Assembly: GCA_903878275.1 (NCBI GenBank)
Contig: CAIRHC010000009.1
Location: forward strand, 11,855-75,854
Length of the DNA: 64,000 nt
Direction of reading: 5' to 3'
Source: Candidatus Vogelbacteria bacterium
GTDB lineage: Bacteria; Patescibacteriota; Minisyncoccia; Phycocordibacterales; XYD1-FULL-46-19
The notes beneath the pieces were generated by a model. It was not told where the DNA came from, did no database searches, and saw only the letters and a program-made list of their open reading frames with translations. This document shows positions 1 through 64,000 of this stretch, piece after piece; within the stretch, counting starts at the first letter, position 1; each line of letters opens with the position of its first letter. Position numbers and translations under genes: made by a program.

Positions 1-7
1 ATATAAT

Positions 8-931
8 TTGATTATGCTTTGGATAAATACAAAAAGAATTTTAAAATTAGGTTTCATCAATTTTTGGCGTAACAGTATTGTTTCGATTGCTTCCGTTTTG
101 ACGATGGCGGTCACCTTGTTTGTCATCGGCTCACTTTATATTGGTGCCGCTTTTCTTAATTCCTCACTTGAGGAAGTGAAAAATAAAGTTGATATTAGCG
201 TGTCGTTTAAGGTTGATGCGAGTGATGACGAAATTATTTCTTTGAAAAAAGACTTATCACTTCAGCCAGAAGTGAAAGCGGTTGATTATATCGGACGAGA
301 TCAAGAACTCGCTGATTTTAAAGAATCGCACAAAGATAACGCTATTTTATTGCAGTCACTAGAAGAAACTGGCAATCCGTTTGGGGCTCGTTTAAATATT
401 AAAGCTGTTGATCCCGCACAGTATGATGCCGTCGCTCGCTTCTTGGTCAATCGTAATGATCCATCGCTTGGTGGCAAATCGATTATCGATCAAATCAGCT
501 ACAAAAAAGATGTTGTCGATAAGCTTATCGGTTTGATTGCGACTAGTAAAAAAGTTGGTATGGCGATTAGTATTATTTTGATCTTGCTGTCGATTTTGGT
601 GACTTTCAATACGATCTCTCTGGCGATTTATATTTCTCGCGAAGAGATTTCGGTGATGCGTTTGGTGGGAGCTGGCGAGTCTTATGTTCGTTATCCGTTT
701 TTGGTGGAAGGTATAATTTCAGGGGTGCTCGCTTCGTTCTTGTCTTTGGCTTTACTTTACCCAGCGACTCTTTGGGTCCGTGATGCTACGGCTGGTGTTT
801 TTGGCGGAATAAATCTTGCTTCTTATTACATTAATAATTTTGCTCAAATTTTTCTTCTTCTTTCTGGCTGCGGAATTATCTTGGGTATTATTGCTAGCTT
901 CTGGGCGACCAGAAAATACGCGAAAGTTTAA
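8..931 (+). CDS. ftsX: Cell-division ABC-type permease FtsX-like (four C-terminal TM helices, large periplasmic loop). The start may be TTG at 8 or ATG at 14.
   Basis: 307-aa ORF. N-terminus has the FtsX-type '..RNSIVSIASVLTMAVTLFVIG' first TM followed by a ~120-aa extracytoplasmic domain, then three clustered C-terminal TMs typical of the FtsX/MacB permease fold. Confidence 0.6.
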   Translation: MIMLWINTKRILKLGFINFWRNSIVSIASVLTMAVTLFVIGSLYIGAAFLNSSLEEVKNKVDISVSFKVDASDDEIISLKKDLSLQPEVKAVDYIGRDQELADFKESHKDNAILLQSLEETGNPFGARLNIKAVDPAQYDAVARFLVNRNDPSLGGKSIIDQISYKKDVVDKLIGLIATSKKVGMAISIILILLSILVTFNTISLAIYISREEISVMRLVGAGESYVRYPFLVEGIISGVLASFLSLALLYPATLWVRDATAGVFGGINLASYYINNFAQIFLLLSGCGIILGIIASFWATRKYAKV

Positions 932-1000
932 AGACTTATGACCAACATCACCTCTCCTCCGACCTAAACCGGAGGAGCTTCGGCGTTGATGTGATAATTA

Positions 1001-1032
1001 TCCGCCGAAATTTTTTGAAAAAATTTCGGCGG
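1001..1032 (+). terminator. Perfect palindrome tccgccgaaatttttt/gaaaaaatttcggcgga after ftsX (a second, smaller hairpin sits at 954-977).
   Basis: Inverted repeat read directly from the sequence, A/T-rich centre, located in the ftsX-pyrG intergenic region. Confidence 0.4.
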
Positions 1033-1067
1033 AATTAAAATTTAATTTTTAACTTAACAATAATTTT

Positions 1068-2705
1068 ATGGCACATAAATACATTTTTGTTTTAGGTGGG
1101 GTGATGTCGGGTGTCGGTAAGGGTGTGACGGCGTCGTCGATTGGTAAAATTTTGCAAGCCCGTGGTTATAAAGTAAATCCAATTAAAATTGATCCATATC
1201 TCAATGTCGATGCTGGGACGATGAATCCGATCGAGCACGGGGAAGTGTTTGTCCTTGATTCTGGTCTCGAGTGCGATCAAGATATGGGCAATTATGAACG
1301 CTTTTTGGATGTGAGTGTCCCGCACGAAAACTATATGACCAGCGGAATGGTCTATAAATATGTGATCGATAAAGAACGAGCGCTGGGCTATGGTGGGCGC
1401 TGTGTCGATCCGGTGCCATTTGTTTGTGAGGAGATTTCGCGACGAATAAATTTGTCGATTAAAAAAACTGGTGCTGATATTACGATTGTCGAAATCGGTG
1501 GGACGATTGGTGAATATCAAAATGCGATGTTTGTGGAAGCGGCACGGGTCTTGAAATTGAAACATCCCGCCGATGTCCTGTTTGTGTTGGTTAGTTATTT
1601 GCCGGTGCCAAATAAAATCGGTGAGATGAAGACCAAGCCGACCCAGTATGCCGTGCAAACGATGAATTCTTATGGTGTGCATCCGGATATCATCGTGGCA
1701 CGCGCTGATCGTCCACTTGATGACAAGCGTAAAGAAAAAATTGCTTTTGCCAGCAATATTCCGGTGGAAAACATTATTTCGGCGCCAGACATTGAAAGTA
1801 TTTATGATGTTCCGCTCAATTTTGAAAAAGATAATTTGTCGGCGCGCTTATTAAAATTGATGGGCTTGAAAGCGAAAACTTCGGATTTGGCGGATTGGCA
1901 AAAAATGGTGACAAAAACCAAAAATGCTAAAGAAGAAGTGAGCATCGCGATTGTCGGTAAATATTTTAAAACTGGCGATTTTGTCTTGCCCGACGTCTAT
2001 CTTTCGGTTATCGAATCGCTCAAACACGCCGGTTCTTCGCTTGGCAAAAAAGTTAAAATTGATTGGCTCGATTCGCACGATTACGAAGAGGATCCGAAAA
2101 AACTGGGCGAGCTAAAAAAATATCAAGGCATTCTGGTACCGGGTGGTTTTGGTGAACGCGGAATTGAAGGAAAAATAAAAGTAATCCAATTTGCTCGTGA
2201 AAATAAAATTCCGTATTTTGGTCTGTGTTACGGAATGCAATTGGCGGTGATTGAGTTTTCGCGAAATGTGCTCGGCTTGAAAGATGCTCACACAACCGAA
2301 ATAAATCCGACGACCAAAAATCCTGTAATTGTGATAATGGACGAACAACGGAAATTGATGGCGGAAAAAAATTATGGTGGCACGATGCGTCTCGGTGCTT
2401 ATCCGTGCGTTTTGAAAAAGGGGACAATCGCGAGCGGTGCTTATGGTGGCGAGAGAATTAGTGAAAGACATCGTCATCGTTTTGAAGTCAATCCGGCGTA
2501 CGTGGAAAAATTAGCCAAAGCCGGATTGGTTTTTTCCGGCACGTCGCCAGACGGTGTGTTGATGGAAATTGCCGAACTTCCCAAAAACAAACACCCGTTT
2601 TTTCTCGGTTCGCAATTTCATCCTGAATTTAAATCATCGCCACTTAATCCTCATCCGCTGTTTGTAGAGTTCGTGAAAAACGCTTTGAATCGTAAAATTA
2701 AATAA
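1068..2705 (+). CDS. pyrG: CTP synthase
   Basis: 545 aa. N-terminal synthetase-domain signature 'IFVLGGVMSGVGKGVTASSIGKIL' and a C-terminal glutamine amidotransferase region 'GLCYGMQLAVIEF...HRHRFEVN' with the catalytic Cys/His. Confidence 0.9.
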   Translation: MAHKYIFVLGGVMSGVGKGVTASSIGKILQARGYKVNPIKIDPYLNVDAGTMNPIEHGEVFVLDSGLECDQDMGNYERFLDVSVPHENYMTSGMVYKYVIDKERALGYGGRCVDPVPFVCEEISRRINLSIKKTGADITIVEIGGTIGEYQNAMFVEAARVLKLKHPADVLFVLVSYLPVPNKIGEMKTKPTQYAVQTMNSYGVHPDIIVARADRPLDDKRKEKIAFASNIPVENIISAPDIESIYDVPLNFEKDNLSARLLKLMGLKAKTSDLADWQKMVTKTKNAKEEVSIAIVGKYFKTGDFVLPDVYLSVIESLKHAGSSLGKKVKIDWLDSHDYEEDPKKLGELKKYQGILVPGGFGERGIEGKIKVIQFARENKIPYFGLCYGMQLAVIEFSRNVLGLKDAHTTEINPTTKNPVIVIMDEQRKLMAEKNYGGTMRLGAYPCVLKKGTIASGAYGGERISERHRHRFEVNPAYVEKLAKAGLVFSGTSPDGVLMEIAELPKNKHPFFLGSQFHPEFKSSPLNPHPLFVEFVKNALNRKIK

Positions 2706-2712
2706 AACAAAG

Positions 2713-2737
2713 AATATCAAGGGGAGTCCTTGATATT
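2713..2737. repeat. REP-like hairpin copy 1: aatatcaagg-ggagt-ccttgatatt
   Basis: Exact 25-nt stem-loop. It is identical to copies at 3432-3456 and 47757-47781, and lies immediately after the pyrG stop. Confidence 0.7.
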
Positions 2738-2767
2738 AAAATTAAAGTGAGGTAAAATTTAAGAATT

Positions 2768-3433
2768 ATGGAAAGAAAATTTTCTTTTAGTTCTGGAGAA
2801 ACCTATCATATCTATAATCGTGGAGTAAATAAACAATTAGTTTTTCTTACCGACCACGATCGATTTCGTTTTTTGATTTTACTATATCTTACTAACAATA
2901 AAAAAGAGGTTCATATTAGTAATTATCGTGGTTTTTCTTTGCAAGATTATTTTGTCCTAGAAAAAGGTGAACCTTTAGTTGAGATTGTCGCTTATTGTTT
3001 AATGCCGAATCATTTTCACCTTATTCTAAAAGAGATTGAAGATGGGGGAATATCGAAATTTATGCTTAAACTTCTAACTGGTTATGGTATGTATTTTAAC
3101 AAAAAGAACGACAGAACTGGTCCTGTTTTCGATGGATGTTTTAAAGCAAAACATGTTGCGGAAGATTCTTCTTTGGAGTATCTTCTGGCTTATGTCCACT
3201 TAAATCCGGTAAAAATAAAAGACGAAGAAAGTTGGAGTGAAAAAAAGATTACTAATTTATCTAAAGCGAAGGATTTTCTTGAATCCTATCGTTTCTCTAG
3301 CTACCCAGCTTTTTTGGGACAGAATCGACCAGAAAATAATATTTTAAATTACAGCTCTTTGTTGGATGATTTAGCTGATGGGCAAAAAGATACAAAGGAG
3401 CTGATAAAAATCTGGGCAGAGTTCGAAGAGTAA
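2768..3433 (+). CDS. IS200-like / REP-associated Y1 (HUH) tyrosine transposase (RAYT-like)
   Basis: 221 aa carrying 'YHIYNRGVNKQLVF', a HUH motif 'YCLMPNHFHLILKE', and 'RTGPVFDGCFKAKHVAEDSSLEYLLAYVHLNPV' with a candidate catalytic Tyr. The pattern matches the COG1943/PF01797 family. The gene is flanked on both sides by identical REP hairpins. Confidence 0.6.
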   Translation: MERKFSFSSGETYHIYNRGVNKQLVFLTDHDRFRFLILLYLTNNKKEVHISNYRGFSLQDYFVLEKGEPLVEIVAYCLMPNHFHLILKEIEDGGISKFMLKLLTGYGMYFNKKNDRTGPVFDGCFKAKHVAEDSSLEYLLAYVHLNPVKIKDEESWSEKKITNLSKAKDFLESYRFSSYPAFLGQNRPENNILNYSSLLDDLADGQKDTKELIKIWAEFEE

Positions 3434-3456
3434 TATCAAGGGGAGTCCTTGATATT
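3432..3456. repeat. REP-like hairpin copy 2 (identical to copy 1), overlapping the RAYT stop codon
   Basis: Exact repeat of aatatcaaggggagtccttgatatt. Confidence 0.7.
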
Positions 3457-3516
3457 TAATATCGGCTAGATTTTTTGGCTAATTTTTGCTAAATTTAAGG
3501 GGTTTAAGTAGGAGAT

Positions 3517-3587
3517 TGCCGGATCATCTAATGGTAGGATGCATTCCTCTGGAGAATGTCATCTTGGTTCGAGTCCAAGTCCGGCAG
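3517..3587 (+). tRNA. tRNA-Gln (anticodon CTG)
   Basis: 7-bp acceptor tgccgga/tccggca. Anticodon stem cattc/gaatg with loop ctCTGga. T-arm cttgg-ttcgagt-ccaag. CCA is not encoded. Confidence 0.7.
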
Positions 3588-3680
3588 CAAACGACTTTCC
3601 TCTATGATTTAAGCCATTTTTTTAGGATAGGCTTCTTGGACGTCAGAACTTTTTGTCAAAAATAAAGTGAGTGGCAAGGC

Positions 3681-3700
3681 AGAGTAAAATTTACTATAAT
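3681..3700 (+). promoter_or_regulatory. Promoter-like 20-mer agagtaaaatttactataat (-10 TATAAT at 3695-3700), 6 nt upstream of an ATG
   Basis: A near-identical 20-mer recurs at 4009-4028 with the same 6-nt spacing to the next ATG. Confidence 0.4.
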
Positions 3701-3706
3701 ATAACT

Positions 3707-4015
3707 ATGGAGAATATAAATGGATTATATATAAAAAAAGAGGAATCAGAGGGTTATATACAAGAATTTGATCAATTGGCAACTTTAGGCGACATAAATC
3801 TTGGGGCGGGTAAAAAAGTAAGTTTCCAACCTTGGGGTCGCTATGACGGGGAAAGACAAGTTGGGACGGTTAGACTATGGGAAGAAGACCCCAACTTGAT
3901 TCATATAGTTTTTCGAGGAAGCAAAGCTGGCGTTCCCTATCCTGACGGGGAGCGAATTACCAGAGAAAACTTCAATCAACGGAAAAATATTTGGCAAATC
4001 AGGGAAGTAGAGTAA
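3707..4015 (+). CDS. Hypothetical protein (103 aa). The track ORF begins at GTG 3671, but that start would contain the TATAAT box.
   Basis: ORF with no recognisable domain. ATG lies 6 nt after the TATAAT box. Confidence 0.45.
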   Translation: MENINGLYIKKEESEGYIQEFDQLATLGDINLGAGKKVSFQPWGRYDGERQVGTVRLWEEDPNLIHIVFRGSKAGVPYPDGERITRENFNQRKNIWQIREVE

Positions 4016-4028
4016 AATTTATTATAAT
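4009..4028 (+). promoter_or_regulatory. Second copy of the promoter-like 20-mer agagtaaaatttattataat; it overlaps the stop of the upstream gene
   Basis: Direct repeat of 3681-3700. TATAAT at 4023-4028, ATG at 4035. Confidence 0.4.
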
Positions 4029-4034
4029 TATCCT

Positions 4035-5084
4035 ATGCAAGAAAAATATAGAATGAGCGAATTTGACGCTCAAAATGAGGCTGAAAAGCTTAAGCAGATA
4101 GTAGAAACTGGTCAAGCTAAGGATTATGATATGGCCGAAAAACTTTTACAGACTCAGATAGAAAATTCGCCCATCGTAGAAAATAGAGAGCTTGGAGTTT
4201 CTTATAGAGAGACAGTTGAAGAGTTACCGCTAGAGTTACAAGAACAAACTGGTATTAAAAGGCTTAGGCGTAGAAAGGTTTTATCGTACCCAGATTTTTT
4301 TTGCAAAGAAGGCAAGTCTGGATATTACTACTTTGACGTTGGTATTTCTCCAAGTAGCCAAGGAGGAATAGCAAGTGATAAAGGGGTTGAATTTGACCGA
4401 GAAGAGCGTCAAAAACTTGAAACAATTTGGCATTTTTTTACAAACGACAGATTCTTAACATATAAAACTTGGAACCATAGAATGTCCGCTGATTGGTATA
4501 ATTCTGAAGGAGAAGAAATGATAAGGGAATTTTACGAGGAAGAATGGCTATTCCAGGAATTTTTTCCAGTTAGAAATTTACAAGGAGGCATAACAATAGA
4601 TATATTCAATAAAGATAAGGATGAAAATTTTTCATTAATGGAGTGGAAAGAAAAAGTCAAACTGACTGATGAAGAAGCACGGGCAAAATTATCAATTTTT
4701 CCGATGTCCCTATCTGAAGGGATAGAAGGGGGTGTTGGCTATGGGCCAACTTTTGTTTTTGGAAAAAATAATAAGGAATTTGTGGATTATATTAAAACAA
4801 TTCTGACTTTATCAGAGATAAGAAAAATGATGGAGCTCACTAAATTTTATGACAAACCTTTTTCAACGCCAGAGGAAAGAAAAATTAGCCAGCCTGGTAG
4901 CAGTTTGAACATTCAAAGAATTAATCAGTTATTGAATGAAGAAGAAGTTAAGTTCTATGATCATCCTTGTATCCCAGTAGTTAGACATCCCGATATAAAA
5001 AGACCTCTTAGGTGGTGTGATGCGGAACTAGCAATTCTTCCTCAAGGGAAAGAATTAGAAATCGTATTTTTTGAGACTGAATAA
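4035..5084 (+). CDS. Hypothetical protein (349 aa, acidic, no recognisable domain)
   Basis: Long uninterrupted ORF preceded by the duplicated promoter-like element. Confidence 0.5.
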   Translation: MQEKYRMSEFDAQNEAEKLKQIVETGQAKDYDMAEKLLQTQIENSPIVENRELGVSYRETVEELPLELQEQTGIKRLRRRKVLSYPDFFCKEGKSGYYYFDVGISPSSQGGIASDKGVEFDREERQKLETIWHFFTNDRFLTYKTWNHRMSADWYNSEGEEMIREFYEEEWLFQEFFPVRNLQGGITIDIFNKDKDENFSLMEWKEKVKLTDEEARAKLSIFPMSLSEGIEGGVGYGPTFVFGKNNKEFVDYIKTILTLSEIRKMMELTKFYDKPFSTPEERKISQPGSSLNIQRINQLLNEEEVKFYDHPCIPVVRHPDIKRPLRWCDAELAILPQGKELEIVFFETE

Positions 5085-5237
5085 ACGCAAGGATACGTCT
5101 TTATGACTCATTACCAAGCGTTTACAATGGCGAATTTACTGCTAAAATTGGACATAAGCGAGGTTCTAACTTCGCCCAAGACACACAGCCAAATAATTTG
5201 TAGATAAACAGATAAAAAAATCACAATTAAAACAATT

Positions 5238-5272
5238 CCCCACGGACGAGCTGGCTCGTCCGTGGGGTTTTT
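5238..5272 (+). terminator. Rho-independent terminator: ccccacggacgagc-tggc-tcgtccgtgggg followed by a T5 run
   Basis: 13-bp GC-rich stem followed by T-run, read directly. Confidence 0.55.
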
Positions 5273-5276
5273 GAAA

Positions 5277-5624
5277 TTAGGCTTCGGCGATCAGACGCCG
5301 TTTTTGAAAGATTCGATAATCATTCACCTCCATTTCTTCCAGTTCGATAATGAACTCACGTTGCCCGGTCAGCATCATTAGGCGGAGCTCGTCGATGCGT
5401 AAAAAATCCATCACGATGTCCGAGTAAAAGCGTTCCGGCATTTTTTCCCAAGGGATTAGGAGTTCCAGCTTGTCGTGGCATCTTCGGCATAAAATTATCC
5501 GAAGCGGGCGTTCTTTTTTAGCTTGGACAAAATGCCTTTTTGGTAATATATGGTGTCTGGTTAAATTTTTTTGAGCATTGCACTTGGCGCAACACCCTAC
5601 TTTATGAAACCTCTTTTTTACCAA
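5277..5624 (-). CDS. Small HNH endonuclease-family protein
   Basis: 115 aa. 'CCAKCNAQKNLTRHHILPKRH...LCRRCHDKLE' shows the CxxC...HH...CxxC-H arrangement of HNH nucleases. Confidence 0.55.
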   Translation of the reverse strand: MVKKRFHKVGCCAKCNAQKNLTRHHILPKRHFVQAKKERPLRIILCRRCHDKLELLIPWEKMPERFYSDIVMDFLRIDELRLMMLTGQREFIIELEEMEVNDYRIFQKRRLIAEA

Positions 5625-5728
5625 ACTTGCCTCCTTCCGTAGGGAACAAGGAACTGGGGTTAGGGTTTACTATCTCTGGAGAACATCTCCTTTTTTAATT
5701 TCTCACAAAAATGAGATTTGAGCAAGTC

Positions 5729-6121
5729 TTAATTTTTGTTTAATAACTGGTCGATTTTTTGCTCAAGATTATCAATTTTTTGGTTCAGTTTTTTGATCTG
5801 GCTTTCTTCGGAAACAATTTCATCGCTCGTTTTCTCAATCATTTTTTTCTCGCCACGTAAACCAGACATAATGATTTGATCGCCGACAAAATAGGAAACA
5901 AAAATTCCGCTGGTGATAAGTATGACTAGGCTAACGACCAACCACGGTAATGAGTGCCATTGGTTCATAAAAGGAACAGCTAGGGCAATTTCAGTAATAG
6001 CGTGCCAAAACAAAACAATGCCGGTACCGCCAATAAAAGCGTAAATGACCGGCGAGCGACTTAAGCGAGCTCGGGCTTTATCTTCTAAATTATCAAAAAA
6101 AGTGATTATTTTGCCAAACAT
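5729..6121 (-). CDS. Hypothetical membrane protein with C-terminal coiled coil
   Basis: 130 aa. Two hydrophobic helices followed by 'QIKKLNQKIDNLEQKIDQLLNK' heptad-like repeats. Confidence 0.4.
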   Translation of the reverse strand: MFGKIITFFDNLEDKARARLSRSPVIYAFIGGTGIVLFWHAITEIALAVPFMNQWHSLPWLVVSLVILITSGIFVSYFVGDQIIMSGLRGEKKMIEKTSDEIVSEESQIKKLNQKIDNLEQKIDQLLNKN

Positions 6122-6293
6122 TGTGATTAAAATTAAAATTCTAGTAAAAGATGCTCACATCTTACTATTTTTGTGGTAAAATTACCATACTTGTCCTGTT
6201 AGAAATTTTACTTTAAAAATAGTCGGCTAATGGGATATAAAAAATAAGAAATGGATAATTTTTTATTATTATAAATCATAAATTTCTATTAGG

Positions 6294-7193
6294 ATGGCAA
6301 AAATTGCAATTATCGGGGCGGGGGAAATCGGGTTAGCTCTTGGTAAAATTTTTACTCACGCTGATCATGCGGTTTTTTATTGGGATAAAGACGAAGATCG
6401 CTTGCGTCGTCATCCGACTTTATCTTTGCCCGAAGTATTAGACAATGCCGAATTTGTTTTTATGTGCGTGCCCTCTTGGTGCCTGCGTGAAGCCCTAGTT
6501 TTTTGTGGGCATTATTTTAGTCGAAACTCGATTGTGGTCGCAATGTCGAAAGGTTTAGACGAAAATACTGGTCAGACTGTCGATGAATTATTAAAAAAAG
6601 TTTTGCCGAAAGGTCAGGCTTATGCCGTGCTCGGTGGTCCGATGATTGCTCAAGAAATAAGTGACAGTGGTTTTGGCGCGGGCGTGGTCGGGGCGAAAAA
6701 TAATAGCTTAGCCGAGAAAGTCAAAAGTCTTTTTACCAAAACTGATATTTTTGTCACAATAACAAATGACATTCGTGGCGTGGCAGTGATGAACACTTTA
6801 AAAAATATTTACTCGCTGGCGATGGGAATTTTTACTGGCTTAAAATTAAACTATAATGAACGTGGTTATTTGTTTGGGCAATCGCTACTGGAGATAAATA
6901 AACTCAATCAAATTCTTGGTGGGAAAAAAGCCATCTTTAATAATCCGGCGATGCTTGGAGATTTTTGGGCGACCAGCAATAGTTCCGATTCGCTCAATCA
7001 TAAAGTCGGCTTGGAAATTGCTAAATATGGTTCGGCTGGTGGCAAAAGCGAAGGCTTGGTGTCGGTGCCAATTCTTCTAAAAATTCTCGGGAAAAAAGCT
7101 AAAACTTTTCCGATTTTATTGATGCTCGAAAAAATAACGATGTTTAAAGCCGATCCGAAAGAGGTGATTGCCGATTGGCACAAGCTTAATTAA
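6294..7193 (+). CDS. gpsA: NAD(P)H-dependent glycerol-3-phosphate dehydrogenase
   Basis: Rossmann 'KIAIIGAGEIGLALG'. 'SKGLDENTG', 'GGPMIAQEI' and 'GVAVMNTLKNIYSLAMGI' align with the GpsA blocks TKGLE..TG / GP.FA.E / GV.LGGA.KNV.AIGAG. Confidence 0.65.
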   Translation: MAKIAIIGAGEIGLALGKIFTHADHAVFYWDKDEDRLRRHPTLSLPEVLDNAEFVFMCVPSWCLREALVFCGHYFSRNSIVVAMSKGLDENTGQTVDELLKKVLPKGQAYAVLGGPMIAQEISDSGFGAGVVGAKNNSLAEKVKSLFTKTDIFVTITNDIRGVAVMNTLKNIYSLAMGIFTGLKLNYNERGYLFGQSLLEINKLNQILGGKKAIFNNPAMLGDFWATSNSSDSLNHKVGLEIAKYGSAGGKSEGLVSVPILLKILGKKAKTFPILLMLEKITMFKADPKEVIADWHKLN

Positions 7194-7642
7194 AACAAAC
7201 TTTCCACGACTTCTTTGACTAGATTGCCGTCGGCTTGCCCTTTAATCTCTTTGGTTACTGCGCCCATTAGCTGACCAAATTTGGTTTTGTCGCTAATACC
7301 AAGCTCGGTTTTTTTGGCTTCGGCAATTTTTTGAATATCTTCGCGCGACATTTGAGCGGGCAGGAATGTTTCAATGATTGCCAATTCTTTCTCCTCGACT
7401 TCTACCAAATCGTTGCGACCGCCGGCTTTGAATTGTTCGATTGAATCTTTACGTTGTTTGGCTTGACGCTTGATGACCGCAATGGCATCTTCGTCTGATA
7501 AGATTTCGTCGGGCTTGCGACGCTTGGCGACCAGCTCGTTGGTAAAAGCCGCCGAGATACTGCGAACGGTCCGCAATTTGTTGGCATCTTTGGCGAGCAT
7601 CGCCTTTTTAATTTCCTCTTTTATTTGTTGATGTAGTGTCAT
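7190..7642 (-). CDS. GatB/YqeY domain protein (likely start MTLHQQ..., not the upstream M at 7660)
   Basis: 'IKEEIKKAMLAKDANKLRTVRSISAA...QRKDSIEQFKAGGRNDLVEVEEKELAIIETFLP' is the typical YqeY pattern. Confidence 0.7.
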   Translation of the reverse strand: MTLHQQIKEEIKKAMLAKDANKLRTVRSISAAFTNELVAKRRKPDEILSDEDAIAVIKRQAKQRKDSIEQFKAGGRNDLVEVEEKELAIIETFLPAQMSREDIQKIAEAKKTELGISDKTKFGQLMGAVTKEIKGQADGNLVKEVVESLF

Positions 7643-7678
7643 ATGACGCCATATTATCATATGTTATAATCCCTAACA

Positions 7679-10603
7679 ATGGCTACCAAAGAATTTGATG
7701 AAGCTTACGGGCGGCTAAATAAAGCCCAAAAAGAGGCAGTGGACACGATTGACGGTCCAGTGATGGTCATTGCTGGTCCTGGGACGGGCAAGACCAACAT
7801 TTTGACCTTGCGGATTGCCAATATCATTAAACAGACCGACACGCCACCAAACGGCATTTTGGCGCTAACCTTTTCTGATTCTGGTCAAAAAGCGATGCGG
7901 TTGAAACTTCGCGAGATCGTCGGGAAGCGTGCGGACGAAGTCGGGGTTTTTACTTTTCACGGCTTTGCGGCGGCGATTATTGCTGAATTTCAGGATCATT
8001 TTCCGCACTTGTCGCGGACGAAGCAAATGACCGAAATTGAGGCGGAATCCTTTGTGCGAGAAATTTTGCGTGATAACAAATTTGCTAAACTACGACCAAT
8101 TGGCGAACTTGATTTTTATGTTGATAAAAGTATTAGAGCGATTAGCGATGCGGGTAAGGACGCGTGGACGCCAGAGATTGTTAAAAAATACGCGGAAGAA
8201 AGAATCGATTTAATCAATCACGATGAATCTTTTATCTCTTCGCGTGGGGCGACCAAGGGCAAATTAAAAGCGGAAGCGCTGAAAGAAATTGAAAAATGTG
8301 AGCGGACAATTTTATTTGCCGAAGTTTATGAGCTTTATGAAAAAAAGAAGCAAGCAGAAAAACGAATTGATTTTGATGATTTAATTTTTGAGTTATTGAG
8401 TGCACTTAATCACGACGAACTTTTACTTCGCTTGATTCAAGAAAAATATCTGTACATTTTGGTGGATGAACATCAAGATACCAACGATTCGCAAAATCAG
8501 ATTATTAAAAAAATTGCTGACTTCTTTGATAATCCGAATTTGTTTGTGGTGGGGGATGAAAAACAGGCGATCTATCGTTTTCAAGGGGCATCGGTGCAAA
8601 ACTTTTTACAATTTCAAAATATTTGGCCGGCGATGAAAGTCATCTCGCTGGAAGAAAATTATCGGTCGCCCCAAGGGATTTTGGATGCGAGTTTTTCGAT
8701 GGTGGAAAATAATTATGGCGAAGGTGAACATACCAATTTACGGATTAAATTAAAATCAGCAAAAAGTGATGAGCCCGAACCGGTCACGGTAGTAAAGGCG
8801 GGGAATACTGAAGCGGGTGAAGAATATTTAGTTTCTGAAATTAACGAAATCGTGGCTAAAGATAAAAAGGCGACAGTCGCGGTCATCGTTCGGAAAAATC
8901 GCGAAGTCGCCAAAATTTTAGCGCTTTTGGAAATGTCGGGCATTTCGGTTTCCGCCGAACGAGGCATTGATATTTTTGCTCATCCGATTGGGCGACTTTA
9001 TTTTTATTTATTGGATTTTTTGGCGGATTCGTCAAAGGTGGAATCTTTGGCACAGACTTTGGTTTATGGTTTGTGGAATTTAAACTTGGCAGATTCAACA
9101 GGGCTAATTAAAAAAATTCGCAGTGGTAACTTAGGTGAATTAGAAAAAGATTTGCCCGGTTTACTTGAACTAAAAAAAGAAATTACCAAAGCGGGGGCGA
9201 TTGAGTATCTGATTTTAATTGGGCAGATTTCTGGTTTTACTAAACTAGTTTCAGGCAGTCCGGTTTCGACCGAAGTTTGGCGGTCGATTGTCGCAATGGC
9301 TAGCGATTTGGCAGAAAATAAAATGATTCAAGATCCGCGTGAATTGATTGCGGAATTATTGTCTTATCAAAAAACCGCCGAGAAAAAAAATCTAAAAATT
9401 TACGCTGGGACATCTAATGCTCAAGTGCGGATTATGACCGCCCACGGTTCGAAAGGTTTGGAGTATGATTATGTTTTTTTGCCTTACTGTACCGAGGAAT
9501 CGTGGATGTCTAAAAATCGTGGATCGTACTTTGTTTTTCCGCGCGAAAAAGAAACCGGCGATGAAATTCGCGATGCTCGCCGGCTTTTTTATGTAGCGCT
9601 AACGCGAGCCAAAAAACAAGTGACGTTAATTTCGGAAGCTGTCGATGGTTTGGGTAAAGTTTTGACGCCCCTGCGTTTTATTTCGGAGCTTGATCAAGAA
9701 AATATTGCTCGCGTAGAATTGCCGGCATCTTTGGGTGCGAAGATAAAAGAGTCGCCGGTTTCATCGGAAATTAAAAGGCGATTGGAATTTGTGGAATATG
9801 CTAAAAATTCTCTTTTAAACAATGGCTTGTCGGTGACAGCGCTCAATCATTTTTGTCAGTGCCCCAGCCAATTTTTATTTAAAAGTATTTTGAAATTGCC
9901 AGAACCACCGGCTGGCAGTGCCGAAAAAGGTAATGCGATGCACGAGGCACTCGCTTCGGTTTGGGCTTTGGTTGATAAAAACGAAAATAATATTGCTGAA
10001 ACTATCGAACAGGTAGTCCGTAATTACTTTTATCGTTCGCTGTTGCCGGCTCACGAAAAAGCTACGATTGTGGACAAACTTTTGCTTGATGCCCCAAAAG
10101 TGGCTTCGGCACTGTCGTCTCATTTTCAACAAAGCGGAAAAGTCTGGGCGGAAAAATGGACGGAAACTTATTTAACTGGAAACTATGATGGCAAATCAGT
10201 TGAAATTCGACTTCATGGAAAATTGGATGCGGTGATTGAAATGCCGGCTAAAGTTTTGGTTTATGATTACAAAACAAAAAAGGCGATGGGTGCCAAAGAG
10301 ATTAAGGGTGAAACAAAAAATAGTGACGGAGCTTATTTCCGACAACTTATATTTTACAAAATTTTATTGGCAAAAAATTTATCCTATCAAGGCAAAGTGA
10401 TTGAACCAGCTTTAGTCTTTGTGGAACCGGACGATAAAGGTCGTTGTCCGACCATAATGGTGGAGATTGAAAAAACTGATACCGATCGAGTAAAAACTGA
10501 AATTCAAAAATTGATTGATGGCGTTTGGTCCGGACAGATTTTTTCCAAAACTTGCGGTGAACCAAAGTGTGAATTTTGTCGGATGATGGAAACTATAAAT
10601 TAA
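7679..10603 (+). CDS. UvrD/PcrA-family SF1 helicase fused to a C-terminal PD-(D/E)XK (RecB/AddB-type, Cys-cluster) nuclease domain
   Basis: 974 aa. Walker A 'AGPGTGKTN', a UvrD-like 'VDEHQDTN' motif II, 'YRSPQ' and 'TAHGSKGLEYDYVFLP'. The C-terminal 'VYDYKTKK...CGEPKCEFC' is a nuclease core plus Cys cluster. Confidence 0.75.
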   Translation: MATKEFDEAYGRLNKAQKEAVDTIDGPVMVIAGPGTGKTNILTLRIANIIKQTDTPPNGILALTFSDSGQKAMRLKLREIVGKRADEVGVFTFHGFAAAIIAEFQDHFPHLSRTKQMTEIEAESFVREILRDNKFAKLRPIGELDFYVDKSIRAISDAGKDAWTPEIVKKYAEERIDLINHDESFISSRGATKGKLKAEALKEIEKCERTILFAEVYELYEKKKQAEKRIDFDDLIFELLSALNHDELLLRLIQEKYLYILVDEHQDTNDSQNQIIKKIADFFDNPNLFVVGDEKQAIYRFQGASVQNFLQFQNIWPAMKVISLEENYRSPQGILDASFSMVENNYGEGEHTNLRIKLKSAKSDEPEPVTVVKAGNTEAGEEYLVSEINEIVAKDKKATVAVIVRKNREVAKILALLEMSGISVSAERGIDIFAHPIGRLYFYLLDFLADSSKVESLAQTLVYGLWNLNLADSTGLIKKIRSGNLGELEKDLPGLLELKKEITKAGAIEYLILIGQISGFTKLVSGSPVSTEVWRSIVAMASDLAENKMIQDPRELIAELLSYQKTAEKKNLKIYAGTSNAQVRIMTAHGSKGLEYDYVFLPYCTEESWMSKNRGSYFVFPREKETGDEIRDARRLFYVALTRAKKQVTLISEAVDGLGKVLTPLRFISELDQENIARVELPASLGAKIKESPVSSEIKRRLEFVEYAKNSLLNNGLSVTALNHFCQCPSQFLFKSILKLPEPPAGSAEKGNAMHEALASVWALVDKNENNIAETIEQVVRNYFYRSLLPAHEKATIVDKLLLDAPKVASALSSHFQQSGKVWAEKWTETYLTGNYDGKSVEIRLHGKLDAVIEMPAKVLVYDYKTKKAMGAKEIKGETKNSDGAYFRQLIFYKILLAKNLSYQGKVIEPALVFVEPDDKGRCPTIMVEIEKTDTDRVKTEIQKLIDGVWSGQIFSKTCGEPKCEFCRMMETIN

Positions 10604-10618
10604 ATTTAAATAGTAAAA

Positions 10619-10647
10619 CCGGCAAGTCGAATGTTTCGACTTGCCGG
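10619..10647. terminator. Bidirectional terminator hairpin ccggcaagtcgaa-atgt-ttcgacttgccgg between convergent genes (T-run on the minus strand)
   Basis: 13-bp stem read directly, flanked by AAAA on the plus strand (TTTT on the minus strand). Confidence 0.5.
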
Positions 10648-10665
10648 TTAATTGTTGTCCGCGTC

Positions 10666-10977
10666 TTAGGCGGGGATGGGTGAGCGCTGTCTCAATGTTT
10701 CTATTTCCTTGCTAATGCTATTTGTCCACTTGTCAGCATCGCGGATTATCTCGACCTCGCCGATCAAGCTGTCGTCGTCGCCTTTTTCCCAGGCGTCGTG
10801 AATGCAGGCGACCAGACTGTTGAATACTGGAAATAGTTCTGCCCAGTGATTTTTAATACTGGCGACCTCCTCACTATACCAGTGAGCGATCATAAAACTT
10901 ACTTCTGGGCTCAATTCTAGCTCTTGTAAGCGGTCGGCTAGACCATTGTTGTGGTTAATCTCAAATAGCGGTGACAT
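10666..10977 (-). CDS. Hypothetical protein (103 aa)
   Basis: ORF only. Confidence 0.35.
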   Translation of the reverse strand: MSPLFEINHNNGLADRLQELELSPEVSFMIAHWYSEEVASIKNHWAELFPVFNSLVACIHDAWEKGDDDSLIGEVEIIRDADKWTNSISKEIETLRQRSPIPA

Positions 10978-11070
10978 AAAACTCTCCTTCTTTTTGGCTG
11001 CGATCTAAACAAAAAAACTACTCTGAACCAATCATAGGGTATTCAAAAAAATTTTGCAAAAGCGAAGAGT

Positions 11071-12243
11071 CTATTTGGTATCAATGAGTTGCCAAGCGTA
11101 TTTTACACCTAAAAGTGTGAATAATCCGAGAACAAGAAAAATGTATTTAAAATCAAAAAACACGAGCATCAGGGAAGCAAAAATTGGTCCAAGTAGGTAA
11201 GATAGAGGATTGTTGATTCGTGACAAAGAAATAATGTCGGTATCTTTGCCGGAGATTTTCTTGAATAAATAAGCTTCTTTCATAATCTCAATTGAAGCGG
11301 CACCGGTGCGATTTAAAAAGAGAAGAAAAGCCCAGACTTGCCAATTTAAGGAATTTAAAAATGTGGCAATAATCGTCGAACCGCCAGCGATAATAAATCC
11401 TAAAACAAGCAACTCTTTTTCGCCGAGCCACTTATCGGCAATTTTGCCAAGTGGCAACTGGAACAAAACAAACGGCAAAAGCATAATGGTGAAGGTAATC
11501 CCAATCTCTTGCCAAGTCAGGCCAATATGATTGTAAAGATAGAGCGGTAAATAGACGACCATCACGGCATAAAAGAAATTTAAGAAAAAATCAACGACTA
11601 AAATATTGTAAATGTTTTTGGTTTTATTTTTTCGTCCAGTATAAAGTTTTTTTAGAGCTTGCCAAATGTTTTGGGGTTTTCGATTGGTGCGGGTTTTTTC
11701 GGTTAGAAAGACCGAGGTGAGAGTGATGAGAGGTAAAAGGGTAAAGCCAGCAACACAATAAACAATCCAAATGTTACCGCCAGCAACAAAGAAGCTTGCA
11801 AGTAAAGGTGAGATTAGCCAAGCCGTGTTGTAGAAAGTAAGATATAAACCACGAATCGAGCCGGTGTTGTGGTCATCAGAAATATTTTCTAAATAAATAT
11901 CGAGTAGGTGACGGATATTAAAACTTAAAGAATAGTAGATAATGAAAAAGAGTAAAACAAAGGGAGTGTCTCTGGTGAGAATCAGACCAATCAAAGAAAA
12001 AATGCTGATCAGAGCAGAAAGTGTAATTAGTTTTAAATTTCCAAAATAGTTTAATAGTTTGATCGTATAAAATATCAGTAAAATTGTCAGTAGGGAACTG
12101 ATACCGTAGATTAAGCCAATCCCCTTTTCGCCGACAAAATTTTTCAACAATGAAGAGTTGATATAGGAAGGGAAAGAGACCGAGATGGTCATAAATAGGA
12201 TGCTGAAATAAGTAAGTGTGCGCAAACAATGATTAGATTTCAT
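11071..12243 (-). CDS. MFS-type transporter (12 predicted TM segments)
   Basis: 390 aa, highly hydrophobic, with a 6+6 TM layout and a central loop 'TEKTRTNRKPQNIWQALKKLYTGRKNK'. Confidence 0.55.
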   Translation of the reverse strand: MKSNHCLRTLTYFSILFMTISVSFPSYINSSLLKNFVGEKGIGLIYGISSLLTILLIFYTIKLLNYFGNLKLITLSALISIFSLIGLILTRDTPFVLLFFIIYYSLSFNIRHLLDIYLENISDDHNTGSIRGLYLTFYNTAWLISPLLASFFVAGGNIWIVYCVAGFTLLPLITLTSVFLTEKTRTNRKPQNIWQALKKLYTGRKNKTKNIYNILVVDFFLNFFYAVMVVYLPLYLYNHIGLTWQEIGITFTIMLLPFVLFQLPLGKIADKWLGEKELLVLGFIIAGGSTIIATFLNSLNWQVWAFLLFLNRTGAASIEIMKEAYLFKKISGKDTDIISLSRINNPLSYLLGPIFASLMLVFFDFKYIFLVLGLFTLLGVKYAWQLIDTK

Positions 12244-12289
12244 TGCCTAAATTATATCACAAGAAAAAAAATTTAAAGTGTATAACTAA

Positions 12290-12330
12290 TTAAACCGCCC
12301 GAATTTTTTTAAAAAATTCGGGCGGTTTAA
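12290..12330. terminator. Long palindrome ttaaaccgcccgaattttttt/aaaaaattcgggcggtttaa between two minus-strand genes
   Basis: Perfect inverted repeat, read directly. Confidence 0.5.
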
Positions 12331-12351
12331 TTAAGCCAAGTGAAACCTGTG

Positions 12352-13155
12352 TCAAGTTATTTTCTTAAAATTATTTTTGGAAACAACAGAATGACCTAAT
12401 TCTTTTTCCAATTCTTTTCGGGCGTTACCAGCTACTCTTCCGCCTCGATTGGCGTCAGACTTTAATTTTGGTATACCCCTTGAATTTTCTGTCCGATGGA
12501 TTTCAGTGGTCGAGCGTTCGCCGAGCATATTAAAGATTAGTTCAAAATCATCCATATGATCACGTAAATTTTGTCGTTTTAAACCTTTTAATTTTTTGTA
12601 TTCGGCGGGTGTCACCCCAAAAGTGGCTTTGGAGATTTCGGCGGTTAGGATTTCATAATCTCTTTTTTCCATGGCGCCTCGTTTTTGCCATTCATCAGTC
12701 AATTCTTCCCGAATGGCTATACCGCGCATTCGTTTTTCAATCCAACTGTCAGAGTAACCTTTGAGTTTGTAGAGAATTCTAGTCCGTTTCGTCGCCAATT
12801 CTGGGTCTTCAATTTCTTGCACTCGCTCGTAGCCCACTTTGGCCAGCCAGCGCTTGAGTGGTTCGGCTTTTGGCGAGGGGACAGACTGGACAATTCTGAA
12901 CATTCCCTCGGTATTAGCACAAAGCATTTTTTGCTTACCACCTCCTGTTGGTACTTCAAGGGTATGTACAATTTGTACCCACCCTTTATCAAGTTCTGGG
13001 TCGCGTTGTTTCATCCGCTGAATATATTGTTTGGGATTGCTTGATTCGATAAGTGCCAAAACAACATCTTCCACCACAAACCACCACTCATTATTATGAA
13101 GTGTTTTCCTGATCTCTCGACCTTTGAAAATCGCAATTCTCATTTTAATTTCCAC
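12352..13155 (-). CDS. Bro-N domain protein (phage antirepressor / DNA-damage-inducible protein D-like)
   Basis: N-terminal 'IAIFKGREIRKTLHNNEWWFVVEDVVLALIES' matches the Bro-N fold signature. Basic C-terminus. Confidence 0.55.
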   Translation of the reverse strand: MEIKMRIAIFKGREIRKTLHNNEWWFVVEDVVLALIESSNPKQYIQRMKQRDPELDKGWVQIVHTLEVPTGGGKQKMLCANTEGMFRIVQSVPSPKAEPLKRWLAKVGYERVQEIEDPELATKRTRILYKLKGYSDSWIEKRMRGIAIREELTDEWQKRGAMEKRDYEILTAEISKATFGVTPAEYKKLKGLKRQNLRDHMDDFELIFNMLGERSTTEIHRTENSRGIPKLKSDANRGGRVAGNARKELEKELGHSVVSKNNFKKIT

Positions 13156-13200
13156 TTATTTATTTTACTTTAATTTGATAAAAAGCAAAAGCAAAATTTT

Positions 13201-13221
13201 TATCGAAGTTCGACTTCGATA
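13201..13221. promoter_or_regulatory. Palindromic candidate operator tatcgaagt-tcg-acttcgata in the divergent promoter region
   Basis: 9-bp perfect inverted repeat with a 3-nt spacer, 46 nt upstream of the Bro-N start codon on the opposite strand. Confidence 0.35.
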
Positions 13222-13289
13222 GGCTTCGATATTTCTTGGAAAAAAGTGGATAAAATCACTCAAAACTTATCCACTTGCTAATTTGCCTC

Positions 13290-13300
13290 GGGGGGGGGGG
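13290..13300. repeat. Homopolymeric G11 tract immediately upstream of a TATTAT -10-like hexamer
   Basis: Read directly: cg-ggggggggggg-tattattggggg. Confidence 0.9.
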
Positions 13301-13335
13301 TATTATTGGGGGATTAGAAATTAATTATAAAAAAT

Positions 13336-13659
13336 ATGCTAGAAGAAAATTTGTCAAAATTAAATAGCGGTGAGAAAAAAGAAAAAACTCGTGACGAGAT
13401 GGCGGACGAACTGTTGAGTGAAGTATCTTCATTGGGAAAAACAGTACCGATTGAATATGAAATTGATGAAGCTGTCGAACAGTTAAGATATTATAAATCT
13501 CGATATAATCAGGTCGCTAATACAAGCTCAGAAAATAGACAAGCTTTTTCCTTGATGGCTACAGATAGTCTTTATCATGAGGCTTTATTTAAATTGGAAG
13601 GTCTTGTCGAACAGCTTAAGAAAACTATTGAAGAAAAAAAGGAAGCTAAAAAAATATAA
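13336..13659 (+). CDS. Hypothetical coiled-coil protein (107 aa)
   Basis: ORF only. Confidence 0.4.
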   Translation: MLEENLSKLNSGEKKEKTRDEMADELLSEVSSLGKTVPIEYEIDEAVEQLRYYKSRYNQVANTSSENRQAFSLMATDSLYHEALFKLEGLVEQLKKTIEEKKEAKKI

Positions 13660-13664
13660 AAAAG

Positions 13665-13688
13665 GTGGGGGAGCTAGGCTCCCCCACC
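13665..13688. terminator. Bidirectional terminator ggtgggggagc-tagg-ctcccccacc, flanked by an A-run and a T-run
   Basis: Read directly; lies between convergent genes. Confidence 0.6.
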
Positions 13689-13692
13689 TTTT

Positions 13693-15729
13693 TTATACTT
13701 CAATCAACACCGGTAAAATTATCGGACGCTTGTGAGTTTTCTGAAATAAATATTTACCTAATTCTTCGCGGACATTATTTTTAACATAATCAAGATTAAT
13801 CGGGTGCATTCTGGCGGTGGATTCCTCAATCGTCTTTTTTGTCAGCAGTCGGACGTAACGTAAAAGATCTTGAGATTCTTTTAGATAAACGAAACCGCGA
13901 GAAATAATATCTGGTGATTTTCGGACTTTGCCGGTTTTCATATCGATGATGGCAATGAACACAAACATTCCATCTTGGGCAAGCATTTGACGATCGCGAA
14001 TGACGACTTCTTGGACATTACCGGTACCGAGACCGTCCACCATCACCAGTTTGGCTGGCGCCATCTTTTTCAGCATTGTAATTTTGTTACCACTGTCGGA
14101 AATTTCGATAATTGAGCCATCGTCTGGCACCACAATATTTTTTTCGGGAATACCGTTTTCTTCGGCTAGGTCAGCGTGAACGCGTAACAAATAATGATTA
14201 CCGTGAGCGGGCATAAAAAATTTCGGTTTAATCATTTGCTGGATCCAGGATAATTCGCCTTGATAAGCGTGACCAGACGAGTGGACATCGGCAATGCCGT
14301 AATGAAGAATTTTGGCGCCTTGCCGAGCGAGATTATCTTTTAATTTTTGTACCGCGACTTCGTTGCCTGGAATGACCGAAGAAGAAAGCAAGATCGTGTC
14401 GCCTTTTTTTAATTTAACCAAGCGATGTTCTTTTTGAGAAATACGCATTAAAGCGGCGTATTCGTCACCTTGGGCACCGGTCGCCAAAACGACAATTTTA
14501 TTTTCTGGATAATTACTCATTTCTTCAGATGGAATAAAAGTATTTTTGTTGACTTTCAAATAGCCAAGCTCTTTGGCAATCTCGATATTAGTTTTCATTG
14601 CGCGACCTTCGATCGCGACTTTCTTGCCAAGCTCTTCACAGGCTTCAATGATCGCGATGATGCGTTCAAAAAGAGAAGCAAAAGTGCCGATAATTACGCG
14701 ACCGGGGACGTTGGCAATAATCGTTTTCAAATTTTGTTGGACTTCTTTTTCTGAAAAGGAAAAACCAACTTTCCAGACATTGGTCGATTCGGCAATTAAC
14801 AGAAGGTTTTTTTCGGCACCAAGTTTTTTGTAGATAACAGTTTCTTTTTCTTGAATGACGCCCTTGTCGTGTTCGAGTTTTAAGTCGCCAGTGACGATGA
14901 TGTTGCCGTAAATGGTTTCAATAATAATGCCGATTGAATCAGGGATGGTATGAGTGGTGGCAAAAAAGCGAATTCGTAAATTGCCTAATCGCAAAGTATC
15001 TTTTGGTTCAACGACTTGGATATCTAATTTTGCCAAATGCGGAAATTCTTCTTGTCGTTTTTTAATCATCACCGCAGTAAGTAGGCTGGTGTAAATCGGT
15101 GGGTTGCCAATTTTTGCCATCAAATAAGGAATACCGCCGATATGATCCAAGTGCCCGTGAGTGACGACCAATGCTTTTATTTTGTGTTTACGTTGTTCGA
15201 GATGTTCAGTATCGGGAATAATATAATCAACACCTGGAGCGTCTTCGCCCGGAAAAAGGAAACCAGCATCGACAACAATAATATCGTTGCCAATTTCGAT
15301 GACCGTCATATTTTTGCCAATTTCTTCCACACCACCAAGCGGAATAATTCGAATATTGCCCGGCGCAAGCTCGGGAATTTTTTCTTTCGCTTTTGGTTTA
15401 TCGCCAGTCTCGTCGTTGTCTCGGTCGGTGGCAATTTTTGTCTGATGATGAATCGCCGGTCTTTTTAGATTCAAATTAAATTTAGTTCCAGCTGGCGGTT
15501 TGTGATTCGGAGTTGCGGTCGTGGTTGTCGCCGTTTGATTTTGATTTACATTGGGCGGGCGATTTTGCGGGAAAGGTTTATTGTTTGGACGATTAAACGG
15601 CCGATTGTTTGGTCGGTGCGAGCTATTACTATTAAATGAATTGGTGGTATTTGCCTCCGGTCTTTTTTGACCGGTAAAAGTTTCGACATTACCATTACTA
15701 TCCACACGGATTCTTTTTACTGGATTCAT
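13693..15729 (-). CDS. rnj: Ribonuclease J (metallo-beta-lactamase / beta-CASP) with a ~190-aa low-complexity N-terminal extension
   Basis: 'VVTHGHLDHIGGIPYL' and 'HSSGHA' motifs, plus a beta-CASP region. The N-terminus is N/P/T/Q-rich ('NRPFNRPNNKPFPQNRPPNVNQNQTATTTTATPNHKPP'). Confidence 0.85.
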   Translation of the reverse strand: MNPVKRIRVDSNGNVETFTGQKRPEANTTNSFNSNSSHRPNNRPFNRPNNKPFPQNRPPNVNQNQTATTTTATPNHKPPAGTKFNLNLKRPAIHHQTKIATDRDNDETGDKPKAKEKIPELAPGNIRIIPLGGVEEIGKNMTVIEIGNDIIVVDAGFLFPGEDAPGVDYIIPDTEHLEQRKHKIKALVVTHGHLDHIGGIPYLMAKIGNPPIYTSLLTAVMIKKRQEEFPHLAKLDIQVVEPKDTLRLGNLRIRFFATTHTIPDSIGIIIETIYGNIIVTGDLKLEHDKGVIQEKETVIYKKLGAEKNLLLIAESTNVWKVGFSFSEKEVQQNLKTIIANVPGRVIIGTFASLFERIIAIIEACEELGKKVAIEGRAMKTNIEIAKELGYLKVNKNTFIPSEEMSNYPENKIVVLATGAQGDEYAALMRISQKEHRLVKLKKGDTILLSSSVIPGNEVAVQKLKDNLARQGAKILHYGIADVHSSGHAYQGELSWIQQMIKPKFFMPAHGNHYLLRVHADLAEENGIPEKNIVVPDDGSIIEISDSGNKITMLKKMAPAKLVMVDGLGTGNVQEVVIRDRQMLAQDGMFVFIAIIDMKTGKVRKSPDIISRGFVYLKESQDLLRYVRLLTKKTIEESTARMHPINLDYVKNNVREELGKYLFQKTHKRPIILPVLIEV

Positions 15730-15769
15730 ATTTAAAATTAGAGATTAATAAAATTATTTTTTAGCAAAT

Positions 15770-17527
15770 TTAGTGAGCGAAAATTTTCCAAACACGGTCG
15801 GTATAAATATACCAGTCGTAAACATCAGAAAATCTTTCAGCGGGATTGGTAACGACTGATAAGTTGGCGCCGTTAATTTTTTCCGGCAAAGTGTAAAGGA
15901 AATAAGGTGAATAAAGGAAAACGGCGGGAATATCATTGGCGATTTCTTGATTGAAAAGTTTGTATTTTTCTTGGCGAGTTTCGGGATCAGAAATAGTGCG
16001 AGTATCTTCTAATAATTTGTCAGCTTTGGTGTTGGCATAGAGAGCAATATTCAAACCGGGATCAAGTCTTTGTGATGAATGCCAAAAAGGAAACGGGTCT
16101 GTATCGCGTCCCATAATTTCACCAAAAAGCAAAGCTTCATATTTTCGCGGGCGAATAATTTCTTGATTTAAGTCACCTGGTTCGTAGACTTTTACTTCGA
16201 TGCTGATACCGATTCTTGCTAAATCAGCTTTGATGAGCTCGGCGGCAGATTTTAATTCTGGAATATTGGCGGTCGAGAGAGTGAAAGTTAAAATTTGACT
16301 ACCGGTTTTGACCGTCTCGGTTTTTTTGGTTTTAGTATTTTTGACACTCTTGGTCAAAGTTTTTTCCATTATGCTGTTGCCGTTTTCGCGCCAACCATCG
16401 GCGACCAAAAGATCGCGAGCTTTGGTCGGGTTAAAACTAGCATTAGCATTTTCGCTTTCGCCGATAACGAGTGGTGGTGAGACGCCGTCGATGGTCTGAC
16501 CATAACCGCCAAGAACTTGATCAACAATTGCTTTTTTATCTATCGCTAAATCAATTGCTTGGCGGACGGTTTTGTCGACAAAAATTTGATTGTGACCAGA
16601 ATTAAAGAAAAGGGCAAAGGTCCGAGGCATCGGTGATTTAATAACTTTTTTACCATCTTTTTCTAGTTTGTTGGCGAGTTGTGGTGATAATGCACTCAAG
16701 CTTTCAACTTGACCAGAACCATAGGCTTTCGCCAATTCAACATCGTTGGCAAAAAATTTAATAATCAAATCTTTTATTTTTGGTTCGCCTAGCGTGAAAC
16801 TGGTAAAGGGTTTTAGGTTGTAGCTTTGGGCAATACCCGAAGAATCTTTGTTTATGTTATCGACAACAAACGGACCAGAACCAACCGGCTTGATATTTAA
16901 ATCATTAAGTGGAAAATTTTCTGGTGTGACTTTTCCCCAAAGATGTTTTGGCATTATACCGAGGGTCGTATTTTCCAAAAAAGAGCCGTAAGGTTTTTTC
17001 AAAACAAACTCAAGATTTAAATCATCTGTTTTTTTAACCACAACACCGTTCCAGTTGGCGCGCTTGGCACTTTTGATTGCCGGGTCTTGAGCTTGATTTA
17101 TCGTGTAAACAATGTCATCGGCGGTGATAGCTTGTCCATCTTGCCAGGTCAAACCAGTTTTTAATTTAAAAGAATAAGTGAGCCCGTCGTCGGAAATAGC
17201 ATAACTTTCGGCAAGGTCGGGAATAAGGGTGCCGTTTTTGCCGATACGCATCAAGCCGGAATAAGTGAGAGCGGTCAGGTCGCGGTCGGCATCGGAAATA
17301 GCCAGTAGCGGATTGATAAAACGCGGCGAGCCGATAATACCTTCCTGAAGAGAACCACCAATAACTGGAATATTGATCATCAGCTTGGCATTAACTTTCC
17401 AAAAAATAGCAAAAGTGCTCAAAGCAAAAACAACGAGTAATACCAAAAAAATAGTTTTTTGCTTACTTGAAAAAGACTCAAAAGCAAAGCCGGTTTCTTT
17501 GAACGAAGGAATTTTAAAACGAGACAT
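15770..17527 (-). CDS. ABC transporter substrate-binding protein, family 5 (oligopeptide/nickel-type), with an N-terminal TM anchor
   Basis: 585 aa. N-terminal hydrophobic anchor, then an SBP_bac_5-like architecture with 'ADGWRENGNSIMEK' and 'YSPYFLYTLPEKINGAN' blocks. Confidence 0.65.
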   Translation of the reverse strand: MSRFKIPSFKETGFAFESFSSKQKTIFLVLLVVFALSTFAIFWKVNAKLMINIPVIGGSLQEGIIGSPRFINPLLAISDADRDLTALTYSGLMRIGKNGTLIPDLAESYAISDDGLTYSFKLKTGLTWQDGQAITADDIVYTINQAQDPAIKSAKRANWNGVVVKKTDDLNLEFVLKKPYGSFLENTTLGIMPKHLWGKVTPENFPLNDLNIKPVGSGPFVVDNINKDSSGIAQSYNLKPFTSFTLGEPKIKDLIIKFFANDVELAKAYGSGQVESLSALSPQLANKLEKDGKKVIKSPMPRTFALFFNSGHNQIFVDKTVRQAIDLAIDKKAIVDQVLGGYGQTIDGVSPPLVIGESENANASFNPTKARDLLVADGWRENGNSIMEKTLTKSVKNTKTKKTETVKTGSQILTFTLSTANIPELKSAAELIKADLARIGISIEVKVYEPGDLNQEIIRPRKYEALLFGEIMGRDTDPFPFWHSSQRLDPGLNIALYANTKADKLLEDTRTISDPETRQEKYKLFNQEIANDIPAVFLYSPYFLYTLPEKINGANLSVVTNPAERFSDVYDWYIYTDRVWKIFAH

Positions 17528-17604
17528 GTTTCAAATTAAAAAATTAAATATCAAAATGTAAAATGACAAATCAAAAATTAAGAATAGAAAATACTTTTTA
17601 CGAT

Positions 17605-17835
17605 TTAAATGAAGAGAGCGAGCATCGTCGAAGCAAGAAACAAAATGGCTAGCACAATTGTACCAATGAAAAGTTGTTTTTCGAGACCACGTTTCGTCCG
17701 CCAAGGATTACTGCCAGCCTGACCACCACCAAAAGCACTACCGAGGCTACCCTCGCTTTGTTGCATTAATATTGCGCCTACCAACAAGACGGATAGGACA
17801 ACTTGTATCCAAGGCAAAATAGAATGTAAATCCAT
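17605..17835 (-). CDS. secG: Preprotein translocase subunit SecG
   Basis: 76 aa, two TMs and a Gly-rich loop 'GSLGSAFGGGQAGS'. Confidence 0.7.
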   Translation of the reverse strand: MDLHSILPWIQVVLSVLLVGAILMQQSEGSLGSAFGGGQAGSNPWRTKRGLEKQLFIGTIVLAILFLASTMLALFI

Positions 17836-17900
17836 TGCTAGTATCGTAGCAGATTATGGGTTAAGATGCAATAGTCGATAATCTAAAAACCAAAGGGTTC

Positions 17901-17930
17901 TTGACCCTTTAAAAAAGTTTCGTCTATAAT
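17901..17930 (+). promoter_or_regulatory. Sigma-70-like promoter for groESL: TTGACC, 18-nt spacer, TATAAT
   Basis: Consensus hexamers with correct spacing, 48 nt upstream of the groES ATG. No CIRCE element found. Confidence 0.45.
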
Positions 17931-17978
17931 ATTCGTGATTAAAAGTCGCTATTATTAGTAATTTTTACAATAAAAAAT

Positions 17979-18296
17979 ATGGCAACAACAAAAGAATCTA
18001 TAAATATCAAACCACTTGGTGATCGAGTTTTGGTTGAAATTGAAAAAGAGAATGACAAACACAAGACCAAGAGTGGCATTATTATTCCGGAAACGGTGAG
18101 CAAGGAGCGACCCGAAGAAGGTATCGTGATTGCGGTCGGGGAAGGCAAAAGAAATGAAGACGGCAAGCTGATACCGGTGGCAGTCAAAAAAGGTCAAAAA
18201 ATTATTTTTTCTAAATATGGACCAGATGAAATTAAGGTCGGCGATAAAGAATATTTGATAATTAGTGAATCGAATATTTTAGCAATAATTGATTAA
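17979..18296 (+). CDS. groES: Co-chaperonin GroES
   Basis: 'IKPLGDRVLVE...SGIIIPE...GIVIAVGEG' are canonical. Confidence 0.9.
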   Translation: MATTKESINIKPLGDRVLVEIEKENDKHKTKSGIIIPETVSKERPEEGIVIAVGEGKRNEDGKLIPVAVKKGQKIIFSKYGPDEIKVGDKEYLIISESNILAIID

Positions 18297-18304
18297 ATAA
18301 AATT

Positions 18305-19945
18305 ATGTCCAAACAAATTATTTTTAATGATGAAGCTCGAAAAGCTCTCAAAAGCGGAATTGATCAAGTGGCAAATGCGGTGAAAATTACGATCGGTCCG
18401 AAAGGGCGGAATGCCGTGATCGACAAAGGTTATGGTGCGCCGACGATTACCAATGACGGTGTTTCAATTGCCAAAGAAATTACTTTGGCAAACAAAGTGG
18501 AAAATATGGGCGCGGAAATTATCAAAGATGTCGCGTCTAAAACTAATGATATTGCTGGCGATGGCACGACGACCGCGGTCATTTTGACGCAAGCGATTTT
18601 CGAAGAAGGTTTGAAAAAAACTTCACTTGGAGTCAATGCGATGGGTGTGAAAATTGGAATTGAAAAAGCAGCGGAAGAAGTGGTCAAAGCGTTGAAATCT
18701 CTGGCGAAGCCGATTAAAGATAAAAATGAAATTGTGCAGGTGGCGACCATTTCGGCGGAGTCGGAAGAATTTGGAAAAATTATTGCCGATGCAATTGAGA
18801 AAGTCGGCAAAGATGGCGTGGTGACAGTGGAAGAATCCCAGTCGTTTGGTGTGGAATCAGAATTTGTCGAAGGGATGCAATTTGATAAAGGTTATTTGTC
18901 GCCATATATGATTACCGATGGCGACCGAATGGAAGCTGAATATAAAGATGCGCTCATTCTTTTGTGCGATAAAAAGATTTCATCAGTGAAAGAAATTTTG
19001 CCGTTGCTTGAAAAATTGGCGGGCAGTGGTAAAAAAGAATTGGTGATTATTGCTGATGATATTGATGGTGAAGCGCTGGCGACTTTGGTCGTGAATAAAA
19101 TTCGCGGGACATTTAATACACTGGCGATTAAAGCACCGGGCTATGGTGATCGCAAAAAAGAACTGCTCGGTGATATTGCGATTTTGACGGGCGGCGAAGT
19201 GATCTCGGAAGATGTGGGCATTAAATTGGAAAATGTGGAAATTACTCAACTCGGTCGGGCTCATCGCGTGATTGCCAGCAAAGATGAGACAACCATTGTC
19301 GGTGGCAAAGGTAAAAAATCTGATATTAATGAACGCATTGCCTCAATTAAAAAACAAATCGAATCGGCTCCAACTTATGATAAAGATAAATTGCGTGAGC
19401 GACTAGGCAAGCTTTCTGGTGGCGTGGCGGTGATAAAAGTGGGGGCGACGACCGAAGCGGAAATGAAATATAAGAAATTAAAAATTGATGATGCAGTGGC
19501 GGCGACCAAAGCGGCGATCGACGAGGGGATTGTGTCTGGCGGTGGCGTGGCACTTTTGAAAGCGGGAGCGAAAGTGGCTAGCAAAAAACTAGTGTCGCCG
19601 TCGTCTGATATTGCCCACGAGTTTGATGTCGGGGTGAAAATTTTGCTGAAAGCACTGGAAGCGCCGATTCGGCAAATTGTGATAAACGCTGGTAAAGATA
19701 ACGCCTCGGTTATTATTGATAAAATTTTAGCGGGCAAAGGCAGTGAAGGTTATGATGCGAATGCCGATAAAATGGTGACGGATATGTTTAAGGCGGGAAT
19801 TATTGATCCGGTCAAAGTGACGAGGACTGGTTTGGAGCGAGCCTCTGGTGCCGCCGCGATGCTTCTCACGACCGAGGTGGCGATTTGTGATGAGCCAAAA
19901 AAAGATGATGGTGGGCACAATGGTGGAATGCCTATGGATTATTAA
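18305..19945 (+). CDS. groEL: Chaperonin GroEL
   Basis: 546 aa with 'AVKITIGPKGRNAVI', 'DGTTTA', and a C-terminus ending 'GGMPMDY'. Confidence 0.95.
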   Translation: MSKQIIFNDEARKALKSGIDQVANAVKITIGPKGRNAVIDKGYGAPTITNDGVSIAKEITLANKVENMGAEIIKDVASKTNDIAGDGTTTAVILTQAIFEEGLKKTSLGVNAMGVKIGIEKAAEEVVKALKSLAKPIKDKNEIVQVATISAESEEFGKIIADAIEKVGKDGVVTVEESQSFGVESEFVEGMQFDKGYLSPYMITDGDRMEAEYKDALILLCDKKISSVKEILPLLEKLAGSGKKELVIIADDIDGEALATLVVNKIRGTFNTLAIKAPGYGDRKKELLGDIAILTGGEVISEDVGIKLENVEITQLGRAHRVIASKDETTIVGGKGKKSDINERIASIKKQIESAPTYDKDKLRERLGKLSGGVAVIKVGATTEAEMKYKKLKIDDAVAATKAAIDEGIVSGGGVALLKAGAKVASKKLVSPSSDIAHEFDVGVKILLKALEAPIRQIVINAGKDNASVIIDKILAGKGSEGYDANADKMVTDMFKAGIIDPVKVTRTGLERASGAAAMLLTTEVAICDEPKKDDGGHNGGMPMDY

Positions 19946-19984
19946 ACAATTTTGTGTTTTAATTTTAGCAGAAAGGAGGTGCTT

Positions 19985-20275
19985 ATGAGCATCTTGGCGT
20001 TGTTCTATAGAAAACACTTCTACTCGTTGAGGGAGTATCGGACGCAGGTGAAATATCTATACGAGGATATCCACATTGGTTTTGTCTGTGAATGGCACAA
20101 AAGAGTGGTCGTACCATTTGTTCGGTGGCGCAATCCGGTGCCGAAGAGTGAGTTCGATCCTTCTCTCAATATGGATGTTCTCGCAATGTCTCGGATGTCG
20201 GACAAACAACTTGACCGATATCTGAAAGATTTGGCCTGGCGTCGTCATCTGGCTCACGAACGTGAGTTGAAGTAG
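19985..20275 (+). CDS. Hypothetical protein (96 aa). The start is placed at the ATG preceded by SD aaaggaggtg.
   Basis: Strong Shine-Dalgarno 8 nt upstream. The longer track ORF start at 19952 lacks an SD. Confidence 0.4.
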   Translation: MSILALFYRKHFYSLREYRTQVKYLYEDIHIGFVCEWHKRVVVPFVRWRNPVPKSEFDPSLNMDVLAMSRMSDKQLDRYLKDLAWRRHLAHERELK

Positions 20276-20280
20276 TTTTT

Positions 20281-20309
20281 CCCCGCCGACGCTTGCGTCG
20301 GCGGGGTTT
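20281..20309 (+). terminator. Rho-independent terminator ccccgccgacgc-ttgc-gtcggcgggg followed by TTT
   Basis: Read directly. Confidence 0.6.
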
Positions 20310-20420
20310 AGCATCTTTCTTCTTTTTGTGTTAAAATAAACGGCAGATAATTATTAAAAGTTTAATTAATAAAAAAGCTAAAACAATTTTGCTATCGCAA
20401 AATTGTTCGCTTAAAAAAAT

Positions 20421-20975
20421 ATGATGATGATAATTTTGCTAGTAGTTTTGGTTGCTATTGTGGGTTGGGTTGTCCTTGCTTACAATGGTTTGGTTTCTTT
20501 GGTCAATCGGACAAAAGAAGCGTGGGCAGATATCGATGTGCAATTAAAAAGACGCTATGATTTGATTCCCAATTTAGTGGAAGCGGTTAAAGGTTATGCC
20601 ACTCACGAATCGGGTGTGTTCGAAAAAGTGACCGAAGCGCGCGCGAAGGCTTTGTCGGCTCAAGGTCCGGCCGAAAAAGGGGCAGCCGAAAATACTTTGT
20701 CTGGCGCTTTAAAAAGTGTCTTTGCTGTCGCTGAAGCGTATCCGCAACTTCGAGCCGTGGAAAGTTTTACCAATTTGCAAACCGAATTGTCTGATACCGA
20801 AAATAAAATTCAAGCAGCGCGTCGTTTTTACAACGGCAATGTCCGTGATTTAAACATTAAAATTGAAACCGTCCCGACCAACATCATCGCGGGAATGTTT
20901 AAGTTTGCCAAGCAAGAATTTTTCCAACTGGAAGAAGGTAGTGTAGAAAAAAATCCGGTTCAGATTAAGTTTTAA
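20421..20975 (+). CDS. lemA: LemA family protein
   Basis: N-terminal TM plus 'YNGLVSLVNRTKEAWADIDVQLKRRYDLIPNLVEAVKGYATHE', the hallmark LemA block. Confidence 0.8.
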   Translation: MMMIILLVVLVAIVGWVVLAYNGLVSLVNRTKEAWADIDVQLKRRYDLIPNLVEAVKGYATHESGVFEKVTEARAKALSAQGPAEKGAAENTLSGALKSVFAVAEAYPQLRAVESFTNLQTELSDTENKIQAARRFYNGNVRDLNIKIETVPTNIIAGMFKFAKQEFFQLEEGSVEKNPVQIKF

Positions 20976-20996
20976 TTAACATTTTAATCTTAAAAT

Positions 20997-21413
20997 ATGA
21001 ATAATAAGTTTAAAATTGTTTTATCTTGTTTAATTTTCACTGTAATTTGGATTTGCGTAGGATTTTTATTTGTTAATTATCCTCCATACAGCAATTCTGT
21101 AAATGATCATATCTTGAGTATATTATATGCCTCGCTGGGTGCTCTGGTATTTATTTTTTTGCCGATTAATCTACTTATTTTTTCGGTGTCTAAAAAAGTT
21201 AGGATTTTTGCGTTTGTTTTGTTAATTATCGCAATTGTTAATCTGACCGGCTCTATTTTTCTGTCATTAACCGTGGAGGAATTTGTTAGAAATTCTGGCG
21301 GGCTATTTAGCTATCTATATCTAAGTTCAACCCTTTCTTCCCTGTATCTTTTTGGATTTTTTGCTTTAGTAAATATTGTAAGTTTGTTATCGGGAAAACC
21401 TTTTAGTATGTAA
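20997..21413 (+). CDS. Hypothetical integral membrane protein (4 TM)
   Basis: 138 aa, hydrophobic. Confidence 0.35.
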   Translation: MNNKFKIVLSCLIFTVIWICVGFLFVNYPPYSNSVNDHILSILYASLGALVFIFLPINLLIFSVSKKVRIFAFVLLIIAIVNLTGSIFLSLTVEEFVRNSGGLFSYLYLSSTLSSLYLFGFFALVNIVSLLSGKPFSM

Positions 21414-21424
21414 CATCGTCTGTA

Positions 21425-22312
21425 ATGGCAACACTTTACACTCAGCAAGATTCAAATGTGCGGAAGACCTGGCTGTTGATGGGAGTTTTTTTGGCGGTGG
21501 TGGTTGGATTGGGTTATTTTGTCAGCTACTATTACAACAATCCGTTTATTTTGTCTTTCGCGATTGTTTTTTCCGTCGTGATGAACATTGCGAGTTATTG
21601 GTGGAGTGACAAATTGGTTTTGGCTTCGACCGGCGCTCGTGAAGCTGATCACGATACCTACACCGAGCTTTATCATCTGGTGGAAAATCTTTCGATTACC
21701 GCTGGACTGCCGATGCCCAAAATTTATATTGTCGATGATCCTGCCCCAAACGCTTTTGCGACTGGTCGTGACAAAAACCATGCGGTCGTGGCGGTGACAA
21801 CTGGTCTGATGGGGATGCTCAATAAAAACGAACTCGAAGGCGTAATTGCTCACGAATTGTCGCACATCGGCAATCGCGATATTCTACTTTCGACGGTGAT
21901 TGTAGTTTTGGTCGGAATGATTGCGATGATTGCCGATATGTTTACTCGTTCACTCTGGTTTGGCGGTGGCGATCGTGAAGATAAAAATAATCCACTGGCG
22001 ATTGTCGGAATTATTTTTGTCATTCTTTCGCCGATTTTGGCGACATTGATTCAGCTGGCGGTATCACGCAAACGTGAATTTTTAGCCGATGCGTCTGGCG
22101 CTCTGCTTACTCGTTATCCCGAAGGTCTGGCCTCGGCGCTGGAAAAAATTGGTCGATACAATGCGCCGATGCAAAAAGCGAGCAATGCGACCGCTCATCT
22201 TTTTATTTCCAATCCGTTTGGCGCTAAAGCGGCAAAAGGGATTAGTAAATTATTTATGACCCATCCGCCGATTGAAGAGCGGGTGCAATTATTACGAAAC
22301 GAAGCTGTTTAA
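21425..22312 (+). CDS. htpX: Zinc metalloprotease HtpX (M48)
   Basis: 'HELSHIGNRD' HEXXH motif, TM topology, and the conserved lemA-htpX linkage. Confidence 0.85.
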   Translation: MATLYTQQDSNVRKTWLLMGVFLAVVVGLGYFVSYYYNNPFILSFAIVFSVVMNIASYWWSDKLVLASTGAREADHDTYTELYHLVENLSITAGLPMPKIYIVDDPAPNAFATGRDKNHAVVAVTTGLMGMLNKNELEGVIAHELSHIGNRDILLSTVIVVLVGMIAMIADMFTRSLWFGGGDREDKNNPLAIVGIIFVILSPILATLIQLAVSRKREFLADASGALLTRYPEGLASALEKIGRYNAPMQKASNATAHLFISNPFGAKAAKGISKLFMTHPPIEERVQLLRNEAV

Positions 22313-22323
22313 ATAAAAAATTT

Positions 22324-23160
22324 ATGCCTAACCAACAAGAATTAGAAATAAACAAGATTTATCAAAGTGACTGCTTTGATTTAATAGAAAAAATCGAAGA
22401 TGAATCAATAGATTTGATAGTTTGTGACGGTCCTTATGGTATTACGGCAAACAGCTGGGATAAGGTTGGGAAAATACAAGAATACAATCTTAATTTGATA
22501 AAAGTATTCTCAAGAATCTTAAAAAATGGAGGCGGTCTGTATTTGTTTGGAAAAGCCAACTGTCTTGATTTTATAGATTATCGTCCTTATTTAAATTTAA
22601 ACTCAAAAATAATTTGGTATCAGCCAAGTCGATTGGCTCAAGGCAGAAATAACTACACTCACAACTATGATGTAATCGCTTATTTTTCAAAAGGCAAAAC
22701 AAAAGCGTTTAATTTGGATGATATCCGCGTGGCGCAAATGGTGGAATTAGAACATCGAAAAAGATGCGAGGCCGTCCCGTCTGTTGTCAACGGTCAATTC
22801 TATAAAACAAAATTTAACGAAAAAGGTAAAAATCCTGGTGACGTGTGGGGAGATATCAAGCAACTTACCTATAATTCAAAAGAGCTTTTGAATAGAGATT
22901 TTTTAAATACCATTCAAAAACCGATTAAGTTAATAGAGAGGATTGTGAAAGCTAGCAGTAACGAGGGAGATTTGGTGCTCGACCCATTTCTTGGGACAGG
23001 AACGACGGCTGTTGTTTGTAAAAATCTTAAAAGGAATTTTATCGGAATTGATAACGACCCCAAGATGATTAAGATTTGTGAAGATAGATTAAAAGATTTT
23101 CAATTAAAATCGAAGCAAACGAGTATTTTTGCTGTTAATTATGTTAATAATAAAAGATAA
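22324..23160 (+). CDS. Site-specific DNA methyltransferase, beta-class (N4-cytosine or N6-adenine)
   Basis: Motif IV 'VCDGPYGI' (a DPPY variant) precedes motif I 'DPFLGTGTTAVVCK'. This order is diagnostic of beta-class amino-MTases. Confidence 0.7.
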   Translation: MPNQQELEINKIYQSDCFDLIEKIEDESIDLIVCDGPYGITANSWDKVGKIQEYNLNLIKVFSRILKNGGGLYLFGKANCLDFIDYRPYLNLNSKIIWYQPSRLAQGRNNYTHNYDVIAYFSKGKTKAFNLDDIRVAQMVELEHRKRCEAVPSVVNGQFYKTKFNEKGKNPGDVWGDIKQLTYNSKELLNRDFLNTIQKPIKLIERIVKASSNEGDLVLDPFLGTGTTAVVCKNLKRNFIGIDNDPKMIKICEDRLKDFQLKSKQTSIFAVNYVNNKR

Positions 23161-23638
23161 AATCGTCTCTGAAATAATTGCTCTCGTAAGAAAGGCTCAA
23201 ATGCTGGCACTTAAAGTTGGAATTCCGAACATACTTCAACCGGGGCTAGTAAAAGAAATGATTACGGCTGAGATACTGGGTCATAATCTAATTACCTCCA
23301 AAAGAGATGCTGATGCTTGTGATAGTCAAGATCAGACAATCAAATATGAATACCTCTCGTGTTATGAGGGAGGTTCAGGACAACTAGATAGAATGTTCAA
23401 GTCACCAGCAGAAAAAAGAGCGGAATCACTGTGCCGGATTACTCGTAATAAGATGATTTACTTTGCTATTTTTTACAAAAAAGATCCTCTAAAAATAAAA
23501 GTAATCTATGAAATCACGCCAGAAGTGTTGCTAAAAGAAACAGAGCGACAATTAGACAGAAGCAGTAATGATATCTCTCACGTTGGATTTGGCGAGGAGT
23601 GGGCGATTAAAAATAGCAAAGTCGTTTATCAGGGTTAG
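23129..23638 (+). CDS. Putative type II restriction endonuclease, PvuII-like
   Basis: Overlaps the MTase 3' end by 32 nt. From memory of R.PvuII: 'LALKVGIPNILQPGLVKEMITAEILGH...RDADACDSQDQTIKYEYLS...YFAIFYK...IKVIYEITPE' parallels 'LALKHGINDIFQ..GGKLLQVLLITGL...NDAVDNAGQEYELKS...IFAIYRG..IEAIYRLEP'. Confidence 0.45.
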   Translation: MLLIMLIIKDKIVSEIIALVRKAQMLALKVGIPNILQPGLVKEMITAEILGHNLITSKRDADACDSQDQTIKYEYLSCYEGGSGQLDRMFKSPAEKRAESLCRITRNKMIYFAIFYKKDPLKIKVIYEITPEVLLKETERQLDRSSNDISHVGFGEEWAIKNSKVVYQG

Positions 23639-23671
23639 AGTAATTAAATAGATAATTTTAAAAATTAAATT

Positions 23672-24094
23672 ATGTTTGAACAATCAAATTCAAATTTAGA
23701 AAACGAAGCTGAAATAAGTAGCGAATCAGAAAATTCTTCACCAGCTAGACTGGAAGAATTTCAAAAAGAAATTGAAGAAATTTTTGAGCAGGAAAAAAGT
23801 GGCAGTCTTACCTCTGGACATTTTTCGCAGTCCGTCGATGATTTTTCGGTCAAAGAACTTGGACCAGATGAGTTGAATTTATGGCAAGACTTTAAGAGTT
23901 GTCAAAGCGGAGAAAAACCGATCGAGCACTGTGTCCAGAAAATTCGAGATTATCGAGATGGTCTGACTGAAGAAGAAAGAAAAAAAGTTGTCGTGAAAGG
24001 TCTCGTCAGTTATCTGGCTAATAAAATCACGGCAATGCACGGACAACAGCAGTTGAAAGAGCAAAGACAGAAAAAACAAGAAAGCTTAAAATAG
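23672..24094 (+). CDS. Hypothetical acidic protein (140 aa)
   Basis: ORF only. Confidence 0.4.
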   Translation: MFEQSNSNLENEAEISSESENSSPARLEEFQKEIEEIFEQEKSGSLTSGHFSQSVDDFSVKELGPDELNLWQDFKSCQSGEKPIEHCVQKIRDYRDGLTEEERKKVVVKGLVSYLANKITAMHGQQQLKEQRQKKQESLK

Positions 24095-24290
24095 CAAAAA
24101 GATCGAACTTAGAAAAAATTGAAAAAACTATAAATTTTCGCTAAGCTATTATGGTCTGGCTAAAGCGTGGTTGCTAAGACTTTTGCCATGTTGTTGATTA
24201 CGGCTAAAACATTTTTACAAATAAAAATGTTCGCCCGAGTAATTTTTACCCTAAAACAGATAATCTGTTCGGGCAAGAAAATTACTCTAG

Positions 24291-24380
24291 GGAGGGTTCG
24301 CATAGTGGTCTAGTGCGCCCGCTTGGAAAGCGTGTAAGGGGGAAACCCCTTCAAGAGTTCGAATCTCTTACCCTCCGCCA
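24291..24380 (+). tRNA. tRNA-Ser (anticodon GGA), CCA encoded
   Basis: Acceptor ggagggt/accctcc, anticodon loop ttGGAaa, long variable arm (aggggg-aaa-cccctt), T-arm aagag-ttcgaat-ctctt, then gCCA. One C.U mismatch in the anticodon stem. Confidence 0.7.
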
Positions 24381-24457
24381 AAATTGAAAATCGGAATCGG
24401 AAGCCGAAACGGATAAAATAATGGAAGAAATTGATGAAATAATACGATAAAATAACG

Positions 24458-25105
24458 ATGTATATTTTTCTTGATGAGAGTGGCAATTTTTCTAAACAAG
24501 ATCATGGGCAGTATTTTGTCGTTGGTTCTTTTACTGTCGGCGATACCAAGCGAACAAACAAAGAATTTCGTAAGTGGATTAGGACAAAATTTCCAATAAA
24601 AAAGTGCAAGCAAAGCGAGGTGAAGTGGTCTCAAAATAGCATCAGCGATGATCTTCGGTTGCGGACACTTAAAAATATTTCTAAGCTTGATGTCCGAATA
24701 AGGTTTGGTTATTTGTTGAGAAATAATATACCTAGTACCTATCGGAGAAAAGGCAAAATCGAATCTGGTCAGCTCTATACCAATATTATTGGTGAGGTTT
24801 TAGAGCAGTATATGCCGACGAACGACAAAGAAGTTCATATTTTTTGTGACCAGCGCTCTCTTAAGGGGATGACAAAGACTGGTTTTGAGATGGCTATCAA
24901 AGCCCATCTTTTGCCTTTTTGTTCCCCCGACACTCTAATCCAAGTTGAGATGGTAGATTCTACCTCTAGTTGTAATATCCAAATTGCCGACTGGATTTCT
25001 GGAGCAATTGCCCGATATCTTGAAAAAGGGAAAATGGGCAATGATTTTTATAAAGTTCTTAAGAATAACCTACTTGATCAGGGAAAAGAATTTTTTGCTC
25101 CTTAA
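24458..25105 (+). CDS. DUF3800 family protein
   Basis: N-terminal 'MYIFLDESGNF' is the DUF3800 hallmark. Confidence 0.6.
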   Translation: MYIFLDESGNFSKQDHGQYFVVGSFTVGDTKRTNKEFRKWIRTKFPIKKCKQSEVKWSQNSISDDLRLRTLKNISKLDVRIRFGYLLRNNIPSTYRRKGKIESGQLYTNIIGEVLEQYMPTNDKEVHIFCDQRSLKGMTKTGFEMAIKAHLLPFCSPDTLIQVEMVDSTSSCNIQIADWISGAIARYLEKGKMGNDFYKVLKNNLLDQGKEFFAP

Positions 25106-25407
25106 CTTAAAAATATGGCAACAAAAAAAGCGTGCCGAGGCACCCTTTCTTTGGTAGAAGCAGCGTCTTATATGATGACAGTCTCCAGTTTTACAACCGA
25201 TTTCTCAATTGTGCCTCGAATTCTCCGAGGGAACACCAGAGCACCTTATAAGCTATTATTGCATGCTTCTAATAAGAGCATAGCACTTAAAAAGGCAAGA
25301 ATCAAGAAAAGTCAAGCAAAATCAGAGAAACTGTGGATAAAGTTTTGTCAGAGCTGAAAATGTGTTGAAAAATAAGGGGATTTAGCTAATATAACTTCAC
25401 GCAAAAA

Positions 25408-25665
25408 ATGTACCATCTCTACATCCTTGAATGTGCCGATAAAACTTTATACACCGGGATCACCACGGATTTGAAACGGCGGGTTTTTGAGCATAATAGC
25501 TCGGCACTTGGTGCCAAATATACTTCGGCTCGGCGACCGGTGGCGCTAGTTTATTCCCGACGATTTAAAAATCGCTCAAATGCCTCACGTGCCGAAGCGC
25601 AAATTAAAAAATTAACTAGATTGGAAAAAATAGCGTTGATTAAAAATTTTTCAATAAAAAAGTAA
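25408..25665 (+). CDS. GIY-YIG nuclease family protein (UPF0213-like)
   Basis: 'YHLYILECADKTLYTGITTDLKRRVFEHN' contains the GIY...YIG motifs. Confidence 0.7.
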   Translation: MYHLYILECADKTLYTGITTDLKRRVFEHNSSALGAKYTSARRPVALVYSRRFKNRSNASRAEAQIKKLTRLEKIALIKNFSIKK

Positions 25666-25744
25666 ATTTCTATGTTTAGTGGTTTGTAAAACTGATATTT
25701 TGCCCCAGCTAGTAAAACGGGCTGATTCGTGATATAATCCTAAT

Positions 25745-25981
25745 ATGAAAGAAAATCGCAAACAGATGCAAGAAGTCAATCTGGTGGAAACACCACTTGA
25801 GGTTTTTGTCGATTACTACAATAAAAATATTCCGGCGTCATTTCCGAAAGCGACCAAGGAAGCTTTAGAGCAATTTCAAGAGACACATCCGGGGCTTTTT
25901 GATGATAATAAAATGTGGACAATCGACAAACATCGTCGCCGACTGATGGATTGGTTGCCATCTTATCACGAAGCCAAGTAA
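25745..25981 (+). CDS. Hypothetical protein (78 aa)
   Basis: ORF only. Confidence 0.3.
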   Translation: MKENRKQMQEVNLVETPLEVFVDYYNKNIPASFPKATKEALEQFQETHPGLFDDNKMWTIDKHRRRLMDWLPSYHEAK

Positions 25982-26024
25982 AATTTTTTGAAAAAACAAT
26001 TATTGGCTTTGGTAATCTAAAGTT

Positions 26025-26831
26025 ATGATTAAAAAACTGATGAAAAAATTACGGATAAACTCGCGTTGGTGTTTGGCGTTAAAAACCTTGCCATTTATTG
26101 TGGTCATTGTCCTGGTAAAATTCGGGGCTCATTATTTTGGTTATGAATTTTTGTCTTTGAATTCTCTTTTTACGGCGATTATTTCTGCCAACATTTTCTT
26201 GATCGGTTTTCTGATCTCCGGCACTTTGGTTGATTACAAAGAGAGCGAAAAATTACCCGGTGATTTGGCGGCAAGTTTGGAGACAATGTCTGATGAAGGT
26301 TTGATTATTTATAAAAATAAAAAAAGCGAAGACGCCAAAAGTTATCTAAAAAAACTTTCAGAATTTAATAAAATGTTGATCGATTGGTTTTACAAAAAAG
26401 AAAAAACCGAAAACTTGATGCATAAGTTGCAATCTTTTAATGATGATTTTTTAATTTTTGAAAGCCAGACTCAAGCCAATTTTATCGTTCGGTTGAAACA
26501 AGAGCAAAATGCCATTCGGAAGATGGTCAATCGAATCCACACAATCCGCGAAACATCTTTTTTGGGTACTGGTTATGCGATTGCGGAAATTATCACATCA
26601 GTGCTGGTCGTCGGCTTGGTTTTTATCAAGATGGATCCTTTTTACGAAAGCGTTTTCTTTATTTCGTTTGTGAGTTTTATTTTGATTTATATGATTTATT
26701 TTATCAAAGATCTCGACAATCCTTTTGGTTATAGCTTGGAAGACAACCTCGTCGAAGAGGTTTCACTCAAGCCGATTTTAGATAGTCAGAGAAGAATTGA
26801 AATTTATTGCCAAGAAATAACGAAAACCTAA
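26025..26831 (+). CDS. Hypothetical integral membrane protein
   Basis: 268 aa, multiple TMs. The stop overlaps the next ATG (taATG). Confidence 0.45.
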   Translation: MIKKLMKKLRINSRWCLALKTLPFIVVIVLVKFGAHYFGYEFLSLNSLFTAIISANIFLIGFLISGTLVDYKESEKLPGDLAASLETMSDEGLIIYKNKKSEDAKSYLKKLSEFNKMLIDWFYKKEKTENLMHKLQSFNDDFLIFESQTQANFIVRLKQEQNAIRKMVNRIHTIRETSFLGTGYAIAEIITSVLVVGLVFIKMDPFYESVFFISFVSFILIYMIYFIKDLDNPFGYSLEDNLVEEVSLKPILDSQRRIEIYCQEITKT

Positions 26832-27100
26832 TGTCTATTTTTGAAATTGGAATGTTGGTCGGCTTTGGTTTCGCTTGGCCGTTTTCGATTTACCGCTCTT
26901 ATACTTCACGACAAAATGGTGGCAAAAGTGTGTTGTTTCTGTGGGTCATTTTGTTTGGTTATGTGTGTGGAATTTTACACAAGATTTTTTATAATTTTGA
27001 TTTAGTTATTTATTTATACATTCTAAATAGTTTGATGGTGTCGGTTGACTTGGTACTTTTTTATCGCAATAGAGGTTTGTTAGAAAATTTTAAATTTTAA
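26831..27100 (+). CDS. Small membrane protein (89 aa); start placed at the taATG overlap
   Basis: Hydrophobic, contains 'GFGFAWPFSIYRSYTSRQNGGKS'. Translationally coupled to the upstream gene. Confidence 0.4.
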   Translation: MSIFEIGMLVGFGFAWPFSIYRSYTSRQNGGKSVLFLWVILFGYVCGILHKIFYNFDLVIYLYILNSLMVSVDLVLFYRNRGLLENFKF

Positions 27101-27148
27101 AGTTTTTAATAATTTTTCACTATGGGGTAAATTTGTTATAATAAGTAA

Positions 27149-28480
27149 ATGAATGTTCAGAAAATTTTACTTATTATTTTTCTGGCGTTTTTGCCGTTGG
27201 TAATTTTTGCCGCTAATTCTAATTCGACCAATTTCCAAGTGACCGATGGTGGTTTTAGCCCGTCGGGTTATTCATCGTCGCCCAGTTTTCAATTAAATAG
27301 TGCGGTGTCGCAAATCAGTATTGGCCCGAGTGCTTCGTCAAATTTAAATTTAAAATCTGGCTGGTTGTATTTTCCGGTGGTGAGTACGCCGGTCGTTTCG
27401 GCGACAGCTGGTGATAGTCAAGTGGCTTTATCTTGGACACCAGCGATCGGACTTTTGGGTTGGACGGTCGGTGGCTATTCGATCGGGTGGTCAGCGGTTT
27501 CGGGTGGACCATATACTTTGATTTCGAGCGATACCTCGACCAATTATACAAAAACCAGTCTTGCCAACAGCACGCCATATTATTTTGTGATTAAAGTAAA
27601 AGATGGTCTTGGTAATTTTATTAGCACTTCGACCGAGGTTTCGGCGACACCGGTGGCGACGGTTGTCACGCCACCGGGCGGAGGAGGCGGTTCTGGTGGC
27701 GGCGGAGGTGGTGGAGGAAGTACGCCCCCGTCGGCTGGTGGCAAAGTTACTTTTCGCGGGCGAGCTTACCCGATGTCCGACGTAACTCTTCTTCGTGATG
27801 GGCAATTTGTTGCCAAAACTAAATCTGGTCCCGATGCTAATTTTGAAATAAGTGTTTCGGATTTGGGAGCAGGGCAATATAACTTTGGAATCAACGCGGT
27901 AGATATTTTAGGTAACCAATCTTTGACGCAAACTTTTCCGGTCACTTTGACCAGTAGTGCCGGGACGAGCGTCGGAGGAATTTTTATCGCGCCATCGATT
28001 GCCGTTGATAAGTTGGAAGTAAAAAAAGGGGACAACTTGGCGATTTTTGGACGGACGGTTCCGAGTAGTGAAATTGTAATTGCCGTCAATTCAGAAAATG
28101 AAATTTTTGCCAAAACAGCGTCTGATAAAAGCGGTGCTTATTTGTACAACTTGGATACGGTGCCGCTAGAATTTGGTGACCACACTGCCAAATCAAAATC
28201 TGCGGTCAAAGGCGAAATTAGTCCTTTTGGTCAATCGGTGGCGTTTAAAGTTGGGACACAAAATATTTTAAAACAAGCGAGCGCCAAACCAAAATGTCCA
28301 GCCAAAGGTGATTTGAATGGCGATTGCAAAGTTAATTTAACCGATTTTTCCATTGCCGCTTATTGGTATAAACGATCAATTTCTGCTTCGTTTAAACCGA
28401 CCGAAAAAGAAAAGTTAAGTGGTGATGGAAAAGTTGATTTGGTTGATTTTAGTATTATTGCTTATTATTGGACCGGGTAG
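27149..28480 (+). CDS. Secreted surface protein with fibronectin-III-like domain, Gly-rich linker, Ig-like domain and a C-terminal type-I dockerin
   Basis: Signal peptide, then 'SATAGDSQVALSWTPA...YYFVIKVKDGLGN' (FN3-like) and linker 'PPGGGGGSGGGGGGGGSTPP'. The C-terminus carries two dockerin Ca-binding repeats, 'GDLNGDCKVNLTDFSIAAYWY' and 'LSGDGKVDLVDFSIIAYYW'. Confidence 0.6.
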   Translation: MNVQKILLIIFLAFLPLVIFAANSNSTNFQVTDGGFSPSGYSSSPSFQLNSAVSQISIGPSASSNLNLKSGWLYFPVVSTPVVSATAGDSQVALSWTPAIGLLGWTVGGYSIGWSAVSGGPYTLISSDTSTNYTKTSLANSTPYYFVIKVKDGLGNFISTSTEVSATPVATVVTPPGGGGGSGGGGGGGGSTPPSAGGKVTFRGRAYPMSDVTLLRDGQFVAKTKSGPDANFEISVSDLGAGQYNFGINAVDILGNQSLTQTFPVTLTSSAGTSVGGIFIAPSIAVDKLEVKKGDNLAIFGRTVPSSEIVIAVNSENEIFAKTASDKSGAYLYNLDTVPLEFGDHTAKSKSAVKGEISPFGQSVAFKVGTQNILKQASAKPKCPAKGDLNGDCKVNLTDFSIAAYWYKRSISASFKPTEKEKLSGDGKVDLVDFSIIAYYWTG

Positions 28481-28496
28481 TAGCTGGGTAAAAATT

Positions 28497-29426
28497 ATGA
28501 CCAACAAAATTTTTTTAATTTTATTTTCTTTTTTTATAATCAGTAGTTTTTTGGCTTTGCCGGTTTCGGCGACGACACTTGGTTTGGAAACAAATAATTT
28601 ACCTAATGGTGCGACACTGGCGACATTAATAGTTGATACTGAAAATGAAAAAATAAATGCCCTCTCTGGTTATGTGATATTTGATGGCGGGACTTTAGAT
28701 TGCCAGATAGGTTCGGATGCGAAGTCCATTATTAATTTATGGATCGAAAGACCAGCGGTTAATGTTGGTGACCAATCTTTTTATCAACAAAATTCAATTT
28801 TCGTGTCGGGTATCATCCCCGGTGGTTTTGTTGGGCAAGGGCAAATTATTTCTCTGGTTTGTCGGAAAAAAAATAAACTATCAGATGTTTCTGGATTTTT
28901 AAAAATTGATAGTGGTTTTAAAATTTTAACCAACGACGCTTCGTCGACACCGGTGACGATAAAGATTTTACCGACCAAAACTGCTGGCGCAGGTCTCGGT
29001 CAGGATTATTTAGCTCAAATAAAAACCGATAAAACAGCACCAGAAATTCAAGCGTTGGAAATTATCAAGGATGAAAATCTTTCGGGCGGAAAATCTTTAC
29101 TCGTTTTTAAAACAGCCGACAAAGAATCGGGGATTGACTATTCGGCGGTGCTCGAAACTGATAAAAATTTTGATACCAAAAAAGATGTCGGGCAATTAAA
29201 CAGTTTGACCGGTTGGATTACAACAGGTAGCCCATATGAATTAACCGATGAGGCACGAACAAAATATATTTATTTGAAAGTGGCTGATCGAGCGGGGAAT
29301 GTCAGCGTGGCGAGTTTATCCCCAGTTTCTAGTCCATATAAAATGATTCTGATTTTAGTTATAATTATGCTGGCAATAATCTTTTTAGCCAATAAGCTTT
29401 GGCATGGAAAAAATAAACAAAAATAG
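28497..29426 (+). CDS. Secreted/membrane-anchored protein with an N-terminal cohesin-like beta-sandwich domain and a C-terminal TM helix. The start is placed at the signal-peptide ATG, not at 28419.
   Basis: Signal peptide 'MTNKIFLILFSFFIISSFLALPVSA'. The domain 'LATLIVDTENEKINALSGYVIFDGGTLDCQIG...IINLWIERPAV...FVSGIIPGGFVGQGQIISLV' is paralogous to the N-domains of the next two genes. C-terminal TM 'ILILVIIMLAIIFLA'. Confidence 0.5.
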   Translation: MTNKIFLILFSFFIISSFLALPVSATTLGLETNNLPNGATLATLIVDTENEKINALSGYVIFDGGTLDCQIGSDAKSIINLWIERPAVNVGDQSFYQQNSIFVSGIIPGGFVGQGQIISLVCRKKNKLSDVSGFLKIDSGFKILTNDASSTPVTIKILPTKTAGAGLGQDYLAQIKTDKTAPEIQALEIIKDENLSGGKSLLVFKTADKESGIDYSAVLETDKNFDTKKDVGQLNSLTGWITTGSPYELTDEARTKYIYLKVADRAGNVSVASLSPVSSPYKMILILVIIMLAIIFLANKLWHGKNKQK

Positions 29427-31143
29427 TTCGTCAAAATTAAAAAAGTTTTTTCTAAATTCAGCGATTTTTGTCGGTGCATTGTTTTTGCTTTTCCCTAATC
29501 TGTCTTTTGGTGCTGATTTGAAAATTGGCGCGAATTATTCGACTTATCAAGTCGGCGACAATGTCTCGGTTCGAGTGTCGGTCGCTAGTCCTGGGCAGGC
29601 GATCAATGCCGTGTCTGGCACTTTAAAATTTCCCGCTGATAAATTGCAGGTTGTTTCATTGAGTAAGGCTAGCTCGGTAGTTAATTTGTGGGTGCAAGAA
29701 CCAGCTTTTTCTAATACCACCGGCGAAGTAAATTTTGAGGGTGCAATTTTGAATCCTGGTTTTGTCGGCGCTTCCGGCTTGGCTTTGACGATAAATTTTA
29801 AAGCCAAAAAAGAGGGGACAGTTAACCTCAATTATTCGGTTGGTTCGATTTTGGCGAATGATGGTCAGGGGACAAATGTGCTCGGAAAATTGGGGCAATT
29901 AAATTTAACGATTAAACCAGCGACAGCCGTACCAACTGTTCCAGTTTCGCCAACACCAAAACCAAATTCTGCGGATCTGACTCCCCTTGCAGTTATTTCG
30001 ACAACTCATACCGATGAAACCAAATGGTATAATAATAGTTTGCCGGAATTTTCTTGGGTGGTCCCGACCGGTGTGACCGCTCTTAATTTATCGCTCGATC
30101 AAAAAGATAACACCGATCCTGCCGAGCAAGTCGCTGGCAATACGAGTTCTTATAAAGCGCCAAACGCTTTGACGGATGGAGAGTGGTATTTCCATATCAA
30201 GTACAAAGTTGGTGGAAATTGGAGCCCAATCACTCATCGAAAATTACAGATTGATACTGGTGTGCCGGAAAAATTAAATATCAACGAAATTAAACAGACC
30301 GAAATCGGAAAGGCGAGCTTTGCTTACGATGGAAGTGATCAAGCGTCGGGGATTGACCGCTTTGAATTTCAAGTTGACGGTGCGTCGCCAGCAAATTTGA
30401 ATGAGACTTCTGGGATTTATAATACGCTATCGCTGGCTGACGGCGCTCATACTTTGCTAGTTAAAGTTTTTGATCGCGCTGGAAATGTGGCGACTAAAAA
30501 AATTGATTTTCAAATTGGGGGAGCCGTCTCCCCTAGTTTGTCGGCAAGTTTAGGTACTTGGCCATTGGTCATTATTATCGTTGCCGGAATTTTGTCGCTA
30601 ATTTTGGTGGTGATTTTAGCAATGCTCCTAATCATCAGCTGGCGACGGCTTGATGCCATTGAAAGTTTTTCACGAAAAGAACACGAAGAAAGTACCGAGC
30701 ATTTGCGCCAAGCGATTAGCTTGGTTGAATCTAGTTTGCGTTCAAGACAGGAATCTTCCTCGGCACCAGTGGTTAGTGTTCCGGTTGTCCATATTCCCAC
30801 ACCTCTACCACCAGTTGAGCCACCAGCACCAACTTCTGAACTAACTACAATTATTAAAAATGAAAACAACGACAGAGGCAGCATCGTTTTTCGTGGTCAA
30901 GGCAATCCGGGCGAAGCAATTGTGGTCTTGCGTGACGAAAAAATGTTGGCAGAAACTGCCGTGGGTCCGGACGGTCACTTTGAAGTCGGTTTGTCTGGTT
31001 TGATTCCCGGTTATTATCGCTTGTCGGTGACGACCGTAGAAAATTTAAATAAACGAAGTTTGCATCAAGTTTATCCGGTTTTGTTGTCGGCGGGAACCAC
31101 CTCTCTGATTAGTGGTTTGGTGATGAAAAATTTGCCAAATTAG
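29404..31143 (+). CDS. Membrane protein: signal peptide, cohesin-like domain, Ig/FN3-like region, single TM, and a C-terminal domain with an Ig-like fold
   Basis: 'VGDNVSVRVSVASPGQAINAVSGTLKFPADKLQVVSL...FEGAILNPGFVGASGLALTINFKAKKEGTVNL' resembles the cohesin fold. TM 'WPLVIIIVAGILSLILVVILAMLLII'. The C-terminal 'FRGQGNPGEAIVVLRDEKMLAETAVGPDGHFEV' is homologous to a domain of the dockerin protein. Confidence 0.5.
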   Translation: MEKINKNSSSKLKKFFLNSAIFVGALFLLFPNLSFGADLKIGANYSTYQVGDNVSVRVSVASPGQAINAVSGTLKFPADKLQVVSLSKASSVVNLWVQEPAFSNTTGEVNFEGAILNPGFVGASGLALTINFKAKKEGTVNLNYSVGSILANDGQGTNVLGKLGQLNLTIKPATAVPTVPVSPTPKPNSADLTPLAVISTTHTDETKWYNNSLPEFSWVVPTGVTALNLSLDQKDNTDPAEQVAGNTSSYKAPNALTDGEWYFHIKYKVGGNWSPITHRKLQIDTGVPEKLNINEIKQTEIGKASFAYDGSDQASGIDRFEFQVDGASPANLNETSGIYNTLSLADGAHTLLVKVFDRAGNVATKKIDFQIGGAVSPSLSASLGTWPLVIIIVAGILSLILVVILAMLLIISWRRLDAIESFSRKEHEESTEHLRQAISLVESSLRSRQESSSAPVVSVPVVHIPTPLPPVEPPAPTSELTTIIKNENNDRGSIVFRGQGNPGEAIVVLRDEKMLAETAVGPDGHFEVGLSGLIPGYYRLSVTTVENLNKRSLHQVYPVLLSAGTTSLISGLVMKNLPN

Positions 31144-31255
31144 TCGATCAAAACTTATCCACAAAATTAAGTTAAAAAGCCTGATTTTTCATATCAGTCA
31201 ACGGCAAAATACGTTATAATATTAAACATAGATTCATCATACAAATAAATAAAAA

Positions 31256-32755
31256 ATGATCGTTGATCGAAAGATAAAAGGTGTGTTGTTGTCAATTTTC
31301 ACTCTGGTGCTTTTTAGTTGGAGTGGAGTAGCTTTTTCGGCTGATCTTAAAGTTGTTACCAATAAAACAAATTATCAAGTTGGTGATATCGTTTCAGCGA
31401 GAATTATCTTGTCTTCAGCCGATCAATCGGTCAATGCCGTGTCAGGGACTTTGAAATTTCCGACGGATAAACTGGAAGTGACTTCACTTAGTAAATCTGG
31501 CTCGGTCATCAATCTTTGGGTGCAAGAACCGGATTTTTCAAATAGCACTGGTGAAGTCAGTTTTGAGGGTGCAATTTTAAATCCCGGTTTTACTGGTGCA
31601 TCTGGTCAATCGTTGTCAGTGAATTTTAAAGCCAAAAAAGCTGGCACGGCGACAATATCTTTTTCGACAGGTTCAATTTTGGCAAATGATGGTCAGGGTT
31701 CGAGTATTCTCAAAAAACTTGGTCAAACTTCTGTGACTATCGGCAGTACCAAAGCTGTTATTGAGCCGGCGATCGAAGTAGAAAAACCGGTTGAAGTTGA
31801 AACAACAATTGCGCCCAAAAAAGAAACGAAAAATCAATATCCTGATGTGCCAAGTATTGTTTCGCTGACCAATCCTGATCAAAGTCTTTGGTACAGCATT
31901 AATTACCCGCAGTTGTCTTGGACGTTACCGGAAGACGTGACTGATGTCAGTCTGATTTTTGATAACAAGGAAAAAACAATTCCGCCGACCAAATCGCAAG
32001 GTTTGTTTTCCTCTTATGTCGATGGCAAAAGCGTTGCTGATGGTAATTGGTATTTTCACTTAAGATTTAAAAATAAAATTGGCTGGGGACCAGTCGGGCA
32101 TTACAAATTAAATATCGACACAAAAGAACCGGAGCGCTTTGAGGTGAACGAAGTGAAATTGGGGCAAGGTTCGGCGGGTGCGCGGTTTGTTTTTGACGGT
32201 ACTGATGCTTTGTCTGGAATTGATCATTTTGAATTTCAAGTTGATGATTCGGAACCGCAAATTATCAACGCTGATTCAGTCAAAACTTTTGATACGCCAG
32301 ATTTGCGAGCCGGGCGACACATTCTCACCGCACGAGTGATTGATCGAGCGGGGAATTTGGTGGTGAGAAAATTAACCTTTGCCATTGATCCAGAATTGAC
32401 CGGTTCATTTGCCGTGCGAGTGGGTGACAATTTAATTTTGGTCTTATCAGTTTTGGTGCCGTTAATTATTTTGTTGATGGCGCTGATTTATATTTTACTA
32501 ATCAGCTGGAAAAAGCTATCAACAATTAAACGGCGTTTGCGAAAAGAGGTGCGAGAAGCCGAAGATGGCCTACATCAAGCCTTTGATTTGATTAAAGAAG
32601 ATTTGCAGGTACAAATGGAATTGTTGAAAAAAGCCAAAACCAAACGAAAATTGACGGCGATAGAAACAAAAATAATGAAAAATATCAAAGCCGATTTGAA
32701 TGAAGCCGAGAAATTTATTAAAAATGAAATTGAAGATATTTCCAAACAAATTTAA
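31256..32755 (+). CDS. Paralogue of the previous gene: cohesin-like domain, single TM, C-terminal coiled coil
   Basis: 'VGDIVSARIILSSADQSVNAVSGTLKFPTDKLEVTSL...FEGAILNPGFTGASGQSLSVNFKAKKAGTATI' is about 60% identical to the 29404 N-domain. TM 'LILVLSVLVPLIILLMALIYILLI'. Confidence 0.5.
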   Translation: MIVDRKIKGVLLSIFTLVLFSWSGVAFSADLKVVTNKTNYQVGDIVSARIILSSADQSVNAVSGTLKFPTDKLEVTSLSKSGSVINLWVQEPDFSNSTGEVSFEGAILNPGFTGASGQSLSVNFKAKKAGTATISFSTGSILANDGQGSSILKKLGQTSVTIGSTKAVIEPAIEVEKPVEVETTIAPKKETKNQYPDVPSIVSLTNPDQSLWYSINYPQLSWTLPEDVTDVSLIFDNKEKTIPPTKSQGLFSSYVDGKSVADGNWYFHLRFKNKIGWGPVGHYKLNIDTKEPERFEVNEVKLGQGSAGARFVFDGTDALSGIDHFEFQVDDSEPQIINADSVKTFDTPDLRAGRHILTARVIDRAGNLVVRKLTFAIDPELTGSFAVRVGDNLILVLSVLVPLIILLMALIYILLISWKKLSTIKRRLRKEVREAEDGLHQAFDLIKEDLQVQMELLKKAKTKRKLTAIETKIMKNIKADLNEAEKFIKNEIEDISKQI

Positions 32756-35700
32756 AATCTGGAAAATCTTGGTGATTTTTCTGTTGCTGGTAATTTTACC
32801 CGTTGGCTTTTTGGTAAAAGCTTCGACTGTTCCGGCGATAATTAGTTATCAAGGACGTTTGGCTGACGCTGATGGCAATTTGCTCGGTGGCGCTGGGACC
32901 GATTATAATTTCAAGATTTCTTTTTGGACTAGCCCGACGGTTGGTGCTGGTTCGCGTGTTTGGCCATCGTCTGCTCCGACGGCTTTCGTCTCGACCGTTC
33001 GTCACGGCTTATTTAATTTAAATATTGGCGATACGACTGGTGGTTATCCTGATGCACTTGATTATGATTTTTCAAGTAATGATAAAATTTATTTGCAAGT
33101 TGAAGTTTCTAGCGGCGGCGCTTACGAGACATTATCGCCACGCCAGCTGATGACCAGTACGCCGTTTGCGTCACTGGCGGGTGCGGTGTCTGGTTCTGGC
33201 GCTTCGACGATGGGCTCGCTTACTGTGACTGGAAATTCCACTACGACCAATGCCACGACCACAAATTTATATGCCAATTCTAGTATAGGTTTGAATGGTC
33301 TTTATGTTAACAATTGGTCTGATTTAGCACCTTATCTTCCGACAGCGGCTGGCTGGGGAACATCAAGCGATAGTATAAATTTTAATTCTTTATTAGATGC
33401 TAAAGATAAAGGATATTTTTTCGCTTCTTCTTCGGCTGATGTCTGGGGCGCGTCGAAAGGTTATCTAACTTCATATTCTGAAACCGATCCTGTTTGGACT
33501 TCCGAAAAAGCTGGTTACCTCACGACAGGTACTGCGGCTTCTACTTATCTTACTTTGTCTGCCTCTACCTCATTACCTTATCAGCCGGTTGGAAGTTATT
33601 TGATTACCGAATCTGATCCGATATTTATGGCTGCCTCGTCCTCGTTTCTAACTTTAAATAATTGGTTTGCCACTACTACTTGGGGCGGGTCATCATTAAG
33701 TGTTGGGACCAATAATACTTATGGCTCGCTAACTGCGATGGGCGGGACTACTTTTTCTACTGTTCCACCTTACGGCACAGCGTCGATCGGTCATATTTCT
33801 CATACTTCTGGTTGGGATGGTAGCGGGTTTTTGTTTAGTAATTCTTCTGTTGGTTCAAATGCTTTTTCGATGGTTTACAATGTCGATAAAGCTTGGTTTG
33901 GGGGAATTACTGATAGTTCTGGTGTCGCTTGGATGACGCTTGATGCTGGAGGTTTGCAATCATACGGTACTGTTTCTGGTACTAATTTATCCGGTACAAA
34001 CACTGGTGATGTTACTTTGGCGAACAATTTAAATGGCTTAACAATTTCTAATCAAGTTTTAACCTTGGGTCTAGCCTCAACCAATGCTACTGGTACTCTT
34101 TCTGCTACCGATTGGAATACTTTCAATAATAAACAGCCGGCTGGTAATTATCTCACTTCATATTCAGAGACTGATCCTGTTTGGACTTCCGAAAAAGCTG
34201 GTTATCTTACCACTGGTGCTGCCGCTTCCACTTATTTAACTATTTCGGCTTCCACCTCAATTAGGTCTCTGCCAAATCTCTCCATTACCAAATCTCAAGT
34301 TTCTGATTTTGGCTCACCGCTTTATTCATACTCTGAAACCGATCCACTATACGCTTCAGCTTCATCTTCTATCTTAAGATTTGGCACAACCTCTGATGTT
34401 TTGACTGAAGGTGCGACAAATAAATTTTACACTGACACTAAAGTTGCAAATTACATAAATAGTTCCTCGACGCTTGGTTTTCAAAACTTTACGGCTGGTC
34501 ACGGCACCACCACAAATTTTTATGCTGGCACTAGTCTTGGTTTGAATAGTCAATATATTAGCAATTGGTCGGAACTCGCGGCTTTTTTGCCGACTGTAAC
34601 CGGATGGAGTACTACGAGTGATAGTGTGAATTGGCAAGATAATTGGAATTCGGTAAAAGGGGATTACTTAACTATCTCCAGTGCCGGCTCTACTTATCTA
34701 CCACTTTCAGCGTCCACTTCTTTAGCTTATGTTAAAACCGAAACTGATCCGGTGTGGACGTCAGAAAAATCTGGTTATCTCACTACTGGTCTGGCAGCTT
34801 CGACATATCTTACTTTGGCCGCCTCTACTTCTTTAGCTTATCAACCAATCGGAAATTATCTCACTTCATATTCAGAAACTGATCCAGTTTGGACTTCCGA
34901 AAAAGCCAGTTATCTCACTACTGGTGCCGCCGCTTCCACTTATTTAACAATTTTGGCTTCCACCTCAATTAGGTCTCTGCCAAATCTTTCAATTACTAAA
35001 TCTCAAGTCTCTGATTTTGGCTCACCGCTTTATTCATACTCTGAAACCGATCCCGTTTTTACCGCGTGGAACAAAACGACCGGTATCACTATCTCCGAAT
35101 CGCAAATTACAGATTTGCAAGACTACCTAACTACCGAATCTGATCCGGTCTGGACATCAGAAAAAGCTAGTTATCTCGCTACTTCGGGCAATGGTGGCTC
35201 GTTGACTGGTTTGACTAAGACTCAAGTTGGTTTATCAAATGTTGACAATTATTCTTCAACCACGCTCGAAGTTTTGTCGGCGACCAAACTAAAAACGGCA
35301 CGTACTATAAATGGTGTATCGTTTGATGGTACGGGAAATATTACGGTGACTGATGCTGGTTACACTGCCGCTTCGTCATCGATTCTACGTTATGGCACAA
35401 CAACAGATGCCTTGACCCAAGGCTCGGTCAATAAATTTTATGCGCAAGCTTTGGTGTGGAATGATATTTGGGCATCCTCAACTTTAGCTACGACATTAAA
35501 CAATTCTGCCACTGCTTACGGTTGGGGCAATCACGCCGATGCTGGTTATCTTACCACCGGTGCCGCCGCTTCCACTTATTTAACTATTTCGGCTTCCACC
35601 TCAATTAGGTCTCTGCCAAATCTTTCAATTACCAAATCTCAAGTTTCCGATTTTGGCTTACCGCTTTATTCGTATACTGAAACTGATCCGGTCTGGAATG

Positions 35701-38700
35701 CTACGAAGGGCAATTATCTTTTGTTGGCTGGTGGTACGATGACTGGTGATTTGACGATTAGTAATAAAAATTTGACGGTCACAGGCACCTCCACTTTAGC
35801 GACTACGACCATCACCAATCTTTCTGGAAATATTATTACGAGCAATGATGTTCGCACGGCGATTACCGATCTCGATACTCGTCTTTATAATATGCAAAAC
35901 ACCACCAAAGAAATGACCGGTTTTCCAAACCGTACCGATACTTCTATTTCTTTCAATAACATAAATCGCAATTTCACCATCACTGGTACTAATTTCAAAA
36001 TTTACAGCGCCGGCAAAGAATATGTCAAAAATACCGAATCGATTCAACTTGCCAATACAAACGGTGTCCAATTTGTTTATTATTCGCCAGTTACTTTAAC
36101 TTTGAGTACTAGTACGACCGTTTGGAATTTTAATGATGGTACTGTTCAGATTGCTACCGTGCACTGGGATGGCACGACTGGTTTGCTTGGCGAGGAACGT
36201 CATGGTCTGACAATGGACAATGCCACACACGAATATTTGCATCACACCGTGGGTACGCGTTATCAATCTGGTCTGACTGGCACTTTTAATACAAACAATA
36301 CTTTGTCTGTTACGGCTGGTTCAATTGATGATGAAGACATCGAAGATTCTGTTGCTTTGACTACGACAACAAGAATAATTTATCATCTTAACGCTACTAA
36401 TTTTACCCAATCGGCAGTCGGCACGAGTTTCTTTGATAAGACCTGTACTGGTTCGAATCTTTGTTATGACAACGGCACCGGTAAAGTGGCAGCGACTGGT
36501 AATAATTATGTTGCCTATTGGATTTTTGCAACCAACGATGCTTCAAATGGTGTCTATGTGTTAATGGGACAAAGACAAGATACAAGTTTGGCAAATGCCC
36601 AAGCGAACGCCACATATTCAAGTTTGACTTTGGGTAACTTACCATTCGCTGAAATGAAATTACTTTATCGTTTGATTGTGAGAAACAATGCTGGTAATAC
36701 TTTGGATACTAGTGATTATCGATCGGTTTCAAACCTGCCGTCTGGCACTTATGTCGCGACTGCTCACAATGTTTTGACCGGTCTTGATTATGCTTCGTCT
36801 GGTCATACTGGTTTTGCCGGCACAGGGGTAGATAATACTTTTACCGGTCACGATATTTTTGCTTCTTTGTTTGCTACCAATGCTTCGAGTACTAATGCTA
36901 CCACCACAAATCTTCAAGTGGTCGCCACCTCGACGGTCGGTGGTTTAAGTATTGGTTCGTTGTCTGGAATCTTAAAAGCGGTGGCGGGTGCCGTGACCAC
37001 TTCTTTGATTGACTTAGCCAATGACGTCACCGGTGTGCTTGGTGGCACTCACGGTGGTACGGGTCTTTCGACTGTTACCAACAACGAACTCCTAATCGGC
37101 TCGACCGGAAATACTTGGCTACAAATTGCGACTTCATCACTGGGAATGCTCACGACCAATGTCGCCGAAGGCACTAGACTTTATTATACCGATGTCCGAG
37201 CTCGTGGCGCAATTTCTTCGGGTGCACTTGGTCTGACTTACAATTCTGGTACAGGGGCTTTTTCCTTGACGACTGATTATAATATTCCGTTGACAGCTTC
37301 GACGACAAATTGGAATACAGCGTTTAATTGGGGCAATCATGCTGATGGCGGTTATCTGAAAACTTCAGGTGGTACAATGTCTGGAATATTAACCATAAAT
37401 AACAATCTAAATTCTACTGGTACTTCTACTTTGGCGACGACAACTATGTCTTATGGCTCTAAGATTGGTTATGGTAATGAATATTTTACAGTAAATCAAT
37501 ATCCGGTAGCGGGGAGTATCCTTAGCGGGACTATTCCGATAATTAGCTTTAACAGCCCCAACGCTTGGGGTTCTGATGTGGGAGGTTTCGCTGATTCCTT
37601 GGCTATCTTAGAAACGGGTCAGGCTGATGATCCTGTCGGTATTAATTTTGTCGCCAGTGATTTCGCCAACAACTTGAATGTCGGATCGTTAACTTATGCC
37701 ACAACCTCTAATGTTTTTGTTTTATCTAATGCCAACGGGAATAATGTTGACCTGTCTTTGGGTGGAGGTGTTTTTAGTGGCAGCGTTGTGTCTGACGTCT
37801 ACAAAATTAATGGTCCGGCTAACATCAATTCTTTCCTTGCCACTGACGGTGCTGGTCAAATTATCGCAACGACAACACCAGTTCTTTATGGAGCAACTAC
37901 TGACTCATGGAACACTGCTTATTCTGATCGCTTAAAATGGGATGGTGGCTCCAGCGGTCTTAACGCTTCTACTGCGCGGACCTCTCTGGGGTTAGTAATT
38001 GGTACTAATGTCCAAGCTCAAAACGCGGGGCTTTCAGATATCGCCGGTCTGACATTGACGGACGGTAATTTTATTGTTGGCAACGGTTCTAACTGGGTCG
38101 CTGAAAGTGGAGCGACCGCGCGGACGTCAATTGGTTTGGGTAGTGTGGAAAATACAGCACTCTCTACTTGGGCTGGTTCGTCTTATCTCACTACGGCTGG
38201 CAATCTTACTGCGACCGGTTTGCAAGTAAATGGCAATTCGACTACGACTGGTTTTAGCACTTTAGCAACAACCACCATCTCTCGTTTAGATGTTGGGAAC
38301 ACGACTCTTTTTTATTCCACTCCGATGGGTAGTTTGATGAGTCAGAAAATAACTTCAGCTTTTGCGGGTCTGACTGGTTTTGTTAATACCACTGGTGCTG
38401 GTGATTGGGTTATGATTATGCCGCCTGGAGATTTGTGGCCAGGAGCTCCAGAAGTTGATGCTTCCGTAGGTGGAGTTACGGGTAATTTTTCTTTGACCTC
38501 AACTGCCCCTGATACTTTAGGTATGTTTTATGGTAATCAATGGAACGGTTCCTATTCTGGAGATTTGTCAGGCTTACTTCAGGGGATTTCTAATAACTAT
38601 GCAACTAAGATTGAATCTGGAGCGACGGTTAGTACTCTATCCGGGCTGTCTAGTTTTTCTTCAGATGTTGAAAATCAGGGAGCAATTACCGGAGATTTTA

Positions 38701-39647
38701 CAAATTTCTTAGTCAACAATGTATCTGGCGGTGGCACTTTAAGTGGTAATTTTTATGGTTTAAAAATTGGTGGTGCAGGCGAGATGGGCGGAACTCAAAA
38801 TTACTCCATTTATTCCGATGGCGGTTTAAATTATTTTGCTGGCAATGTTGGTATCGGTGTAGAAGTGCCTACTCATCCTTTAGAATTTGCAGGCGGTGCT
38901 TATTCTGATGGTCTTACTTGGAGTAATGGCTCTGATCGCAACATCAAAGAAAACTTTGTTACTCTTGATTCGACGGAAATTTTAAATAAAATAAATCAAT
39001 TACCAATCATGCAGTGGAATTATAAAACACAGGAGGCGACTACCACTCATATTGGACCAATGGCACAAGATTTTTACGCTTTGTTTGGTGTTGGCGGTTC
39101 GGATAAATCGATTTCCACAATTGATCCATCGGGCATTGCTCTTGTCGGTATCCAAGCGTTGAGTGAAAAAACGAAAACGCTCGAAGACAATCTGAAAATA
39201 CTTTTGGCAATGTCTGGCAACTGGGGCATTGGGGCGAGCGGGGAATTGATGCTCGAAAAAATCACGACCAAAAAAGCGGAAGTGCAAAATGATATTCAAA
39301 TTGGTTCGCCAGAAAAAAGAATCGGTATCACTTTGTTTGACGAACAAACCGGCGAGCCGTATTGTTTGAAAATTTCTGGCGGGCAAACTAAGACGACAAA
39401 TGGAAAATGCTCGGATGCTGACGGTGATAGCGTTGGAAGTGGTGGGACAAGTGCTGGTAGTAATCAGGCGGGAAATAATTCATCGTCTAGTGGTAATACG
39501 GCGAGTAGCACCGATGATCAGAGTAATTCATCGACAACACCAGAAGTAGTGCCAGAAAATCCAACACCAGAGACAACTCCCGCACCAGAAGTTTCTTCTC
39601 CACAAGATGGACAAACTCCTCCCGCTGATTCGGCACCGGCATCTTAA
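32700..39647 (+). CDS. Giant (2315 aa) surface fibre-like protein: N-terminal anchor, shared N-module, tandem S/T-rich repeats, C-terminal intramolecular-chaperone (peptidase S74, phage tail-fibre type) domain and a P/T/S-rich tail
   Basis: N-terminal 'ISYQGRLADADGNLLGG...' module. Repeats 'YLTSYSETDPVWTSEKAGYLTTGAAASTYLT'. C-terminal 'GNVGIGVEVPTHPLEFAGG...SDRNIKENFVTLDSTEILNKINQLPIMQWNYK...GPMAQDFYALFG...IALVGIQAL' with the SDxRxK hallmark. The alternative start at 32724 overlaps the upstream stop. Confidence 0.7.
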   Translation: MKPRNLLKMKLKIFPNKFKIWKILVIFLLLVILPVGFLVKASTVPAIISYQGRLADADGNLLGGAGTDYNFKISFWTSPTVGAGSRVWPSSAPTAFVSTVRHGLFNLNIGDTTGGYPDALDYDFSSNDKIYLQVEVSSGGAYETLSPRQLMTSTPFASLAGAVSGSGASTMGSLTVTGNSTTTNATTTNLYANSSIGLNGLYVNNWSDLAPYLPTAAGWGTSSDSINFNSLLDAKDKGYFFASSSADVWGASKGYLTSYSETDPVWTSEKAGYLTTGTAASTYLTLSASTSLPYQPVGSYLITESDPIFMAASSSFLTLNNWFATTTWGGSSLSVGTNNTYGSLTAMGGTTFSTVPPYGTASIGHISHTSGWDGSGFLFSNSSVGSNAFSMVYNVDKAWFGGITDSSGVAWMTLDAGGLQSYGTVSGTNLSGTNTGDVTLANNLNGLTISNQVLTLGLASTNATGTLSATDWNTFNNKQPAGNYLTSYSETDPVWTSEKAGYLTTGAAASTYLTISASTSIRSLPNLSITKSQVSDFGSPLYSYSETDPLYASASSSILRFGTTSDVLTEGATNKFYTDTKVANYINSSSTLGFQNFTAGHGTTTNFYAGTSLGLNSQYISNWSELAAFLPTVTGWSTTSDSVNWQDNWNSVKGDYLTISSAGSTYLPLSASTSLAYVKTETDPVWTSEKSGYLTTGLAASTYLTLAASTSLAYQPIGNYLTSYSETDPVWTSEKASYLTTGAAASTYLTILASTSIRSLPNLSITKSQVSDFGSPLYSYSETDPVFTAWNKTTGITISESQITDLQDYLTTESDPVWTSEKASYLATSGNGGSLTGLTKTQVGLSNVDNYSSTTLEVLSATKLKTARTINGVSFDGTGNITVTDAGYTAASSSILRYGTTTDALTQGSVNKFYAQALVWNDIWASSTLATTLNNSATAYGWGNHADAGYLTTGAAASTYLTISASTSIRSLPNLSITKSQVSDFGLPLYSYTETDPVWNATKGNYLLLAGGTMTGDLTISNKNLTVTGTSTLATTTITNLSGNIITSNDVRTAITDLDTRLYNMQNTTKEMTGFPNRTDTSISFNNINRNFTITGTNFKIYSAGKEYVKNTESIQLANTNGVQFVYYSPVTLTLSTSTTVWNFNDGTVQIATVHWDGTTGLLGEERHGLTMDNATHEYLHHTVGTRYQSGLTGTFNTNNTLSVTAGSIDDEDIEDSVALTTTTRIIYHLNATNFTQSAVGTSFFDKTCTGSNLCYDNGTGKVAATGNNYVAYWIFATNDASNGVYVLMGQRQDTSLANAQANATYSSLTLGNLPFAEMKLLYRLIVRNNAGNTLDTSDYRSVSNLPSGTYVATAHNVLTGLDYASSGHTGFAGTGVDNTFTGHDIFASLFATNASSTNATTTNLQVVATSTVGGLSIGSLSGILKAVAGAVTTSLIDLANDVTGVLGGTHGGTGLSTVTNNELLIGSTGNTWLQIATSSLGMLTTNVAEGTRLYYTDVRARGAISSGALGLTYNSGTGAFSLTTDYNIPLTASTTNWNTAFNWGNHADGGYLKTSGGTMSGILTINNNLNSTGTSTLATTTMSYGSKIGYGNEYFTVNQYPVAGSILSGTIPIISFNSPNAWGSDVGGFADSLAILETGQADDPVGINFVASDFANNLNVGSLTYATTSNVFVLSNANGNNVDLSLGGGVFSGSVVSDVYKINGPANINSFLATDGAGQIIATTTPVLYGATTDSWNTAYSDRLKWDGGSSGLNASTARTSLGLVIGTNVQAQNAGLSDIAGLTLTDGNFIVGNGSNWVAESGATARTSIGLGSVENTALSTWAGSSYLTTAGNLTATGLQVNGNSTTTGFSTLATTTISRLDVGNTTLFYSTPMGSLMSQKITSAFAGLTGFVNTTGAGDWVMIMPPGDLWPGAPEVDASVGGVTGNFSLTSTAPDTLGMFYGNQWNGSYSGDLSGLLQGISNNYATKIESGATVSTLSGLSSFSSDVENQGAITGDFTNFLVNNVSGGGTLSGNFYGLKIGGAGEMGGTQNYSIYSDGGLNYFAGNVGIGVEVPTHPLEFAGGAYSDGLTWSNGSDRNIKENFVTLDSTEILNKINQLPIMQWNYKTQEATTTHIGPMAQDFYALFGVGGSDKSISTIDPSGIALVGIQALSEKTKTLEDNLKILLAMSGNWGIGASGELMLEKITTKKAEVQNDIQIGSPEKRIGITLFDEQTGEPYCLKISGGQTKTTNGKCSDADGDSVGSGGTSAGSNQAGNNSSSSGNTASSTDDQSNSSTTPEVVPENPTPETTPAPEVSSPQDGQTPPADSAPAS
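33460..35700 (+). repeat. Intragenic tandem repeats: four copies of a ~150-195-nt unit, three of them near-identical (about 34150-34345, 34861-35055, 35545-35690)
   Basis: Near-exact nucleotide repeats read directly, e.g. '...gaaaaagctggttatcttaccactggtgctgccgcttccacttatttaac...caattaggtctctgccaaatct...'. They encode '...TSEKAGYLTTGAAASTYLTISASTSIRSLPNLSITKSQVSDFGSPLYSYSETDP'. Confidence 0.7.
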
Positions 39648-39684
39648 ATTTCATCGTCGCTATAAATAAGTGACGGCTCCTGTG

Positions 39685-39816
39685 AAAAAATTGGCAAGCC
39701 AATTTTTCCGGGTTATACTCATAAAAAGAGTATTGCTCCGTTCGAAGACTCACGGGTTATGGTCATAAAAAGACCATTGCTCCGGAAAAATCAGCAAGCT
39801 AATTTTTCCGGGTTAT
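39685..39816 (+). repeat. Intergenic composite direct repeats between the two giant genes
   Basis: aaaaattggcaagccaatttttccgggttat (39685-39716) is repeated as aaaaatcagcaagctaatttttccgggttat (39786-39816). actcataaaaagagtattgctccg (39717-39740) is repeated as ggtcataaaaagaccattgctccg (39761-39784). The first unit contains the hairpin aaaaattggc-aa-gccaattttt. Confidence 0.5.
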
Positions 39817-39879
39817 CCACAACCTTACGCTATTTTTGTTTAGTTTTTTTAATTTAAAATGCTAAAATTAAAGAACTAG

Positions 39880-42800
39880 ATGCAATTCCGAGACTCGAAA
39901 ATTCAGAGTTTTCTTTTAATATTTGCATTTGTCGCCACCCTTACTTCAGTAGGGCTATTTGGAGTAAATAAAGCCGAAGCGGCACCCAATCTCACCATAA
40001 ACTATCAAGGTAAAATGACTGATAATCTCGGAGTGACTTTAGCTGATGGTAATTATACTTTTGTCTTTAGTTTGTACACTGGAGCCTCTGGTGGTTCAAA
40101 CGTTTGGACCGAGACCCAAACTGTCACCATCACCAATGGATTATTCTCCACCATGCTTGGTTCGGTCACACCATTTACTGATAATCTTTTTAATCAAACA
40201 TTATATCTTGGTGTCAAAGTCGGAGCTGATCCAGAAATGACGCCCAGGAAAATTATCGGTTCGGTTCCATCGGCTCTTGAAGCGGAAAAACTAAATGGTC
40301 TGGCGGCTGTCTCTTTTCTTCGATCCGATATTGCTAATGCCACTGGTACTATCAATAATTTCAACAACACCAATGCTACTTCATCCAATTTGAATGTTTC
40401 TAATCTTTTGACAGTGGAAGGGGATTTGACTGTTTTGGGGGATAGTAATCTTGCCACTACAACGACTGGCAATCTCACCGCTGGTTCTACTTTGTATGTC
40501 AAAAACGGTCAGGTTGGAGTGGGATTCGATCCGGCAGTTTTGCTCGGTACTGTTTTTGGCACCAATAAAACTTGGACAGAGACAACCGGGCAGTTGGCTT
40601 CCAACTATTTTAATTCAACTTTTAGCCCGACGGGAGCGTCCGATGCTTTTCAGACTGGTCTTTACAATGTCGTGACCGCTGATGGCTCTAATAACCAACT
40701 TATTTTGGTGGGTCAAACGGTGAGTTCTGTCTACGGTGGTACAGCCAACTTAGCCTACTTGCAAGGGGCATCTATCTCTTCGGATTTGGCAAACACTGGT
40801 AGTATTACGAGTGCGTCGGCTGTTAGTGGTCAGATTAATAATGGTTTGGATAGTAATGGTGGAAATATTACTGATGCTGCTGTCTTTTCCGCAAAAACCA
40901 GTTTGGGTGATTCGGCTGGTGTAGTGACCAATGCTGCTAATTTTGACTCTCGATTCACTGTTCAGAGTGGATCAATAGTTAACGCTTACGGTGCTTATCT
41001 GGCTAATCCTTGGCTTCCTGGTTCTGGCACCATCACTAATTTGTATGGTTTGTATGTCCAAGATCAAACTAAGGGTAGTAACTTAAATTACAATATTTAT
41101 TCGGCTGGAGCGACCAGCAAAAATTATTTGGAAGGTAATTTGACGGTCGGAGGCAATGCCACGGCAACCAGCTTTGCTTTGAATAACGAAAAATTTACCA
41201 ATTGGGTTGGCTCTAATCTTTACAACAACAATGGGATTCTTGGAGTTACTACGACACCGACTTTTAGTAGTCTGACGGTAAATGGTAATGCCACGGCAAC
41301 CAGCTTTGCTTTGAATAACCAGACCTTTACCAACTGGCTTGGTTCTAATCTTTATAATAGTAACGGTACTCTTGGCGTTACTACCACACCTTCTTTTAGT
41401 GGTCTAACTGCGACCTACGCAACCACAACAAATCTTAACGCTGGCTACCTTAATGTTTCTGGTGGCACCCAAACGGTTGTTGGTGGAACAAACATATCTT
41501 TACCGGCGGTTAAGGGTCTTTCGGTCAATGAAAAAATAGTCGGGAATTACTTATACATGGTTTTTATGTCTCCGACCTCTACCGATCAATTAAGAATCGT
41601 GGATATTTCTGATCCAACTAATCCCAAGGTGGTGGGTGGACAGAATTTGTCTTTACCAGTTTATGGAGCGAGGTGGATAGATGTTGTCGGTAAATATGCT
41701 TATATTGGTTTTGAAAATAATCCCTACGGTTTTCGGATTGTAGATATTTCTGATCCAACTAATCCTTTTATCGTGGGTGGTGATAAGCTACAATTTGGTT
41801 CGTCTATCAGAGGGGTAAAAGTTGTCGGTAAATATGCTTATCTGGCACGCTATACCCCAAACGGATTTTCTATTGCTAGTTTAATTATTCTAGATATTTC
41901 CGATCCTTATGATCCCAAGGTGGTTAGTCCTGACACTATTCCTGGTTTGGTTAGTGAAGCCCGGTCTATTGATGTCGTCGGTAAATATGCTTATCTAGTA
42001 TCTTACTTTAATGATCCGTTGGATCCTGGTAATACTGGTCCCAACGTTTTACGTATCGTTGACATTTCTAACCCAGCGAACCCTGTTGTGGTTGGCGGTT
42101 CGTCTTTAGTTTTGCCAGACTATGCCCGGCAGGTTCAAGTAGTTGGTCGTTACGCTTACGTCATTTTTGATTCTTTTGGTTCCGTTGAAGGGATTGACCA
42201 GGGGTTAAGACAAAACGAAGCGTTTAGGATTTTGGATATTTCTGATCCCACCAACCCCGTTGTTGTTGGAGGAGATAATTTAAATTTTAGCACAGGTCTT
42301 GTTTCCGGCGGTGGCCTAAGATCTCTTTATGTGGCGGACGGTCTTGCTTATACAACCGAAGGTAATGGAGTTTTGCATGTTATTGACGTGTCTAGTTCAA
42401 CCAATCCGGTTTCTCGAAGTCAGTTTTTACTAGAAAAGTCTCCTGGCTACTCTCTTGCGATTTGGGCACTTGCTGTGTCCGGTAACTATGCTTATGTCGG
42501 CACACCTGATACTCCTTTTTCTTCAAACTCAACGAACGTTTTGAGAGTGGTGGATTTAAAGGGTTTAAAGACTGGTACGGCAAACATTGGCACTCTAAAA
42601 ATTGGCTCACTTAATGCCGAATCTGATATTGTGACAGCTCGGGATATTTTTGCCAACGGTCTTAACCTTGGTGTGGGGGGGATTATCACAGATGGTAGTA
42701 TTAGTGTTATTGGTACTACTACATCCTCTTTCTTTGGTGGCAACCTTGGTTTGGGTACAACCACTCCAGCCTACACTCTAGTCGTCGGCAACGGCAGTAC

Positions 42801-43893
42801 TACCGACACCGCTCGTTCCATTCAAGTCGCCTATGGTGGTATCTGTGTTGATGATGATGGTTGGTGTAATGCGACAGCCGGAGTCATCTCGGCGGTCTCA
42901 TACACCACTGGTCATGCTGACCTAGCCGAAAACTACCAAGCTTTTGAAGACAATCTAGAAGCCGGAGACATAGTCTCGGTAACTAATGAAAATAACTCTA
43001 CCGCTACAAAACTCGGTGACACCTTCGGCATTAAAAAAGCCAATCAAAAAACCGACATCATTGGTATCGTTTCCACCGCTCCCGGTGTCTTACTTGGTTC
43101 ACCAAATGGTGAAGCCAACACCAAAAAACTCCCCGTCGCTCTCTCTGGACGAGTCCCACTCAAAGTCAATCTTGAAGGCGGTGATATCAATTTCGGTGAT
43201 CCCATCACGCTATCTTCAATCCCTGGTATTGGGATGAAAGCGACTTCTTCCACTGAAACGATTGGTACGGCTTTAACTTCATTTGATGCTAATTCAACTC
43301 AAACTGAACCAGGCATCGGACAAATCACTGTTTTTGTTAATCTCGGCTATTCACATATCGATAACCAAATCAGTCAAGGTAAAATCAATGCCACCAACTT
43401 CTGGTCACTAGATGAAACAACTGGACAAATTAAAGTTCTCGCTCCGCTTGATTTATCTGGTCTTGATATTAAAAATGTAAAATCCATTACTTCCGCTTCC
43501 GGTAATTGGAGTATTAGTGATGATGGGATGCTGGTGGTGAAGAAAATCGAGACAGATGAAATTACGACCGAAACTGGCGTGACCGTGAAAGACAAGATGT
43601 CTGGTGGCTACAATTGTATTTATGTTGAAGGTGGTCAGATGAAAAATAAAGTTGGGTCTTGCGTTGAGCCGGTTTTGGCGCCGATTTCAAATGGCAATAA
43701 TCAAAATGAAACTGTTAATGCCAGTTCGTCTGATTCGAGTGGTGGGCAAGGTCAAGATAATGGCTCGACAACTCCACCTGTTGAATCGCCAACCTCAACA
43801 ACTCCACCGGAATCTGTCGTTCCACCGGTTTCTGAAACGCCACCAGCACCGGTTGAGGCGCCAGCTTCCGAGCCGGTGGTGCCTGGTCCGTAG
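39880..43893 (+). CDS. Giant (1337 aa) surface protein: signal peptide, N-module shared with the 32700 protein, G/T/S-rich repeats, LVIVD-type beta-propeller repeats, and a P/T/S-rich C-terminal tail
   Basis: Signal peptide 'MQFRDSKIQSFLLIFAFVATLTSVGLFGVNKAEA'. 'INYQGKMTDNLGVTLADGNYTFVFSLY' parallels the 32700 N-module. Repeats 'LRIVDISDPTNPKVVGG', 'FRIVDISDPTNPFIVGG', 'LIILDISDPYDPKVV', 'LRIVDISNPANPVVVGG', 'FRILDISDPTNPVVVGG', 'LHVIDVSSSTNP' (LVIVD). Tail '...TPPVESPTSTTPPESVVPPVSETPPAPVEAPASEPVVPGP'. Confidence 0.7.
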   Translation: MQFRDSKIQSFLLIFAFVATLTSVGLFGVNKAEAAPNLTINYQGKMTDNLGVTLADGNYTFVFSLYTGASGGSNVWTETQTVTITNGLFSTMLGSVTPFTDNLFNQTLYLGVKVGADPEMTPRKIIGSVPSALEAEKLNGLAAVSFLRSDIANATGTINNFNNTNATSSNLNVSNLLTVEGDLTVLGDSNLATTTTGNLTAGSTLYVKNGQVGVGFDPAVLLGTVFGTNKTWTETTGQLASNYFNSTFSPTGASDAFQTGLYNVVTADGSNNQLILVGQTVSSVYGGTANLAYLQGASISSDLANTGSITSASAVSGQINNGLDSNGGNITDAAVFSAKTSLGDSAGVVTNAANFDSRFTVQSGSIVNAYGAYLANPWLPGSGTITNLYGLYVQDQTKGSNLNYNIYSAGATSKNYLEGNLTVGGNATATSFALNNEKFTNWVGSNLYNNNGILGVTTTPTFSSLTVNGNATATSFALNNQTFTNWLGSNLYNSNGTLGVTTTPSFSGLTATYATTTNLNAGYLNVSGGTQTVVGGTNISLPAVKGLSVNEKIVGNYLYMVFMSPTSTDQLRIVDISDPTNPKVVGGQNLSLPVYGARWIDVVGKYAYIGFENNPYGFRIVDISDPTNPFIVGGDKLQFGSSIRGVKVVGKYAYLARYTPNGFSIASLIILDISDPYDPKVVSPDTIPGLVSEARSIDVVGKYAYLVSYFNDPLDPGNTGPNVLRIVDISNPANPVVVGGSSLVLPDYARQVQVVGRYAYVIFDSFGSVEGIDQGLRQNEAFRILDISDPTNPVVVGGDNLNFSTGLVSGGGLRSLYVADGLAYTTEGNGVLHVIDVSSSTNPVSRSQFLLEKSPGYSLAIWALAVSGNYAYVGTPDTPFSSNSTNVLRVVDLKGLKTGTANIGTLKIGSLNAESDIVTARDIFANGLNLGVGGIITDGSISVIGTTTSSFFGGNLGLGTTTPAYTLVVGNGSTTDTARSIQVAYGGICVDDDGWCNATAGVISAVSYTTGHADLAENYQAFEDNLEAGDIVSVTNENNSTATKLGDTFGIKKANQKTDIIGIVSTAPGVLLGSPNGEANTKKLPVALSGRVPLKVNLEGGDINFGDPITLSSIPGIGMKATSSTETIGTALTSFDANSTQTEPGIGQITVFVNLGYSHIDNQISQGKINATNFWSLDETTGQIKVLAPLDLSGLDIKNVKSITSASGNWSISDDGMLVVKKIETDEITTETGVTVKDKMSGGYNCIYVEGGQMKNKVGSCVEPVLAPISNGNNQNETVNASSSDSSGGQGQDNGSTTPPVESPTSTTPPESVVPPVSETPPAPVEAPASEPVVPGP

Positions 43894-43913
43894 TTTTTTA
43901 ATTTTTAAATAAT

Positions 43914-43958
43914 CCTCCCCTGAAAATTGCTGGAGCAATTTTCCGGGGAGGTTTTCAA
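43914..43958 (+). terminator. Strong terminator hairpin cctcccc-tgaaaattgc-tgga-gcaattttcc-ggggagg followed by a T-run
   Basis: Read directly (7+8 bp stem with a small internal mismatch), then ttttcaactttttt. Confidence 0.6.
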
Positions 43959-44052
43959 CTTTTTTGTAGGGTTTTAGCTGGTGTCGTTTGTGCTAAAATA
44001 AGAAAGCAATTTAGCAAATTATTAACAATTATTAGCAAATTTTTATAAAAAT

Positions 44053-46386
44053 ATGGCAAAAAAACAAAAAATCGTGAAAAAAACAGTGATTTCGCTTAAA
44101 AATATTAAGAAGCGTGATGGCACACTTGTTCCTTATGACACAAAAAAAGTCGCTAATGCTATTTTCAAGGCAATGAGGATTGTTGGCGAGGGTGATGAAG
44201 GTGCTTCGGTCAAAGTCGCTGATTCGGTTTTTGCTAATTTGCTAGTAATTAAGCAAGAAAAAGGTAAAGATTATGTTCCGACCGTTGAAGAAATTCAGGA
44301 CGTCGTGGAAAAACAATTAATTTTACATAAATTTGTCGCCACTTCCAAAGCGTACATTCTTTATCGTGAAAAAAGATCAGAGCTTCGTCGCCAGCGCGGT
44401 GATGTGCCGCGAAAAGTTCGCGACTTGGTCATCGAAAGTAAAAAACATTTCCGCAATCAATTATCGGAGTTTGTTTATTACACGACTTACTCGCGTTGGA
44501 TTCCAGATGAAAATCGTCGCGAGACTTGGGTGGAAACCGTTGATCGTTATAATGATTTTATGCGTGAAAATCTCGGCGAAAAATTAACAAAAAAAGAATA
44601 CGCGGAAATTCGTGACTATATGATGGATATGAAAGCGATGGGTTCGATGCGTCTTCTCTGGGGTGCCGGTACCGCCGCCCGTGCGACCAATGTTTGTGCC
44701 TACAACTGTTCGTTTATTGCTCCGACGGCTTGGCGAGATTTTGGCGAAGTGATGTATGTGCTTATGTGCGGTTCTGGGTGTGGCTATTCTGTCGAACGAC
44801 AACATGTTGAGCAATTGCCGATTATCAAAAGACAAACGGGCGAAAAATTAAAAACACATATGGTCGCCGATAGTAAAGAAGGTTGGGCGGACGCGTTTAT
44901 TCTTGGTTTGGAAACTTGGTCAGCGGGTAAAGATATTGAGTTTGATTATACCGGTGTCCGGCCACAAGGTTCACGTCTGAAAACAATGGGTGGCCGCGCT
45001 TCTGGTCCAGAACCACTGATCAATCTTATTGATTTTGCTCGCGCTAAAATGTTGTCACGACAAGGTCGTCGCCTGACGACGATCGATGTCCACGATCTTA
45101 TGTGCAAAACCGGTGAAGTGGTGGTGATGGGCGGTGTTCGTCGCAGCGCGCTGATTTCTATCTCTGATTTAGATGACGTGGAAATGAAAGAAGCTAAAAA
45201 TGGTCAATTTTATATCAGTCACCCCGAGCGAATGATGGCAAACAATTCTGTCGTTTACAACGAAAAGCCAACCATTGATCATTTTCTTGAAGAATGGCTA
45301 AACCTAATCAAAGCCGGCTCTGGTGAAAGAGGAATTTTCAATCGTGGCGGTTTGGAAAAACAAATTCCGGCTCGACGTTGGCCTGGTTTCAAAGAAGACT
45401 CATATAGTTCTGGTCTCAATCCGTGTGGGGAAATTGTGTTGAAGTCAAAACAATTTTGTAACTTGTCCGAAGTCGTTGCTCGCAAAGAAGACACGGTCAA
45501 AGATTTGGAAGATAAAGTCCGCATCGCGACCATCCTTGGCACCTACCAATCTTCACTGACCAAGTTTCCTTATCTATCGGCGGAATGGAAAAAGAATAGT
45601 GAAGACGAAAGATTGCTCGGTGTGTCAATTACCGGTCAGTGGGATTGTCCAGCTTTGCGTAATCCCGAGACGATGAAAAAATTGCGAAAGGTTGCTATCG
45701 ATACCAACAAAAAATATGCCACGCGTTTTGGTATCAATCCATCAATGGCGATCACCTGCGTCAAACCATCGGGCAACGGTTCGCAATTATTTGATTCATC
45801 ATCTGGTTGTCATCCTCGTCATGCCAAATATTATATTCGTCGCGTTCGCATTGAAAGACACAGCCCGATTTTTATGATGCTTAAAGATATGGGCGTGCCG
45901 TATCATCCAGAAGTTGGTCAGACTGATTCCAATGCCAATACTTATGTTTTGGAATTTCCGATTAAAGCCCCAGATGGTGCGGTGACGAAAAATGATTTGG
46001 GTTCAATGGATCAGCTTGAATATTGGAAGATGTTGAAAGAAAATTATACTGAACACAATCCGTCAGTCACCGTGTCGGTCAGCAATGAAGACTGGATTAA
46101 GGTAGGGAATTGGGTTTATGAAAATTGGGATATGGTCGGTGGTTTGTCGTTCTTGCCGAGAAATGATCACGTTTATAAATTGGCACCATATGAAGAAATT
46201 ACTAAAACTCAATACGAACACGCCATAAAAGATTTTCCTGAAATAGATTTCTCTAAAATTGTTTTGTACGAGTATGAAGATGTTACGACTGGTTCGAAAG
46301 AGCTCGCTTGCTCGGCGGGTAAATGTGAAATTGATTTTTCTTCAGCTGGTGCTGATGCGGTGGAGCAGAAGGAAGATAAAAAGTAG
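44053..46386 (+). CDS. nrdJ: Ribonucleotide reductase, class II (adenosylcobalamin-dependent, monomeric-type), with an N-terminal ATP-cone
   Basis: ATP-cone 'KKRDGTLVPYDTKKVANAIFKA...'. Active-site 'NPCGEIVL' and 'CNLSEV' are typical of class I/II RNR. The single-chain 777-aa architecture favours class II, but class Ia alpha is not fully excluded. Confidence 0.55.
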   Translation: MAKKQKIVKKTVISLKNIKKRDGTLVPYDTKKVANAIFKAMRIVGEGDEGASVKVADSVFANLLVIKQEKGKDYVPTVEEIQDVVEKQLILHKFVATSKAYILYREKRSELRRQRGDVPRKVRDLVIESKKHFRNQLSEFVYYTTYSRWIPDENRRETWVETVDRYNDFMRENLGEKLTKKEYAEIRDYMMDMKAMGSMRLLWGAGTAARATNVCAYNCSFIAPTAWRDFGEVMYVLMCGSGCGYSVERQHVEQLPIIKRQTGEKLKTHMVADSKEGWADAFILGLETWSAGKDIEFDYTGVRPQGSRLKTMGGRASGPEPLINLIDFARAKMLSRQGRRLTTIDVHDLMCKTGEVVVMGGVRRSALISISDLDDVEMKEAKNGQFYISHPERMMANNSVVYNEKPTIDHFLEEWLNLIKAGSGERGIFNRGGLEKQIPARRWPGFKEDSYSSGLNPCGEIVLKSKQFCNLSEVVARKEDTVKDLEDKVRIATILGTYQSSLTKFPYLSAEWKKNSEDERLLGVSITGQWDCPALRNPETMKKLRKVAIDTNKKYATRFGINPSMAITCVKPSGNGSQLFDSSSGCHPRHAKYYIRRVRIERHSPIFMMLKDMGVPYHPEVGQTDSNANTYVLEFPIKAPDGAVTKNDLGSMDQLEYWKMLKENYTEHNPSVTVSVSNEDWIKVGNWVYENWDMVGGLSFLPRNDHVYKLAPYEEITKTQYEHAIKDFPEIDFSKIVLYEYEDVTTGSKELACSAGKCEIDFSSAGADAVEQKEDKK

Positions 46387-46414
46387 AGCGAAGTTATTAT
46401 TTTTTGAAACCACA

Positions 46415-46440
46415 GAAAACCCCTCCAGCGAGGGGTTTTC
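46415..46440 (+). terminator. Hairpin gaaaacccctc-cagc-gaggggttttc after nrdJ
   Basis: 11-bp stem read directly; no long T-run follows. Confidence 0.4.
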
Positions 46441-46529
46441 CTCTGCTTCGTATCTGGCCGTTCCGCCTTTGTCGCTAAAGCGACCTAAGACAAAAAAGGC
46501 GGAAACCATGCCGGCCAGCCCTCCGCAAG

Positions 46530-46817
46530 GGTTTCAAAAAATAACAACCTTCGCTCTTGTGGTGGCGGAAGGTTGAAGAGACTATGCCAATTCGTCCTGC
46601 GAAAGGGTTTTTAAACGTCACAAGCTAAACCTTGATGGCGGTGGGAGGTTGGGCTGGCGACAATTCCGCAAGTTTACCCGACCCAATTTTTGCTGTGCAA
46701 AATTTGGGCGGGGGTTTTTAAACGAAACAAGTCTCGCCTTAGTAGCAAGAACGTTCGGTTGTTGTGAAGGTTTAAAAACGTTGCAACTAAATACCTTGTG
46801 GTGGCGGAAGGTAGGGT
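46530..46817 (+). repeat. Non-coding array of 3-4 degenerate ~45-100-nt structural repeats, each forming a hairpin with a conserved G-rich loop (GTGGTGGCGG / GATGGCGGTGGG)
   Basis: Units: gggtttcaaaaaataacaACCTTCgctcttGTGGTGGCGGAAGGTT; gggtttttaaacgtcacaagctaaACCTTgATGGCGGTGGGAGGTT; ggtttaaaaacgttgcaactaaaTACCTTgTGGTGGCGGAAGGTA. Stems differ but stay complementary. A longer fourth variant lies at 46713-46770. Confidence 0.45.
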
Positions 46818-46912
46818 GAAAAAATTGACTATATTACTAACTTATGATATTTAAAATAGATTTGTTTTGTGTTGAAAATCGGTCAATTTTGAAATGAAAG
46901 GAGTTTTGTGCA

Positions 46913-47293
46913 ATGAAAAGCGTAATCTCGGAAGCTAAAACATGGGAAGCCGATGTGACTATTACGTGCTATCTACGCTTGTCTGGTAACTCTTACACTC
47001 TGTATTTGGAAGTGTGCGATGACCACATGGAAGCAGAACACTGTTCCTTTTGCGGAGGGAAAGAATCCGCTCTGGTTGATGGCGTTTTATTCAATTATTC
47101 CTATCAACTTCTTCACATTGATAAAAATACTTATATCGATGTCCCTCTTGAAAGTCGTGAGGGGAAAAAAGTGGCGAGATTTTTTTTCTCGGCTATTTCT
47201 AAAGTTTTGAGGCGGCCCGCTTGCGGAAATTGTTATTCAAAACAGGATAAGGAATTCAAGAAGCTTTTGGAAAGGAGTGGTATAACGGTATAA
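46913..47293 (+). CDS. Hypothetical Cys-rich protein (126 aa; CxxC...CxxC, possible zinc ribbon)
   Basis: Good SD aaaggag 11 nt upstream. 'CSFCGG' and 'CGNCY' cysteine pairs. Confidence 0.5.
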   Translation: MKSVISEAKTWEADVTITCYLRLSGNSYTLYLEVCDDHMEAEHCSFCGGKESALVDGVLFNYSYQLLHIDKNTYIDVPLESREGKKVARFFFSAISKVLRRPACGNCYSKQDKEFKKLLERSGITV

Positions 47294-47343
47294 AACCCGC
47301 CTCGTAATTAACGACAAATTCGTCGTTAATTACGAGGCGGGTT
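47293..47343 (+). terminator. Very strong terminator: 23-bp perfect stem aaacccgcctcgtaattaacgac-aaat-tcgtcgttaattacgaggcgggttt
   Basis: Read directly; followed by gtttgttgtttc. Confidence 0.7.
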
Positions 47344-47376
47344 TGTTGTTTCTTGTTATTTATGTTATAATAATTA

Positions 47377-47686
47377 GACCTGTTATTGGGCAATTGCTCT
47401 GATGTAAAAGTCGGGGAGGAAAGTCCGAACACTTACTTCTAATTTATTAGAGGTTAAAAAGGTAGCGGGTAACGCCCGCCTGGGGTGACCCACGAGGTGC
47501 GAACAGAAACGACCCGGTTAAGTCCGGCTGAAACGGCAAAATCCTTACCAGAGTGCAAGGCCGTGCTCTATTTATAGAGAGTGCCGCTAGAGGCAAATAG
47601 TAATATTTGTCCCAGATAAATAATTGCCGTCCTAAACACCGCAAGGTGTAGGATACAGAATTCGGCTTATAGGTAGCAGGTTATCA
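47377..47686 (+). ncRNA. rnpB: RNase P RNA, bacterial type-A-like; boundaries are approximate (+/-15 nt)
   Basis: Universal P4 strands 'GGGGAGGAAAGTCCG' (47411-47425) and 'ACAGAATTCGGCTTAT' (47655-47670). 'GGGTAACGCCCGCCTGGGG' and 'CCCACGAGGTGCGAACAGAAAC' match E. coli 'GGUAACGCCUGGG' / 'CCCACGACCAGUGCAACAGAGA'. Proposed P1: gacctgttatt (47377-87) pairing with ggtagcaggtt (47672-82). The track ORF 47447-47644 inside it is spurious. Confidence 0.75.
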
Positions 47687-47687
47687 A

Positions 47688-47717
47688 AAAGCCCACCCTA
47701 AAGGTGAGGCTTTTTGT
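47688..47717 (+). terminator. Terminator gcccaccctaaaggtgaggc followed by TTTTT, right after rnpB
   Basis: Read directly. Confidence 0.5.
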
Positions 47718-47756
47718 GTACAAATATTACGAGGACCGTCCTTGTGCTATTTAAAA

Positions 47757-47781
47757 AATATCAAGGGGAGTCCTTGATATT
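47757..47781. repeat. REP-like hairpin copy 3 (aatatcaaggggagtccttgatatt), followed by a T6 run
   Basis: Exact third copy, in the same loop orientation as copies 1 and 2. Confidence 0.7.
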
Positions 47782-47786
47782 TTTTC

Positions 47787-47999
47787 TTAGTCGATTAATT
47801 TCCCTCTTTTTTCCTTTTTTTGTTTAAGCACTTTATCTTTCAATAGCTTTTGAATCTCGGTGATGCAGTACATTCGGTAGCGATTTTGCGGGTCTCTTTC
47901 GGATTTTAGTTTGCCGGCTTTGTCCCAGTTGCGCAAAGTCTCCACGGATACCCCGAGGATTTCAGCTGCCGATTTGATTGTCACCATTCCTTTTTTCAT
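47787..47999 (-). CDS. Small MerR/excisionase-type HTH DNA-binding protein
   Basis: 70 aa. 'TIKSAAEILGVSVETLRNWDKAGKL' is a MerR/Xis-type HTH. Confidence 0.5.
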   Translation of the reverse strand: MKKGMVTIKSAAEILGVSVETLRNWDKAGKLKSERDPQNRYRMYCITEIQKLLKDKVLKQKKEKRGKLID

Positions 48000-48068
48000 T
48001 GATTTTGTGGTATGATATGTTTTGAATCATACACTATTAATAATAATTTATAAACTAAATTTTTAAAA

Positions 48069-50561
48069 ATGGAACAAGAAAATAGGTCTAAAGCGTTTTT
48101 GTCATTTGATAATTTTTCCGTTTGGTTACTTACTGCCGGTTTGTTTTTATTACCAATTTTCAATTTGCCGTGGTGGGGCGTATCTATCGGGGTTAGTAAA
48201 ATGATGATGGTTGCGGTTTTCACTATTCTTGCACTAATTCTCTATTTATTTGGTCGTCTTCAGACCGGGCAATTTAGCCTACCCAAAAATGCGATAATTC
48301 TCGGAGCTCTCGGTGTGGCAGGCATTTCGTTGCTAGCTTCTTTTAGCTCGAGTTCTTTTATGGCGTCATTTCTCGGAGTTGGCTATGAGTTGGATACGTT
48401 CGTTACTATTTTTATTTTAGCTATTTTGCTGATTTTATTCAGTGTCAATTTTCAGTCTCACCGAAGATTTACCGCCGCTTACTTGGCAATTTTTAGCACC
48501 TTTGCTTTGTTTGTCGCCCTGCAAGTTTTAGCGGTTATGGTTTTGCGTTTTAATTTTTTACCAGATTGGCAATCTTTTTTTGCGATTTGGTTCAACAATC
48601 TTTCTTCCGTTTTGGTTGGCAAGTGGTATGACCTTGGAGTTTACGCTGGATTCATTCTTATTTCGTCGCTAGTATTTTTAGAATTATTTAATTTGAAAAA
48701 GAAACTGTTTTTTAAATTATTTATTTTTGTTTGCTTCATTCTTTCTTTAGCGTTGGTCGTTTTTGTTAATTACTGGTTGGTCTGGTTGGCGGTCGGTTTT
48801 TTCTCGCTTTTGATTTTCGTGTACAAGGTTTCTTTTTTGTCTCGTCGAAAAGAAGGGGAAGTTGGGTTATTTGTTAAAAAATCCAATTTTTCTTTTTATT
48901 CTCCACTTACTCTTTTGGTTGCGGTTTTGTTTGTGGTGTTGGGCGGACAATTTTCTACCTCATCAGCGGGCGGATCGATACTTGGTAATTATGTGACGAG
49001 TTTGAGGAGCCAGGTTGGCATAAACGTATTAGAGATCAGACCGTCTTGGACCGCTACCTCTCAACTTATCGAAAAAGTCTTACTGAAAAAACCTGTTTTG
49101 GGCGTCGGACCAAATCGTTTTACTTCGGAGTGGCTAAAATTTAAACCGAAAGAAATAAATAGCACGCCTTTTTGGGCAACAGAATTTAATTATGGGGTTG
49201 GTTTGGTGCCGACAATGCTCATAACTAGTGGTCTTCTCGGCTTGTTGTCTTGGTTCCTTCTTTTCCTTGCAATTATTTATTACGGCGGGCGATTTGTTTT
49301 TTCTATCAAGCAGGACAAAAGTACCCGTGCCGTTCTTTTCTTGTCTTTTTTTGGCTCGATTTATTTGTGGTTTTTTACTATTTTTTATGTTCCCGATATC
49401 GCACTATTGGCGCTGGCTTTTATCGTGACCGGTTTATTTGTGTCGGCGCTTGCCGATGCCGAGTTGGTTAAAAATATTAATTGGCACTTTGCCAAAGATC
49501 CAAAGTCAAATTTTATCTCGGTATTATTTTTTACCGGACTAGTTATTTTTTCTATTATTGGTGGAGCCCTTTTAGTTCAAAGATTTAGTTCGGTCTATGT
49601 TTATCAAAATGGTCTCTTTGTTTTAAATACGACTGGCGATTTGGACAAATCGAGCGAGCTGATTCGGCGAGCTATCGGGATGTCGGAGCAAGATTTTTAT
49701 TATCGTGCACTGTCGGAAATTGATACATTGCAGATAAATAAACTTTTGGCGACCAAAGATATCTTACCAGAAGAACTAAAATCAAAATTCAAAACCCTTT
49801 TTGATTTGACTATTGCTGATGCCAAAAAAGCGACCGAGCTTGATCCGACTGATTATCAAAACTGGCTATTTTTAGGTAAAGCTTATGAGGTGGTGGTTCC
49901 GCTCGGTATCAAAGGTGCTTACGAGGAAGGAAAAAAAGCGTTTGCTCAAGCTGAAATTTTGAATCCGACCAATCCGGCAATCCAGCTTAATTATTTTGCC
50001 CAGCTCGAATTGAATAATAAAAATGTTAAAAATGCCAAAGATTATATCAACAAATCATTGCAACTAAAAAATGATTATGCGCCGGCGGTGTTGCTGTTGT
50101 CGCAAATCGATGTAAACGATGGCAATGCCGATCAAGCTATAAAAAGACTAGAAGCTTTTGCTGCTACTTATCCGCAATATGTCGATGCTAATATTCTTTT
50201 TCAGTTGGGTTATTTAGATTATCGTCAGTCTTATTTCCAGAAAGCGGTTTCGGCTTTATCGCAAGCGGTGGCGATGATGCCCGGTTATGCCAATGCTAAA
50301 TATTTCTTAGGTTTGAGTTACGATGGTTTGGGTAAAAAAGATTTGGCACGCCAGCAATTTGAAGAAATTTTAAAATCTAATCCAAACAATAAAGAAATAA
50401 TTCAAATCCTAAATAATTTACAAAGTGGTCGGAGCGCGGTGGAGGGGACAAATGTTTTTTCGATTACCAGACCGCTTACTGACGCTGCTACAACGACAGC
50501 GACCACGACCAAAGCCACTCCTTCTCCCAAAATATTACCGAAGGCGGTAAAAAAATCTTAA
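48069..50561 (+). CDS. Polytopic membrane protein (O-antigen-ligase/polymerase-like N-terminal region) fused to C-terminal TPR repeats
   Basis: 830 aa. About 12 TM helices, then TPR-like repeats ('DYQNWLFLGKAYE', 'AKYFLGLSYDGLGKKDLARQQFEEILKSNPNN'). Confidence 0.45.
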   Translation: MEQENRSKAFLSFDNFSVWLLTAGLFLLPIFNLPWWGVSIGVSKMMMVAVFTILALILYLFGRLQTGQFSLPKNAIILGALGVAGISLLASFSSSSFMASFLGVGYELDTFVTIFILAILLILFSVNFQSHRRFTAAYLAIFSTFALFVALQVLAVMVLRFNFLPDWQSFFAIWFNNLSSVLVGKWYDLGVYAGFILISSLVFLELFNLKKKLFFKLFIFVCFILSLALVVFVNYWLVWLAVGFFSLLIFVYKVSFLSRRKEGEVGLFVKKSNFSFYSPLTLLVAVLFVVLGGQFSTSSAGGSILGNYVTSLRSQVGINVLEIRPSWTATSQLIEKVLLKKPVLGVGPNRFTSEWLKFKPKEINSTPFWATEFNYGVGLVPTMLITSGLLGLLSWFLLFLAIIYYGGRFVFSIKQDKSTRAVLFLSFFGSIYLWFFTIFYVPDIALLALAFIVTGLFVSALADAELVKNINWHFAKDPKSNFISVLFFTGLVIFSIIGGALLVQRFSSVYVYQNGLFVLNTTGDLDKSSELIRRAIGMSEQDFYYRALSEIDTLQINKLLATKDILPEELKSKFKTLFDLTIADAKKATELDPTDYQNWLFLGKAYEVVVPLGIKGAYEEGKKAFAQAEILNPTNPAIQLNYFAQLELNNKNVKNAKDYINKSLQLKNDYAPAVLLLSQIDVNDGNADQAIKRLEAFAATYPQYVDANILFQLGYLDYRQSYFQKAVSALSQAVAMMPGYANAKYFLGLSYDGLGKKDLARQQFEEILKSNPNNKEIIQILNNLQSGRSAVEGTNVFSITRPLTDAATTTATTTKATPSPKILPKAVKKS

Positions 50562-50567
50562 ACAGTT

Positions 50568-52253
50568 ATGGTCAAAGGGATTCTGAAAATTCTGCATAAA
50601 GATTTTAACGGCTTGCATGAAGCGGCAATTTTACTCGGTTTATCTTCGGTGTTGTCGCAATTGTTGGCGTTGATTCGCGATCGTCTTTTGGCGTCATCTT
50701 TTGGTGCGAGCTCCCAACTAGATATTTATTACAGTGCTTTTCGGATTCCCGATTTGGTTTATGTGACGATCGCCTCGTTTGTGTCTATTACTGTGATCGT
50801 TCCTTTTTTAATCAAAAAAATAGAAAAAGACGAACTAGCCGAATCGAAAAAATTCTTGAGTGCCGTCTTTAGTCTTTTTAGTTTAGTAATGATTGTGGTG
50901 GTGTTTGCTCTTTATTTTTTAATGCCATACCTTTCGCACTTGGTAGCGCCTGGTTTTAGCGGTGATGCCAAAATGAAACTGGTTGATTTGTCGCGAATTC
51001 TTCTGTTGTCACCGTTTTTGCTTGGTCTGTCAAATTTGTTTGGTGGTGTAACTCAAACCTATAAAAAATTTTTACTTTTTTCGCTAAGTCCAATTTTGTA
51101 CAATATCGGCATTATCTCTGGCATTATGTTTCTTTATCCGATTTTTGGTTTAACCGGTTTGGTCTGGGGCGTAATTTTAGGAGCTTGTTTGCATTTAATA
51201 ATCCAGTTACCTTTTATGATCAAAATTGGTTTCCTTCCAACTTTATCTTTTAAAGTTATTAAAAATAATTTCAAACAGCTGTCGGAAGTTGTTGTAATTT
51301 CTTTGCCTCGTACCTTAGCTTTGTCGGTCCATCAAATTTCTTTGCTGGTTTTGGTGGCAATGGCATCTTATTTTGGTAAAGGGGCAATCGCGGTTTTTAA
51401 TTTTTCTTTTAATCTGCAATCGGTACCGCTGACGATTATCGGCGTTAGCTATTCGGTCGCCGCTTTTCCTACCTTATCACGATTATATTCTGGCGGAAAG
51501 ATTGATAAATTTTTAGAGCAAATTTCGACCGCTGGCCGGCATATTTTGTTTTGGTCAATGCCCGCAATGGTGATGTTTATTGTTTTGCGAGCTCAAGTGG
51601 TGCGGGTAATTTTGGGTTCTGGTCATTTTGATTGGTCAGCGACTCGGCTCACGGCGGCGTGTCTGGCCTTATTTGCGATTTCTGTTTTTGCTCAATGTTT
51701 AATTTTATTGTTTGTTCGCGCTTATTATGCTGGTGGTAAAACCGCCAAACCGCTTGTGGTCAATGGCATCTCTTCGCTTTTAGTAATTGCGATGGCTTTT
51801 GTTTTTCAAAAAATATTTATTTCTTTTCCGGTTGCCCAACCTTTTTTGGAAAAAATATTTAGGGTTGAAGGCTTGGCGGGGACTGAAGTTTTGTTGTTGC
51901 CACTCGCTTTTTCGGTGGCAATGATTTTTAATGTTTTTGCCTTGTGGTTTTTATTTGTTCGAGATTTTGGCAGAGTTGGTTTTATGGGGCGGACTTTTTT
52001 CCAATCCCTCGTTGCTTCTATCATTGGTGGCGTCGTTTCTTATTTTTCGCTGACTGTTTTTGCTGGAATGTTTAATATTAATACGTTTTGGGGCGTTTTT
52101 GCCCAAGGCTTTTTTGCCGGCTTGATCGGGCTATTTATGATCTCAATTATTCTCTGGTTTTCTAAAAATAATGAAATCAGAGAGCTAGGCTCATCTTTGA
52201 CTAAAAAAATCTGGAAAGCCGAAACGATTATGCCAGAGCAAGAAGAGCTTTAG
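50568..52253 (+). CDS. murJ: Lipid II flippase MurJ (MviN)
   Basis: 'LSSVLSQLLALIRDRLLASSFGASSQLDIYYSAFRIPDLVY' N-terminus, 14-TM MOP-superfamily profile. Confidence 0.7.
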   Translation: MVKGILKILHKDFNGLHEAAILLGLSSVLSQLLALIRDRLLASSFGASSQLDIYYSAFRIPDLVYVTIASFVSITVIVPFLIKKIEKDELAESKKFLSAVFSLFSLVMIVVVFALYFLMPYLSHLVAPGFSGDAKMKLVDLSRILLLSPFLLGLSNLFGGVTQTYKKFLLFSLSPILYNIGIISGIMFLYPIFGLTGLVWGVILGACLHLIIQLPFMIKIGFLPTLSFKVIKNNFKQLSEVVVISLPRTLALSVHQISLLVLVAMASYFGKGAIAVFNFSFNLQSVPLTIIGVSYSVAAFPTLSRLYSGGKIDKFLEQISTAGRHILFWSMPAMVMFIVLRAQVVRVILGSGHFDWSATRLTAACLALFAISVFAQCLILLFVRAYYAGGKTAKPLVVNGISSLLVIAMAFVFQKIFISFPVAQPFLEKIFRVEGLAGTEVLLLPLAFSVAMIFNVFALWFLFVRDFGRVGFMGRTFFQSLVASIIGGVVSYFSLTVFAGMFNINTFWGVFAQGFFAGLIGLFMISIILWFSKNNEIRELGSSLTKKIWKAETIMPEQEEL

Positions 52254-52341
52254 TTGTGTGGCAAAAAAGCGATTTTTACGCTAGGATAGTATGGTATTGC
52301 CCCGATAGTACAGCAAGCTGACTACGGGGTAAAAATTAAAA

Positions 52342-54144
52342 ATGAATTTAGAACATATCAGAAATTTTAGTATTATCGCCCACATTGACCACGGCAAATC
52401 GACCTTAGCTGATCGGCTTTTGGAGATGACTGGGACTATTCCTAAGCGTCAAATGAAAGAGCAGGTTTTGGATTCGATGGAGCTTGAGCGGGAGCGGGGA
52501 ATTACGATCAAGATGCAACCTGTCCGTTTGGCTTATAAATATCAAGGTGAGGAATATGAGCTAAATTTAATTGATACACCTGGACATATCGATTTTTCTT
52601 ATGAGGTGTCACGATCGTTGCAGGCTGTGGAAGGAGTGATTTTGCTTGTCGATGCAACCCAAGGCGTACAAGCCCAAACTCTCACCGTGCTCGCTATGGC
52701 ACAGGATTTGGAGCTAAGGATTATTCCAGTATTAAATAAAATAGATTTACCGCTTGCTCAAGTCGAAGAAGTAAAAGATGAAATGGTCAAATTGCTTGGC
52801 TGTGATCGAGAAGAAATTATTTCGGTTTCTGGTAAAACGGGCGAAGGTGTCGAAAAATTACTAGAAGAAATTGTCAAACTTTTACCTCCGCCCAAAAGTG
52901 AATTTTTGGGCAGTGCCGGCGCTCGGGCGCTTGTTTTTGATTTTGAATATTCGATTCACAAGGGCGTCATCGTCTATGTGCGAATTTTAGATGGTACTAT
53001 CAAAAAAAATGATTCGTTAGTTTTCAGCGCTTCGGGCGAAAAATTTGTCGCGCTTGAAGTTGGTGTTTTTTCACCTCAAAAAACCGCTAAAGAGGTTTTG
53101 TTGGCTGGTGATATTGGTTATGTCGTGACAGGTGTTAAAGAGCGAGGTCAAACTAGGGTTGGCGACACAGTGACCAAAGTTTTGTCGCCATTGCCAGCGG
53201 TGCCGGGTTATCGTCCGCCAAAACCGGTTGTTTGGGCGTCGGTTTATTCCGAGAGTCAAGATGATTTTGCTTTACTTAAACAATCTCTGGAAAGATTAAA
53301 TTTACAAGATTCCTCGCTGTCTTTTGAGGAAGAATATTCTGGTTCGCTTGGGCGTGGTTTTCGGTGCGGTTTTTTGGGAATGCTTCATTTGGAAATTATT
53401 ACCGAAAGATTAAAGCGCGAATTTAATTTAATTTTAATCGTCACGACGCCGACAATTAGTTATGAAATTATTGACAACCGAACTGGTGCCAAAGAATTAG
53501 CTTATTCACCACATCTTTTTCCCAAAGAAACAAAAGATAAAAATATTTTAGAGCCGTGGGTGGTGGTAAAAATAATTACTCCAGTTCGGTTTTTGGGTCA
53601 AATTATGCCTCTTTTGTATGAACACGAAGCGGTGGTGACGATGACTGAAAATTTTGGTGACAATCGTTCGGCACTTGATTTGGAAATGCCGTTGCGGGAG
53701 CTGATGCGTAATTTTTTTGATGAAATAAAAAGTGTGTCGTCTGGTTTTGCGTCTTTGTCTTATGAAATTACCGATAACCGTTCGGCGGACGTTATTAGGC
53801 TTGATGTCCTTTTGAATGGCGAGGTTGTTCCGGCTTTTTCGCGGATCGTACCAAGACGTCGAGCGGAAAGAGAAGCCGAAGAAATGGCGGAAAAACTAAA
53901 AGAGTTTTTGCCAAAACAAATGATTGTCGTTAAAATTCAAGTAGAAGGAATGGGGCGGATTATTTCAGCCCGATCGATTTCGGCTTTGAAAAAAGATGTC
54001 ACCGGTTATCTTTATGGCGGTGATATAACGCGAAAAATGAAATTGCTAGAAAAACAGAAAAAAGGCAAAAAGAAAATGCAGGCACACGGTAAAGTGAATG
54101 TGCCGCACGAAGTTTTTCTTAAAATGATGAAGCCGTCTTCTTAA
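52342..54144 (+). CDS. lepA: Elongation factor 4 (LepA)
   Basis: 'IRNFSIIAHIDHGKSTLADRLL', 'DTPGHIDF', and the LepA-specific C-terminal domain. Confidence 0.95.
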   Translation: MNLEHIRNFSIIAHIDHGKSTLADRLLEMTGTIPKRQMKEQVLDSMELERERGITIKMQPVRLAYKYQGEEYELNLIDTPGHIDFSYEVSRSLQAVEGVILLVDATQGVQAQTLTVLAMAQDLELRIIPVLNKIDLPLAQVEEVKDEMVKLLGCDREEIISVSGKTGEGVEKLLEEIVKLLPPPKSEFLGSAGARALVFDFEYSIHKGVIVYVRILDGTIKKNDSLVFSASGEKFVALEVGVFSPQKTAKEVLLAGDIGYVVTGVKERGQTRVGDTVTKVLSPLPAVPGYRPPKPVVWASVYSESQDDFALLKQSLERLNLQDSSLSFEEEYSGSLGRGFRCGFLGMLHLEIITERLKREFNLILIVTTPTISYEIIDNRTGAKELAYSPHLFPKETKDKNILEPWVVVKIITPVRFLGQIMPLLYEHEAVVTMTENFGDNRSALDLEMPLRELMRNFFDEIKSVSSGFASLSYEITDNRSADVIRLDVLLNGEVVPAFSRIVPRRRAEREAEEMAEKLKEFLPKQMIVVKIQVEGMGRIISARSISALKKDVTGYLYGGDITRKMKLLEKQKKGKKKMQAHGKVNVPHEVFLKMMKPSS

Positions 54145-54147
54145 AGA

Positions 54148-54258
54148 CTAACGGTAAAGAGCGGGGATATAGACCGCGACCATCCCGATAATCATCAGGA
54201 CAACCAAGATCGTCATCATTACTTGCATTTTTTTTCTATTTTTACTGCCGAAAAACAT
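54148..54258 (-). CDS. Candidate micro-ORF (36 aa) encoding a single-TM hydrophobic peptide MFFGSKNRKKMQVMMTILVVLMIIGMVAVYIPALYR
   Basis: Hand-translated from the minus strand; too short for the ORF track. No obvious SD. Confidence 0.2.
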   Translation of the reverse strand: MFFGSKNRKKMQVMMTILVVLMIIGMVAVYIPALYR

Positions 54259-54291
54259 ATAAAAGAGTATATCATTTTAAATTAAAAAATA

Positions 54292-54402
54292 ATACTCGTC
54301 ATCCTCTTATTTAGGGTACAGATTTTTCGAAGCTTGAAAAATCCTGAAGTTCTCAGCTCGACAGCTTCGAAACCCCCTAAATAAGAGATGGACTCGTGTC
54401 AT
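54292..54402. repeat. Nested inverted-repeat element: outer arms atactcgtcatcctcttatttaggg / ccctaaataagagatggactcgtgtcat enclosing inner palindromes (ttcgaagcttgaa ... agcttcgaa)
   Basis: Read directly. The ~25-nt imperfect arms are separated by 58 nt that contain further dyad symmetry. Confidence 0.5.
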
Positions 54403-54453
54403 TTTTTAATTTAAAATTAGGGAGTTGGGAGAGGGAAAGAAGATAATTTTAAT

Positions 54454-54822
54454 ATGGCAAATTTTCAAGGAAAAAAAAGACGAAGAATTTCGCATCTTTC
54501 ACCGCTCGTGCTTGGGCTGCTGGTTATTTTTTTGATAATTATTTTGCGTGCCACTTGGGGAGTTTATCAAAAATCTATTATTGCCGAGGAAAATCTATCA
54601 TCGTCGAACAAAAAAATAAAAGAAATTACCGATCGCAAAAATAGCCTGCAAGAAAGTTTGGATCGGTTTAAAACTGCTCGAGGAATTGAAGAAGAAATTC
54701 GAACCAATTTATCTGTCGTAAAAAACGGCGAGAAGGTGATAAATATTATGGACGGTGATGAAACAGCCACGACCGCGACTTCGACGGTCAAAAAACAAAA
54801 TCCGTGGTGGCATTTTTGGTAA
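54454..54822 (+). CDS. Septum formation initiator family protein (FtsB/DivIC-like)
   Basis: 122 aa. N-terminal TM, then a coiled coil and 'IEEEIRTNLSVVKNGEKVINI', similar to the FtsB/DivIC beta-strand motif. Confidence 0.45.
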   Translation: MANFQGKKRRRISHLSPLVLGLLVIFLIIILRATWGVYQKSIIAEENLSSSNKKIKEITDRKNSLQESLDRFKTARGIEEEIRTNLSVVKNGEKVINIMDGDETATTATSTVKKQNPWWHFW

Positions 54823-54859
54823 TTGATAAGTTTGCTGGTTTTTAATAAGATAAGATAAG

Positions 54860-54933
54860 GCGGGTATGGTTTAGTGGTAAAATATGTGCTTCCCAAGCAT
54901 AGGACGGGAGTTCGATTCTCCCTACCCGCACCA
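54860..54933 (+). tRNA. tRNA-Gly (anticodon CCC), CCA encoded
   Basis: Acceptor gcgggta/tacccgc, anticodon stem tgtgc/gcata with loop ttCCCaa, T-arm gggag-ttcgatt-ctccc, then aCCA. Confidence 0.75.
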
Positions 54934-54940
54934 AAAAATT

Positions 54941-55234
54941 ATGTCAGAAAAATTTAAAAGAAAAATTGAAGATTTTACTTGTCTAAATTGTTTTGCCGAG
55001 GTCGTGGGCAATGGTTTTACCAATCATTGTCCGAAGTGCCTGTGGTGCAAGCATGTGGATATTCACCCTGGCGATCGCTCAAATCCTTGCCAAGGAGCAA
55101 TGGAGCCGATTGGAGTTGAGTTCGAGAAGGGTGAGTATCTAGTTGTACACCAATGTGAAAAATGCGGGGTTAATACCCGGACCAAGGCACAACCGGGGGA
55201 TGATATTGCTGGCTTTTTGGCAAATATGCTATAA
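54941..55234 (+). CDS. RNHCP-domain zinc-ribbon protein (start after the tRNA; the track ORF N-terminus overlapping the tRNA is spurious)
   Basis: 'FTCLNCF...GFTNHCPKCLWCKH...HQCEKCG' carries the RNHCP signature. Confidence 0.5.
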   Translation: MSEKFKRKIEDFTCLNCFAEVVGNGFTNHCPKCLWCKHVDIHPGDRSNPCQGAMEPIGVEFEKGEYLVVHQCEKCGVNTRTKAQPGDDIAGFLANML

Positions 55235-55243
55235 TATAGATCT

Positions 55244-55480
55244 ATGAAAAAAGTACAAATATATTCGTCACCAAATTGTGTTTATTGTAAAATGGCCAAG
55301 GCTTTTTTGGATGATCACAAAGTAGCTTATGAAGAGTTTGATGTTTTAGCTAACGTAGAGAAGCGTCAGGAAATGATCGAAAAAAGCGGTCAAATGGGTG
55401 TGCCGGTATTGGTGATTGGTGAAGATGAGGTGATGGTTGGCTTTGATGAAAACCATCTTAAGATTCTTTTAGGAATATAA
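55244..55480 (+). CDS. Glutaredoxin-like protein (NrdH/YruB family)
   Basis: 78 aa, 'IYSSPNCVYCKMAKAFL' CxxC active site, 'GVPVLVIGEDEVMVGF'. Confidence 0.7.
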   Translation: MKKVQIYSSPNCVYCKMAKAFLDDHKVAYEEFDVLANVEKRQEMIEKSGQMGVPVLVIGEDEVMVGFDENHLKILLGI

Positions 55481-55511
55481 TTTTTGTTTTAAGTAAAAAT
55501 ATGGCAGAATA

Positions 55512-55535
55512 AAAGGGGATTAGTCCCCTTTTATT
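55512..55535 (+). terminator. Terminator aagggga-ttag-tcccctt followed by a T-run
   Basis: Read directly. Confidence 0.5.
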
Positions 55536-55551
55536 TGTCTAAAATTTAGTT

Positions 55552-55623
55552 GCCCTTGTAGTTCAATGGATAGAACGAGTCCGTCCTAAGGATTTGATGT
55601 CAGTTCGATTCTGGCCGAGGGCA
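55552..55623 (+). tRNA. tRNA-Arg (anticodon CCT)
   Basis: Acceptor gcccttg/cgagggc (one G.U pair), anticodon stem agtcc/ggatt with loop gtCCTaa, T-arm gtcag-ttcgatt-ctggc. Confidence 0.7.
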
Positions 55624-55660
55624 CACTTTTCTTTTTTGCTAAGAGGTCTATTATTAATCT

Positions 55661-56929
55661 ATGTCCGACCTTTTTGATCAGAATTTATCTCAAAAATCAT
55701 CACAGACGCCTTTAGCTGATCGGATTAGACCACTCTCTTTGGCTGATTTTGTCGGTCAGGACGAAACGGTGGGTGAAGGCAAGCTTTTGCGTCAGCTTTT
55801 GGAAAAAGACGATGTCCCCTCGCTTATCCTTTGGGGCCCTCCCGGGTGTGGTAAGACCACTTTGGCGAAGATTGTCGCGAATATTACCGGTGCTGATTTT
55901 ACGACTTTTTCGGCCGTGACTTCTGGCGTAGCAGATTTACGAGTGGTGATTAAAAAAGCCGAAGATGCACGAAAATTTTATCATAAAAAAACTATTCTTT
56001 TTATCGACGAGATTCATCGTTGGAATAAAGCCCAACAAGACGCACTCTTACCGTATGTCGAAAATGGCGTGGTGACTTTGATCGGTGCAACGACCGAAAA
56101 TCCGAGTTTTGAAATAAATTCGGCGCTTTTGTCGCGCTGTCGAGTTTTTGTGTTTAAGTAACTCGACAAGATAGCGATTGGAAAAATTTTAACGCGCGCC
56201 TTGAAAGATAAAGAATTTGGCTTGGGTCAGAATAAAATAAAAATTGGCAAAGATACGCTGGATTTTTTAGCCAAAGCTTCCAATGGTGATGCCCGTAATG
56301 CTCTGAATGCCCTAGAGCTTGCCGTAAAAACAGGGGCAAAAGACGAAACAGGGAAAATTGTGGTTGATAAAAAACTGGTGAAAGAATCACTACAAAAATC
56401 GCATTTACTTTATGACAAAAAAGGGGATGAGCATTACAATATAATTTCGGCTCTGCATAAATCTTTGTGTGGTAGCGACGCCGATGCGTCTTTGTATTGG
56501 CTTGGGCGGATGCTGGTGTCTGGCGAAGATCCACTTTATGTGGCTCGTCGTTTGGTACGCTTTGCGAGCGAAGATGTTGGGCTGGCGAATTCACAGGCTC
56601 TAACCCAAGCCGTGGCGGGCTATCAAGCTTGTCATTTTATTGGAATGCCGGAATGTGAAGTGATTTTGGCGCAAGTGGTGGTCTATCTGGCTAAATGCAA
56701 GAAAAGCAACGATCTTTATACGGCTTATCTCGAAATGGAAAAAGATGTGAAAGAAACAATGGACGAGCCGGTGCCGATTCATCTTCGCAACGCTCCGACA
56801 AAATTGATGAAAAACCTTGGTTTTGGTAAGGACTATAAATATTCGCCAGATTTTGGCTATAAGGAAAAACAGGAATATTTGCCCAAGAGTTTGAAAGGTA
56901 AAAAATATTTGAAAAATGACCTCAAATAA
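55661..56929 (+). pseudogene. rarA: Replication-associated recombination protein A (RarA/MgsA, AAA+ ATPase) interrupted by a single in-frame TAA at 56159-56161
   Basis: The two track ORFs (55661-56161 and 56201-56929) are in the same frame. The translation reads '...[31 protein letters not shown]...' continuously across the stop. Walker A 'GPPGCGKTTLA' is upstream; 'NGDARNALNALELA' is downstream. Confidence 0.6.
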
Positions 56930-56944
56930 TCTATAATCAATTAA

Positions 56945-57017
56945 TGCCCAGGTAGCTCAGTTGGTAGAGCATTTCCCTGAAGAGGAAGGGGTCGCCAGTT
57001 CGAGCCTGGCCCTGGGC
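56945..57017 (+). tRNA. tRNA-Phe (anticodon GAA)
   Basis: Acceptor gcccagg/cctgggc, D-arm tagctcagttggtagagc, anticodon stem tttcc/ggaag with loop ctGAAga, T-arm gccag-ttcgagc-ctggc. Confidence 0.8.
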
Positions 57018-57020
57018 ACA

Positions 57021-57055
57021 CGAAAAAAGAAGACCAAAGGTCTTCTTTTTTTTTG
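57021..57055. terminator. Hairpin aaaaaagaagacc-aaa-ggtcttcttttttttt (bidirectional) after tRNA-Phe
   Basis: Read directly. Confidence 0.55.
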
Positions 57056-57086
57056 CCCAGGCAGGCTCGAATTAGGTCTCAATATT

Positions 57087-57353
57087 TTATTGCCCCAAAA
57101 GAGATTTCAGGTCTGCAATACTACTGGTACCGGTGGTTCCGCCGAGCAGGCTAGAATAAGAGCCCATCAGACTATCAAGCATTGGTTTTAAGAGATAAAA
57201 AGCGCCGATGGTTGAGCCGATGATGAAAGTCCATTTTATGACAGCCCACACAAACGCCCACTTTTGGTAGCGCAAAACTTTCGACATTACCTCGTGGTTT
57301 TTCTTGCTTAGATCAATATTTTCCTTGAGTAAATTTTTTAATTCGTCGTCCAT
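57087..57353 (-). CDS. Hypothetical small membrane protein (88 aa)
   Basis: ORF with one TM. Confidence 0.35.
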   Translation of the reverse strand: MDDELKNLLKENIDLSKKNHEVMSKVLRYQKWAFVWAVIKWTFIIGSTIGAFYLLKPMLDSLMGSYSSLLGGTTGTSSIADLKSLLGQ

Positions 57354-57402
57354 CTATTTTTATCTTGCTACTACCTACAAACTACTCACTACATCGTCTA
57401 AA

Positions 57403-57885
57403 CTAAAGTGATCGAACTTTAATTTTTTGCATTTTATCTTTATCAATCTTCGGTACACGTAGAGTCAACAAGCCATTTTTTTCAAAAGCTTCAGCCTCGG
57501 ATGGCTCTACTTCTCCGGGCAACATAATTTTTCTTACAAAAACACCCCAATATAGCTCTTTAACAAAATAATTATCTAAATCCGCTTCGCTTGGTCGCTC
57601 ACGCCGACCCTCAATACTGATCATTTCTCTAGTAATTGAAATGTTCAAATGTTCTGGTTTTACACCAGCGATCATAGATTGAATCACGATTTCGGTTTCA
57701 GTCTGATAGACATCGACAGACAATTCTCCAGCCTCTTCTTCCTCCTCTTCGTCGTCATCTTTCCATTTTGGGGCGGTCGATTTTATGTTTGGGGTGTATC
57801 TCTCCTCGTCTTTTGGCGATTCTTCTTCGTTGACCGAAATACTTCCCGTTATTCTTTCAAAAAATGATCTTTTATCTTTGAACAT
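57403..57885 (-). CDS. Hsp20/alpha-crystallin small heat-shock protein
   Basis: 'LSVDVYQTETEIVIQSMIAGVKPEHLNISI...GVFVRKIMLPGEVEPSEAEAFEKNGLLTLRVPK' is an alpha-crystallin domain. Confidence 0.8.
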   Translation of the reverse strand: MFKDKRSFFERITGSISVNEEESPKDEERYTPNIKSTAPKWKDDDEEEEEEAGELSVDVYQTETEIVIQSMIAGVKPEHLNISITREMISIEGRRERPSEADLDNYFVKELYWGVFVRKIMLPGEVEPSEAEAFEKNGLLTLRVPKIDKDKMQKIKVRSL

Positions 57886-57930
57886 ATTTTTTTTGGGCGA
57901 ACAGTTTTACTTAGGTAAAACTGTTTTAGC

Positions 57931-58716
57931 CTATGAGTTAGGATTGGTAAAAACTTTTTTATAGCGAATAACTTTTTTAATAATTTCAAATAGGAAGATA
58001 ACTAAAATCGCAGCAACCCACAGCATCACCAGTACTGAAAAAATATTATTGCCTTCGTTTGTAATTATAAAGAAATTAAAGAATGTGTGCAAGGCGGTGG
58101 CAGTGAATAGTCCGACCCAGAAGTAAATTATTTTAACAATTTTACTTTTATAAAAAGAAAAACCAAGAAAAGCACCCAAAATGGCGGAAGTGACGGTGTG
58201 TAAAATGGTGGCACCGAGAAAACGAAGATTGCCGGTAAAAATAAAAGTGCTTTGATCGGCGCTATTGGTCAAAGTGTTTAGTAAAAATAAAAAATTTTCC
58301 ACGGCGGCGAAACCTAAAGCCGAGGTGATCAAATAAATCATCGCATCGACTGGCTCATCAAAATTTTTGTTACGCAAGGCGGCGACTCGGGCACCATAAT
58401 ATTTTATAAACTCCTCGATGCCAGCCCAAGCCATAAGTGGTAGGCAAGCTAAAAATAGGGGATAAAAGCCGGTGTGATTAGAAGCTACTGAAGAGATTTG
58501 ACCGACAATATCTTTCTCGCCAGAAACCCATCTTTCTAAGCCAAAAGCAAAGATAATAAAAAATCCGCCGACAATGAAAGTTTTTAGGATCATTCGTGAT
58601 GGCTCGGGTTTTTTCTTGTCTTCTTGCAACCAAAACCATAACCAAAAAATAGTTGGCACGAGTCCGCCAATTATTGCATACAAAATGAAAGTCCACGTAA
58701 TCGAAGAACCAATCAT
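57931..58716 (-). CDS. PrsW-family intramembrane metalloprotease-like protein
   Basis: 7-8 TMs with 'GIEEFIKYYG', 'LHTVTSAILGAFLGFSFYK' and 'LHTFFNFF' blocks, resembling the PrsW EExxK / FxxxH / HxxxN pattern. Confidence 0.45.
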   Translation of the reverse strand: MIGSSITWTFILYAIIGGLVPTIFWLWFWLQEDKKKPEPSRMILKTFIVGGFFIIFAFGLERWVSGEKDIVGQISSVASNHTGFYPLFLACLPLMAWAGIEEFIKYYGARVAALRNKNFDEPVDAMIYLITSALGFAAVENFLFLLNTLTNSADQSTFIFTGNLRFLGATILHTVTSAILGAFLGFSFYKSKIVKIIYFWVGLFTATALHTFFNFFIITNEGNNIFSVLVMLWVAAILVIFLFEIIKKVIRYKKVFTNPNS

Positions 58717-58747
58717 AAAATTATATTAATGATAACAAAAAATAATT

Positions 58748-59953
58748 TTATTTTAAAGGAAAATGTCCGCTGGCTTTGATGGCGGTGGTGTTTTTAAGCG
58801 TTTTGTTTTGAATTTGTAGGTATGAAGCGACCGCAATCATCGAAGCATTGTCGGTTGAAAATTTTTGATCGGGGATTAGGAGCTTAATTTTTTGGTAGGT
58901 GGCTATTTTTTCGGTAAACTGTCGTCGGAGCTCCAGATTTGCCACAACTCCCCCGCCAATAATTAAATTTTTTGGCTGATATTTTTCAATGGCTCGGGTG
59001 GTTTTGGCGAGCAAGACATCAATACAGGCTTGTTGAAAATCTTTAGCGATAAAAGCTTTGGTCTCCTCATTGAAATTGTCGGTGGTTTTTAATTTTTGCA
59101 CGAGGTAAAGCACGGCGGTTTTTAAACCCGAAAAAGAAAAATCAAAATCGGCAGAATTTATCATCGGTCGGGGGAGTTTAGCCGGCATCTCAACTTTGTT
59201 CGTCACCGAGTGACGAACAAAGTTTAAGGCGAGTTTAGAAATTTCTGGACCACCGGGATAAGGCAAGCCCAGGATGCGTGCTACTTTGTCGAAGGCTTCA
59301 CCCACTGCGTCATCTCTAGTTTGTCCAATAGTTTTATATTTTAGCCAATCTTTGACGAGAATCAGCTCGGTGTGCCCGCCACTCACAATGAGTGCCAGTG
59401 TTGGAAAATTTAGTTTATTTCCGGTGGTTAAAAGATTGGCATAAAGATGACCGGCAAGATGGTTAGTCGGAATGACGGGAATATTCCACAAAACCGACAA
59501 AGCTTTGGCAAAGTTAATACCAACCCACAAGGCTGGTTCTAGACCAGGACCTTTGGTCACCGCAATGGCATCAATTTTTGGCGCTGGCATATCCAAAAGT
59601 TGAGTTAAAAATAATTCTTTTAATTCTTTCTCACGCTCAAGGATTTTTTCTATTTTTAATTTTAGTTTTTCTTGGCTTTTTATCTTTTTACTTTTTATTT
59701 TTGAATTATGAATTACGAGTTTCGAATTACCAGATGATTCTTCTATCGATTTTAACAAAAGTGGAATCAGATTTATTCCGTGTTCTCTTTTTGCTAGATT
59801 TGGCACCACCCCACCCCATTTTTGGTGAATTTCGATTTGTGAGGAGATATTGTGGGCGAGCACCTTAAAAACTGGCTTCGTTAAGCCTCCTTTGGCGTCA
59901 ACTATGCTGATTGCGGTATCGTCACAGCTGGTTTCAATCGCTAATATTTTCAT
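58748..59953 (-). CDS. tsaD: tRNA N6-adenosine threonylcarbamoyltransferase TsaD (Kae1/Gcp) with a ~60-aa K/E-rich insertion
   Basis: 'MKILAIETSCDDTAISIV', 'HLAGHLYA', 'ALIVSGGHTEL' and 'GGVVANLELR' motifs. Insert 'KIKSKKIKSQEKLKLKIEKILEREKELKELF'. Confidence 0.8.
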   Translation of the reverse strand: MKILAIETSCDDTAISIVDAKGGLTKPVFKVLAHNISSQIEIHQKWGGVVPNLAKREHGINLIPLLLKSIEESSGNSKLVIHNSKIKSKKIKSQEKLKLKIEKILEREKELKELFLTQLLDMPAPKIDAIAVTKGPGLEPALWVGINFAKALSVLWNIPVIPTNHLAGHLYANLLTTGNKLNFPTLALIVSGGHTELILVKDWLKYKTIGQTRDDAVGEAFDKVARILGLPYPGGPEISKLALNFVRHSVTNKVEMPAKLPRPMINSADFDFSFSGLKTAVLYLVQKLKTTDNFNEETKAFIAKDFQQACIDVLLAKTTRAIEKYQPKNLIIGGGVVANLELRRQFTEKIATYQKIKLLIPDQKFSTDNASMIAVASYLQIQNKTLKNTTAIKASGHFPLK

Positions 59954-60063
59954 AGGGAAACTATAGCAAAAAGTCGGTTAAATGGAAAATTAAAAGAACA
60001 AACCCCCTAACGAAGTTTGTTCCGGTAAGGGGTATGATTTTTAAGATAGCTGTTTTTTAAGGG

Positions 60064-60351
60064 CTACTTTTTTATAATTTTTTTAGCAATCTCGGTGCTC
60101 AAGGTTTCCATTCCTAGTACGCAGGTCAAGATTGCTACTCCGATAATCTCAAAAAAACTTGATTCGATTACCTGACCTAATGTTGCAGATTCGACCAGTA
60201 GGAATATGAAAAAATTCCCAAAGACAAAACCAGCAGAAACTATAAACGACGTTACTAACAAGTACACTGTACTCACAAGCATTCTCCTTCGTGCTAGGCA
60301 CGAATATTTGTGACGAAATTGCCACAAAAGTATTCTCCAGTCAAGGTGCAA
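60064..60351 (-). CDS. Hypothetical small membrane protein (95 aa)
   Basis: ORF with two TMs. Confidence 0.3.
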   Translation of the reverse strand: MHLDWRILLWQFRHKYSCLARRRMLVSTVYLLVTSFIVSAGFVFGNFFIFLLVESATLGQVIESSFFEIIGVAILTCVLGMETLSTEIAKKIIKK

Positions 60352-60460
60352 TACTGATTGCTACTTTACAGCATTTTAAAAATAAGTCAAATAAGACGGG
60401 AACACAGTTGCTCATTTTACAAATTTTTGCTAAATTAAGGTAGTTGAAAATTGAATCAAG

Positions 60461-60534
60461 GGCGATTAGCTCAGCTGGTTAGAGCGTTACATTGACATTG
60501 TAAAGGTCACAGGTTCGAGTCCTGTATCGCCCAC
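60461..60534 (+). tRNA. tRNA-Val (anticodon GAC)
   Basis: Acceptor gggcgat/atcgccc, anticodon stem ttaca/tgtaa with loop ttGACat, T-arm cacag-gttcgag-tcctg. Confidence 0.8.
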
Positions 60535-60556
60535 AAATAGACTCTGCTTATCAAAA

Positions 60557-60630
60557 GCACCCTTAGCTCAGCTGGTTAGAGCGTACGATTCACATTCGTA
60601 AGGTCATAGGTTCGAGTCCTATAGGGTGCA
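60557..60630 (+). tRNA. tRNA-Val (anticodon CAC)
   Basis: Acceptor gcaccct/agggtgc, anticodon stem tacga/tcgta with loop ttCACat. Lies 22 nt after the previous tRNA-Val. Confidence 0.8.
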
Positions 60631-60638
60631 CAGGAATC

Positions 60639-61478
60639 TTAAAACATACAAATCATCAAGAAGACGATAATTACCCAGACGCCATATTGGATATCGCGGG
60701 TGAATTTTTTGTTGTTCCAAAGTTTAAGGTTGGCAATTATGCCCATAATTATGGCGATAGTGGAAAGCAAGATTTTTAGCCAGCCGATTAAATTGAACGG
60801 ATTAGCAAAAGAGATAACCCCAGCGGAAATGCTAAATAAAACAATTCCAAGCAAAAGCATCCAACGTCGCGATTTTATTTTTATTTGAAACAGGGCAATA
60901 GAAAAAAGAATCATTAAGACACCGAGAAGACCGACAAAATTTTCCCAAATTTGTTTATCAAAAAACTTTTGCTTGATAATCGGTAACAAAAAATAAGTTT
61001 TAATTGTCTCGAGCACAGTAAAAGATTCTTCTTGTCCGACGACCAAGGCGTAACGACCGGTGCTTGAAGCGTTGCGGATTTTTATCATATAACCGCCAGC
61101 GTTTAGGTTGTAGGTTTGCTCTGGTCCTTGGAGATAATAGTCGCCACCAAATTCTTCGAAATAGACTTTGGTAAAATTGCCGGCTAAAAATTCTCGCCGA
61201 CCTTCGCGACCAATAAGCTCTAAGCTAGGCAGATTTTTTTCGTTTATCGGAATAAGTAAACCGAGTAAAATCTTTGTTTGTTTTGGTAAATTGAAACTGT
61301 AATATTGGTCATCGCCAATCATTTTCCCATAAAAGACCTGTGAAATTTGGGGGTTTTGTATTGTGACGGGGCTGTTGAGGTTTGGATTTTGTCCGACTTC
61401 GAGCCGTGGCAAATGAGCCGAGCAGGCGACTGGTAAAAGGAGAAACAAGGAAAATAAAAGAGCTGTTTTTTTAGACAT
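60639..61478 (-). CDS. Hypothetical secreted/membrane protein (signal peptide, C-terminal TMs)
   Basis: 279 aa. 'MSKKTALLFSLFLLLPVACSA' signal, 3-4 C-terminal TMs. Confidence 0.45.
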   Translation of the reverse strand: MSKKTALLFSLFLLLPVACSAHLPRLEVGQNPNLNSPVTIQNPQISQVFYGKMIGDDQYYSFNLPKQTKILLGLLIPINEKNLPSLELIGREGRREFLAGNFTKVYFEEFGGDYYLQGPEQTYNLNAGGYMIKIRNASSTGRYALVVGQEESFTVLETIKTYFLLPIIKQKFFDKQIWENFVGLLGVLMILFSIALFQIKIKSRRWMLLLGIVLFSISAGVISFANPFNLIGWLKILLSTIAIIMGIIANLKLWNNKKFTRDIQYGVWVIIVFLMICMF

Positions 61479-61521
61479 ACTTTAATATTATACTGCAAAA
61501 AATAATTTTTGGGCAGGGAAT

Positions 61522-61800
61522 TTATCCACTTTTGAAGTCGCCGACCACGGCGGTGGCGAGATCGCGTACAGAATCATAAAGATCGGGAATTCTCGCCAAG
61601 ACAAAATCGCCAATTTCTTTTTGGTCGCTTAATTTTTCTAGCGCAGTGATATCTTCTGGACTTAATTTGTCGTAAATAGATAAATTAATTTTTCGGTTAA
61701 TGATGTCTTCTAGCTCTTGCATTATTTGAGTCTGTCGTTCGGTCGGTAGTTCTTTAATACCTAAAAAATCCGAGACAAATTGTTTTGTTTGTTCATCCAT
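61522..61800 (-). CDS. Hypothetical protein (92 aa)
   Basis: ORF only. Confidence 0.35.
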   Translation of the reverse strand: MDEQTKQFVSDFLGIKELPTERQTQIMQELEDIINRKINLSIYDKLSPEDITALEKLSDQKEIGDFVLARIPDLYDSVRDLATAVVGDFKSG

Positions 61801-61808
61801 AAAATTTA

Positions 61809-62054
61809 TTATAAGTTTTTATTTTCTAGTTTTGTTTTTGAGCTTTGGTCTGCTCCGCAACCAACGGCTAGAGGTGACATCTTAATTATTTCAATTCGGG
61901 CTTTTTTCAGTAATGATTTTGCGGAATAAAATTTTTCTCCGCGAGTTTTTTCTTGCTCTCCTAGATCAAGTTTTTGTTTTTCAAGAATATTAGAAAACTT
62001 ATCCGCCGATTGCTCGGCATTGTTTGGGTTCTGGGCACTGTCTAAAGTTTCCAT
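61809..62054 (-). CDS. Hypothetical protein (about 82 aa; start moved to the internal Met because the longer ORF would read through a tRNA gene)
   Basis: The track ORF's first 42 codons are the translated tRNA-Ser. Confidence 0.25.
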   Translation of the reverse strand: METLDSAQNPNNAEQSADKFSNILEKQKLDLGEQEKTRGEKFYSAKSLLKKARIEIIKMSPLAVGCGADQSSKTKLENKNL

Positions 62055-62104
62055 ACTTATAATTTGATTATAGCACTTTTGATTTTTACTACAAACTATT
62101 TTTT

Positions 62105-62194
62105 TGGCGGAGGCGGGAGGATTTGAACCCCCGAGGGGTTTTAACCCCTGCCGCGTTTCGAATGCGGTGCCTTCAACCACTCAGCCACGCCTCC
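62105..62194 (-). tRNA. tRNA-Ser (anticodon CGA), CCA encoded
   Basis: Reverse complement is ggaggcg-tg-gctgagtggttgaaggc-a-ccgca-ttCGAaa-cgcgg-caggggttaaaacccctc-ggggg-ttcaaat-cctcc-cgcctcc-g-cca. Long variable arm; one A.C mismatch at 31-39. Confidence 0.65.
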
Positions 62195-62273
62195 ATAGGA
62201 CTAATCTAGCACACTTTTTGCTTTTTTCCAAAAAAATGTTATATTACAACAGTGCTTGGCAAAAATGTTTTAA

Positions 62274-62345
62274 GGCCTTATCGTCTAATGGTTAGGACAT
62301 CACCCTTTCACGGTGGTAATCCGGGTTCGACTCCCGGTAAGGTCA
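62274..62345 (+). tRNA. tRNA-Glu (anticodon TTC)
   Basis: Acceptor ggcctta/taaggtc, anticodon stem tcacc/ggtgg with loop ctTTCac, T-arm ccggg-ttcgact-cccgg. Resembles canonical bacterial tRNA-Glu. Confidence 0.8.
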
Positions 62346-62349
62346 CCCA

Positions 62350-63084
62350 ATGATTATTTTTATCGGTTTGGCGACATTCATCGCAACTTTACTTGGCGGT
62401 CTATTTGCTCTTCGTTTTCGCGATAAATTGCATTTGATACTTGGTTTTTCGGCCGGTGCGGTGATCGGTGTCGCTTTTTTTGATTTGATACCAGAAGCAC
62501 TCAATTTAAGTGGCGGACAATTTTCTTCCGCGACGATCATTTCGGTGGTGGCGCTGGGCTTTATTTTTTATCTAATTCTTGATCGATTTTTTCCTTTTCA
62601 TTCGCACAACGAAGGTGATGCTTGTCACAACGAGCATCATCACGATAAGGGTCGAGGTTGGCTCGGAGCGGGGACGCTCGCGGTCCACAGCCTGCTCGAT
62701 GGTCTGGCGGTCGGTCTGGCGTTTCAAGTTTCGTCGGCTGTCGGTTTGATTGTAGCGGTGGCGGTCTTAACTCATGATTTTTCTGATGGTATCAATACCA
62801 TCGGTTTAATTCTAAAAAATGGAGGTAATAAATTAAAAGCCTTTAAATGGCTTCTCGTTGATGCGCTGGCGCCAGTTTTAGGTATTACGTTATCACTCTT
62901 TTTTTCTTTGTCTCAAGCTTCACTTGGGCTAATTCTAGCTTTGTTTAGTGGTTTCTTTTTGTACATCGGGGCAAGTGATTTGTTGCCAGAAAGTCATCAT
63001 AGCCACTCAACTAAATTGACGACAATGATGACCATTCTTGGTCTAGCTGTTTTGTATGTGGCGGTAAAATTGGCGGGAATCTAA
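62350..63084 (+). CDS. ZIP-family divalent metal (zinc) transporter, ZupT-like
   Basis: His-rich loop 'HSHNEGDACHNEHHHDKGRG'. 'HSLLDGLAVGLAF' and 'HDFSDGINTIG' are the ZIP signature TMs. Confidence 0.8.
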   Translation: MIIFIGLATFIATLLGGLFALRFRDKLHLILGFSAGAVIGVAFFDLIPEALNLSGGQFSSATIISVVALGFIFYLILDRFFPFHSHNEGDACHNEHHHDKGRGWLGAGTLAVHSLLDGLAVGLAFQVSSAVGLIVAVAVLTHDFSDGINTIGLILKNGGNKLKAFKWLLVDALAPVLGITLSLFFSLSQASLGLILALFSGFFLYIGASDLLPESHHSHSTKLTTMMTILGLAVLYVAVKLAGI

Positions 63085-63093
63085 TTGCTCTAT

Positions 63094-64000
63094 TTAATTT
63101 TTTTGAAGATAAATATAAATATCCTCAACGGCTTTGACGGCGTCGCCAACCGCGATATTGTTCTGGTGGTAGAGACCGTTGGCGCAATCGCCTGCGGCCC
63201 AAATTTGGGCTTCAGAGGTGGCTTGAGTTTGGTGGTCGACGACAATCGCGCCACGTTCAATTTTTACTAAATCTTTAAAAATTTCGGTGTTTGGCAAAAA
63301 GCCAATTTCTATAAAAATACCAGTGGTTGGTAGATCGATAGTTTCGCCAGTCTCTTTGTTTTTGTAAACTAAACTAGCGACGAAATTTGCTTGCCCGGCT
63401 GTTTTGGATGGGTCGCCTTTAATTTCAATAAGTTCGACATTTGCCAAAGCTTTGAATTTGGGGTTTTGTTGTAGTTTTTCAATCGTGATTTGTTCGGCTT
63501 TGAAAGTCGGTGCCATTTCGAGTAACGTGACTGATTTGCAGTAGGCGAGAAGTTGACTCGCCGAGCCGAAACCGGCATTACCACCGCCGATGACCACGAC
63601 ATCTTGATCAGCGAACATCGGACCGTCACAAGAAGCACAATAAGTAACACCTTTGTGTTCAAAAGTATCGGCGCCTTCGGTATCTAATTTTCGGCGAGTG
63701 GCACCGGTTGTGGCAAGTAAAGTTTTTGCTTGGTAAGTGTCTTTGTCTGTTGTCACGGTGACTAAGCCATTTTCTTTAATTATTTTTGTGACTTTGTCTT
63801 TTTCTTTGATTACTAAATTGTCACCGGCATAATAACGTAAATGCTCTTCCATTTTTTTTGCTAAATCAACACCAGAAATGGAAATTTCACCAATCCAATT
63901 TTGGATTTCTGGGGCAACTTCTGATTGTCCGCCGAGTTTGTCAGCCAGCAAGAGGGTTTTAATTTTTTTGCGAGCCGAATAAATGCCAGCCGTCAAACCA
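63094..64000 (-). CDS. trxB: Thioredoxin-disulfide reductase, 5'-partial (N-terminus lies beyond the window end)
   Basis: 'ATTGATRRKLDTEGADTFEHKGVTYCASCDGPMF' (CxxC redox centre), 'VVIGGGNAGFGSA' NADPH Rossmann, and a C-terminal 'AAGDCANG'. The first M of the track ORF is internal ('GMTAGIYSAR'). Confidence 0.75.
   Translation of the reverse strand, partial: GLTAGIYSARKKIKTLLLADKLGGQSEVAPEIQNWIGEISISGVDLAKKMEEHLRYYAGDNLVIKEKDKVTKIIKENGLVTVTTDKDTYQAKTLLATTGATRRKLDTEGADTFEHKGVTYCASCDGPMFADQDVVVIGGGNAGFGSASQLLAYCKSVTLLEMAPTFKAEQITIEKLQQNPKFKALANVELIEIKGDPSKTAGQANFVASLVYKNKETGETIDLPTTGIFIEIGFLPNTEIFKDLVKIERGAIVVDHQTQATSEAQIWAAGDCANGLYHQNNIAVGDAVKAVEDIYIYLQKN

Follow-up and report, generated by a model that had tools for sequence, protein, structure and literature searches.

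A RAYT-class gene between cognate hairpins in Candidatus Vogelbacteria: a probable resident locus of REPtron/TIRtron-like layout

Does a small Y1 transposase gene enclosed by two identical hairpins represent a resident RAYT with its cognate repeats, an insertion sequence, or simply a gene with ordinary terminators around it? This question is raised by positions 2713-3456 of a 64,000-nucleotide stretch (the window) of contig CAIRHC010000009.1 from a Candidatus Vogelbacteria bacterium. We compared the locus with 89 distinct Patescibacteria loci and, for protein motifs, with 92 relatives. The evidence presented below makes it quite probable that window positions 2713-3456 constitute a resident, vertically inherited RAYT locus with a REPtron/TIRtron-like layout.

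Hairpins and enzyme of the locus

The hairpin AATATCAAGG-GGAGT-CCTTGATATT occurs exactly three times in the window, always on the plus strand and always with the same loop, as the original prediction had it. When three mismatches were tolerated in a search with the complete 25-mer AATATCAAGGGGAGTCCTTGATATT (coordinates in Table 1), the same three copies were recovered, each of them exact, while the number of matches expected by chance was zero (0/100 dinucleotide shuffles). They are also the only AGG-N5-CCT hairpins with a stem of at least 5 bp in the 64 kb, compared to a shuffle mean of 0.63. Folded as DNA, the 25-mer pairs over 10 bp around a loop of 5 nt (dG -7.6 kcal/mol, z = -6.4), and the stem of copy 3 is prolonged to 14 bp (dG -11.6). 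All three copies are intergenic and single, and their flanking sequences differ, so segmental duplication does not account for them. Copies 1 and 2 indeed stand directly before and after the RAYT-like gene: copy 1 starts 8 nt past the pyrG stop codon, some 55 nt ahead of the RAYT start, and copy 2 overlaps the TAA of the RAYT frame (3431-3433). No Rfam family matched any of the window hairpins at gathering thresholds. A tetranucleotide guide 5' of each hairpin, which had been suggested as well, was sought without success: the window copies are preceded by AAAG, GAGT and AAAA, and no guide or target tetranucleotide is conserved in the flanks of these copies and of 66 further copies from other genomes.

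Table 1. Coordinates of the RAYT locus, the solo hairpin and their neighbours in the window
Feature	Position	Strand	Basis
Left cognate hairpin (copy 1)	2713..2737	+	exact 25-mer, loop GGAGT; DNA fold; equivalent position in 73/89 loci; covariation
Promoter-like site of RAYT gene (putative)	2730..2758	+	consensus scan, 10/12 matches; -35 TTGATA at 2730-2735, -10 TAAAAT at 2753-2758
RAYT-class Y1 HUH endonuclease/transposase gene (predicted), 221 aa	2768..3433	+	motifs, Pfam, NCBIfam, AF2 model, PDB match
Degenerate intragenic hairpin remnant, codons N52-D60 (NYRGFSLQD)	2921..2947	+	hand alignment to hairpin
HUH motif H82-F83-H84 (in PNHFHL)	3011-3019	+	
Presumed catalytic Tyr, Y142 in YVHLNP	3191-3208	+	
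Right cognate hairpin (copy 2)	3432..3456	+	exact 25-mer in the left hairpin's orientation; stop-site hairpin in 67/89 loci
tRNA-Gln, downstream of right hairpin	3517-3588		
rnpB	47378-47685	+	
Solo hairpin (copy 3), 14-bp stem extended by A/T runs	47753..47785	+	exact 25-mer at 47757-47781; between convergent rnpB and MerR-type gene
MerR-type gene	47787-47999	-	

The left hairpin coincides in part with a putative promoter of the RAYT gene, the -35 box of which lies within the 3' arm of the hairpin; a spacer of 17 nt separates it from the -10 box, which is followed by the ATG after 9 nt. At matching spacing, a TAnnnT hexamer was found in 32 of 74 related loci, as opposed to 5.7% at random positions, with a median distance of 6 nt between the -10 hexamer and the ATG across related loci. 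Since the -35 box sits in the left hairpin, expression of RAYT is probably subject to feedback from folding of the hairpin or from binding of RAYT to it.

Both the HUH motif and the tyrosine, whose presence had to be checked on an alignment, were found there: H82, H84, Y138 and Y142 are invariant among the 92 homologues, and so are the Y, H, L, N and P of the tyrosine motif (Y142-V-H-L-N146-P147). Such invariance suggests that the protein has kept the chemistry of cleavage and does more than bind. The only Pfam match of the protein is Y1_Tnp (PF01797, "Transposase IS200 like"; 25.8 bits, cut-off 23), and no HTH domain was found by Pfam. The NCBIfam model REP_Tyr_transpos is matched with 37.9 bits (E 1.5e-9), under its cut-off of 80; all 92 relatives match it too (best E 1e-15), with E-values that imply scores under the cut-off, which makes these proteins relatives of the modelled family and not equivalogs. 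No IS200 or any further transposase model of NCBIfam was matched among the 92, and the one other family hit was a tRNA pseudouridine synthase model, by 22 members. As the matches in a sequence-only PDB search with the family profile were marginal (ISDra2 TnpA and TnpA-REP, E 0.1-0.2), structure prediction combined with Foldseek was needed. The AlphaFold (AF2) model (pLDDT 90.9) was best matched by 4er8_A, the E. coli TnpA-REP in complex with a REP hairpin (E 3.4e-6, TM 0.63), the two proteins being about 14% identical when aligned by structure. The TnpA proteins of IS608 and ISDra2 scored more poorly (E about 3e-3), with Foldseek probability reaching 1.0 for 4er8, 2xm3, 2a6m and 2vjv alike. 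In the model, residues 150-221 form a helical C-terminal tail, which carries YRFSSY.

Judged by its motifs and modelled fold, the encoded enzyme is a RAYT-class Y1 HUH ssDNA endonuclease with predicted catalysis. In its 221 aa, the window protein shows NHFH, VFDG (LF[EQ]G in the family consensus), YVHLNP and YRFSSY. These motifs parallel the set given for subclass 2.1, namely NH[YF]H, FQ, Y[IV]HLNP and an SS tail at a length of about 238 aa (Table 1 of PMC6006769), and would make TnpA-Y1 subclass 2.1 (Bertels group 1) the nearest class of the enzyme.

Layout of the family and residency of the gene

The position of the gene between cognate hairpins is a family trait across Patescibacteria. An AGG-N5-CCT hairpin lies upstream of the gene (-80..-20, some 50 nt ahead of the start codon) in 73 of 89 loci (82%), and at the stop codon (-20..+60) in 67 of 89 (75%), while the chance of encountering the 6-base motif in 60 nt is about 1.5%. 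Hairpin sequences agree within one locus and vary from locus to locus; copies from the same locus or genome are either identical or loop-inverted versions of one another. Only the loop-closing AGG/CCT bases are invariant, the lower stem being variable and the loop 5 nt long, and the stems are perfect, 7-17 bp in length and devoid of bulges. When 65 upstream hairpins were anchored on AGG/CCT alone, 87% of the cells paired, and the covariation score was 0.614 compared to 0.151 after shuffling (0/500 shuffles reached 0.614) and 0.09-0.16 after sliding. Together with the HUH and YxxxNP motifs, the 4er8 match and the relation to REP_Tyr_transpos, the presence of this layout in most of the 89 loci bears out the earlier proposal of a RAYT with cognate hairpins. 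Some loci have their two flanking copies in direct orientation and others have them loop-inverted, hence a single strand-specific rule of end recognition is not obvious. The loop class tracks the protein clade only partly, for which reason a role of the loop in setting specificity is not firmly claimed here.

A further hairpin site resides within the RAYT frame, at nt +155..+165. In about one fifth of relatives it is occupied by a perfect copy of the hairpin that flanks the gene concerned, and length hardly changes. The site belongs to a stretch of some 22 aa that links helix A to strand 2, and in the window it harbours a degenerate remnant, in which about 12 of 22 positions agree with the hairpin in a hand alignment and which does not fold. 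A syntenic orthologue with 71% identity has ATCAAGG-gcgtg-CCTTGAT at this site, encoding NYQGRALMD.

Contrary to the expectation that a RAYT in a streamlined genome would be notable, such genes are fairly common: the search yielded no fewer than 6000 homologues, and among the best 120 all sources with a name belonged to a Patescibacteria group. The nearest named relative, with 91% identity, comes from a Candidatus Vogelbacteria MAG. The window contains one RAYT copy. In the related loci L050-L055, the order ftsX-pyrG-RAYT-tRNA-Gln is retained, with identities of 71% for RAYT and 84% for pyrG, and the hairpin loops read CACGC and TACGC versus GGAGT in the window. Retention of the pyrG-RAYT-tRNA-Gln order at 71% identity points to a resident gene and not to a hopping IS. 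The nearest plasmid-borne relatives are 27-33% identical and have NHIH, YIELNP, WSSY and an HTH tail; a relative from Collinsella gave weak HTH matches. In the searchable library, we found nothing relevant on RAYT or REP in Patescibacteria/CPR.

Dispersed copies and their possible origins

Solo copies of the cognate hairpin, more than 150 nt from the RAYT gene, were detected in 13 of 68 loci, at 0.46 per 10 kb. The exact 19-nt core was found in 66 copies at 48 loci from about two dozen assemblies, nearly all of them Patescibacteria, with 11 copies at most per species-representative MAG, these MAGs being fragmentary. The flanks of the 66 copies vary and merely lengthen the stem, and pairs are rare (L009, L013 and L027 inverted, L031 and L032 direct). 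Nineteen of the 66 lie within ORFs of at least 90 aa, some of which may be spurious, and 16 are near 5' ends only. Among the 16 intergenic copies near a 3' end, 13 are in sense orientation and half lie no more than 8 nt from the stop codon. The strand with the GGAGT loop is the G-rich one in 47 of 66 copies (p ~8e-4, with copies treated as independent and confounded with gene orientation). Hairpins with conserved context in 13 other loci gave no Rfam match at gathering thresholds. One core match was located in Bacillota, where a match to a group II intron follows after about 180 nt; it is probably due to chance (about four 19-mers expected in 596 Gb).

Several intragenic copies allow their origin to be assessed. 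In ComEC (L019 vs L004) and in RsmI (L028 vs 5hw4), the core constitutes an in-frame insertion of 7 aa (21 nt), and in RlmN an inverted hairpin pair is contained in an insertion of 18 aa. As for mnmA and an MJ0936-type phosphodiesterase, origin by insertion is ambiguous. In purD, the hairpin lies in the coding sequence with zero length change relative to PDB homologues, which rules out simple insertion as the only origin of intragenic copies.

Host genes which carry intragenic hairpins in other genomes have no orthologues in the window; the rnpB/MerR site was therefore compared across relatives instead. The third copy had been placed downstream of rnpB, and it indeed begins 72 nt past this gene; what had been missed is the convergent MerR-type gene on the minus strand, the stop codon of which is 5 nt away. 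The same site holds ATCAAGG-gcaat-CCTTGAT in L137 and ATCAAGG-acagg-CCTTGAT in L138, both abutting rnpB, and in further relatives an unrelated GC stem within the same outer palindrome AACAAAAA...TTTTTGTT. Copy 3 as a fresh insertion was thus rejected, the rnpB/MerR terminator site being old and orthologously conserved. With its A/T extension, copy 3 probably serves as a bidirectional terminator between the convergent genes, and it could be kept up by selection for this host function, without any transposition. The suggestion that the hairpins act as terminators is accordingly plausible for copy 3, while copy 1 also supplies a -35 box.

The E. coli TnpA-REP binds, cleaves and rejoins REP ssDNA, according to two reports on this enzyme (PMC3333891, PMC3479197). 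By homology, the window enzyme would bind the folded hairpin on ssDNA and would cut and rejoin the DNA beside it. This activity would spread the low-copy hairpin family and hold its copies uniform; copies would land intergenically, in terminator cores and at times in frame within genes. Those adjacent to stop codons would probably function as terminators, and the left hairpin with its -35 box would probably provide the feedback on RAYT expression outlined above. A more specific version can be put forward tentatively, as one possibility that we hold to be rather doubtful so far. It assumes that Patescibacteria possess a phylum-wide vertical RAYT lineage, assigned by motifs to subclass 2.1 / group 1 for which REPs were reported missing, with an AGG/N5/CCT partner of about 21 nt, and that the enzyme rewrites a few resident sites to the current cognate sequence instead of scattering it en masse. 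Candidates for rewritten sites would be the RAYT promoter, its stop codon, the fixed codon position in the ORF, terminator cores such as that of rnpB/MerR, and in-frame positions in housekeeping genes. A domesticated transposase would then drive concerted evolution of the hairpin set, complemented by an autoregulatory loop via the -35 box.

Alternatively, the hairpins might be host regulatory elements (terminators, -35 elements or protein-binding sites), and RAYT might be fully domesticated and move nothing. It would act in trans as a binder of ssDNA or RNA hairpins, and the loop identity would reflect co-evolution of a few sites with this binder. Such an explanation is in accordance with the rnpB/MerR site, where three species share the stem and have a loop each of their own while others show an ordinary terminator stem, with the hairpin after pyrG, likewise fixed in position, and with the intragenic site, also fixed in position and unaltered in length. 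The very low copy number, the sense orientation and stop codon proximity of the 3'-end copies and the -35 box within the hairpin arm speak in the same direction. However, the in-frame inserts of ComEC and RsmI and the tandem inverted pair of RlmN resemble insertion events, more than a quarter of exact-core copies (19/66, with the reservation made above about spurious ORFs) lie within ORFs and 16 near 5' ends only, and the catalytic HUH and Tyr are invariant in the 92 sequences. We therefore regard complete domestication as unlikely.

We consider it very unlikely that the 744-bp unit is an autonomous IS200/IS605-type IS, with two hairpins as its subterminal ends and the third as a remnant or target. 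Its size is IS200-like, it carries a single Y1 gene, the end hairpins are in direct orientation on one strand in the window, several metagenome contigs end soon after the RAYT gene, and the sole Pfam match is to a family named after IS200. Against this, IS200 subclass 1.1 is marked by Y[IV]ENQ (PMC6006769) whereas the tyrosine of the window protein lies in a class 2 motif, YxxxNP, and the protein has 221 aa including the C-terminal tail, compared to about 150 aa of IS200 TnpA. No IS200 model of NCBIfam was matched, and the predicted fold is nearer to TnpA-REP than to the TnpA of IS608 or ISDra2. Moreover, synteny persists at 71% protein identity with loops diverged in place, no second gene copy is present in the 64 kb, and the end hairpins are loop-inverted in many relatives. 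Finally, a coincidental resemblance in sequence and position of three unrelated intrinsic terminators has a negligible probability: each of the three does have a stop codon no more than 11 nt away, and the window abounds in terminator-like hairpins, but every one of these others is unique in sequence, zero chance matches are expected, 82% and 75% of the 89 loci are bracketed likewise with locus-specific sequences, the upstream hairpins covary strongly, and copies 1 and 2 have no downstream T run.

Relation to known RAYT/REP systems

A resident RAYT locus, the reading we prefer, invites comparison first with the E. coli REPtron (TnpA-REP/RayT/YafM; subclass 2.2, Bertels group 2), which likewise consists of a single-copy, vertically inherited Y1 HUH gene between cognate palindromes with more copies elsewhere. 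TnpA-REP shares the YxxxNP motif and is the best structural match (4er8); the window protein differs in its 221 aa, its C-terminal SSY tail, the low identity and the score under the NCBIfam cut-off. A canonical REP is a short (20-40 nt), mostly extragenic stem-loop, and the 25-nt intergenic unit of the window fits this description. A preference for the 3' ends of genes, with occasional overlap of the stop codon, is described for known REPs as well (PMC3733652). Identification of the hairpins as REPs nevertheless holds in part: they are cognate palindromes flanking the gene, but they lack the GT[AG]G foot of canonical REPs and have a stem of 7-17 bp that is perfectly paired and free of bulges, they probably number from a few to about a dozen copies compared to hundreds in E. 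coli and to the tens to hundreds per genome typical of canonical REPs, and they are mostly single in contrast to the REPIN/BIME doublets.

Subclass 2.1, i.e. group 1 RAYTs or TIRYTs (PMC6006769; PMC5581495; PMC3733652), shares the motifs NH[YF]H, FQ-type W motif, Y[IV]HLNP and SS tail, at about 220-240 aa, and the nearest relatives of the window protein outside Patescibacteria are of this type. The repeats flanking group 1 genes are of low copy number, with about 12 occurrences per replicon (Bertels 2017, PMC5581495), and some TIRs beside TIRYT genes were described as self-complementary (Di Nocera 2013, PMC3733652), while no REP-like structures were found beside subclass 2.1 genes by Quentin 2018 (PMC6006769). 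The common TIR motif GGGGWSAS is missing from the Patescibacteria hairpins, and the C-terminal HTH of subclass 2.1 (Bac_DnaA_C / HTH_23 / HTH_28) was not detected in the window protein. Conversely, the Patescibacteria family has a regular AGG/N5/CCT hairpin at set distances from the start and the stop codon, and the 22-aa stretch with the intragenic hairpin site is a further point in which it differs from subclass 2.1. In subclass 2.4 (Cyanobacteria/Bacteroidetes; PMC6006769), a cognate palindrome lies within the RAYT frame without disrupting it, as is the case here; there it is found between HUH and Tyr, whereas the Patescibacteria site precedes HUH, occupies one fixed codon position, hardly alters the length and varies in sequence along with the hairpins on either side of the gene.

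With IS200/IS605 elements (IS200, IS608, ISDra2; subclass 1.1), the locus has in common the Y1 HUH fold and one-strand hairpins beside the gene, and the strand bias of the hairpins fits action on ssDNA at the replication fork, as for these elements. IS200 has YxxxQ, unlike the longer YxxxNP protein of the window with its single syntenic copy and no conserved guide or target tetranucleotide, and hairpins of the window family also stand alone. CGTC-type repeats have no dedicated Y1 enzyme, whereas the Patescibacteria hairpin is linked to one. The longer Rickettsia palindromic elements measure roughly 100-150 bp; the in-frame unit of Patescibacteria, about 21 nt or 7 aa, is far smaller. Those elements and intragenic REPs (PMC3733652) form in-frame palindromes in housekeeping genes, as the hairpins do in comEC, rsmI and rlmN.

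Transposases turned long-term vertical residents are exemplified above all by RAYT/REP systems, which have been studied almost wholly in Proteobacteria and Cyanobacteria. The ultra-small genomes of Patescibacteria widely hold a minimal version, comprising one gene, a short perfect hairpin and few copies elsewhere. The hairpin is a candidate DNA partner for the largest RAYT class, previously without a known REP partner, and offers biochemistry a simple substrate of about 21-25 nt (TATCAAGGGGAGTCCTTGATA). Given that hairpins are uniform within a genome and that loops differ between genomes at one site, homogenising and scattering can be told apart by testing. For annotation, it is of importance that such genes are called "transposase" or left unnamed, and that the hairpins put 7-residue inserts into housekeeping proteins. 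Taken together, the RAYT-hairpin system of Patescibacteria is an undescribed version of RAYT/REP-type systems, distinct from canonical REP.

The RAYT gene of the window and its hairpins

The window contains exactly three copies of the 25-nt hairpin AATATCAAGGGGAGTCCTTGATATT, all of them on the plus strand (see table). No fourth match was found in the window with three mismatches allowed and none was obtained in 100 shuffles. The original observation of three exact copies was borne out in every detail. As had also been proposed, copies 1 and 2 bracket the RAYT gene and adjoin stop codons: copy 1 starts 8 nt past the pyrG stop, and copy 2 overlaps the TAA of the RAYT gene, with tRNA-Gln following. 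Copy 3, expected downstream of rnpB, lies 72 nt from it and 44 kb from the RAYT gene, and is also located 5 nt past the stop of a MerR-type gene. The sequences around the three copies are unrelated to one another. A motif-agnostic scan of the window for AGG-N5-CCT hairpins of any sequence returned these copies only, and each of the numerous other terminator-like hairpins is unique in sequence. Folded as single-stranded DNA, the 25-nt unit has a stem of 10 bp closed by a loop of 5 nt (dG -7.6 kcal/mol); in copy 3, A and T runs lengthen the stem to 14 bp (47753-47785, dG -11.6).

Features of the RAYT locus and the rnpB/MerR site in the window, and extra genes at two related loci
Feature	Position	Strand	Remarks
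pyrG	1068-2705		
Hairpin copy 1	2713-2737	+	exact 25-mer search
-35-like TTGATA	2730-2735	+	within 3' arm of left hairpin; consensus scan
-10-like TAAAAT	2753-2758	+	17 nt past TTGATA, 9 nt ahead of RAYT ATG
RAYT ORF	2768-3433	+	221 aa; Pfam Y1_Tnp and NCBIfam REP_Tyr_transpos matches
Decayed intragenic hairpin version	2921-2947	+	NYRGFSLQD, in RAYT gene
Hairpin copy 2	3432-3456	+	exact 25-mer search
tRNA-Gln	3517-3588		
rnpB	47378-47685		
Hairpin copy 3	47757-47781	+	exact 25-mer search
MerR-type gene	47787-47999	-	
Extra gene, L057	398-928		96-aa membrane ORF between pyrG and RAYT
Extra genes, L005/L043 (DAOTDH010000015.1)			249-aa unknown and hydrolase fragment between pyrG and RAYT

The encoded protein belongs to the RAYT class of Y1 enzymes. 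Its Pfam Y1_Tnp match is narrow (25.8 bits, cut-off 23), and REP_Tyr_transpos is its sole NCBIfam match (37.9 bits, equivalog cut-off 80). At least 6000 homologues were retrieved, and the named sources among the best 120 were all Patescibacteria (Vogelbacteria, Paceibacterota, Kaiserbacteria or Minisyncoccia). An alignment of 92 sequences showed no variation at the HUH histidines (H82 and H84 in PNHFHL), at Y138, in Y142-x-H-L-N-P or in a Y..SS motif near the C-terminus. All 92 matched REP_Tyr_transpos and none matched the NCBIfam IS200 models; the one further NCBIfam hit was to a model for tRNA pseudouridine synthase. Comparison with solved structures by sequence only was marginal. The best structural match of the AlphaFold model (pLDDT 90.9, pTM 0.89) was the complex of E. 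coli TnpA-REP with a REP hairpin (4er8_A, E 3.4e-6, target TM 0.63), followed by IS608 and ISDra2 TnpA (E ~3e-3).

Several other features of the window were recorded. The rnpB gene is short (308 nt aligned to the 367-position bacterial type A model, 119 bits), and its own terminator-like hairpin (~47692-47708) precedes copy 3. Two 44-nt copies of AGAGTAAAATTTAYTATAAT... (3681-3724 and 4009-4052, 73% identical), containing a TATAAT box, lie immediately upstream of or overlap the starts of two neighbouring unknown-function ORFs, 3671-4015 and 4035-5084, and may be a duplicated promoter/leader. Diverged long direct repeats with units of 203, 137, 66 and 299 nt (33476-35697, 41135-42288, 29600-31726) resemble the domain repeats of large surface proteins. 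A DUF3800-V RNA motif from Rfam (25156-25270, minus strand, 60.2 bits, gathering score 37.4) is unrelated to the RAYT locus.

Cognate hairpins across the RAYT family

We compared 80 metagenome loci with homologues of 39-78% identity, together with loci for two closer homologues, and counted layouts over 89 distinct loci. AGG-N5-CCT was present 20-80 nt upstream of the start codon in 73 of the 89 loci (82%) and at -20 to +60 of the stop codon in 67 (75%); by chance, a 6-base motif would be expected in about 1.5% of 60-nt stretches. These motifs lie within perfect hairpins, whose lower stems vary by locus (ATCAAGG, GTCAAGG, CCATAGG, GTGAAGG, ACCGAGG and others) and whose upstream and downstream copies match within one locus. 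When 65 upstream hairpins were anchored on AGG/CCT alone, 87% of cells were paired, stem positions 4-7 from the loop showed both-side changes in 20-36 sequences, and the invariant part comprised the three loop-closing pairs only. Because of this strong covariation (score 0.614 versus 0.151 in shuffled alignments, 0/500 shuffles reaching 0.614, and 0.09-0.16 in slid controls), the hairpin is a selected structure. Each gene is associated with its cognate hairpin. The flanking copies are in direct orientation in the window and in L070, L128, L064, L125, L085, L091 and L101 (L-numbers denote loci retrieved from other genomes or metagenomes), and loop-inverted in L005, L066, L080, L111, L092 and the whole TCTTG/CAAGA clade. 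Some contigs (L108, L132) encode two distant RAYT paralogues with a separate hairpin for each, a situation already described in REP/RAYT systems (PMC6006769).

The left hairpin overlaps a promoter-like site matching the consensus at 10 of 12 positions (TTGATA-17-TAAAAT). At many loci the stems read CCTTGACA, a perfect -35, and TAnnnT was found 16-18 nt past the equivalent hexamer in 32/74 loci, compared with 5.7% at random positions; the gap from -10 to ATG has a median of 6 nt across the family. The fixed distance of about 50 nt between hairpin and start can be explained by the hairpin arm supplying the -35. By inference only, this suggests that RAYT regulates itself and that its transcripts are leaderless or nearly so.

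Of 84 full-length RAYT genes, 18 also contain the hairpin of their own locus at nt +155..+165 of the ORF, and 17 of these 18 copies, as judged by eye, are identical to the flanking copy or to its loop-inverted form. The peptide at this site tracks the DNA (IQGLPL, IPIGEAYG, LQGSTL, EGLTFT, NQGESLM), with segment length nearly unchanged (23.3 versus 21.1 aa). REPs inside tnpA-REP genes were reported for subclass 2.4, where, by contrast, they fall between the HUH and Tyr motifs (PMC6006769).

Residence of the locus and dispersal of the hairpin

The RAYT locus is vertically inherited. In the relative represented by L050-L055 (RAYT 71%, pyrG 84% identical), the order ftsX-pyrG-RAYT-tRNA-Gln is kept and the flanking hairpins retain the ATCAAGG stem with loops CACGC and TACGC; therefore, gene and hairpins diverged in place. 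A hopping IS is disfavoured by this conserved order and in-place divergence, and by the single RAYT copy in the window. In the 78% relative (L049/L056, 2258-2440), a pyrG fragment of 61 aa from the 3' end, with 84% identity to the window's pyrG, lies ~1.6 kb downstream of RAYT and past an inverted PALP gene, which indicates local rearrangement next to the hairpins. Additional genes between pyrG and RAYT, each bounded by hairpin copies, are present in L057 and DAOTDH01. In L005, an RNase T/ExoX-type exonuclease gene immediately follows RAYT. Five independent contigs of the 71% orthologue (L051-L055) all stop ~110-125 nt past the RAYT stop, within or just before tRNA-Gln, which suggests an assembly break at repeated or variable sequence.

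At the site of copy 3, relatives with a 46-52% identical TPR protein share the arrangement RNR-rnpB-[hairpin]-MerR(-)-TPR protein(+). There, L137 carries AACAAAAATAATCAAGG-gcaat-CCTTGATTATTTTTGTT abutting rnpB, L138 the same stem with loop acagg, and L142 and L143/L144 an unrelated GC stem within the shared outer palindrome AACAAAAAA...TTTTTTGTT. Since relatives share this site with other loops or stems, copy 3 is read as occupying the core of a bidirectional terminator of old standing. The loop of copy 3 is the same as those flanking the RAYT gene, while orthologous sites in other species have other loops; such uniformity within a genome might come from replacement by the RAYT, from template switching or from selection for binding. 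In a syntenic relative, an LVIVD-repeat protein is encoded beside the RNR gene.

The hairpin is dispersed at low copy number, including in-frame insertions. Scanning one genome per species (596 Gb) for the 19-nt core ATCAAGGGGAGTCCTTGAT yielded 66 copies in 48 loci of about two dozen assemblies, against ~4 expected chance matches. Nearly all sources were Patescibacteria (Saccharibacteria, Paceibacterota, Kaiserbacteria, Parcubacteria, Vogelbacteria), the highest counts per MAG being 11 (DAOTDH01), 9 (CAYHST01), 8 (LBYH01) and 6 (MFLD01); the Bacillota and Dehalococcoidia matches probably arose by chance. Outer stem extensions are complementary and genome-specific (aat..att, ccacc..ggtgg, aaa..ttt). 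A RAYT homologue (42-71% identity) directly adjoins the hairpin in six of the 48 loci, and 13 of 68 RAYT-centred loci contain cognate solo copies at a distance of over 150 nt from the gene (0.46 copies per 10 kb). Of the 66 core copies, 19 follow a stop codon within 40 nt (13 in sense orientation, 3 in antisense, 3 where genes converge). A further 16 are close to 5' ends only, 12 are more distant, and 19 fall inside ORFs of at least 90 aa, some of which may be spurious. The GGAGT-loop strand is the locally G-rich strand, the expected lagging-strand template, in 47/66 copies (binomial p ~8e-4), a bias consistent with an enzyme specific for single strands, although gene orientation is a confounder and the copies are not independent. 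Local clustering was seen in L012 (1116-3832, five copies in 2.7 kb around a RAYT gene) and L040 (1320-1859, three direct copies ~250-270 nt apart). In Bacillota MAGs L025 (5357) and L035 (6664), the 19-mer has conserved context, no stem extension and a group II intron D1-D4 match ~180 nt downstream.

Inside host genes, the copies are translated as QGESLI, SRGVLD or SRTPLD. Exactly 7 aa are added to ComEC (versus the homologue in L004) and to RsmI (versus 5hw4), and rlmN of Parcubacteria GW2011_GWA2_40_143 (L013, LBYH01000001.1, 2891-2928) contains two abutting inverted cores, in frame, encoding QGESLISRTPLD as part of an insertion of 18 aa compared with solved structures of RlmN. For mnmA and a phosphodiesterase, insertion versus no insertion is ambiguous. 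In purD, the exact core occupies identical codons (GTSNQGESLITAGGRV) in three MAGs, two labelled Saccharibacteria and one unclassified 'bacterium' (L018 452, L034 4161, L041 6496), with neither length gain over PDB PurD proteins nor stem extension; this may be one chance coding match inherited by three genomes, or an overwritten segment.

Proposed mechanism and relation to known systems

E. coli TnpA-REP binds, cleaves and rejoins REP single strands (PMC3333891, PMC3479197). By analogy, the enzyme would recognise the folded hairpin on single-stranded DNA via the invariant AGG/CCT pairs and the loop, and cut beside it, so that hairpin units could be copied or replaced. Hairpins at stop codons may serve as terminators, and the left one may couple RAYT expression to hairpin state.

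Full-text literature searches turned up no account of a RAYT/REP system from Patescibacteria. The NHFH, LF[EQ]G, Y[IV]HLNP and SSY-tail motifs and the length of ~220 aa correspond to TnpA-Y1 subclass 2.1 in Table 1 of Quentin et al. (2018; PMC6006769), whose members are also known as TIRYTs or Bertels group 1; placed by motifs, the signature of the Patescibacteria family points to this class. The nearest plasmid-borne relatives (27-33% identity) have NHIH, YIELNP and WSSY, with an HTH tail in one case; compared with them, the Patescibacteria proteins have an additional ~22-aa segment that separates helix A from strand 2. For subclass 2.1 genes, Quentin et al. detected no REP-like structures (PMC6006769), and 16-mers flanking group 1 genes reach only ~12 copies per replicon (Bertels et al., PMC5581495). 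We consider the phylum-wide regularity, the candidate partner for this 'REP-less' RAYT class, the promoter embedded in the hairpin, the co-evolving copy inside the gene and the pattern of different loops at the same site worth specialist follow-up.

Compared with canonical REPs, the window hairpins have neither the GTAG foot nor doublet organisation, their copy number is probably low, and the protein scores under the threshold of the REP_Tyr_transpos equivalog. The gene-plus-hairpins reading as such is ordinary for the RAYT/REP field, where there are precedents for REPs within genes, RAYT genes among them, and for stop codons supplied by a REP (PMC6006769, PMC3733652). In function and architecture, the window locus is a REPtron or TIRtron, i.e. 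a RAYT or TIRYT gene bracketed by its own repeats.

Follow-up and report, generated by a model that had tools for sequence, protein, structure and literature searches.

Does the pair of overlapping genes lying at positions 22324–23638 of the window (the whole stretch of 64,000 nucleotides of Candidatus Vogelbacteria contig CAIRHC010000009.1 that was analysed) encode a working restriction-modification (R-M) system, when the second of the two proteins resembles the endonuclease PvuII and lacks the lysine of its catalytic centre? A preliminary description, made from the letters of the sequence, had proposed a Type II pair in which a beta-class amino-methyltransferase is accompanied by a PvuII-like endonuclease, and had left it open whether the latter was divergent, inactive or simply misaligned. 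The reading that we favour, with a probability of about 0.8, is that of a predicted functional, horizontally acquired Type IIP R-M cassette residing in the genome of a member of the Patescibacteria (Paceibacteria, Vogelbacteria-like). The features on which the argument is built are the following.

22313–23671, no strand assigned: inserted cassette of 1,359 bp, G+C 0.34, between the htpX stop codon and a small conserved gene
22324–23160, + strand: methyltransferase gene (M), 278 aa, a complete beta-class N6/N4 DNA methyltransferase (PF01555)
22426–22437, + strand: motif IV of the methyltransferase, DGPY (aa 35–38)
22987–23007, + strand: motif I of the methyltransferase, FLGTGTT (aa 222–228)
23129–23638, + strand: nuclease reading frame as mechanically called, 169 aa from a TTG start; residue numbering follows this form
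23141–23638, + strand: nuclease gene (R) in its preferred form, 165 aa from ATG 23141, PvuII fold
23141–23160, + strand: overlap of M and R, 20 nt as read from the sequence (32 nt with the TTG at 23129)
23672–24094: small conserved gene which flanks the cassette and precedes tRNA-Ser(GGA)

Both reading frames are where they had been placed at the outset, and neither can have arisen by chance: M scores 141.6 bits on PF01555, and R has homologues in more than 1,200 clusters, at 65–83% identity. The start of the nuclease gene requires a correction. Its nearest homologues begin at ATG 23141, i.e. the fifth codon of the 169-aa frame, so that the real gene most likely runs from 23141 to 23638 and the overlap with M is more likely to be 20 nt than the 32 nt first put forward. 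A shorter form starting at Met25 (nt 23201, with GAAAGG upstream), which is used in a public 145-aa record (P0001), was also considered and rejected, because residues 5–24 are conserved in the homologues (I16, A23 and Q24 are invariant in 23 sequences), make up the long N-terminal helix of the AlphaFold model and match the PvuII dimer interface.

The match of M to PF01555 (N6_N4_Mtase) covers positions 1–219 of the 221 in the profile, with an E-value of 4.7e-41 and a bit score to be set against a cut-off of 26.7; the PADLOC model of Type II methyltransferases (MTase_II) matches at 1.9e-48, and the best NCBIfam model is the adenine-specific PRK11524, below its equivalog cut-off. Motif IV lies N-terminal to the AdoMet motif I, which is the order characteristic of the beta class and had been correctly recognised. 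The choice of M.PvuII as the model for this enzyme has to be abandoned: a search of the PDB found as best solved relatives the adenine enzymes M.MboIIA (1g60, E 1.2e-35, aa 7–249 aligned to 2–247 of M.MboIIA) and M.RsrI (E 1e-22), whereas M.PvuII (1boo) was matched at 6.4e-5 and only through the C-terminal aa 198–264, that is, the AdoMet region. With M.MboIIA and M.RsrI the likeness extends over a full-length alignment and includes the succession of motif IV, target-recognition region and motif I, as well as an aspartate at the head of motif IV. There are also differences. Motif IV is D-P-P-Y in these two enzymes and D-G-P-Y/F in the family of M, and M.MboIIA is part of a Type IIS system, the site of which is asymmetric. 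The canonical form of the motif being (D/N/S)-P-P-(Y/F/W), the replacement of the first proline by glycine might have been taken for damage; it is instead to be read as a family trait, because it is present in 69 of the 69 cassette methylases. Aspartate as first residue of motif IV is typical of adenine enzymes, N4-cytosine enzymes having usually a serine there, which makes adenine methylation the likelier chemistry; M would thus probably methylate adenine at N6.

Standard profile searches say little about the nuclease. Pfam PF09225 (Endonuc-PvuII) matches it at an E-value of 1.1e-3 and 19.4 bits, under the gathering threshold of 25; searches of PDB sequences with the protein itself or with a close-family profile gave insignificant values only (E 0.15–0.43), there was no match in NCBIfam, and none of the PADLOC REase models matched. 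The homologues mentioned above are nearly all unnamed or labelled ‘hypothetical’. A search extended to 1.8 billion cluster representatives, which brought 183 relatives at E ≤ 1e-3, down to about 22% identity, made a more sensitive comparison possible: a profile of 35 distant family members aligned by hhalign with R.PvuII (PDB 1PVI, 1PVU and 1NI0), the sequence of which was verified against the PDB, at a probability of 96.9% and an E-value of 1.5e-10, over 145 columns linking residues 12–168 to residues 8–157 of PvuII. Taken individually, 14 of these 35 members match PF09225 at E ≤ 0.01, the lowest E-value being 1.4e-5. An AlphaFold (AF2) model built on the family alignment reached a mean pLDDT of 88.3 and a pTM of 0.80, and when it was submitted to Foldseek the best 12 PDB matches were all R.PvuII (E 8e-8 to 2e-6, TM 0.57–0.66). 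On the strength of the profile alignment, the model and the structural matches, the attribution of the PvuII fold to the nuclease and its homology to PvuII are supported, and so is the resemblance that had been noticed by eye.

The two enzymes have the same size (about 160 aa) and the same order of secondary structures, including the N-terminal dimerisation helices, and they share the ‘AD’ aspartate (D62 on D58) and the third-strand glutamate (E74 on E68). They are nevertheless only about 20% identical, a leucine replaces Lys70, the DNA-reading residues differ, and the position of PvuII Leu39 is occupied by a conserved glutamate, E43, on the first core helix. They differ also by their partners, M.PvuII for one and a methyltransferase of the M.MboIIA/RsrI (adenine) type for the other.

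The association of the two genes is not peculiar to the window. In 69 loci where enough sequence precedes the nuclease gene, its immediate upstream neighbour, in the same orientation, is a methylase gene whose product is 62–85% identical to M; the junctions in these 69 cassettes fall mostly between about -52 and +6 nt, and several show an offset of -19, like the window. There are exceptions: an IS1595 transposase gene separates M from R in one locus (L004), the methylase is downstream of R and convergent in another (L090), and in three more (L034, L056 and L065) tblastn revealed no methylase in the 500–900 nt upstream of R. Adjacent and co-oriented M and R genes that stay linked across genomes of several phyla are what is expected of a Type II system. 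Together with the Pfam and PDB matches of M and the profile and structural evidence on R, this linkage supports a Type II R-M pair in which a beta-class amino-methyltransferase is combined with a PvuII-like endonuclease, arranged as an overlapping operon with M first, and bears out the initial call on the nature of the locus.

The missing lysine can be discussed with reference to PvuII, where the catalytic centre consists of D58, E68 and K70, where the substitution Y94F lowers Mg2+ binding, and where the dimer is formed through the N-terminal helices (PMC3258161). The relevant residues of the nuclease, with their PvuII counterparts in the hhalign alignment where there is one, are listed below.

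23255–23257, + strand: E43, first core helix, predicted active-site residue
23300–23302, + strand: K58, conserved basic candidate
23312–23314, + strand: D62, on PvuII D58
23348–23350, + strand: E74, on PvuII E68
23354–23356, + strand: L76, on PvuII K70
23435–23437 (R103), + strand: R103 and I104, on PvuII K93 and Y94
23444–23446, + strand: R106, second core helix, conserved basic candidate

The PvuII triad is therefore incomplete in the nuclease, which keeps D62 and E74 and has a leucine in place of K70. The stretch KYEYLS in which the loss had first been noticed corresponds to K72–S77, and the profile alignment sets it on YELKS of PvuII, with Leu76 on Lys70. Among 199 close and 65 distant relatives, D62 and E74 are nearly invariant, even at 22–45% identity, and position 76 is occupied by a hydrophobic residue (L, F, V, I or C) in 264 of 264 sequences, without a single lysine. 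Thus the absence of the E-x-K lysine is confirmed, and the suspicion of a misalignment can be dropped, as the absence is common to the whole family. We also considered the possibility of a swapped ‘K-x-E’, suggested by an ungapped phmmer alignment which puts K72 on E68 and E74 on K70. It was rejected because K72 is found in only 19 of the 65 distant relatives and hhalign, by means of a two-residue insertion, puts E74 on E68.

Does the loss of this lysine mean that the protein is catalytically dead, and assists, by binding DNA or by regulation, what would be in effect a solitary methyltransferase? The uniformly hydrophobic position 76 and the failure of every PADLOC REase model to match are what one would predict if it were so. 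We consider this unlikely, however. The near-invariance of D62, E74 and E43 (the last conserved in 58 of 65 distant relatives) at such low levels of identity is not expected of an inactive scaffold, and the nuclease gene is almost never seen without a methylase gene directly upstream, which is the pattern expected of a toxic nuclease. Moreover, PD-(D/E)XK enzymes do exist that are active although their lysine has moved or been replaced: in the ‘PD-EXX-K’ families COG4636/Tt1808 and Pa4535, the catalytic lysine has moved to the second core helix and a hydrophobic residue has been left behind (PMC551604, PMC3424549). The nuclease is like these in being hydrophobic at the xK position, in carrying, on its second core helix, a basic residue that is conserved and in having a conserved histidine (H52, in 61 of 65 distant relatives). 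It has no detectable sequence relationship to them, the candidate residue is an arginine here and a lysine there, and the likeness is one of sequence pattern.

We therefore return to an active enzyme, in which the role of the lysine would probably be taken over by a conserved basic residue located elsewhere. Position 103, on the second core helix, is R in 54 and K in 4 of the 65 distant relatives, and position 106, on the same helix, is R in 58 and K in 5; K58 is conserved in 56. PD-(D/E)XK active sites as a rule include a glutamate borne by the first core helix, and the BisI relatives depend on theirs (PMC11347163). The best reading of these patterns is a metal site in which the putative carboxylate ligands D62 and E74 would be joined by E43, with R103 (or R106) as the best candidate for the basic residue and K58 as an alternative. 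The helix of R103 aligns with the one that carries PvuII Tyr94, and such a substitution would be analogous to the migration of the lysine in the ‘PD-EXX-K’ enzymes.

Another possibility to be weighed is that R cuts modified DNA, as do DpnI and, in the BisI family, NhoI and Eco15I. After PvuII, the next-best Foldseek matches are the N-terminal domain of Eco15I, NhoI and DpnI, with E-values of 7e-5 to 1e-2, then RecU, and PvuII is reported to have its closest relative in the BisI family (PMC11347163). The nuclease shares with this family the PvuII-like fold, presumably the dimer, and the combination of an ‘AD/WD’ aspartate with a catalytic glutamate on the first core helix (PMC11347163). But PvuII is matched 100 to 100,000 times more strongly than the BisI and DpnI enzymes; BisI enzymes, which are methylation-dependent and come without a paired methyltransferase, retain the lysine as QVK or QIK (PMC11347163), while the nuclease has lost it and has, at almost every locus, a methyltransferase gene translationally linked to its own, an arrangement that would be self-destructive if the two had the same specificity. 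Modification dependence is thus extremely improbable, and we keep to a nuclease that would be restrained by the methylation imposed by its partner.

What, then, is the sequence recognised? The checks proposed in the preliminary description concerned CAGCTG and N4-methylcytosine, which would be apt if the pair were a true isoschizomer of the PvuII system, R cutting CAG^CTG and M acting as M.PvuII. The PvuII fold, the weak match to PF09225 and the assignment of M, like M.PvuII, to the beta class agree with such an identity. The evidence on the nuclease side points away from it. We take Asn140/Asn141, Asp34 and, besides His84, the other residues of the His83–85 loop to be those by which PvuII reads CAGCTG, partly on account of the title of PDB entry 3pvi, and in the hhalign alignment none of them is kept: H83/H85 correspond to D87/R88, which are invariant in the nuclease family, N140/N141 to S150/H151, and D34 to P38. 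His84 itself forms a hydrogen bond with the guanine and detects the N4-methyl group that confers protection (PMC4705667). On the side of the methylase, the closeness to M.MboIIA rather than to M.PvuII and the Asp, instead of Ser, at the head of motif IV go in the same direction. Since the reading residues have changed and the methylase is of the adenine type, CAGCTG combined with N4-methylcytosine is very unlikely, and the target is probably not CAGCTG.

Counts of the site agree with this. The depletion of CAGCTG that had been suggested as a check is absent from the window, which contains 13 copies for 10.1 expected, one of them inside the M gene; in the pooled host DNA the site is mildly low (61 versus 83.6). 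The wider search for avoided sites relied on order-2 and order-4 Markov expectations computed for 39 non-redundant host contigs totalling about 480 kb. None of the 4-bp palindromes was depleted in every host of this set, and interrupted palindromes gave no clear signal of avoidance. Several 6-bp palindromes were moderately low relative to expectation (GTCGAC 0.31, CTCGAG 0.35, CTGCAG 0.43), and GATATC (0.59) was under expectation in 22 of 22 loci. Nearly all palindromes are low, though, so that there is no specific avoidance signal, and we rejected any deduction of the target from these data.

How the cassette would be expressed can be proposed from its layout. The htpX stop codon is separated from the start of M by 11 nt only, and a promoter and terminator scan of 21900–24500 found sites no more numerous than in shuffled sequence and none upstream of M; transcription of the cassette probably continues from htpX. 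As had been remarked at the outset, there is no C-protein gene, a statement that holds within the window. No Shine-Dalgarno sequence was identified for either M or R, and the start of R lies inside M. These two features of R fit a coupling of its translation to that of M, which we consider likely and by which nuclease output would be low and dependent on translation of M. The cassette might then operate as follows. M would methylate adenine at N6, most likely in a short palindromic site, and so protect host DNA; R, carried by the same transcript and starting 20 nt before the M stop codon, would be translated at a low level by ribosomes leaving M, and its product would probably form a homodimer through the N-terminal helices that are the counterpart of the PvuII dimer interface.

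The arrival of the pair by insertion is apparent from comparison with the closest relatives. In both L095 and L097, whose GroEL proteins are 93% and 83% identical to that of the window, the same neighbours follow each other (SecG-GroES-GroEL-LemA-HtpX-small gene-tRNA-Ser) without the M-R pair, and the G+C content of the cassette is 0.34 as compared with 0.46 for htpX (0.40 for the window). The cassette is, for these reasons, a clean, horizontally acquired insertion of 1.36 kb between htpX and the small gene. As to the host, it is a Paceibacteria/Vogelbacteria-like member of the Patescibacteria, and its GroEL is 93% identical to Vogelbacteria-labelled sequences.

Related cassettes are widely distributed. 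A scan of genome contigs with a single protein found 6 loci and an alignment-based scan of metagenomes 80, while plasmid and phage collections gave no match by tblastn. The hosts include Jacksonbacteria, Staskawiczbacteria and Nealsonbacteria (CPR), Omnitrophota, Elusimicrobiota and Bacteroidota, and the flanks are unrelated from one locus to another (e.g. the DHFR-ThyA interval, beside GatB, or beside an acyl-CoA dehydrogenase gene). Because the R-M proteins are about 80% identical across phyla, to be compared with about 75–80% for GroEL within the class, the sequences point to horizontal spread of the pair.

In terms of mechanism of defence this is a conventional mobile Type II system, which leaves the understanding of restriction-modification unchanged. 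The type of system is ordinary; its nuclease belongs to a large and uncharacterised PvuII-fold family that carries no annotation and has no lysine in the active site. Standard annotation misses the nuclease, which is below threshold in Pfam, without a hit in NCBIfam and PADLOC, and ‘hypothetical’ in public records. One consequence is that the methylase would be scored as solitary in thousands of genomes of uncultivated bacteria and their restriction content understated. The family can also be regarded as a natural experiment on a PvuII-type active site deprived of its lysine, and it may yield a new cleavage specificity. Going further, we would suggest, tentatively and as a possibility on which we would not yet count, that the pair of the window is the founding member of a large family (more than 1,200 clusters from CPR, Omnitrophota, Elusimicrobiota and Bacteroidota) of active lysine-less PvuII-fold enzymes, which would use an arginine of the second core helix as surrogate (E...AD...ExL...R), have a D-G-P-Y adenine methyltransferase as partner and recognise a site unlike that of any PvuII relative. 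The copies found in Bacteroidota have one additional feature, without counterpart in the window and in most other copies: a 69-aa HTH gene is present upstream, and it may encode a C protein.

Close relatives differ in the stretch that lies downstream of htpX, a small conserved gene and tRNA-Ser(GGA), as was seen when the window (23672-24380) was compared with contigs L095 (12958-15212) and L097 (11614-13206), which come from the two closest relatives of its host:

window: DUF3800 gene and GIY-YIG gene
L095: T5orf172 gene and Mrr_cat nuclease gene
L097: serine recombinase gene

The tRNA-Ser region looks like a hot-spot for integration or for defence genes. In the window, the DUF3800 gene is matched by a candidate defence model of PADLOC, PDC-M04A (4.9e-10), and is directly followed by an RNA motif:

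24458-25105, + strand: DUF3800 gene (PF12686, 1.6e-14)
25156-25270, - strand: DUF3800-V RNA motif (RF02964 of Rfam, score 60.2 bits, threshold 37.4)

Some copies of the methylase-nuclease cassette in other hosts come with an additional gene:

L004, 3174-3959: IS1595-family transposase gene, between the methylase and nuclease genes
L007 and L008, 2984-3193, and also L013: gene for a 69-aa HTH_3 protein, directly upstream of the methylase gene

The transposase gene uncouples methylase and nuclease on L004, a Jacksonbacteria-type contig. The HTH_3 gene is a feature of the Bacteroidota copies, in which its product may be a controller (C) protein, and neither the window nor the CPR copies of the cassette have it.

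Two tetranucleotides are strongly underrepresented over the whole 64 kb of the window, GGCC (35 occurrences for 198 expected, O/E 0.18) and CATG (27 for 108, O/E 0.25). The other cassette hosts do not show this shortage; therefore, the genome probably either carries restriction systems for GGCC and CATG elsewhere or was exposed to such systems.

Further features of the window are two very large ORFs, which probably encode giant surface proteins, and an RNA gene:

32700-39647, + strand: 2,315-aa ORF with a Peptidase_S74 (endosialidase chaperone) domain at its C-terminus
39880-43893, + strand: 1,337-aa ORF containing LVIVD repeats
47378-47685, + strand: RNase P RNA of bacterial class A, scoring 119 bits

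The RNase P RNA is short, with only about 308 nt for a model of 367 positions.

Follow-up and report, generated by a model that had tools for sequence, protein, structure and literature searches.

The locus comprises four tightly packed genes, A to D, on the same strand of the genome of an uncultured, ultra-small CPR/Patescibacteria bacterium, with the boundaries that an earlier inspection of the DNA by sequence alone (hereafter the sequence-only reading) had drawn. According to our analysis, A ends in a dockerin module, B, C, and D each carry a cohesin-like domain, and two giant fibre-like genes, G1 and G2, follow (Table 1). The cassette is surrounded by housekeeping genes in the window, by which we mean the whole 64-kb stretch of DNA analysed; MurJ and FtsX are encoded in it, as are, at other places, a Bro-N protein and a DNA methylase. 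A Pfam scan of 32 window ORFs revealed neither a GH nor a CBM, in line with the earlier statement that genes for polysaccharide degradation are missing nearby. The -10 box of the promoter candidate ends 6 nt 5' of the ATG of A, so that the mRNA of A may be leaderless; promoter-like sites in total did not exceed those in shuffled sequences, and the evidence for this promoter is therefore weak.

Table 1. Features of the cassette and of the neighbouring giant genes (nucleotide positions refer to the window, aa positions to the respective protein)
Feature	Position	Strand	Description
Promoter candidate of A	27114..27142	+	Best sigma-70-like site in this region; TTTTCA-17-TATAAT, TG present
Gene A	27149-28480	+	443 aa; secreted, C-terminal dockerin
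A, signal peptide	aa 1-22		
A, N-domain	aa 23-80		Small, beta-rich
A, FN3	about aa 81-166		
A, poly-Gly linker	about aa 175-190		
A, two Ig-like domains	about aa 198-375		
A, dockerin module	28304..28477 (aa 386-443)	+	Profile, AF2, Foldseek
Gene B	28497-29426	+	309 aa; ORF open from 28419, ATG at 28497 likely start
B, N-terminus			Signal peptide
B, cohesin-like domain	28545..28967	+	Divergent; NDGxGT motif decayed to NDASST
B, Ig-like domain			Single; weak DUF7743/Big_13-like match
B, TM helix	aa 283-301 of 309		Followed by 8-residue basic tail
Gene C	29404-31143	+	579 aa; cohesin, TM helix, Ig-like tail
C, cohesin domain	29482..29937 (aa 27-178)	+	AF2, Foldseek, near-threshold Pfam
C, other parts			Signal peptide; two-part Ig-like stalk (Big_13)
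C, TM segment	about aa 386-412		Long; followed by RR and Pro-rich linker
C, C-terminal Ig-like domain	30874..31119	+	Big_6-like; homologous to domain in A
Gene D	31256-32755	+	499 aa; cohesin, TM helix, coiled-coil tail
D, N-terminus			Signal peptide
D, cohesin domain	31313..31759 (aa 20-168)	+	60% identical to that of C; cohesin HMM E 1e-60
D, stalk	aa 186-390		Ig-like
D, TM helix	about aa 393-415		
D, tail	aa 416-499		Predicted cytoplasmic coiled-coil; kept in most related loci
Giant G1	32700..39647	+	2315 aa; N-terminal signal anchor, repetitive fibre-like body
G1, Peptidase_S74	aa 2078-2129		Intramolecular chaperone domain
Giant G2	39880..43893	+	1337 aa; signal peptide, LVIVD repeats

Dockerin module of protein A

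By profile and by predicted fold, the C-terminal module of A is assigned to the three-helix dockerins, as the sequence-only reading had it. The profile of the A family matched nine solved dockerins (E 9e-7 to 1.6e-3) and nothing else below E 0.01, and the AF2 model (pLDDT 91; helices at residues 26-35, 45-51, and 60-68 of a 72-aa segment) retrieved dockerins as its 12 best Foldseek matches, e.g., 2y3n_B (rmsd 2.0 Å, probability 0.99). The Pfam Dockerin_1 (PF00404) score of A, 19.5 bits, lies just under the gathering cut-off of 22.9, and among the matches listed a precomputed PF00404 match is present in 25 of 120 A relatives. The module is built from duplicated loop-helix (F-hand) segments of ~22 residues, aa 387-408 and 424-443, whose Ca loops, DLNGDCKVNLTD and KLSGDGKVDLVD, are encoded at nt 28310 and 28412 and form the sole such pair in the six frames of the window. 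Both repeats had been described as textbook Ca-binding repeats, which is true of the first loop, of canonical pattern DxNxDxxxNxxD with D1, N3, D5, N9, and D12 kept in 178 to 182 of the 182 A relatives, but not of the second, which has Lys instead of Asp at position 1 and Ser at position 3. At position 1, the deviation is common in the family: Lys or Arg occurs there in 100 of the 182 relatives and Asp in only 27, being missing in about 85%. Dockerins with one loop are functional in R. flavefaciens (PMC12270676). Both dockerin helices of A contain the family-specific motif DFSI-x-AY. A Cys383-Cys392 disulfide is probable; the corresponding Cys pair, formed by the upstream Cys and loop position 6, covaries among relatives (both present in 120, neither in 42, mixed in 20).

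The stalk formed by the two Ig-like domains and the dockerin is found with other heads too. In 10 stalk variants tested, longer or shorter than A and with Dockerin_1 scores of 31 to 35 bits, Pfam detected no enzyme domain, and this combination of varied heads and missing enzyme domains fits a stalk-plus-head adaptor design. An Ig-like domain common to A (198-280) and C (492-574), already noticed in the sequence-only reading, was recovered at 34% identity (E 6e-15).

Membrane-anchored cohesin proteins B, C, and D

The mutual homology that had been claimed for the N-terminal domains of the three downstream proteins is borne out: C and D are 43% identical across 486 aa (E 4e-126), B matches C at E 5e-7 and D at E 2e-7, the cohesin domain of B is detected at E 4.4e-9 with an HMM built from C and D only, and the B-type and C/D-type profiles align with an hhalign probability of 99.9% (E 1.8e-32). 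The domains span about 145 to 150 aa, rather than the ~110 aa first estimated. That of C is predicted to adopt the nine-stranded beta-sandwich (jelly-roll) fold of cohesins, since its AF2 model (pLDDT 94.7) returned cohesins as all 50 of the top 50 Foldseek matches in the PDB (best E 7.8e-9, TM 0.6 to 0.74); a fold other than cohesin, the outcome named beforehand as contrary to the idea, did not appear. The highest TM scores were obtained with the single-cohesin anchors OlpC (4dh2, 0.74) and OlpA (3ul4, 0.71). By their sequence relationships to C, namely 60% identity for D and the profile-profile match for B, the other two N-domains are likewise deemed to be cohesins. The Pfam search that the sequence-only reading had proposed gave for Cohesin (PF00963), as for the dockerin of A, a score just under the cut-off in C (23.9 versus 24.1 bits), and no match at E<=1 in B and D. 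As a precomputed PF00963 match is present in 28 of the 120 homologues listed, the family straddles the Pfam threshold, and NCBI has given several homologues the name "cohesin domain-containing protein". The residues that are invariant among the cohesins, N43, W71, P75, G94, G97, and D128, sit in or beside strands 3, 5, 6, and 8 of the C model, which presumably form the sheet by which cellulosomal cohesins bind dockerins.

Signal peptides and single TM helices are predicted for the cohesin proteins. A TM helix had been noticed in two of the three; instead, all of them have one, located C-terminally, so that each protein combines one cohesin at its mature N-terminus with one C-terminal TM helix, as in a single-cohesin anchor. 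Because it follows the TM helix, the C-terminal Ig-like domain of C is predicted to be cytoplasmic. Such a tail recurs in related loci (L001, 12161-13564, and L003, 11366-12448), and it is a misfit with any simple surface model.

Cellulosomes are classically assembled by high-affinity cohesin-dockerin pairing, and the same two module types are present here, with the C model nearest to cellulosomal cohesins. The possibility that this locus truly serves to display enzymes in the manner of a cellulosome, amylosome, or toxin complex is nevertheless close to refuted, and we regard it as extremely improbable: the sole dockerin in 64 kb sits on a protein without an enzyme domain, the window ORFs scanned contain no GH, CBM, or other hydrolase, the dockerin-stalk variants tested likewise carry no enzyme domain, and each protein has a single cohesin, with no multi-cohesin scaffoldin. 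The non-cellulosomal setting recognised in the sequence-only reading thus holds.

Conservation in Patescibacteria and giant neighbours

The cassette is, by comparison of related genomes, a conserved operon of Patescibacteria of the Paceibacteria-type CPR. Relatives of A are encoded in at least 469 species genomes, and the A family, which spans many candidate orders, includes >1100 proteins that are 50 to 69% identical along their full length. In 70 of 71 usable loci, each from a different species, a cohesin gene starts <=600 bp 3' of the dockerin gene; two cohesin genes are present in 46 of these loci and three in 23, and overall one dockerin gene is accompanied by two to five cohesin genes. 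In the related loci, including up to 10 kb on each side, the dockerin profile matched 84 A-family proteins and no others. The homologues carry automatic annotation, and we found no paper on the operon in the literature.

These data bear on whether the two modules are partners at all. Both folds could be real and the cohesins nevertheless bind one another, a glycan, or a host surface; the dockerin of A would then serve as a Ca-stabilised C-terminal cap or bind another target. Such a reading could draw on the Pfam scores under threshold, on the degenerate second Ca loop, on the presence of one dockerin for several cohesins, and on the many non-cellulosomal cohesin- and dockerin-like modules that have no known partner according to the survey by Peer et al. 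2009 (as cited in PMC10066038). We consider it unlikely in view of the near-invariant gene adjacency over hundreds of species, of natural fusion proteins that contain both a B-type and a C-type cohesin (P0021, P0055, and P0037), and of conservation that peaks in those strands and helices which make up the interface of solved complexes.

In 63 of 68 loci, a large ORF for a fibre-like protein lies beside the cassette on the same strand. The two giants of the window have an N-terminal module in common, and G2 ends in a conserved C-terminal module found in cassette-flanking giants of other genomes; the C-terminal module common to both window giants occurs in 47 of 60 flanking giants, whose end modules are conserved and whose bodies are variable. 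The constant flanking position, together with fixed ends and variable bodies, argues for a functional link. No dockerin was detected in G1, in G2, or in any neighbour of 83 related loci, which makes it impossible for giants to plug directly into the cohesins as cellulosomal enzymes do. Of the earlier proposal that the cassette may be a scaffold for displaying the downstream giants, the literal version with direct docking is therefore not supported, while a looser link is supported by synteny and by the recurrent C-terminal module. The Peptidase_S74 domain of G1, of a kind typically found in phage tail spikes and fibres, might suggest together with the Bro-N protein and the DNA methylase that the region is a prophage or tail-fibre module. 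We deem this very improbable, since capsid, terminase, and tail genes are missing, the cassette lies amid housekeeping genes, its vertical conservation in the same order extends over at least 469 species genomes, and all proteins bear signal peptides or TM anchors.

Proposed envelope complex and comparison with known systems

We think that the cassette probably encodes a cell-envelope complex built on a non-cellulosomal cohesin-dockerin pair, in which A is most likely tethered on the outer side of the membrane through cohesin-dockerin binding that we infer. B, C, and D would be exported by their signal peptides and held in the cytoplasmic membrane by the single C-terminal helix, each displaying its cohesin on an Ig-like stalk of one domain in B and two in C and D. 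Secreted A would dock onto these cohesins with its C-terminal dockerin, a contact that probably depends on Ca via loop 1, and docking would tether the Ig-Ig stalk of A to the membrane exterior, with the head formed by the FN3 and the N-domain held away from the cell past the flexible poly-Gly linker. The coiled-coil tail of D, together with the Ig-like tail of C, might act as the cytoplasmic handle of the complex. Our preferred guess is that it serves as a platform for anchoring or organisation, tied to the large fibre-like surface proteins encoded next to it, with A as adaptor in place of direct docking by the giants.

Tentatively, the cassette may be a dedicated mount for the tail-fibre-like giants of Paceibacteria, with the head of A gripping the end module that these otherwise hypervariable proteins conserve. 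If so, host-contact fibres of episymbionts would be coupled to the membrane and also, via the cytoplasmic ends of C and D, to the inside of the cell, and a CPR-wide cohesin-dockerin machine would display fibres instead of enzymes. It is also possible, at a comparably modest level of confidence, that the complex serves the envelope as a general scaffold without being tied specifically to the giants. A, held by the cohesin anchors, would then be a housekeeping structural component, either a spacer or strut that spans the S-layer and the wall or a protein that binds the wall of its own cell, and the giants would be mere neighbours. The identity of A across many candidate orders, unusual for a host-contact protein, resembles that of structural housekeeping more than that of a host-contact adhesin. 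Consistent with a general scaffold are also MurJ and FtsX in the window, the giants devoid of dockerins, and the genes that lie between giant and A in many loci, namely F4, class-A beta-lactamase-like and peptidoglycan-related, and F2 and F6, which encode small membrane proteins. However, F2, F4, and F6 are absent from the 64-kb window, and the same-strand flanking by giants with conserved ends and variable bodies speaks against mere neighbourhood.

To our knowledge, the role of cohesin-dockerin pairs outside polysaccharide degradation is mostly unknown, and the envelopes and host-attachment structures of CPR/Patescibacteria are almost uncharacterised. The enzyme-free, membrane-bound cohesin-dockerin operon, which these bacteria have in 469 or more genomes at species level, offers a testable handle on how tiny cells build their surface, with four small proteins and a predicted 1:1 interaction, and may reveal how the giant fibre proteins that presumably touch the host are mounted. 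As a naturally minimal, membrane-anchored pair with putative binding, it may also be a resource for protein engineering.

Among known systems, OlpA and OlpC of C. thermocellum and ScaE of R. flavefaciens are likewise cell-bound proteins with a single cohesin, by which one dockerin protein is caught at the surface; the sequence identity is only 11 to 22%. They are anchored by SLH or sortase, in contrast to the C-terminal TM helix and cytoplasmic tail found here, and their ligands are mostly polysaccharide-degrading enzymes or scaffoldins, whereas the sole candidate ligand here is a non-enzymatic FN3/Ig protein. The dockerin of A has in common with type I dockerins (PF00404; CelS/Cel48 1daq, 2mte, and 2y3n_B) the duplicated loop-helix, the three helices, and the canonical first loop, and differs from them in the Lys/Arg at loop 2 position 1, the covarying Cys pair, and DFSIxAY. 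In the Omnitrophota, ultra-small and probably host-dependent bacteria, dockerin modules are combined with giant surface proteins that have been proposed to serve attachment (bioRxiv 10.1101/2023.11.21.568195; PMC10066038); there, the dockerin repeats are inside the giant and no operon with a cohesin partner has been described, whereas here the giants are free of dockerins and the dockerin belongs to a small protein of its own, which accompanies cohesin anchors. The non-cellulosomal modules surveyed by Peer et al. 2009 likewise stand outside cellulose degradation, often at low copy number, and solved examples, the A. fulgidus cohesin 2xdh and C. perfringens NagH/NagJ (2ozn, 2vo8, and 2jh2), are among our structural matches. 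The C. perfringens modules ride on secreted glycoside hydrolase toxins and the archaeal ones are without a defined partner or operon, whereas the cassette has a fixed operon, membrane anchors, a distribution over a whole CPR class, and a link to giant fibres. The cassette is thus a new form of an already known, non-cellulosomal kind of cohesin-dockerin pairing.

Gene content and surroundings of the cassette

Genes A to D form a tightly packed operon on the plus strand at 27149-32755, which combines two module types, the dockerin of the secreted protein A and the cohesins of B, C, and D. Membrane anchoring is predicted for each of the three cohesin proteins, not for only two as proposed in the sequence-only reading. 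The architectures in the table combine domain matches with predictions of signal peptides and transmembrane (TM) helices by a simple hydropathy scan. The sigma-70-like match immediately 5' of A is the best one within the 26-44.5 kb stretch, but is weak evidence of a promoter, since matches of this kind are no more numerous overall than chance predicts. The A transcript may be leaderless, as suggested by a perfect TATAAT, with a TG upstream of it, whose end lies 6 nt before the A ATG. A second TATAAT lies about 35 nt before D.

Cassette genes, downstream giants, and sites discussed in the text
Feature	Position	Strand	Length	Architecture or remark
A	27149-28480	+	443 aa	Predicted signal peptide, small beta-rich N-domain and FN3 (together aa 23-170), poly-Gly linker, two Ig-like domains, dockerin
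B	ORF from GTG 28419; likely start ATG 28497, 16 nt past A stop	+	309 aa	Predicted signal peptide, cohesin, one Ig-like domain, predicted TM helix, 8-residue basic tail
C	29404-31143; 23-nt overlap with B	+	579 aa	Predicted signal peptide, cohesin, Ig-like stalk (Big_13, 45 bits), predicted TM helix, RR, Pro-rich linker, Ig-like domain
D	31256-32755	+	499 aa	C-like as far as the predicted TM helix, then coiled-coil tail
G1	32700-39647	+	2315 aa	Giant gene 3' of the cassette
G2	39880-43893	+	1337 aa	Giant gene 3' of the cassette
Sigma-70-like match	27114-27142
TATAAT with upstream TG	27137-27151
Second TATAAT	31215-31220
Cys-pair site	28295-28330			A aa 383-394
Dockerin Ca-loop strings	28310 and 28412
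Cohesin of B	28545-28967
Post-TM Ig-like domain of C	30874-31119			C aa 491-572
Possible mobile/defence-type genes	12352-13155 (-), 22324-23160, 24458-25105, 25408-25665

The neighbours in the window are those of an ordinary chromosome, with genes for FtsX, CTP synthase, GpsA, an AddA-like helicase-nuclease, RNase J, GroEL, and LemA, as well as an M48 peptidase, a class II RNR, MurJ, LepA, TsaD, and thioredoxin reductase. No glycoside hydrolase or carbohydrate-binding module was found among the window ORFs scanned. On gene content we rejected both a cellulosome and a prophage. Four possible mobile or defence-type genes are scattered amid the housekeeping genes: one for a Bro-N domain protein, one for an N6/N4 DNA methylase, one for a DUF3800 protein, and a small ORF judged GIY-YIG-like by eye.

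Cohesin and dockerin modules

C and D are 43% identical across 486 aa (E 4e-126), and B matches both of them at an E of about 1e-7. The Pfam Cohesin model scored 23.9 bits on C, against a cut-off of 24.1, and gave no match for B or D. Since single-sequence and cohesin-profile searches of the PDB likewise returned only marginal cohesin matches (E 0.045 to 0.12), the identity of these domains had to be established by comparing folds. The AF2 model of C residues 26-180, built from 38 family sequences, reached a pLDDT of 94.7, and its best 50 PDB fold matches are cohesin modules without exception (best E 7.8e-9). Non-cellulosomal cohesins from Clostridium perfringens and Archaeoglobus fulgidus are among them, and the top TM-scores belong to OlpC and OlpA, surface anchors with a single cohesin each. 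As for B, a cohesin HMM made without B-like sequences matched all 72 collected B-type genes (4.4e-9 for B of the window), and the alignment of the B-type and C/D profiles gave 99.9% with an E of 1.8e-32. The cohesin identity anticipated from sequence is confirmed for C by fold and supported for B by profile. The proposed size of about 110 aa gives way to a domain of about 145 to 150 aa that begins at the predicted mature N terminus, with bounds at residues 17-160 of B, 27-178 of C, and 20-168 of D. In the C model, the invariant cohesin residues map to strands 3, 5, 6, and 8 or to positions next to them; we take these strands to form the dockerin-binding sheet in solved complexes.

The B cohesin is the most divergent among the three, reading NDASST at the end of strand 8 where NDGxGT is near-invariant elsewhere, and carrying an insertion near domain residues 70 to 80. 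In the proteins P0021 (871 aa), P0055 (784 aa), and P0037 (886 aa), a cohesin of B type is naturally fused to one of C type within a single polypeptide.

The two Ca-loop strings on which the dockerin assignment had been based were located in A and are the sole such pair in the six frames of the window. Pfam Dockerin_1 scored 19.5 bits on A residues 386-438, under its cut-off of 22.9, and a single-sequence phmmer search weakly matched the dockerins 2y3n_B and 2yik. A profile made from the C termini of 41 A-family members matched nine solved dockerins, namely, 2y3n_B (9e-7), 4fl4_A, CelS (2mte/1daq), 5nrm_B, 2yik, 5nrk_B, and CelD (4cj0/1clc), and nothing else below an E of 0.01. The AF2 model of A residues 372-443 (pLDDT 91) has the three-helix dockerin layout. 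Each of the top 12 Foldseek matches to it is a chain that contains a dockerin. Their E-values are weak, as a length of 60 residues would predict, but 2y3n_B superimposes on the model with an rmsd of 2.0 A and a probability of 0.99. The loops had been called textbook, which holds for loop 1, canonical among 182 relatives (D1 in 179, N3 in 181, D5 in 182, N9 in 178, and D12 in 182), but not for loop 2, which keeps D5 and D12 while position 1 is mostly K (60) or R (40), with D in 27. Dockerins with a single loop are functional (PMC12270676). The motif DFSIxAY is kept in both dockerin helices.

A Cys at position 6 of loop 1 covaries with a Cys up to 10 residues upstream, nine residues before loop 1 in the A of the window; 120 relatives have both, 42 have neither, and 20 are mixed. 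The site takes the forms CPxKGDLNxDC and xxLKGDLNxDG. This covariation makes it likely that a disulfide clamps loop 1, which would place the A dockerin outside the cytoplasm.

An Ig-like domain had been proposed to be common to A and C, and the C-terminal domain of C is indeed homologous to the extracellular Ig domain at A residues 198-280 (E 6e-15). In C it comes after both the TM helix and a cluster of Arg/Lys residues and is therefore predicted to be cytoplasmic. A post-TM Ig domain is also found in close relatives, at 12161-13564 of locus L001 and 11366-12448 of locus L003. The coiled-coil tail of D is conserved in most related loci.

Conservation of the operon and its flanking genes

The C family comprises 486 matches and the A family 1161, with A 50 to 69% identical over its full length, and the members of both derive from Patescibacteria/Parcubacteria metagenome bins. 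Domain-level names are already in public annotation, as NCBI calls some of these relatives "cohesin domain-containing protein" or "dockerin type I repeat-containing protein." A scan with one genome per species found a relative of A in at least 469 genomes, whose labels include Buchanan-, Magasanik-, Vogel-, Taylor-, Nomura-, Uhr-, and Kaiserbacteria and Minisyncoccia. The last label is that of locus L077, and its class has a cultured member. A full-library profile search returned 2081 clusters at E<=1e-30, a count inflated by FN3-repeat giants.

Operon counts cover the 71 loci that extend 3 kb or more past A; locus clustering was by single linkage and used ORF calls made for this analysis. In 70 of the 71 a cohesin gene starts within 600 bp downstream of A, and in 60 of these 70 it is of B type; two cohesin genes are present in 46 loci, three in 23, five in one, and one in one. 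The cassette is thus a conserved operon rather than a local peculiarity. The full-library search also recovered A-family variants in which the Ig-Ig-dockerin stalk is kept beneath a longer or shorter N-terminal head (P0257, P0262, P0279, P0295, P0310, P0315, P0332, P0355, P0282, and P0301). Several of them exceed the Pfam Dockerin_1 threshold (31 to 35 bits), and Pfam found no enzyme domain in the ten tested. One MAG (CAYZGX01) holds two whole cassettes, L018 and L021, each with its own giant. Their divergence rises from A (94% identity) through B (81%) to C/D (74%), with the giants at 84%, and they could represent paralogues or mixed strains, for which reason the pair was given no weight as evidence.

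The positional link of the giants to the cassette is strong: a large same-strand ORF ends within 4.5 kb upstream of A in 58 of 68 loci, and in five further loci such an ORF lies solely downstream, as in the window. G1 and G2 have in common an N-terminal module just past the signal sequence, with ISYQGRL or INYQGKM, and a C-terminal module that recurs in 47 of 60 cassette-flanking large proteins of other genomes, while the bodies between are unrelated. The N-terminal module spans G1 aa 40-205, and the C-terminal one G1 aa 2086-2250 and G2 aa 933-1230; G1 contains a Peptidase_S74 fibre-chaperone domain and G2 LVIVD repeats. In many genomes (L009, L011, L015, L026, and others), accessory genes lie between the giant and A. 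They encode a class-A beta-lactamase-like protein of about 335 aa (F4; Beta-lactamase2, E 4e-38), a small membrane protein of about 130 aa with a TM helix and a conserved domain without a Pfam match (F2; 47 loci), and another of about 150 aa (F6; 8 loci). None of the three was found in the window.

Proposed role and comparison with known systems

We consider it probable that the cohesins which B, C, and D hold at the membrane are bound by the dockerin of the secreted protein A, because the adjacency of the genes is near-invariant, no other dockerin is found nearby, the invariant cohesin residues lie in or next to the strands of the presumed dockerin-binding sheet, and DFSIxAY is kept in both dockerin helices. 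The head of A would then be carried past a flexible Gly linker, atop a stalk of Ig domains, and the cytoplasmic tails of C and D would be part of the complex.

The cluster had been proposed as a candidate scaffold displaying surface proteins such as the downstream giants. A regular-expression search of the six frames of the window found no second dockerin, and a dockerin HMM run on ORFs within 10 kb of A at 83 loci gave 84 matches, all to the A family. Having no dockerin, the giants cannot plug into the cohesins the way cellulosomal enzymes do, and their direct docking was rejected. As to the role of the complex, we lean slightly towards a platform tied to the neighbouring fibre proteins rather than a strut of general function in the envelope, and rate each as less likely than not.

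In our literature search on cohesins and dockerins in Patescibacteria, Parcubacteria, or CPR, we found no description of this operon. Functionally, the closest systems are the single-cohesin surface anchors OlpA, OlpC, and ScaE, together with the non-cellulosomal cohesin and dockerin modules covered in the 2009 survey of Peer et al., as cited in PMC10066038. Unlike a cellulosome, the cassette comprises no multi-cohesin scaffoldin, enzymes, or carbohydrate-binding module. It differs from the known cases in its TM anchors with cytoplasmic tails and in its single, non-enzymatic dockerin adaptor. Two further differences are that CPR bacteria conserve it class-wide as an operon and that it is linked to giant fibre genes.
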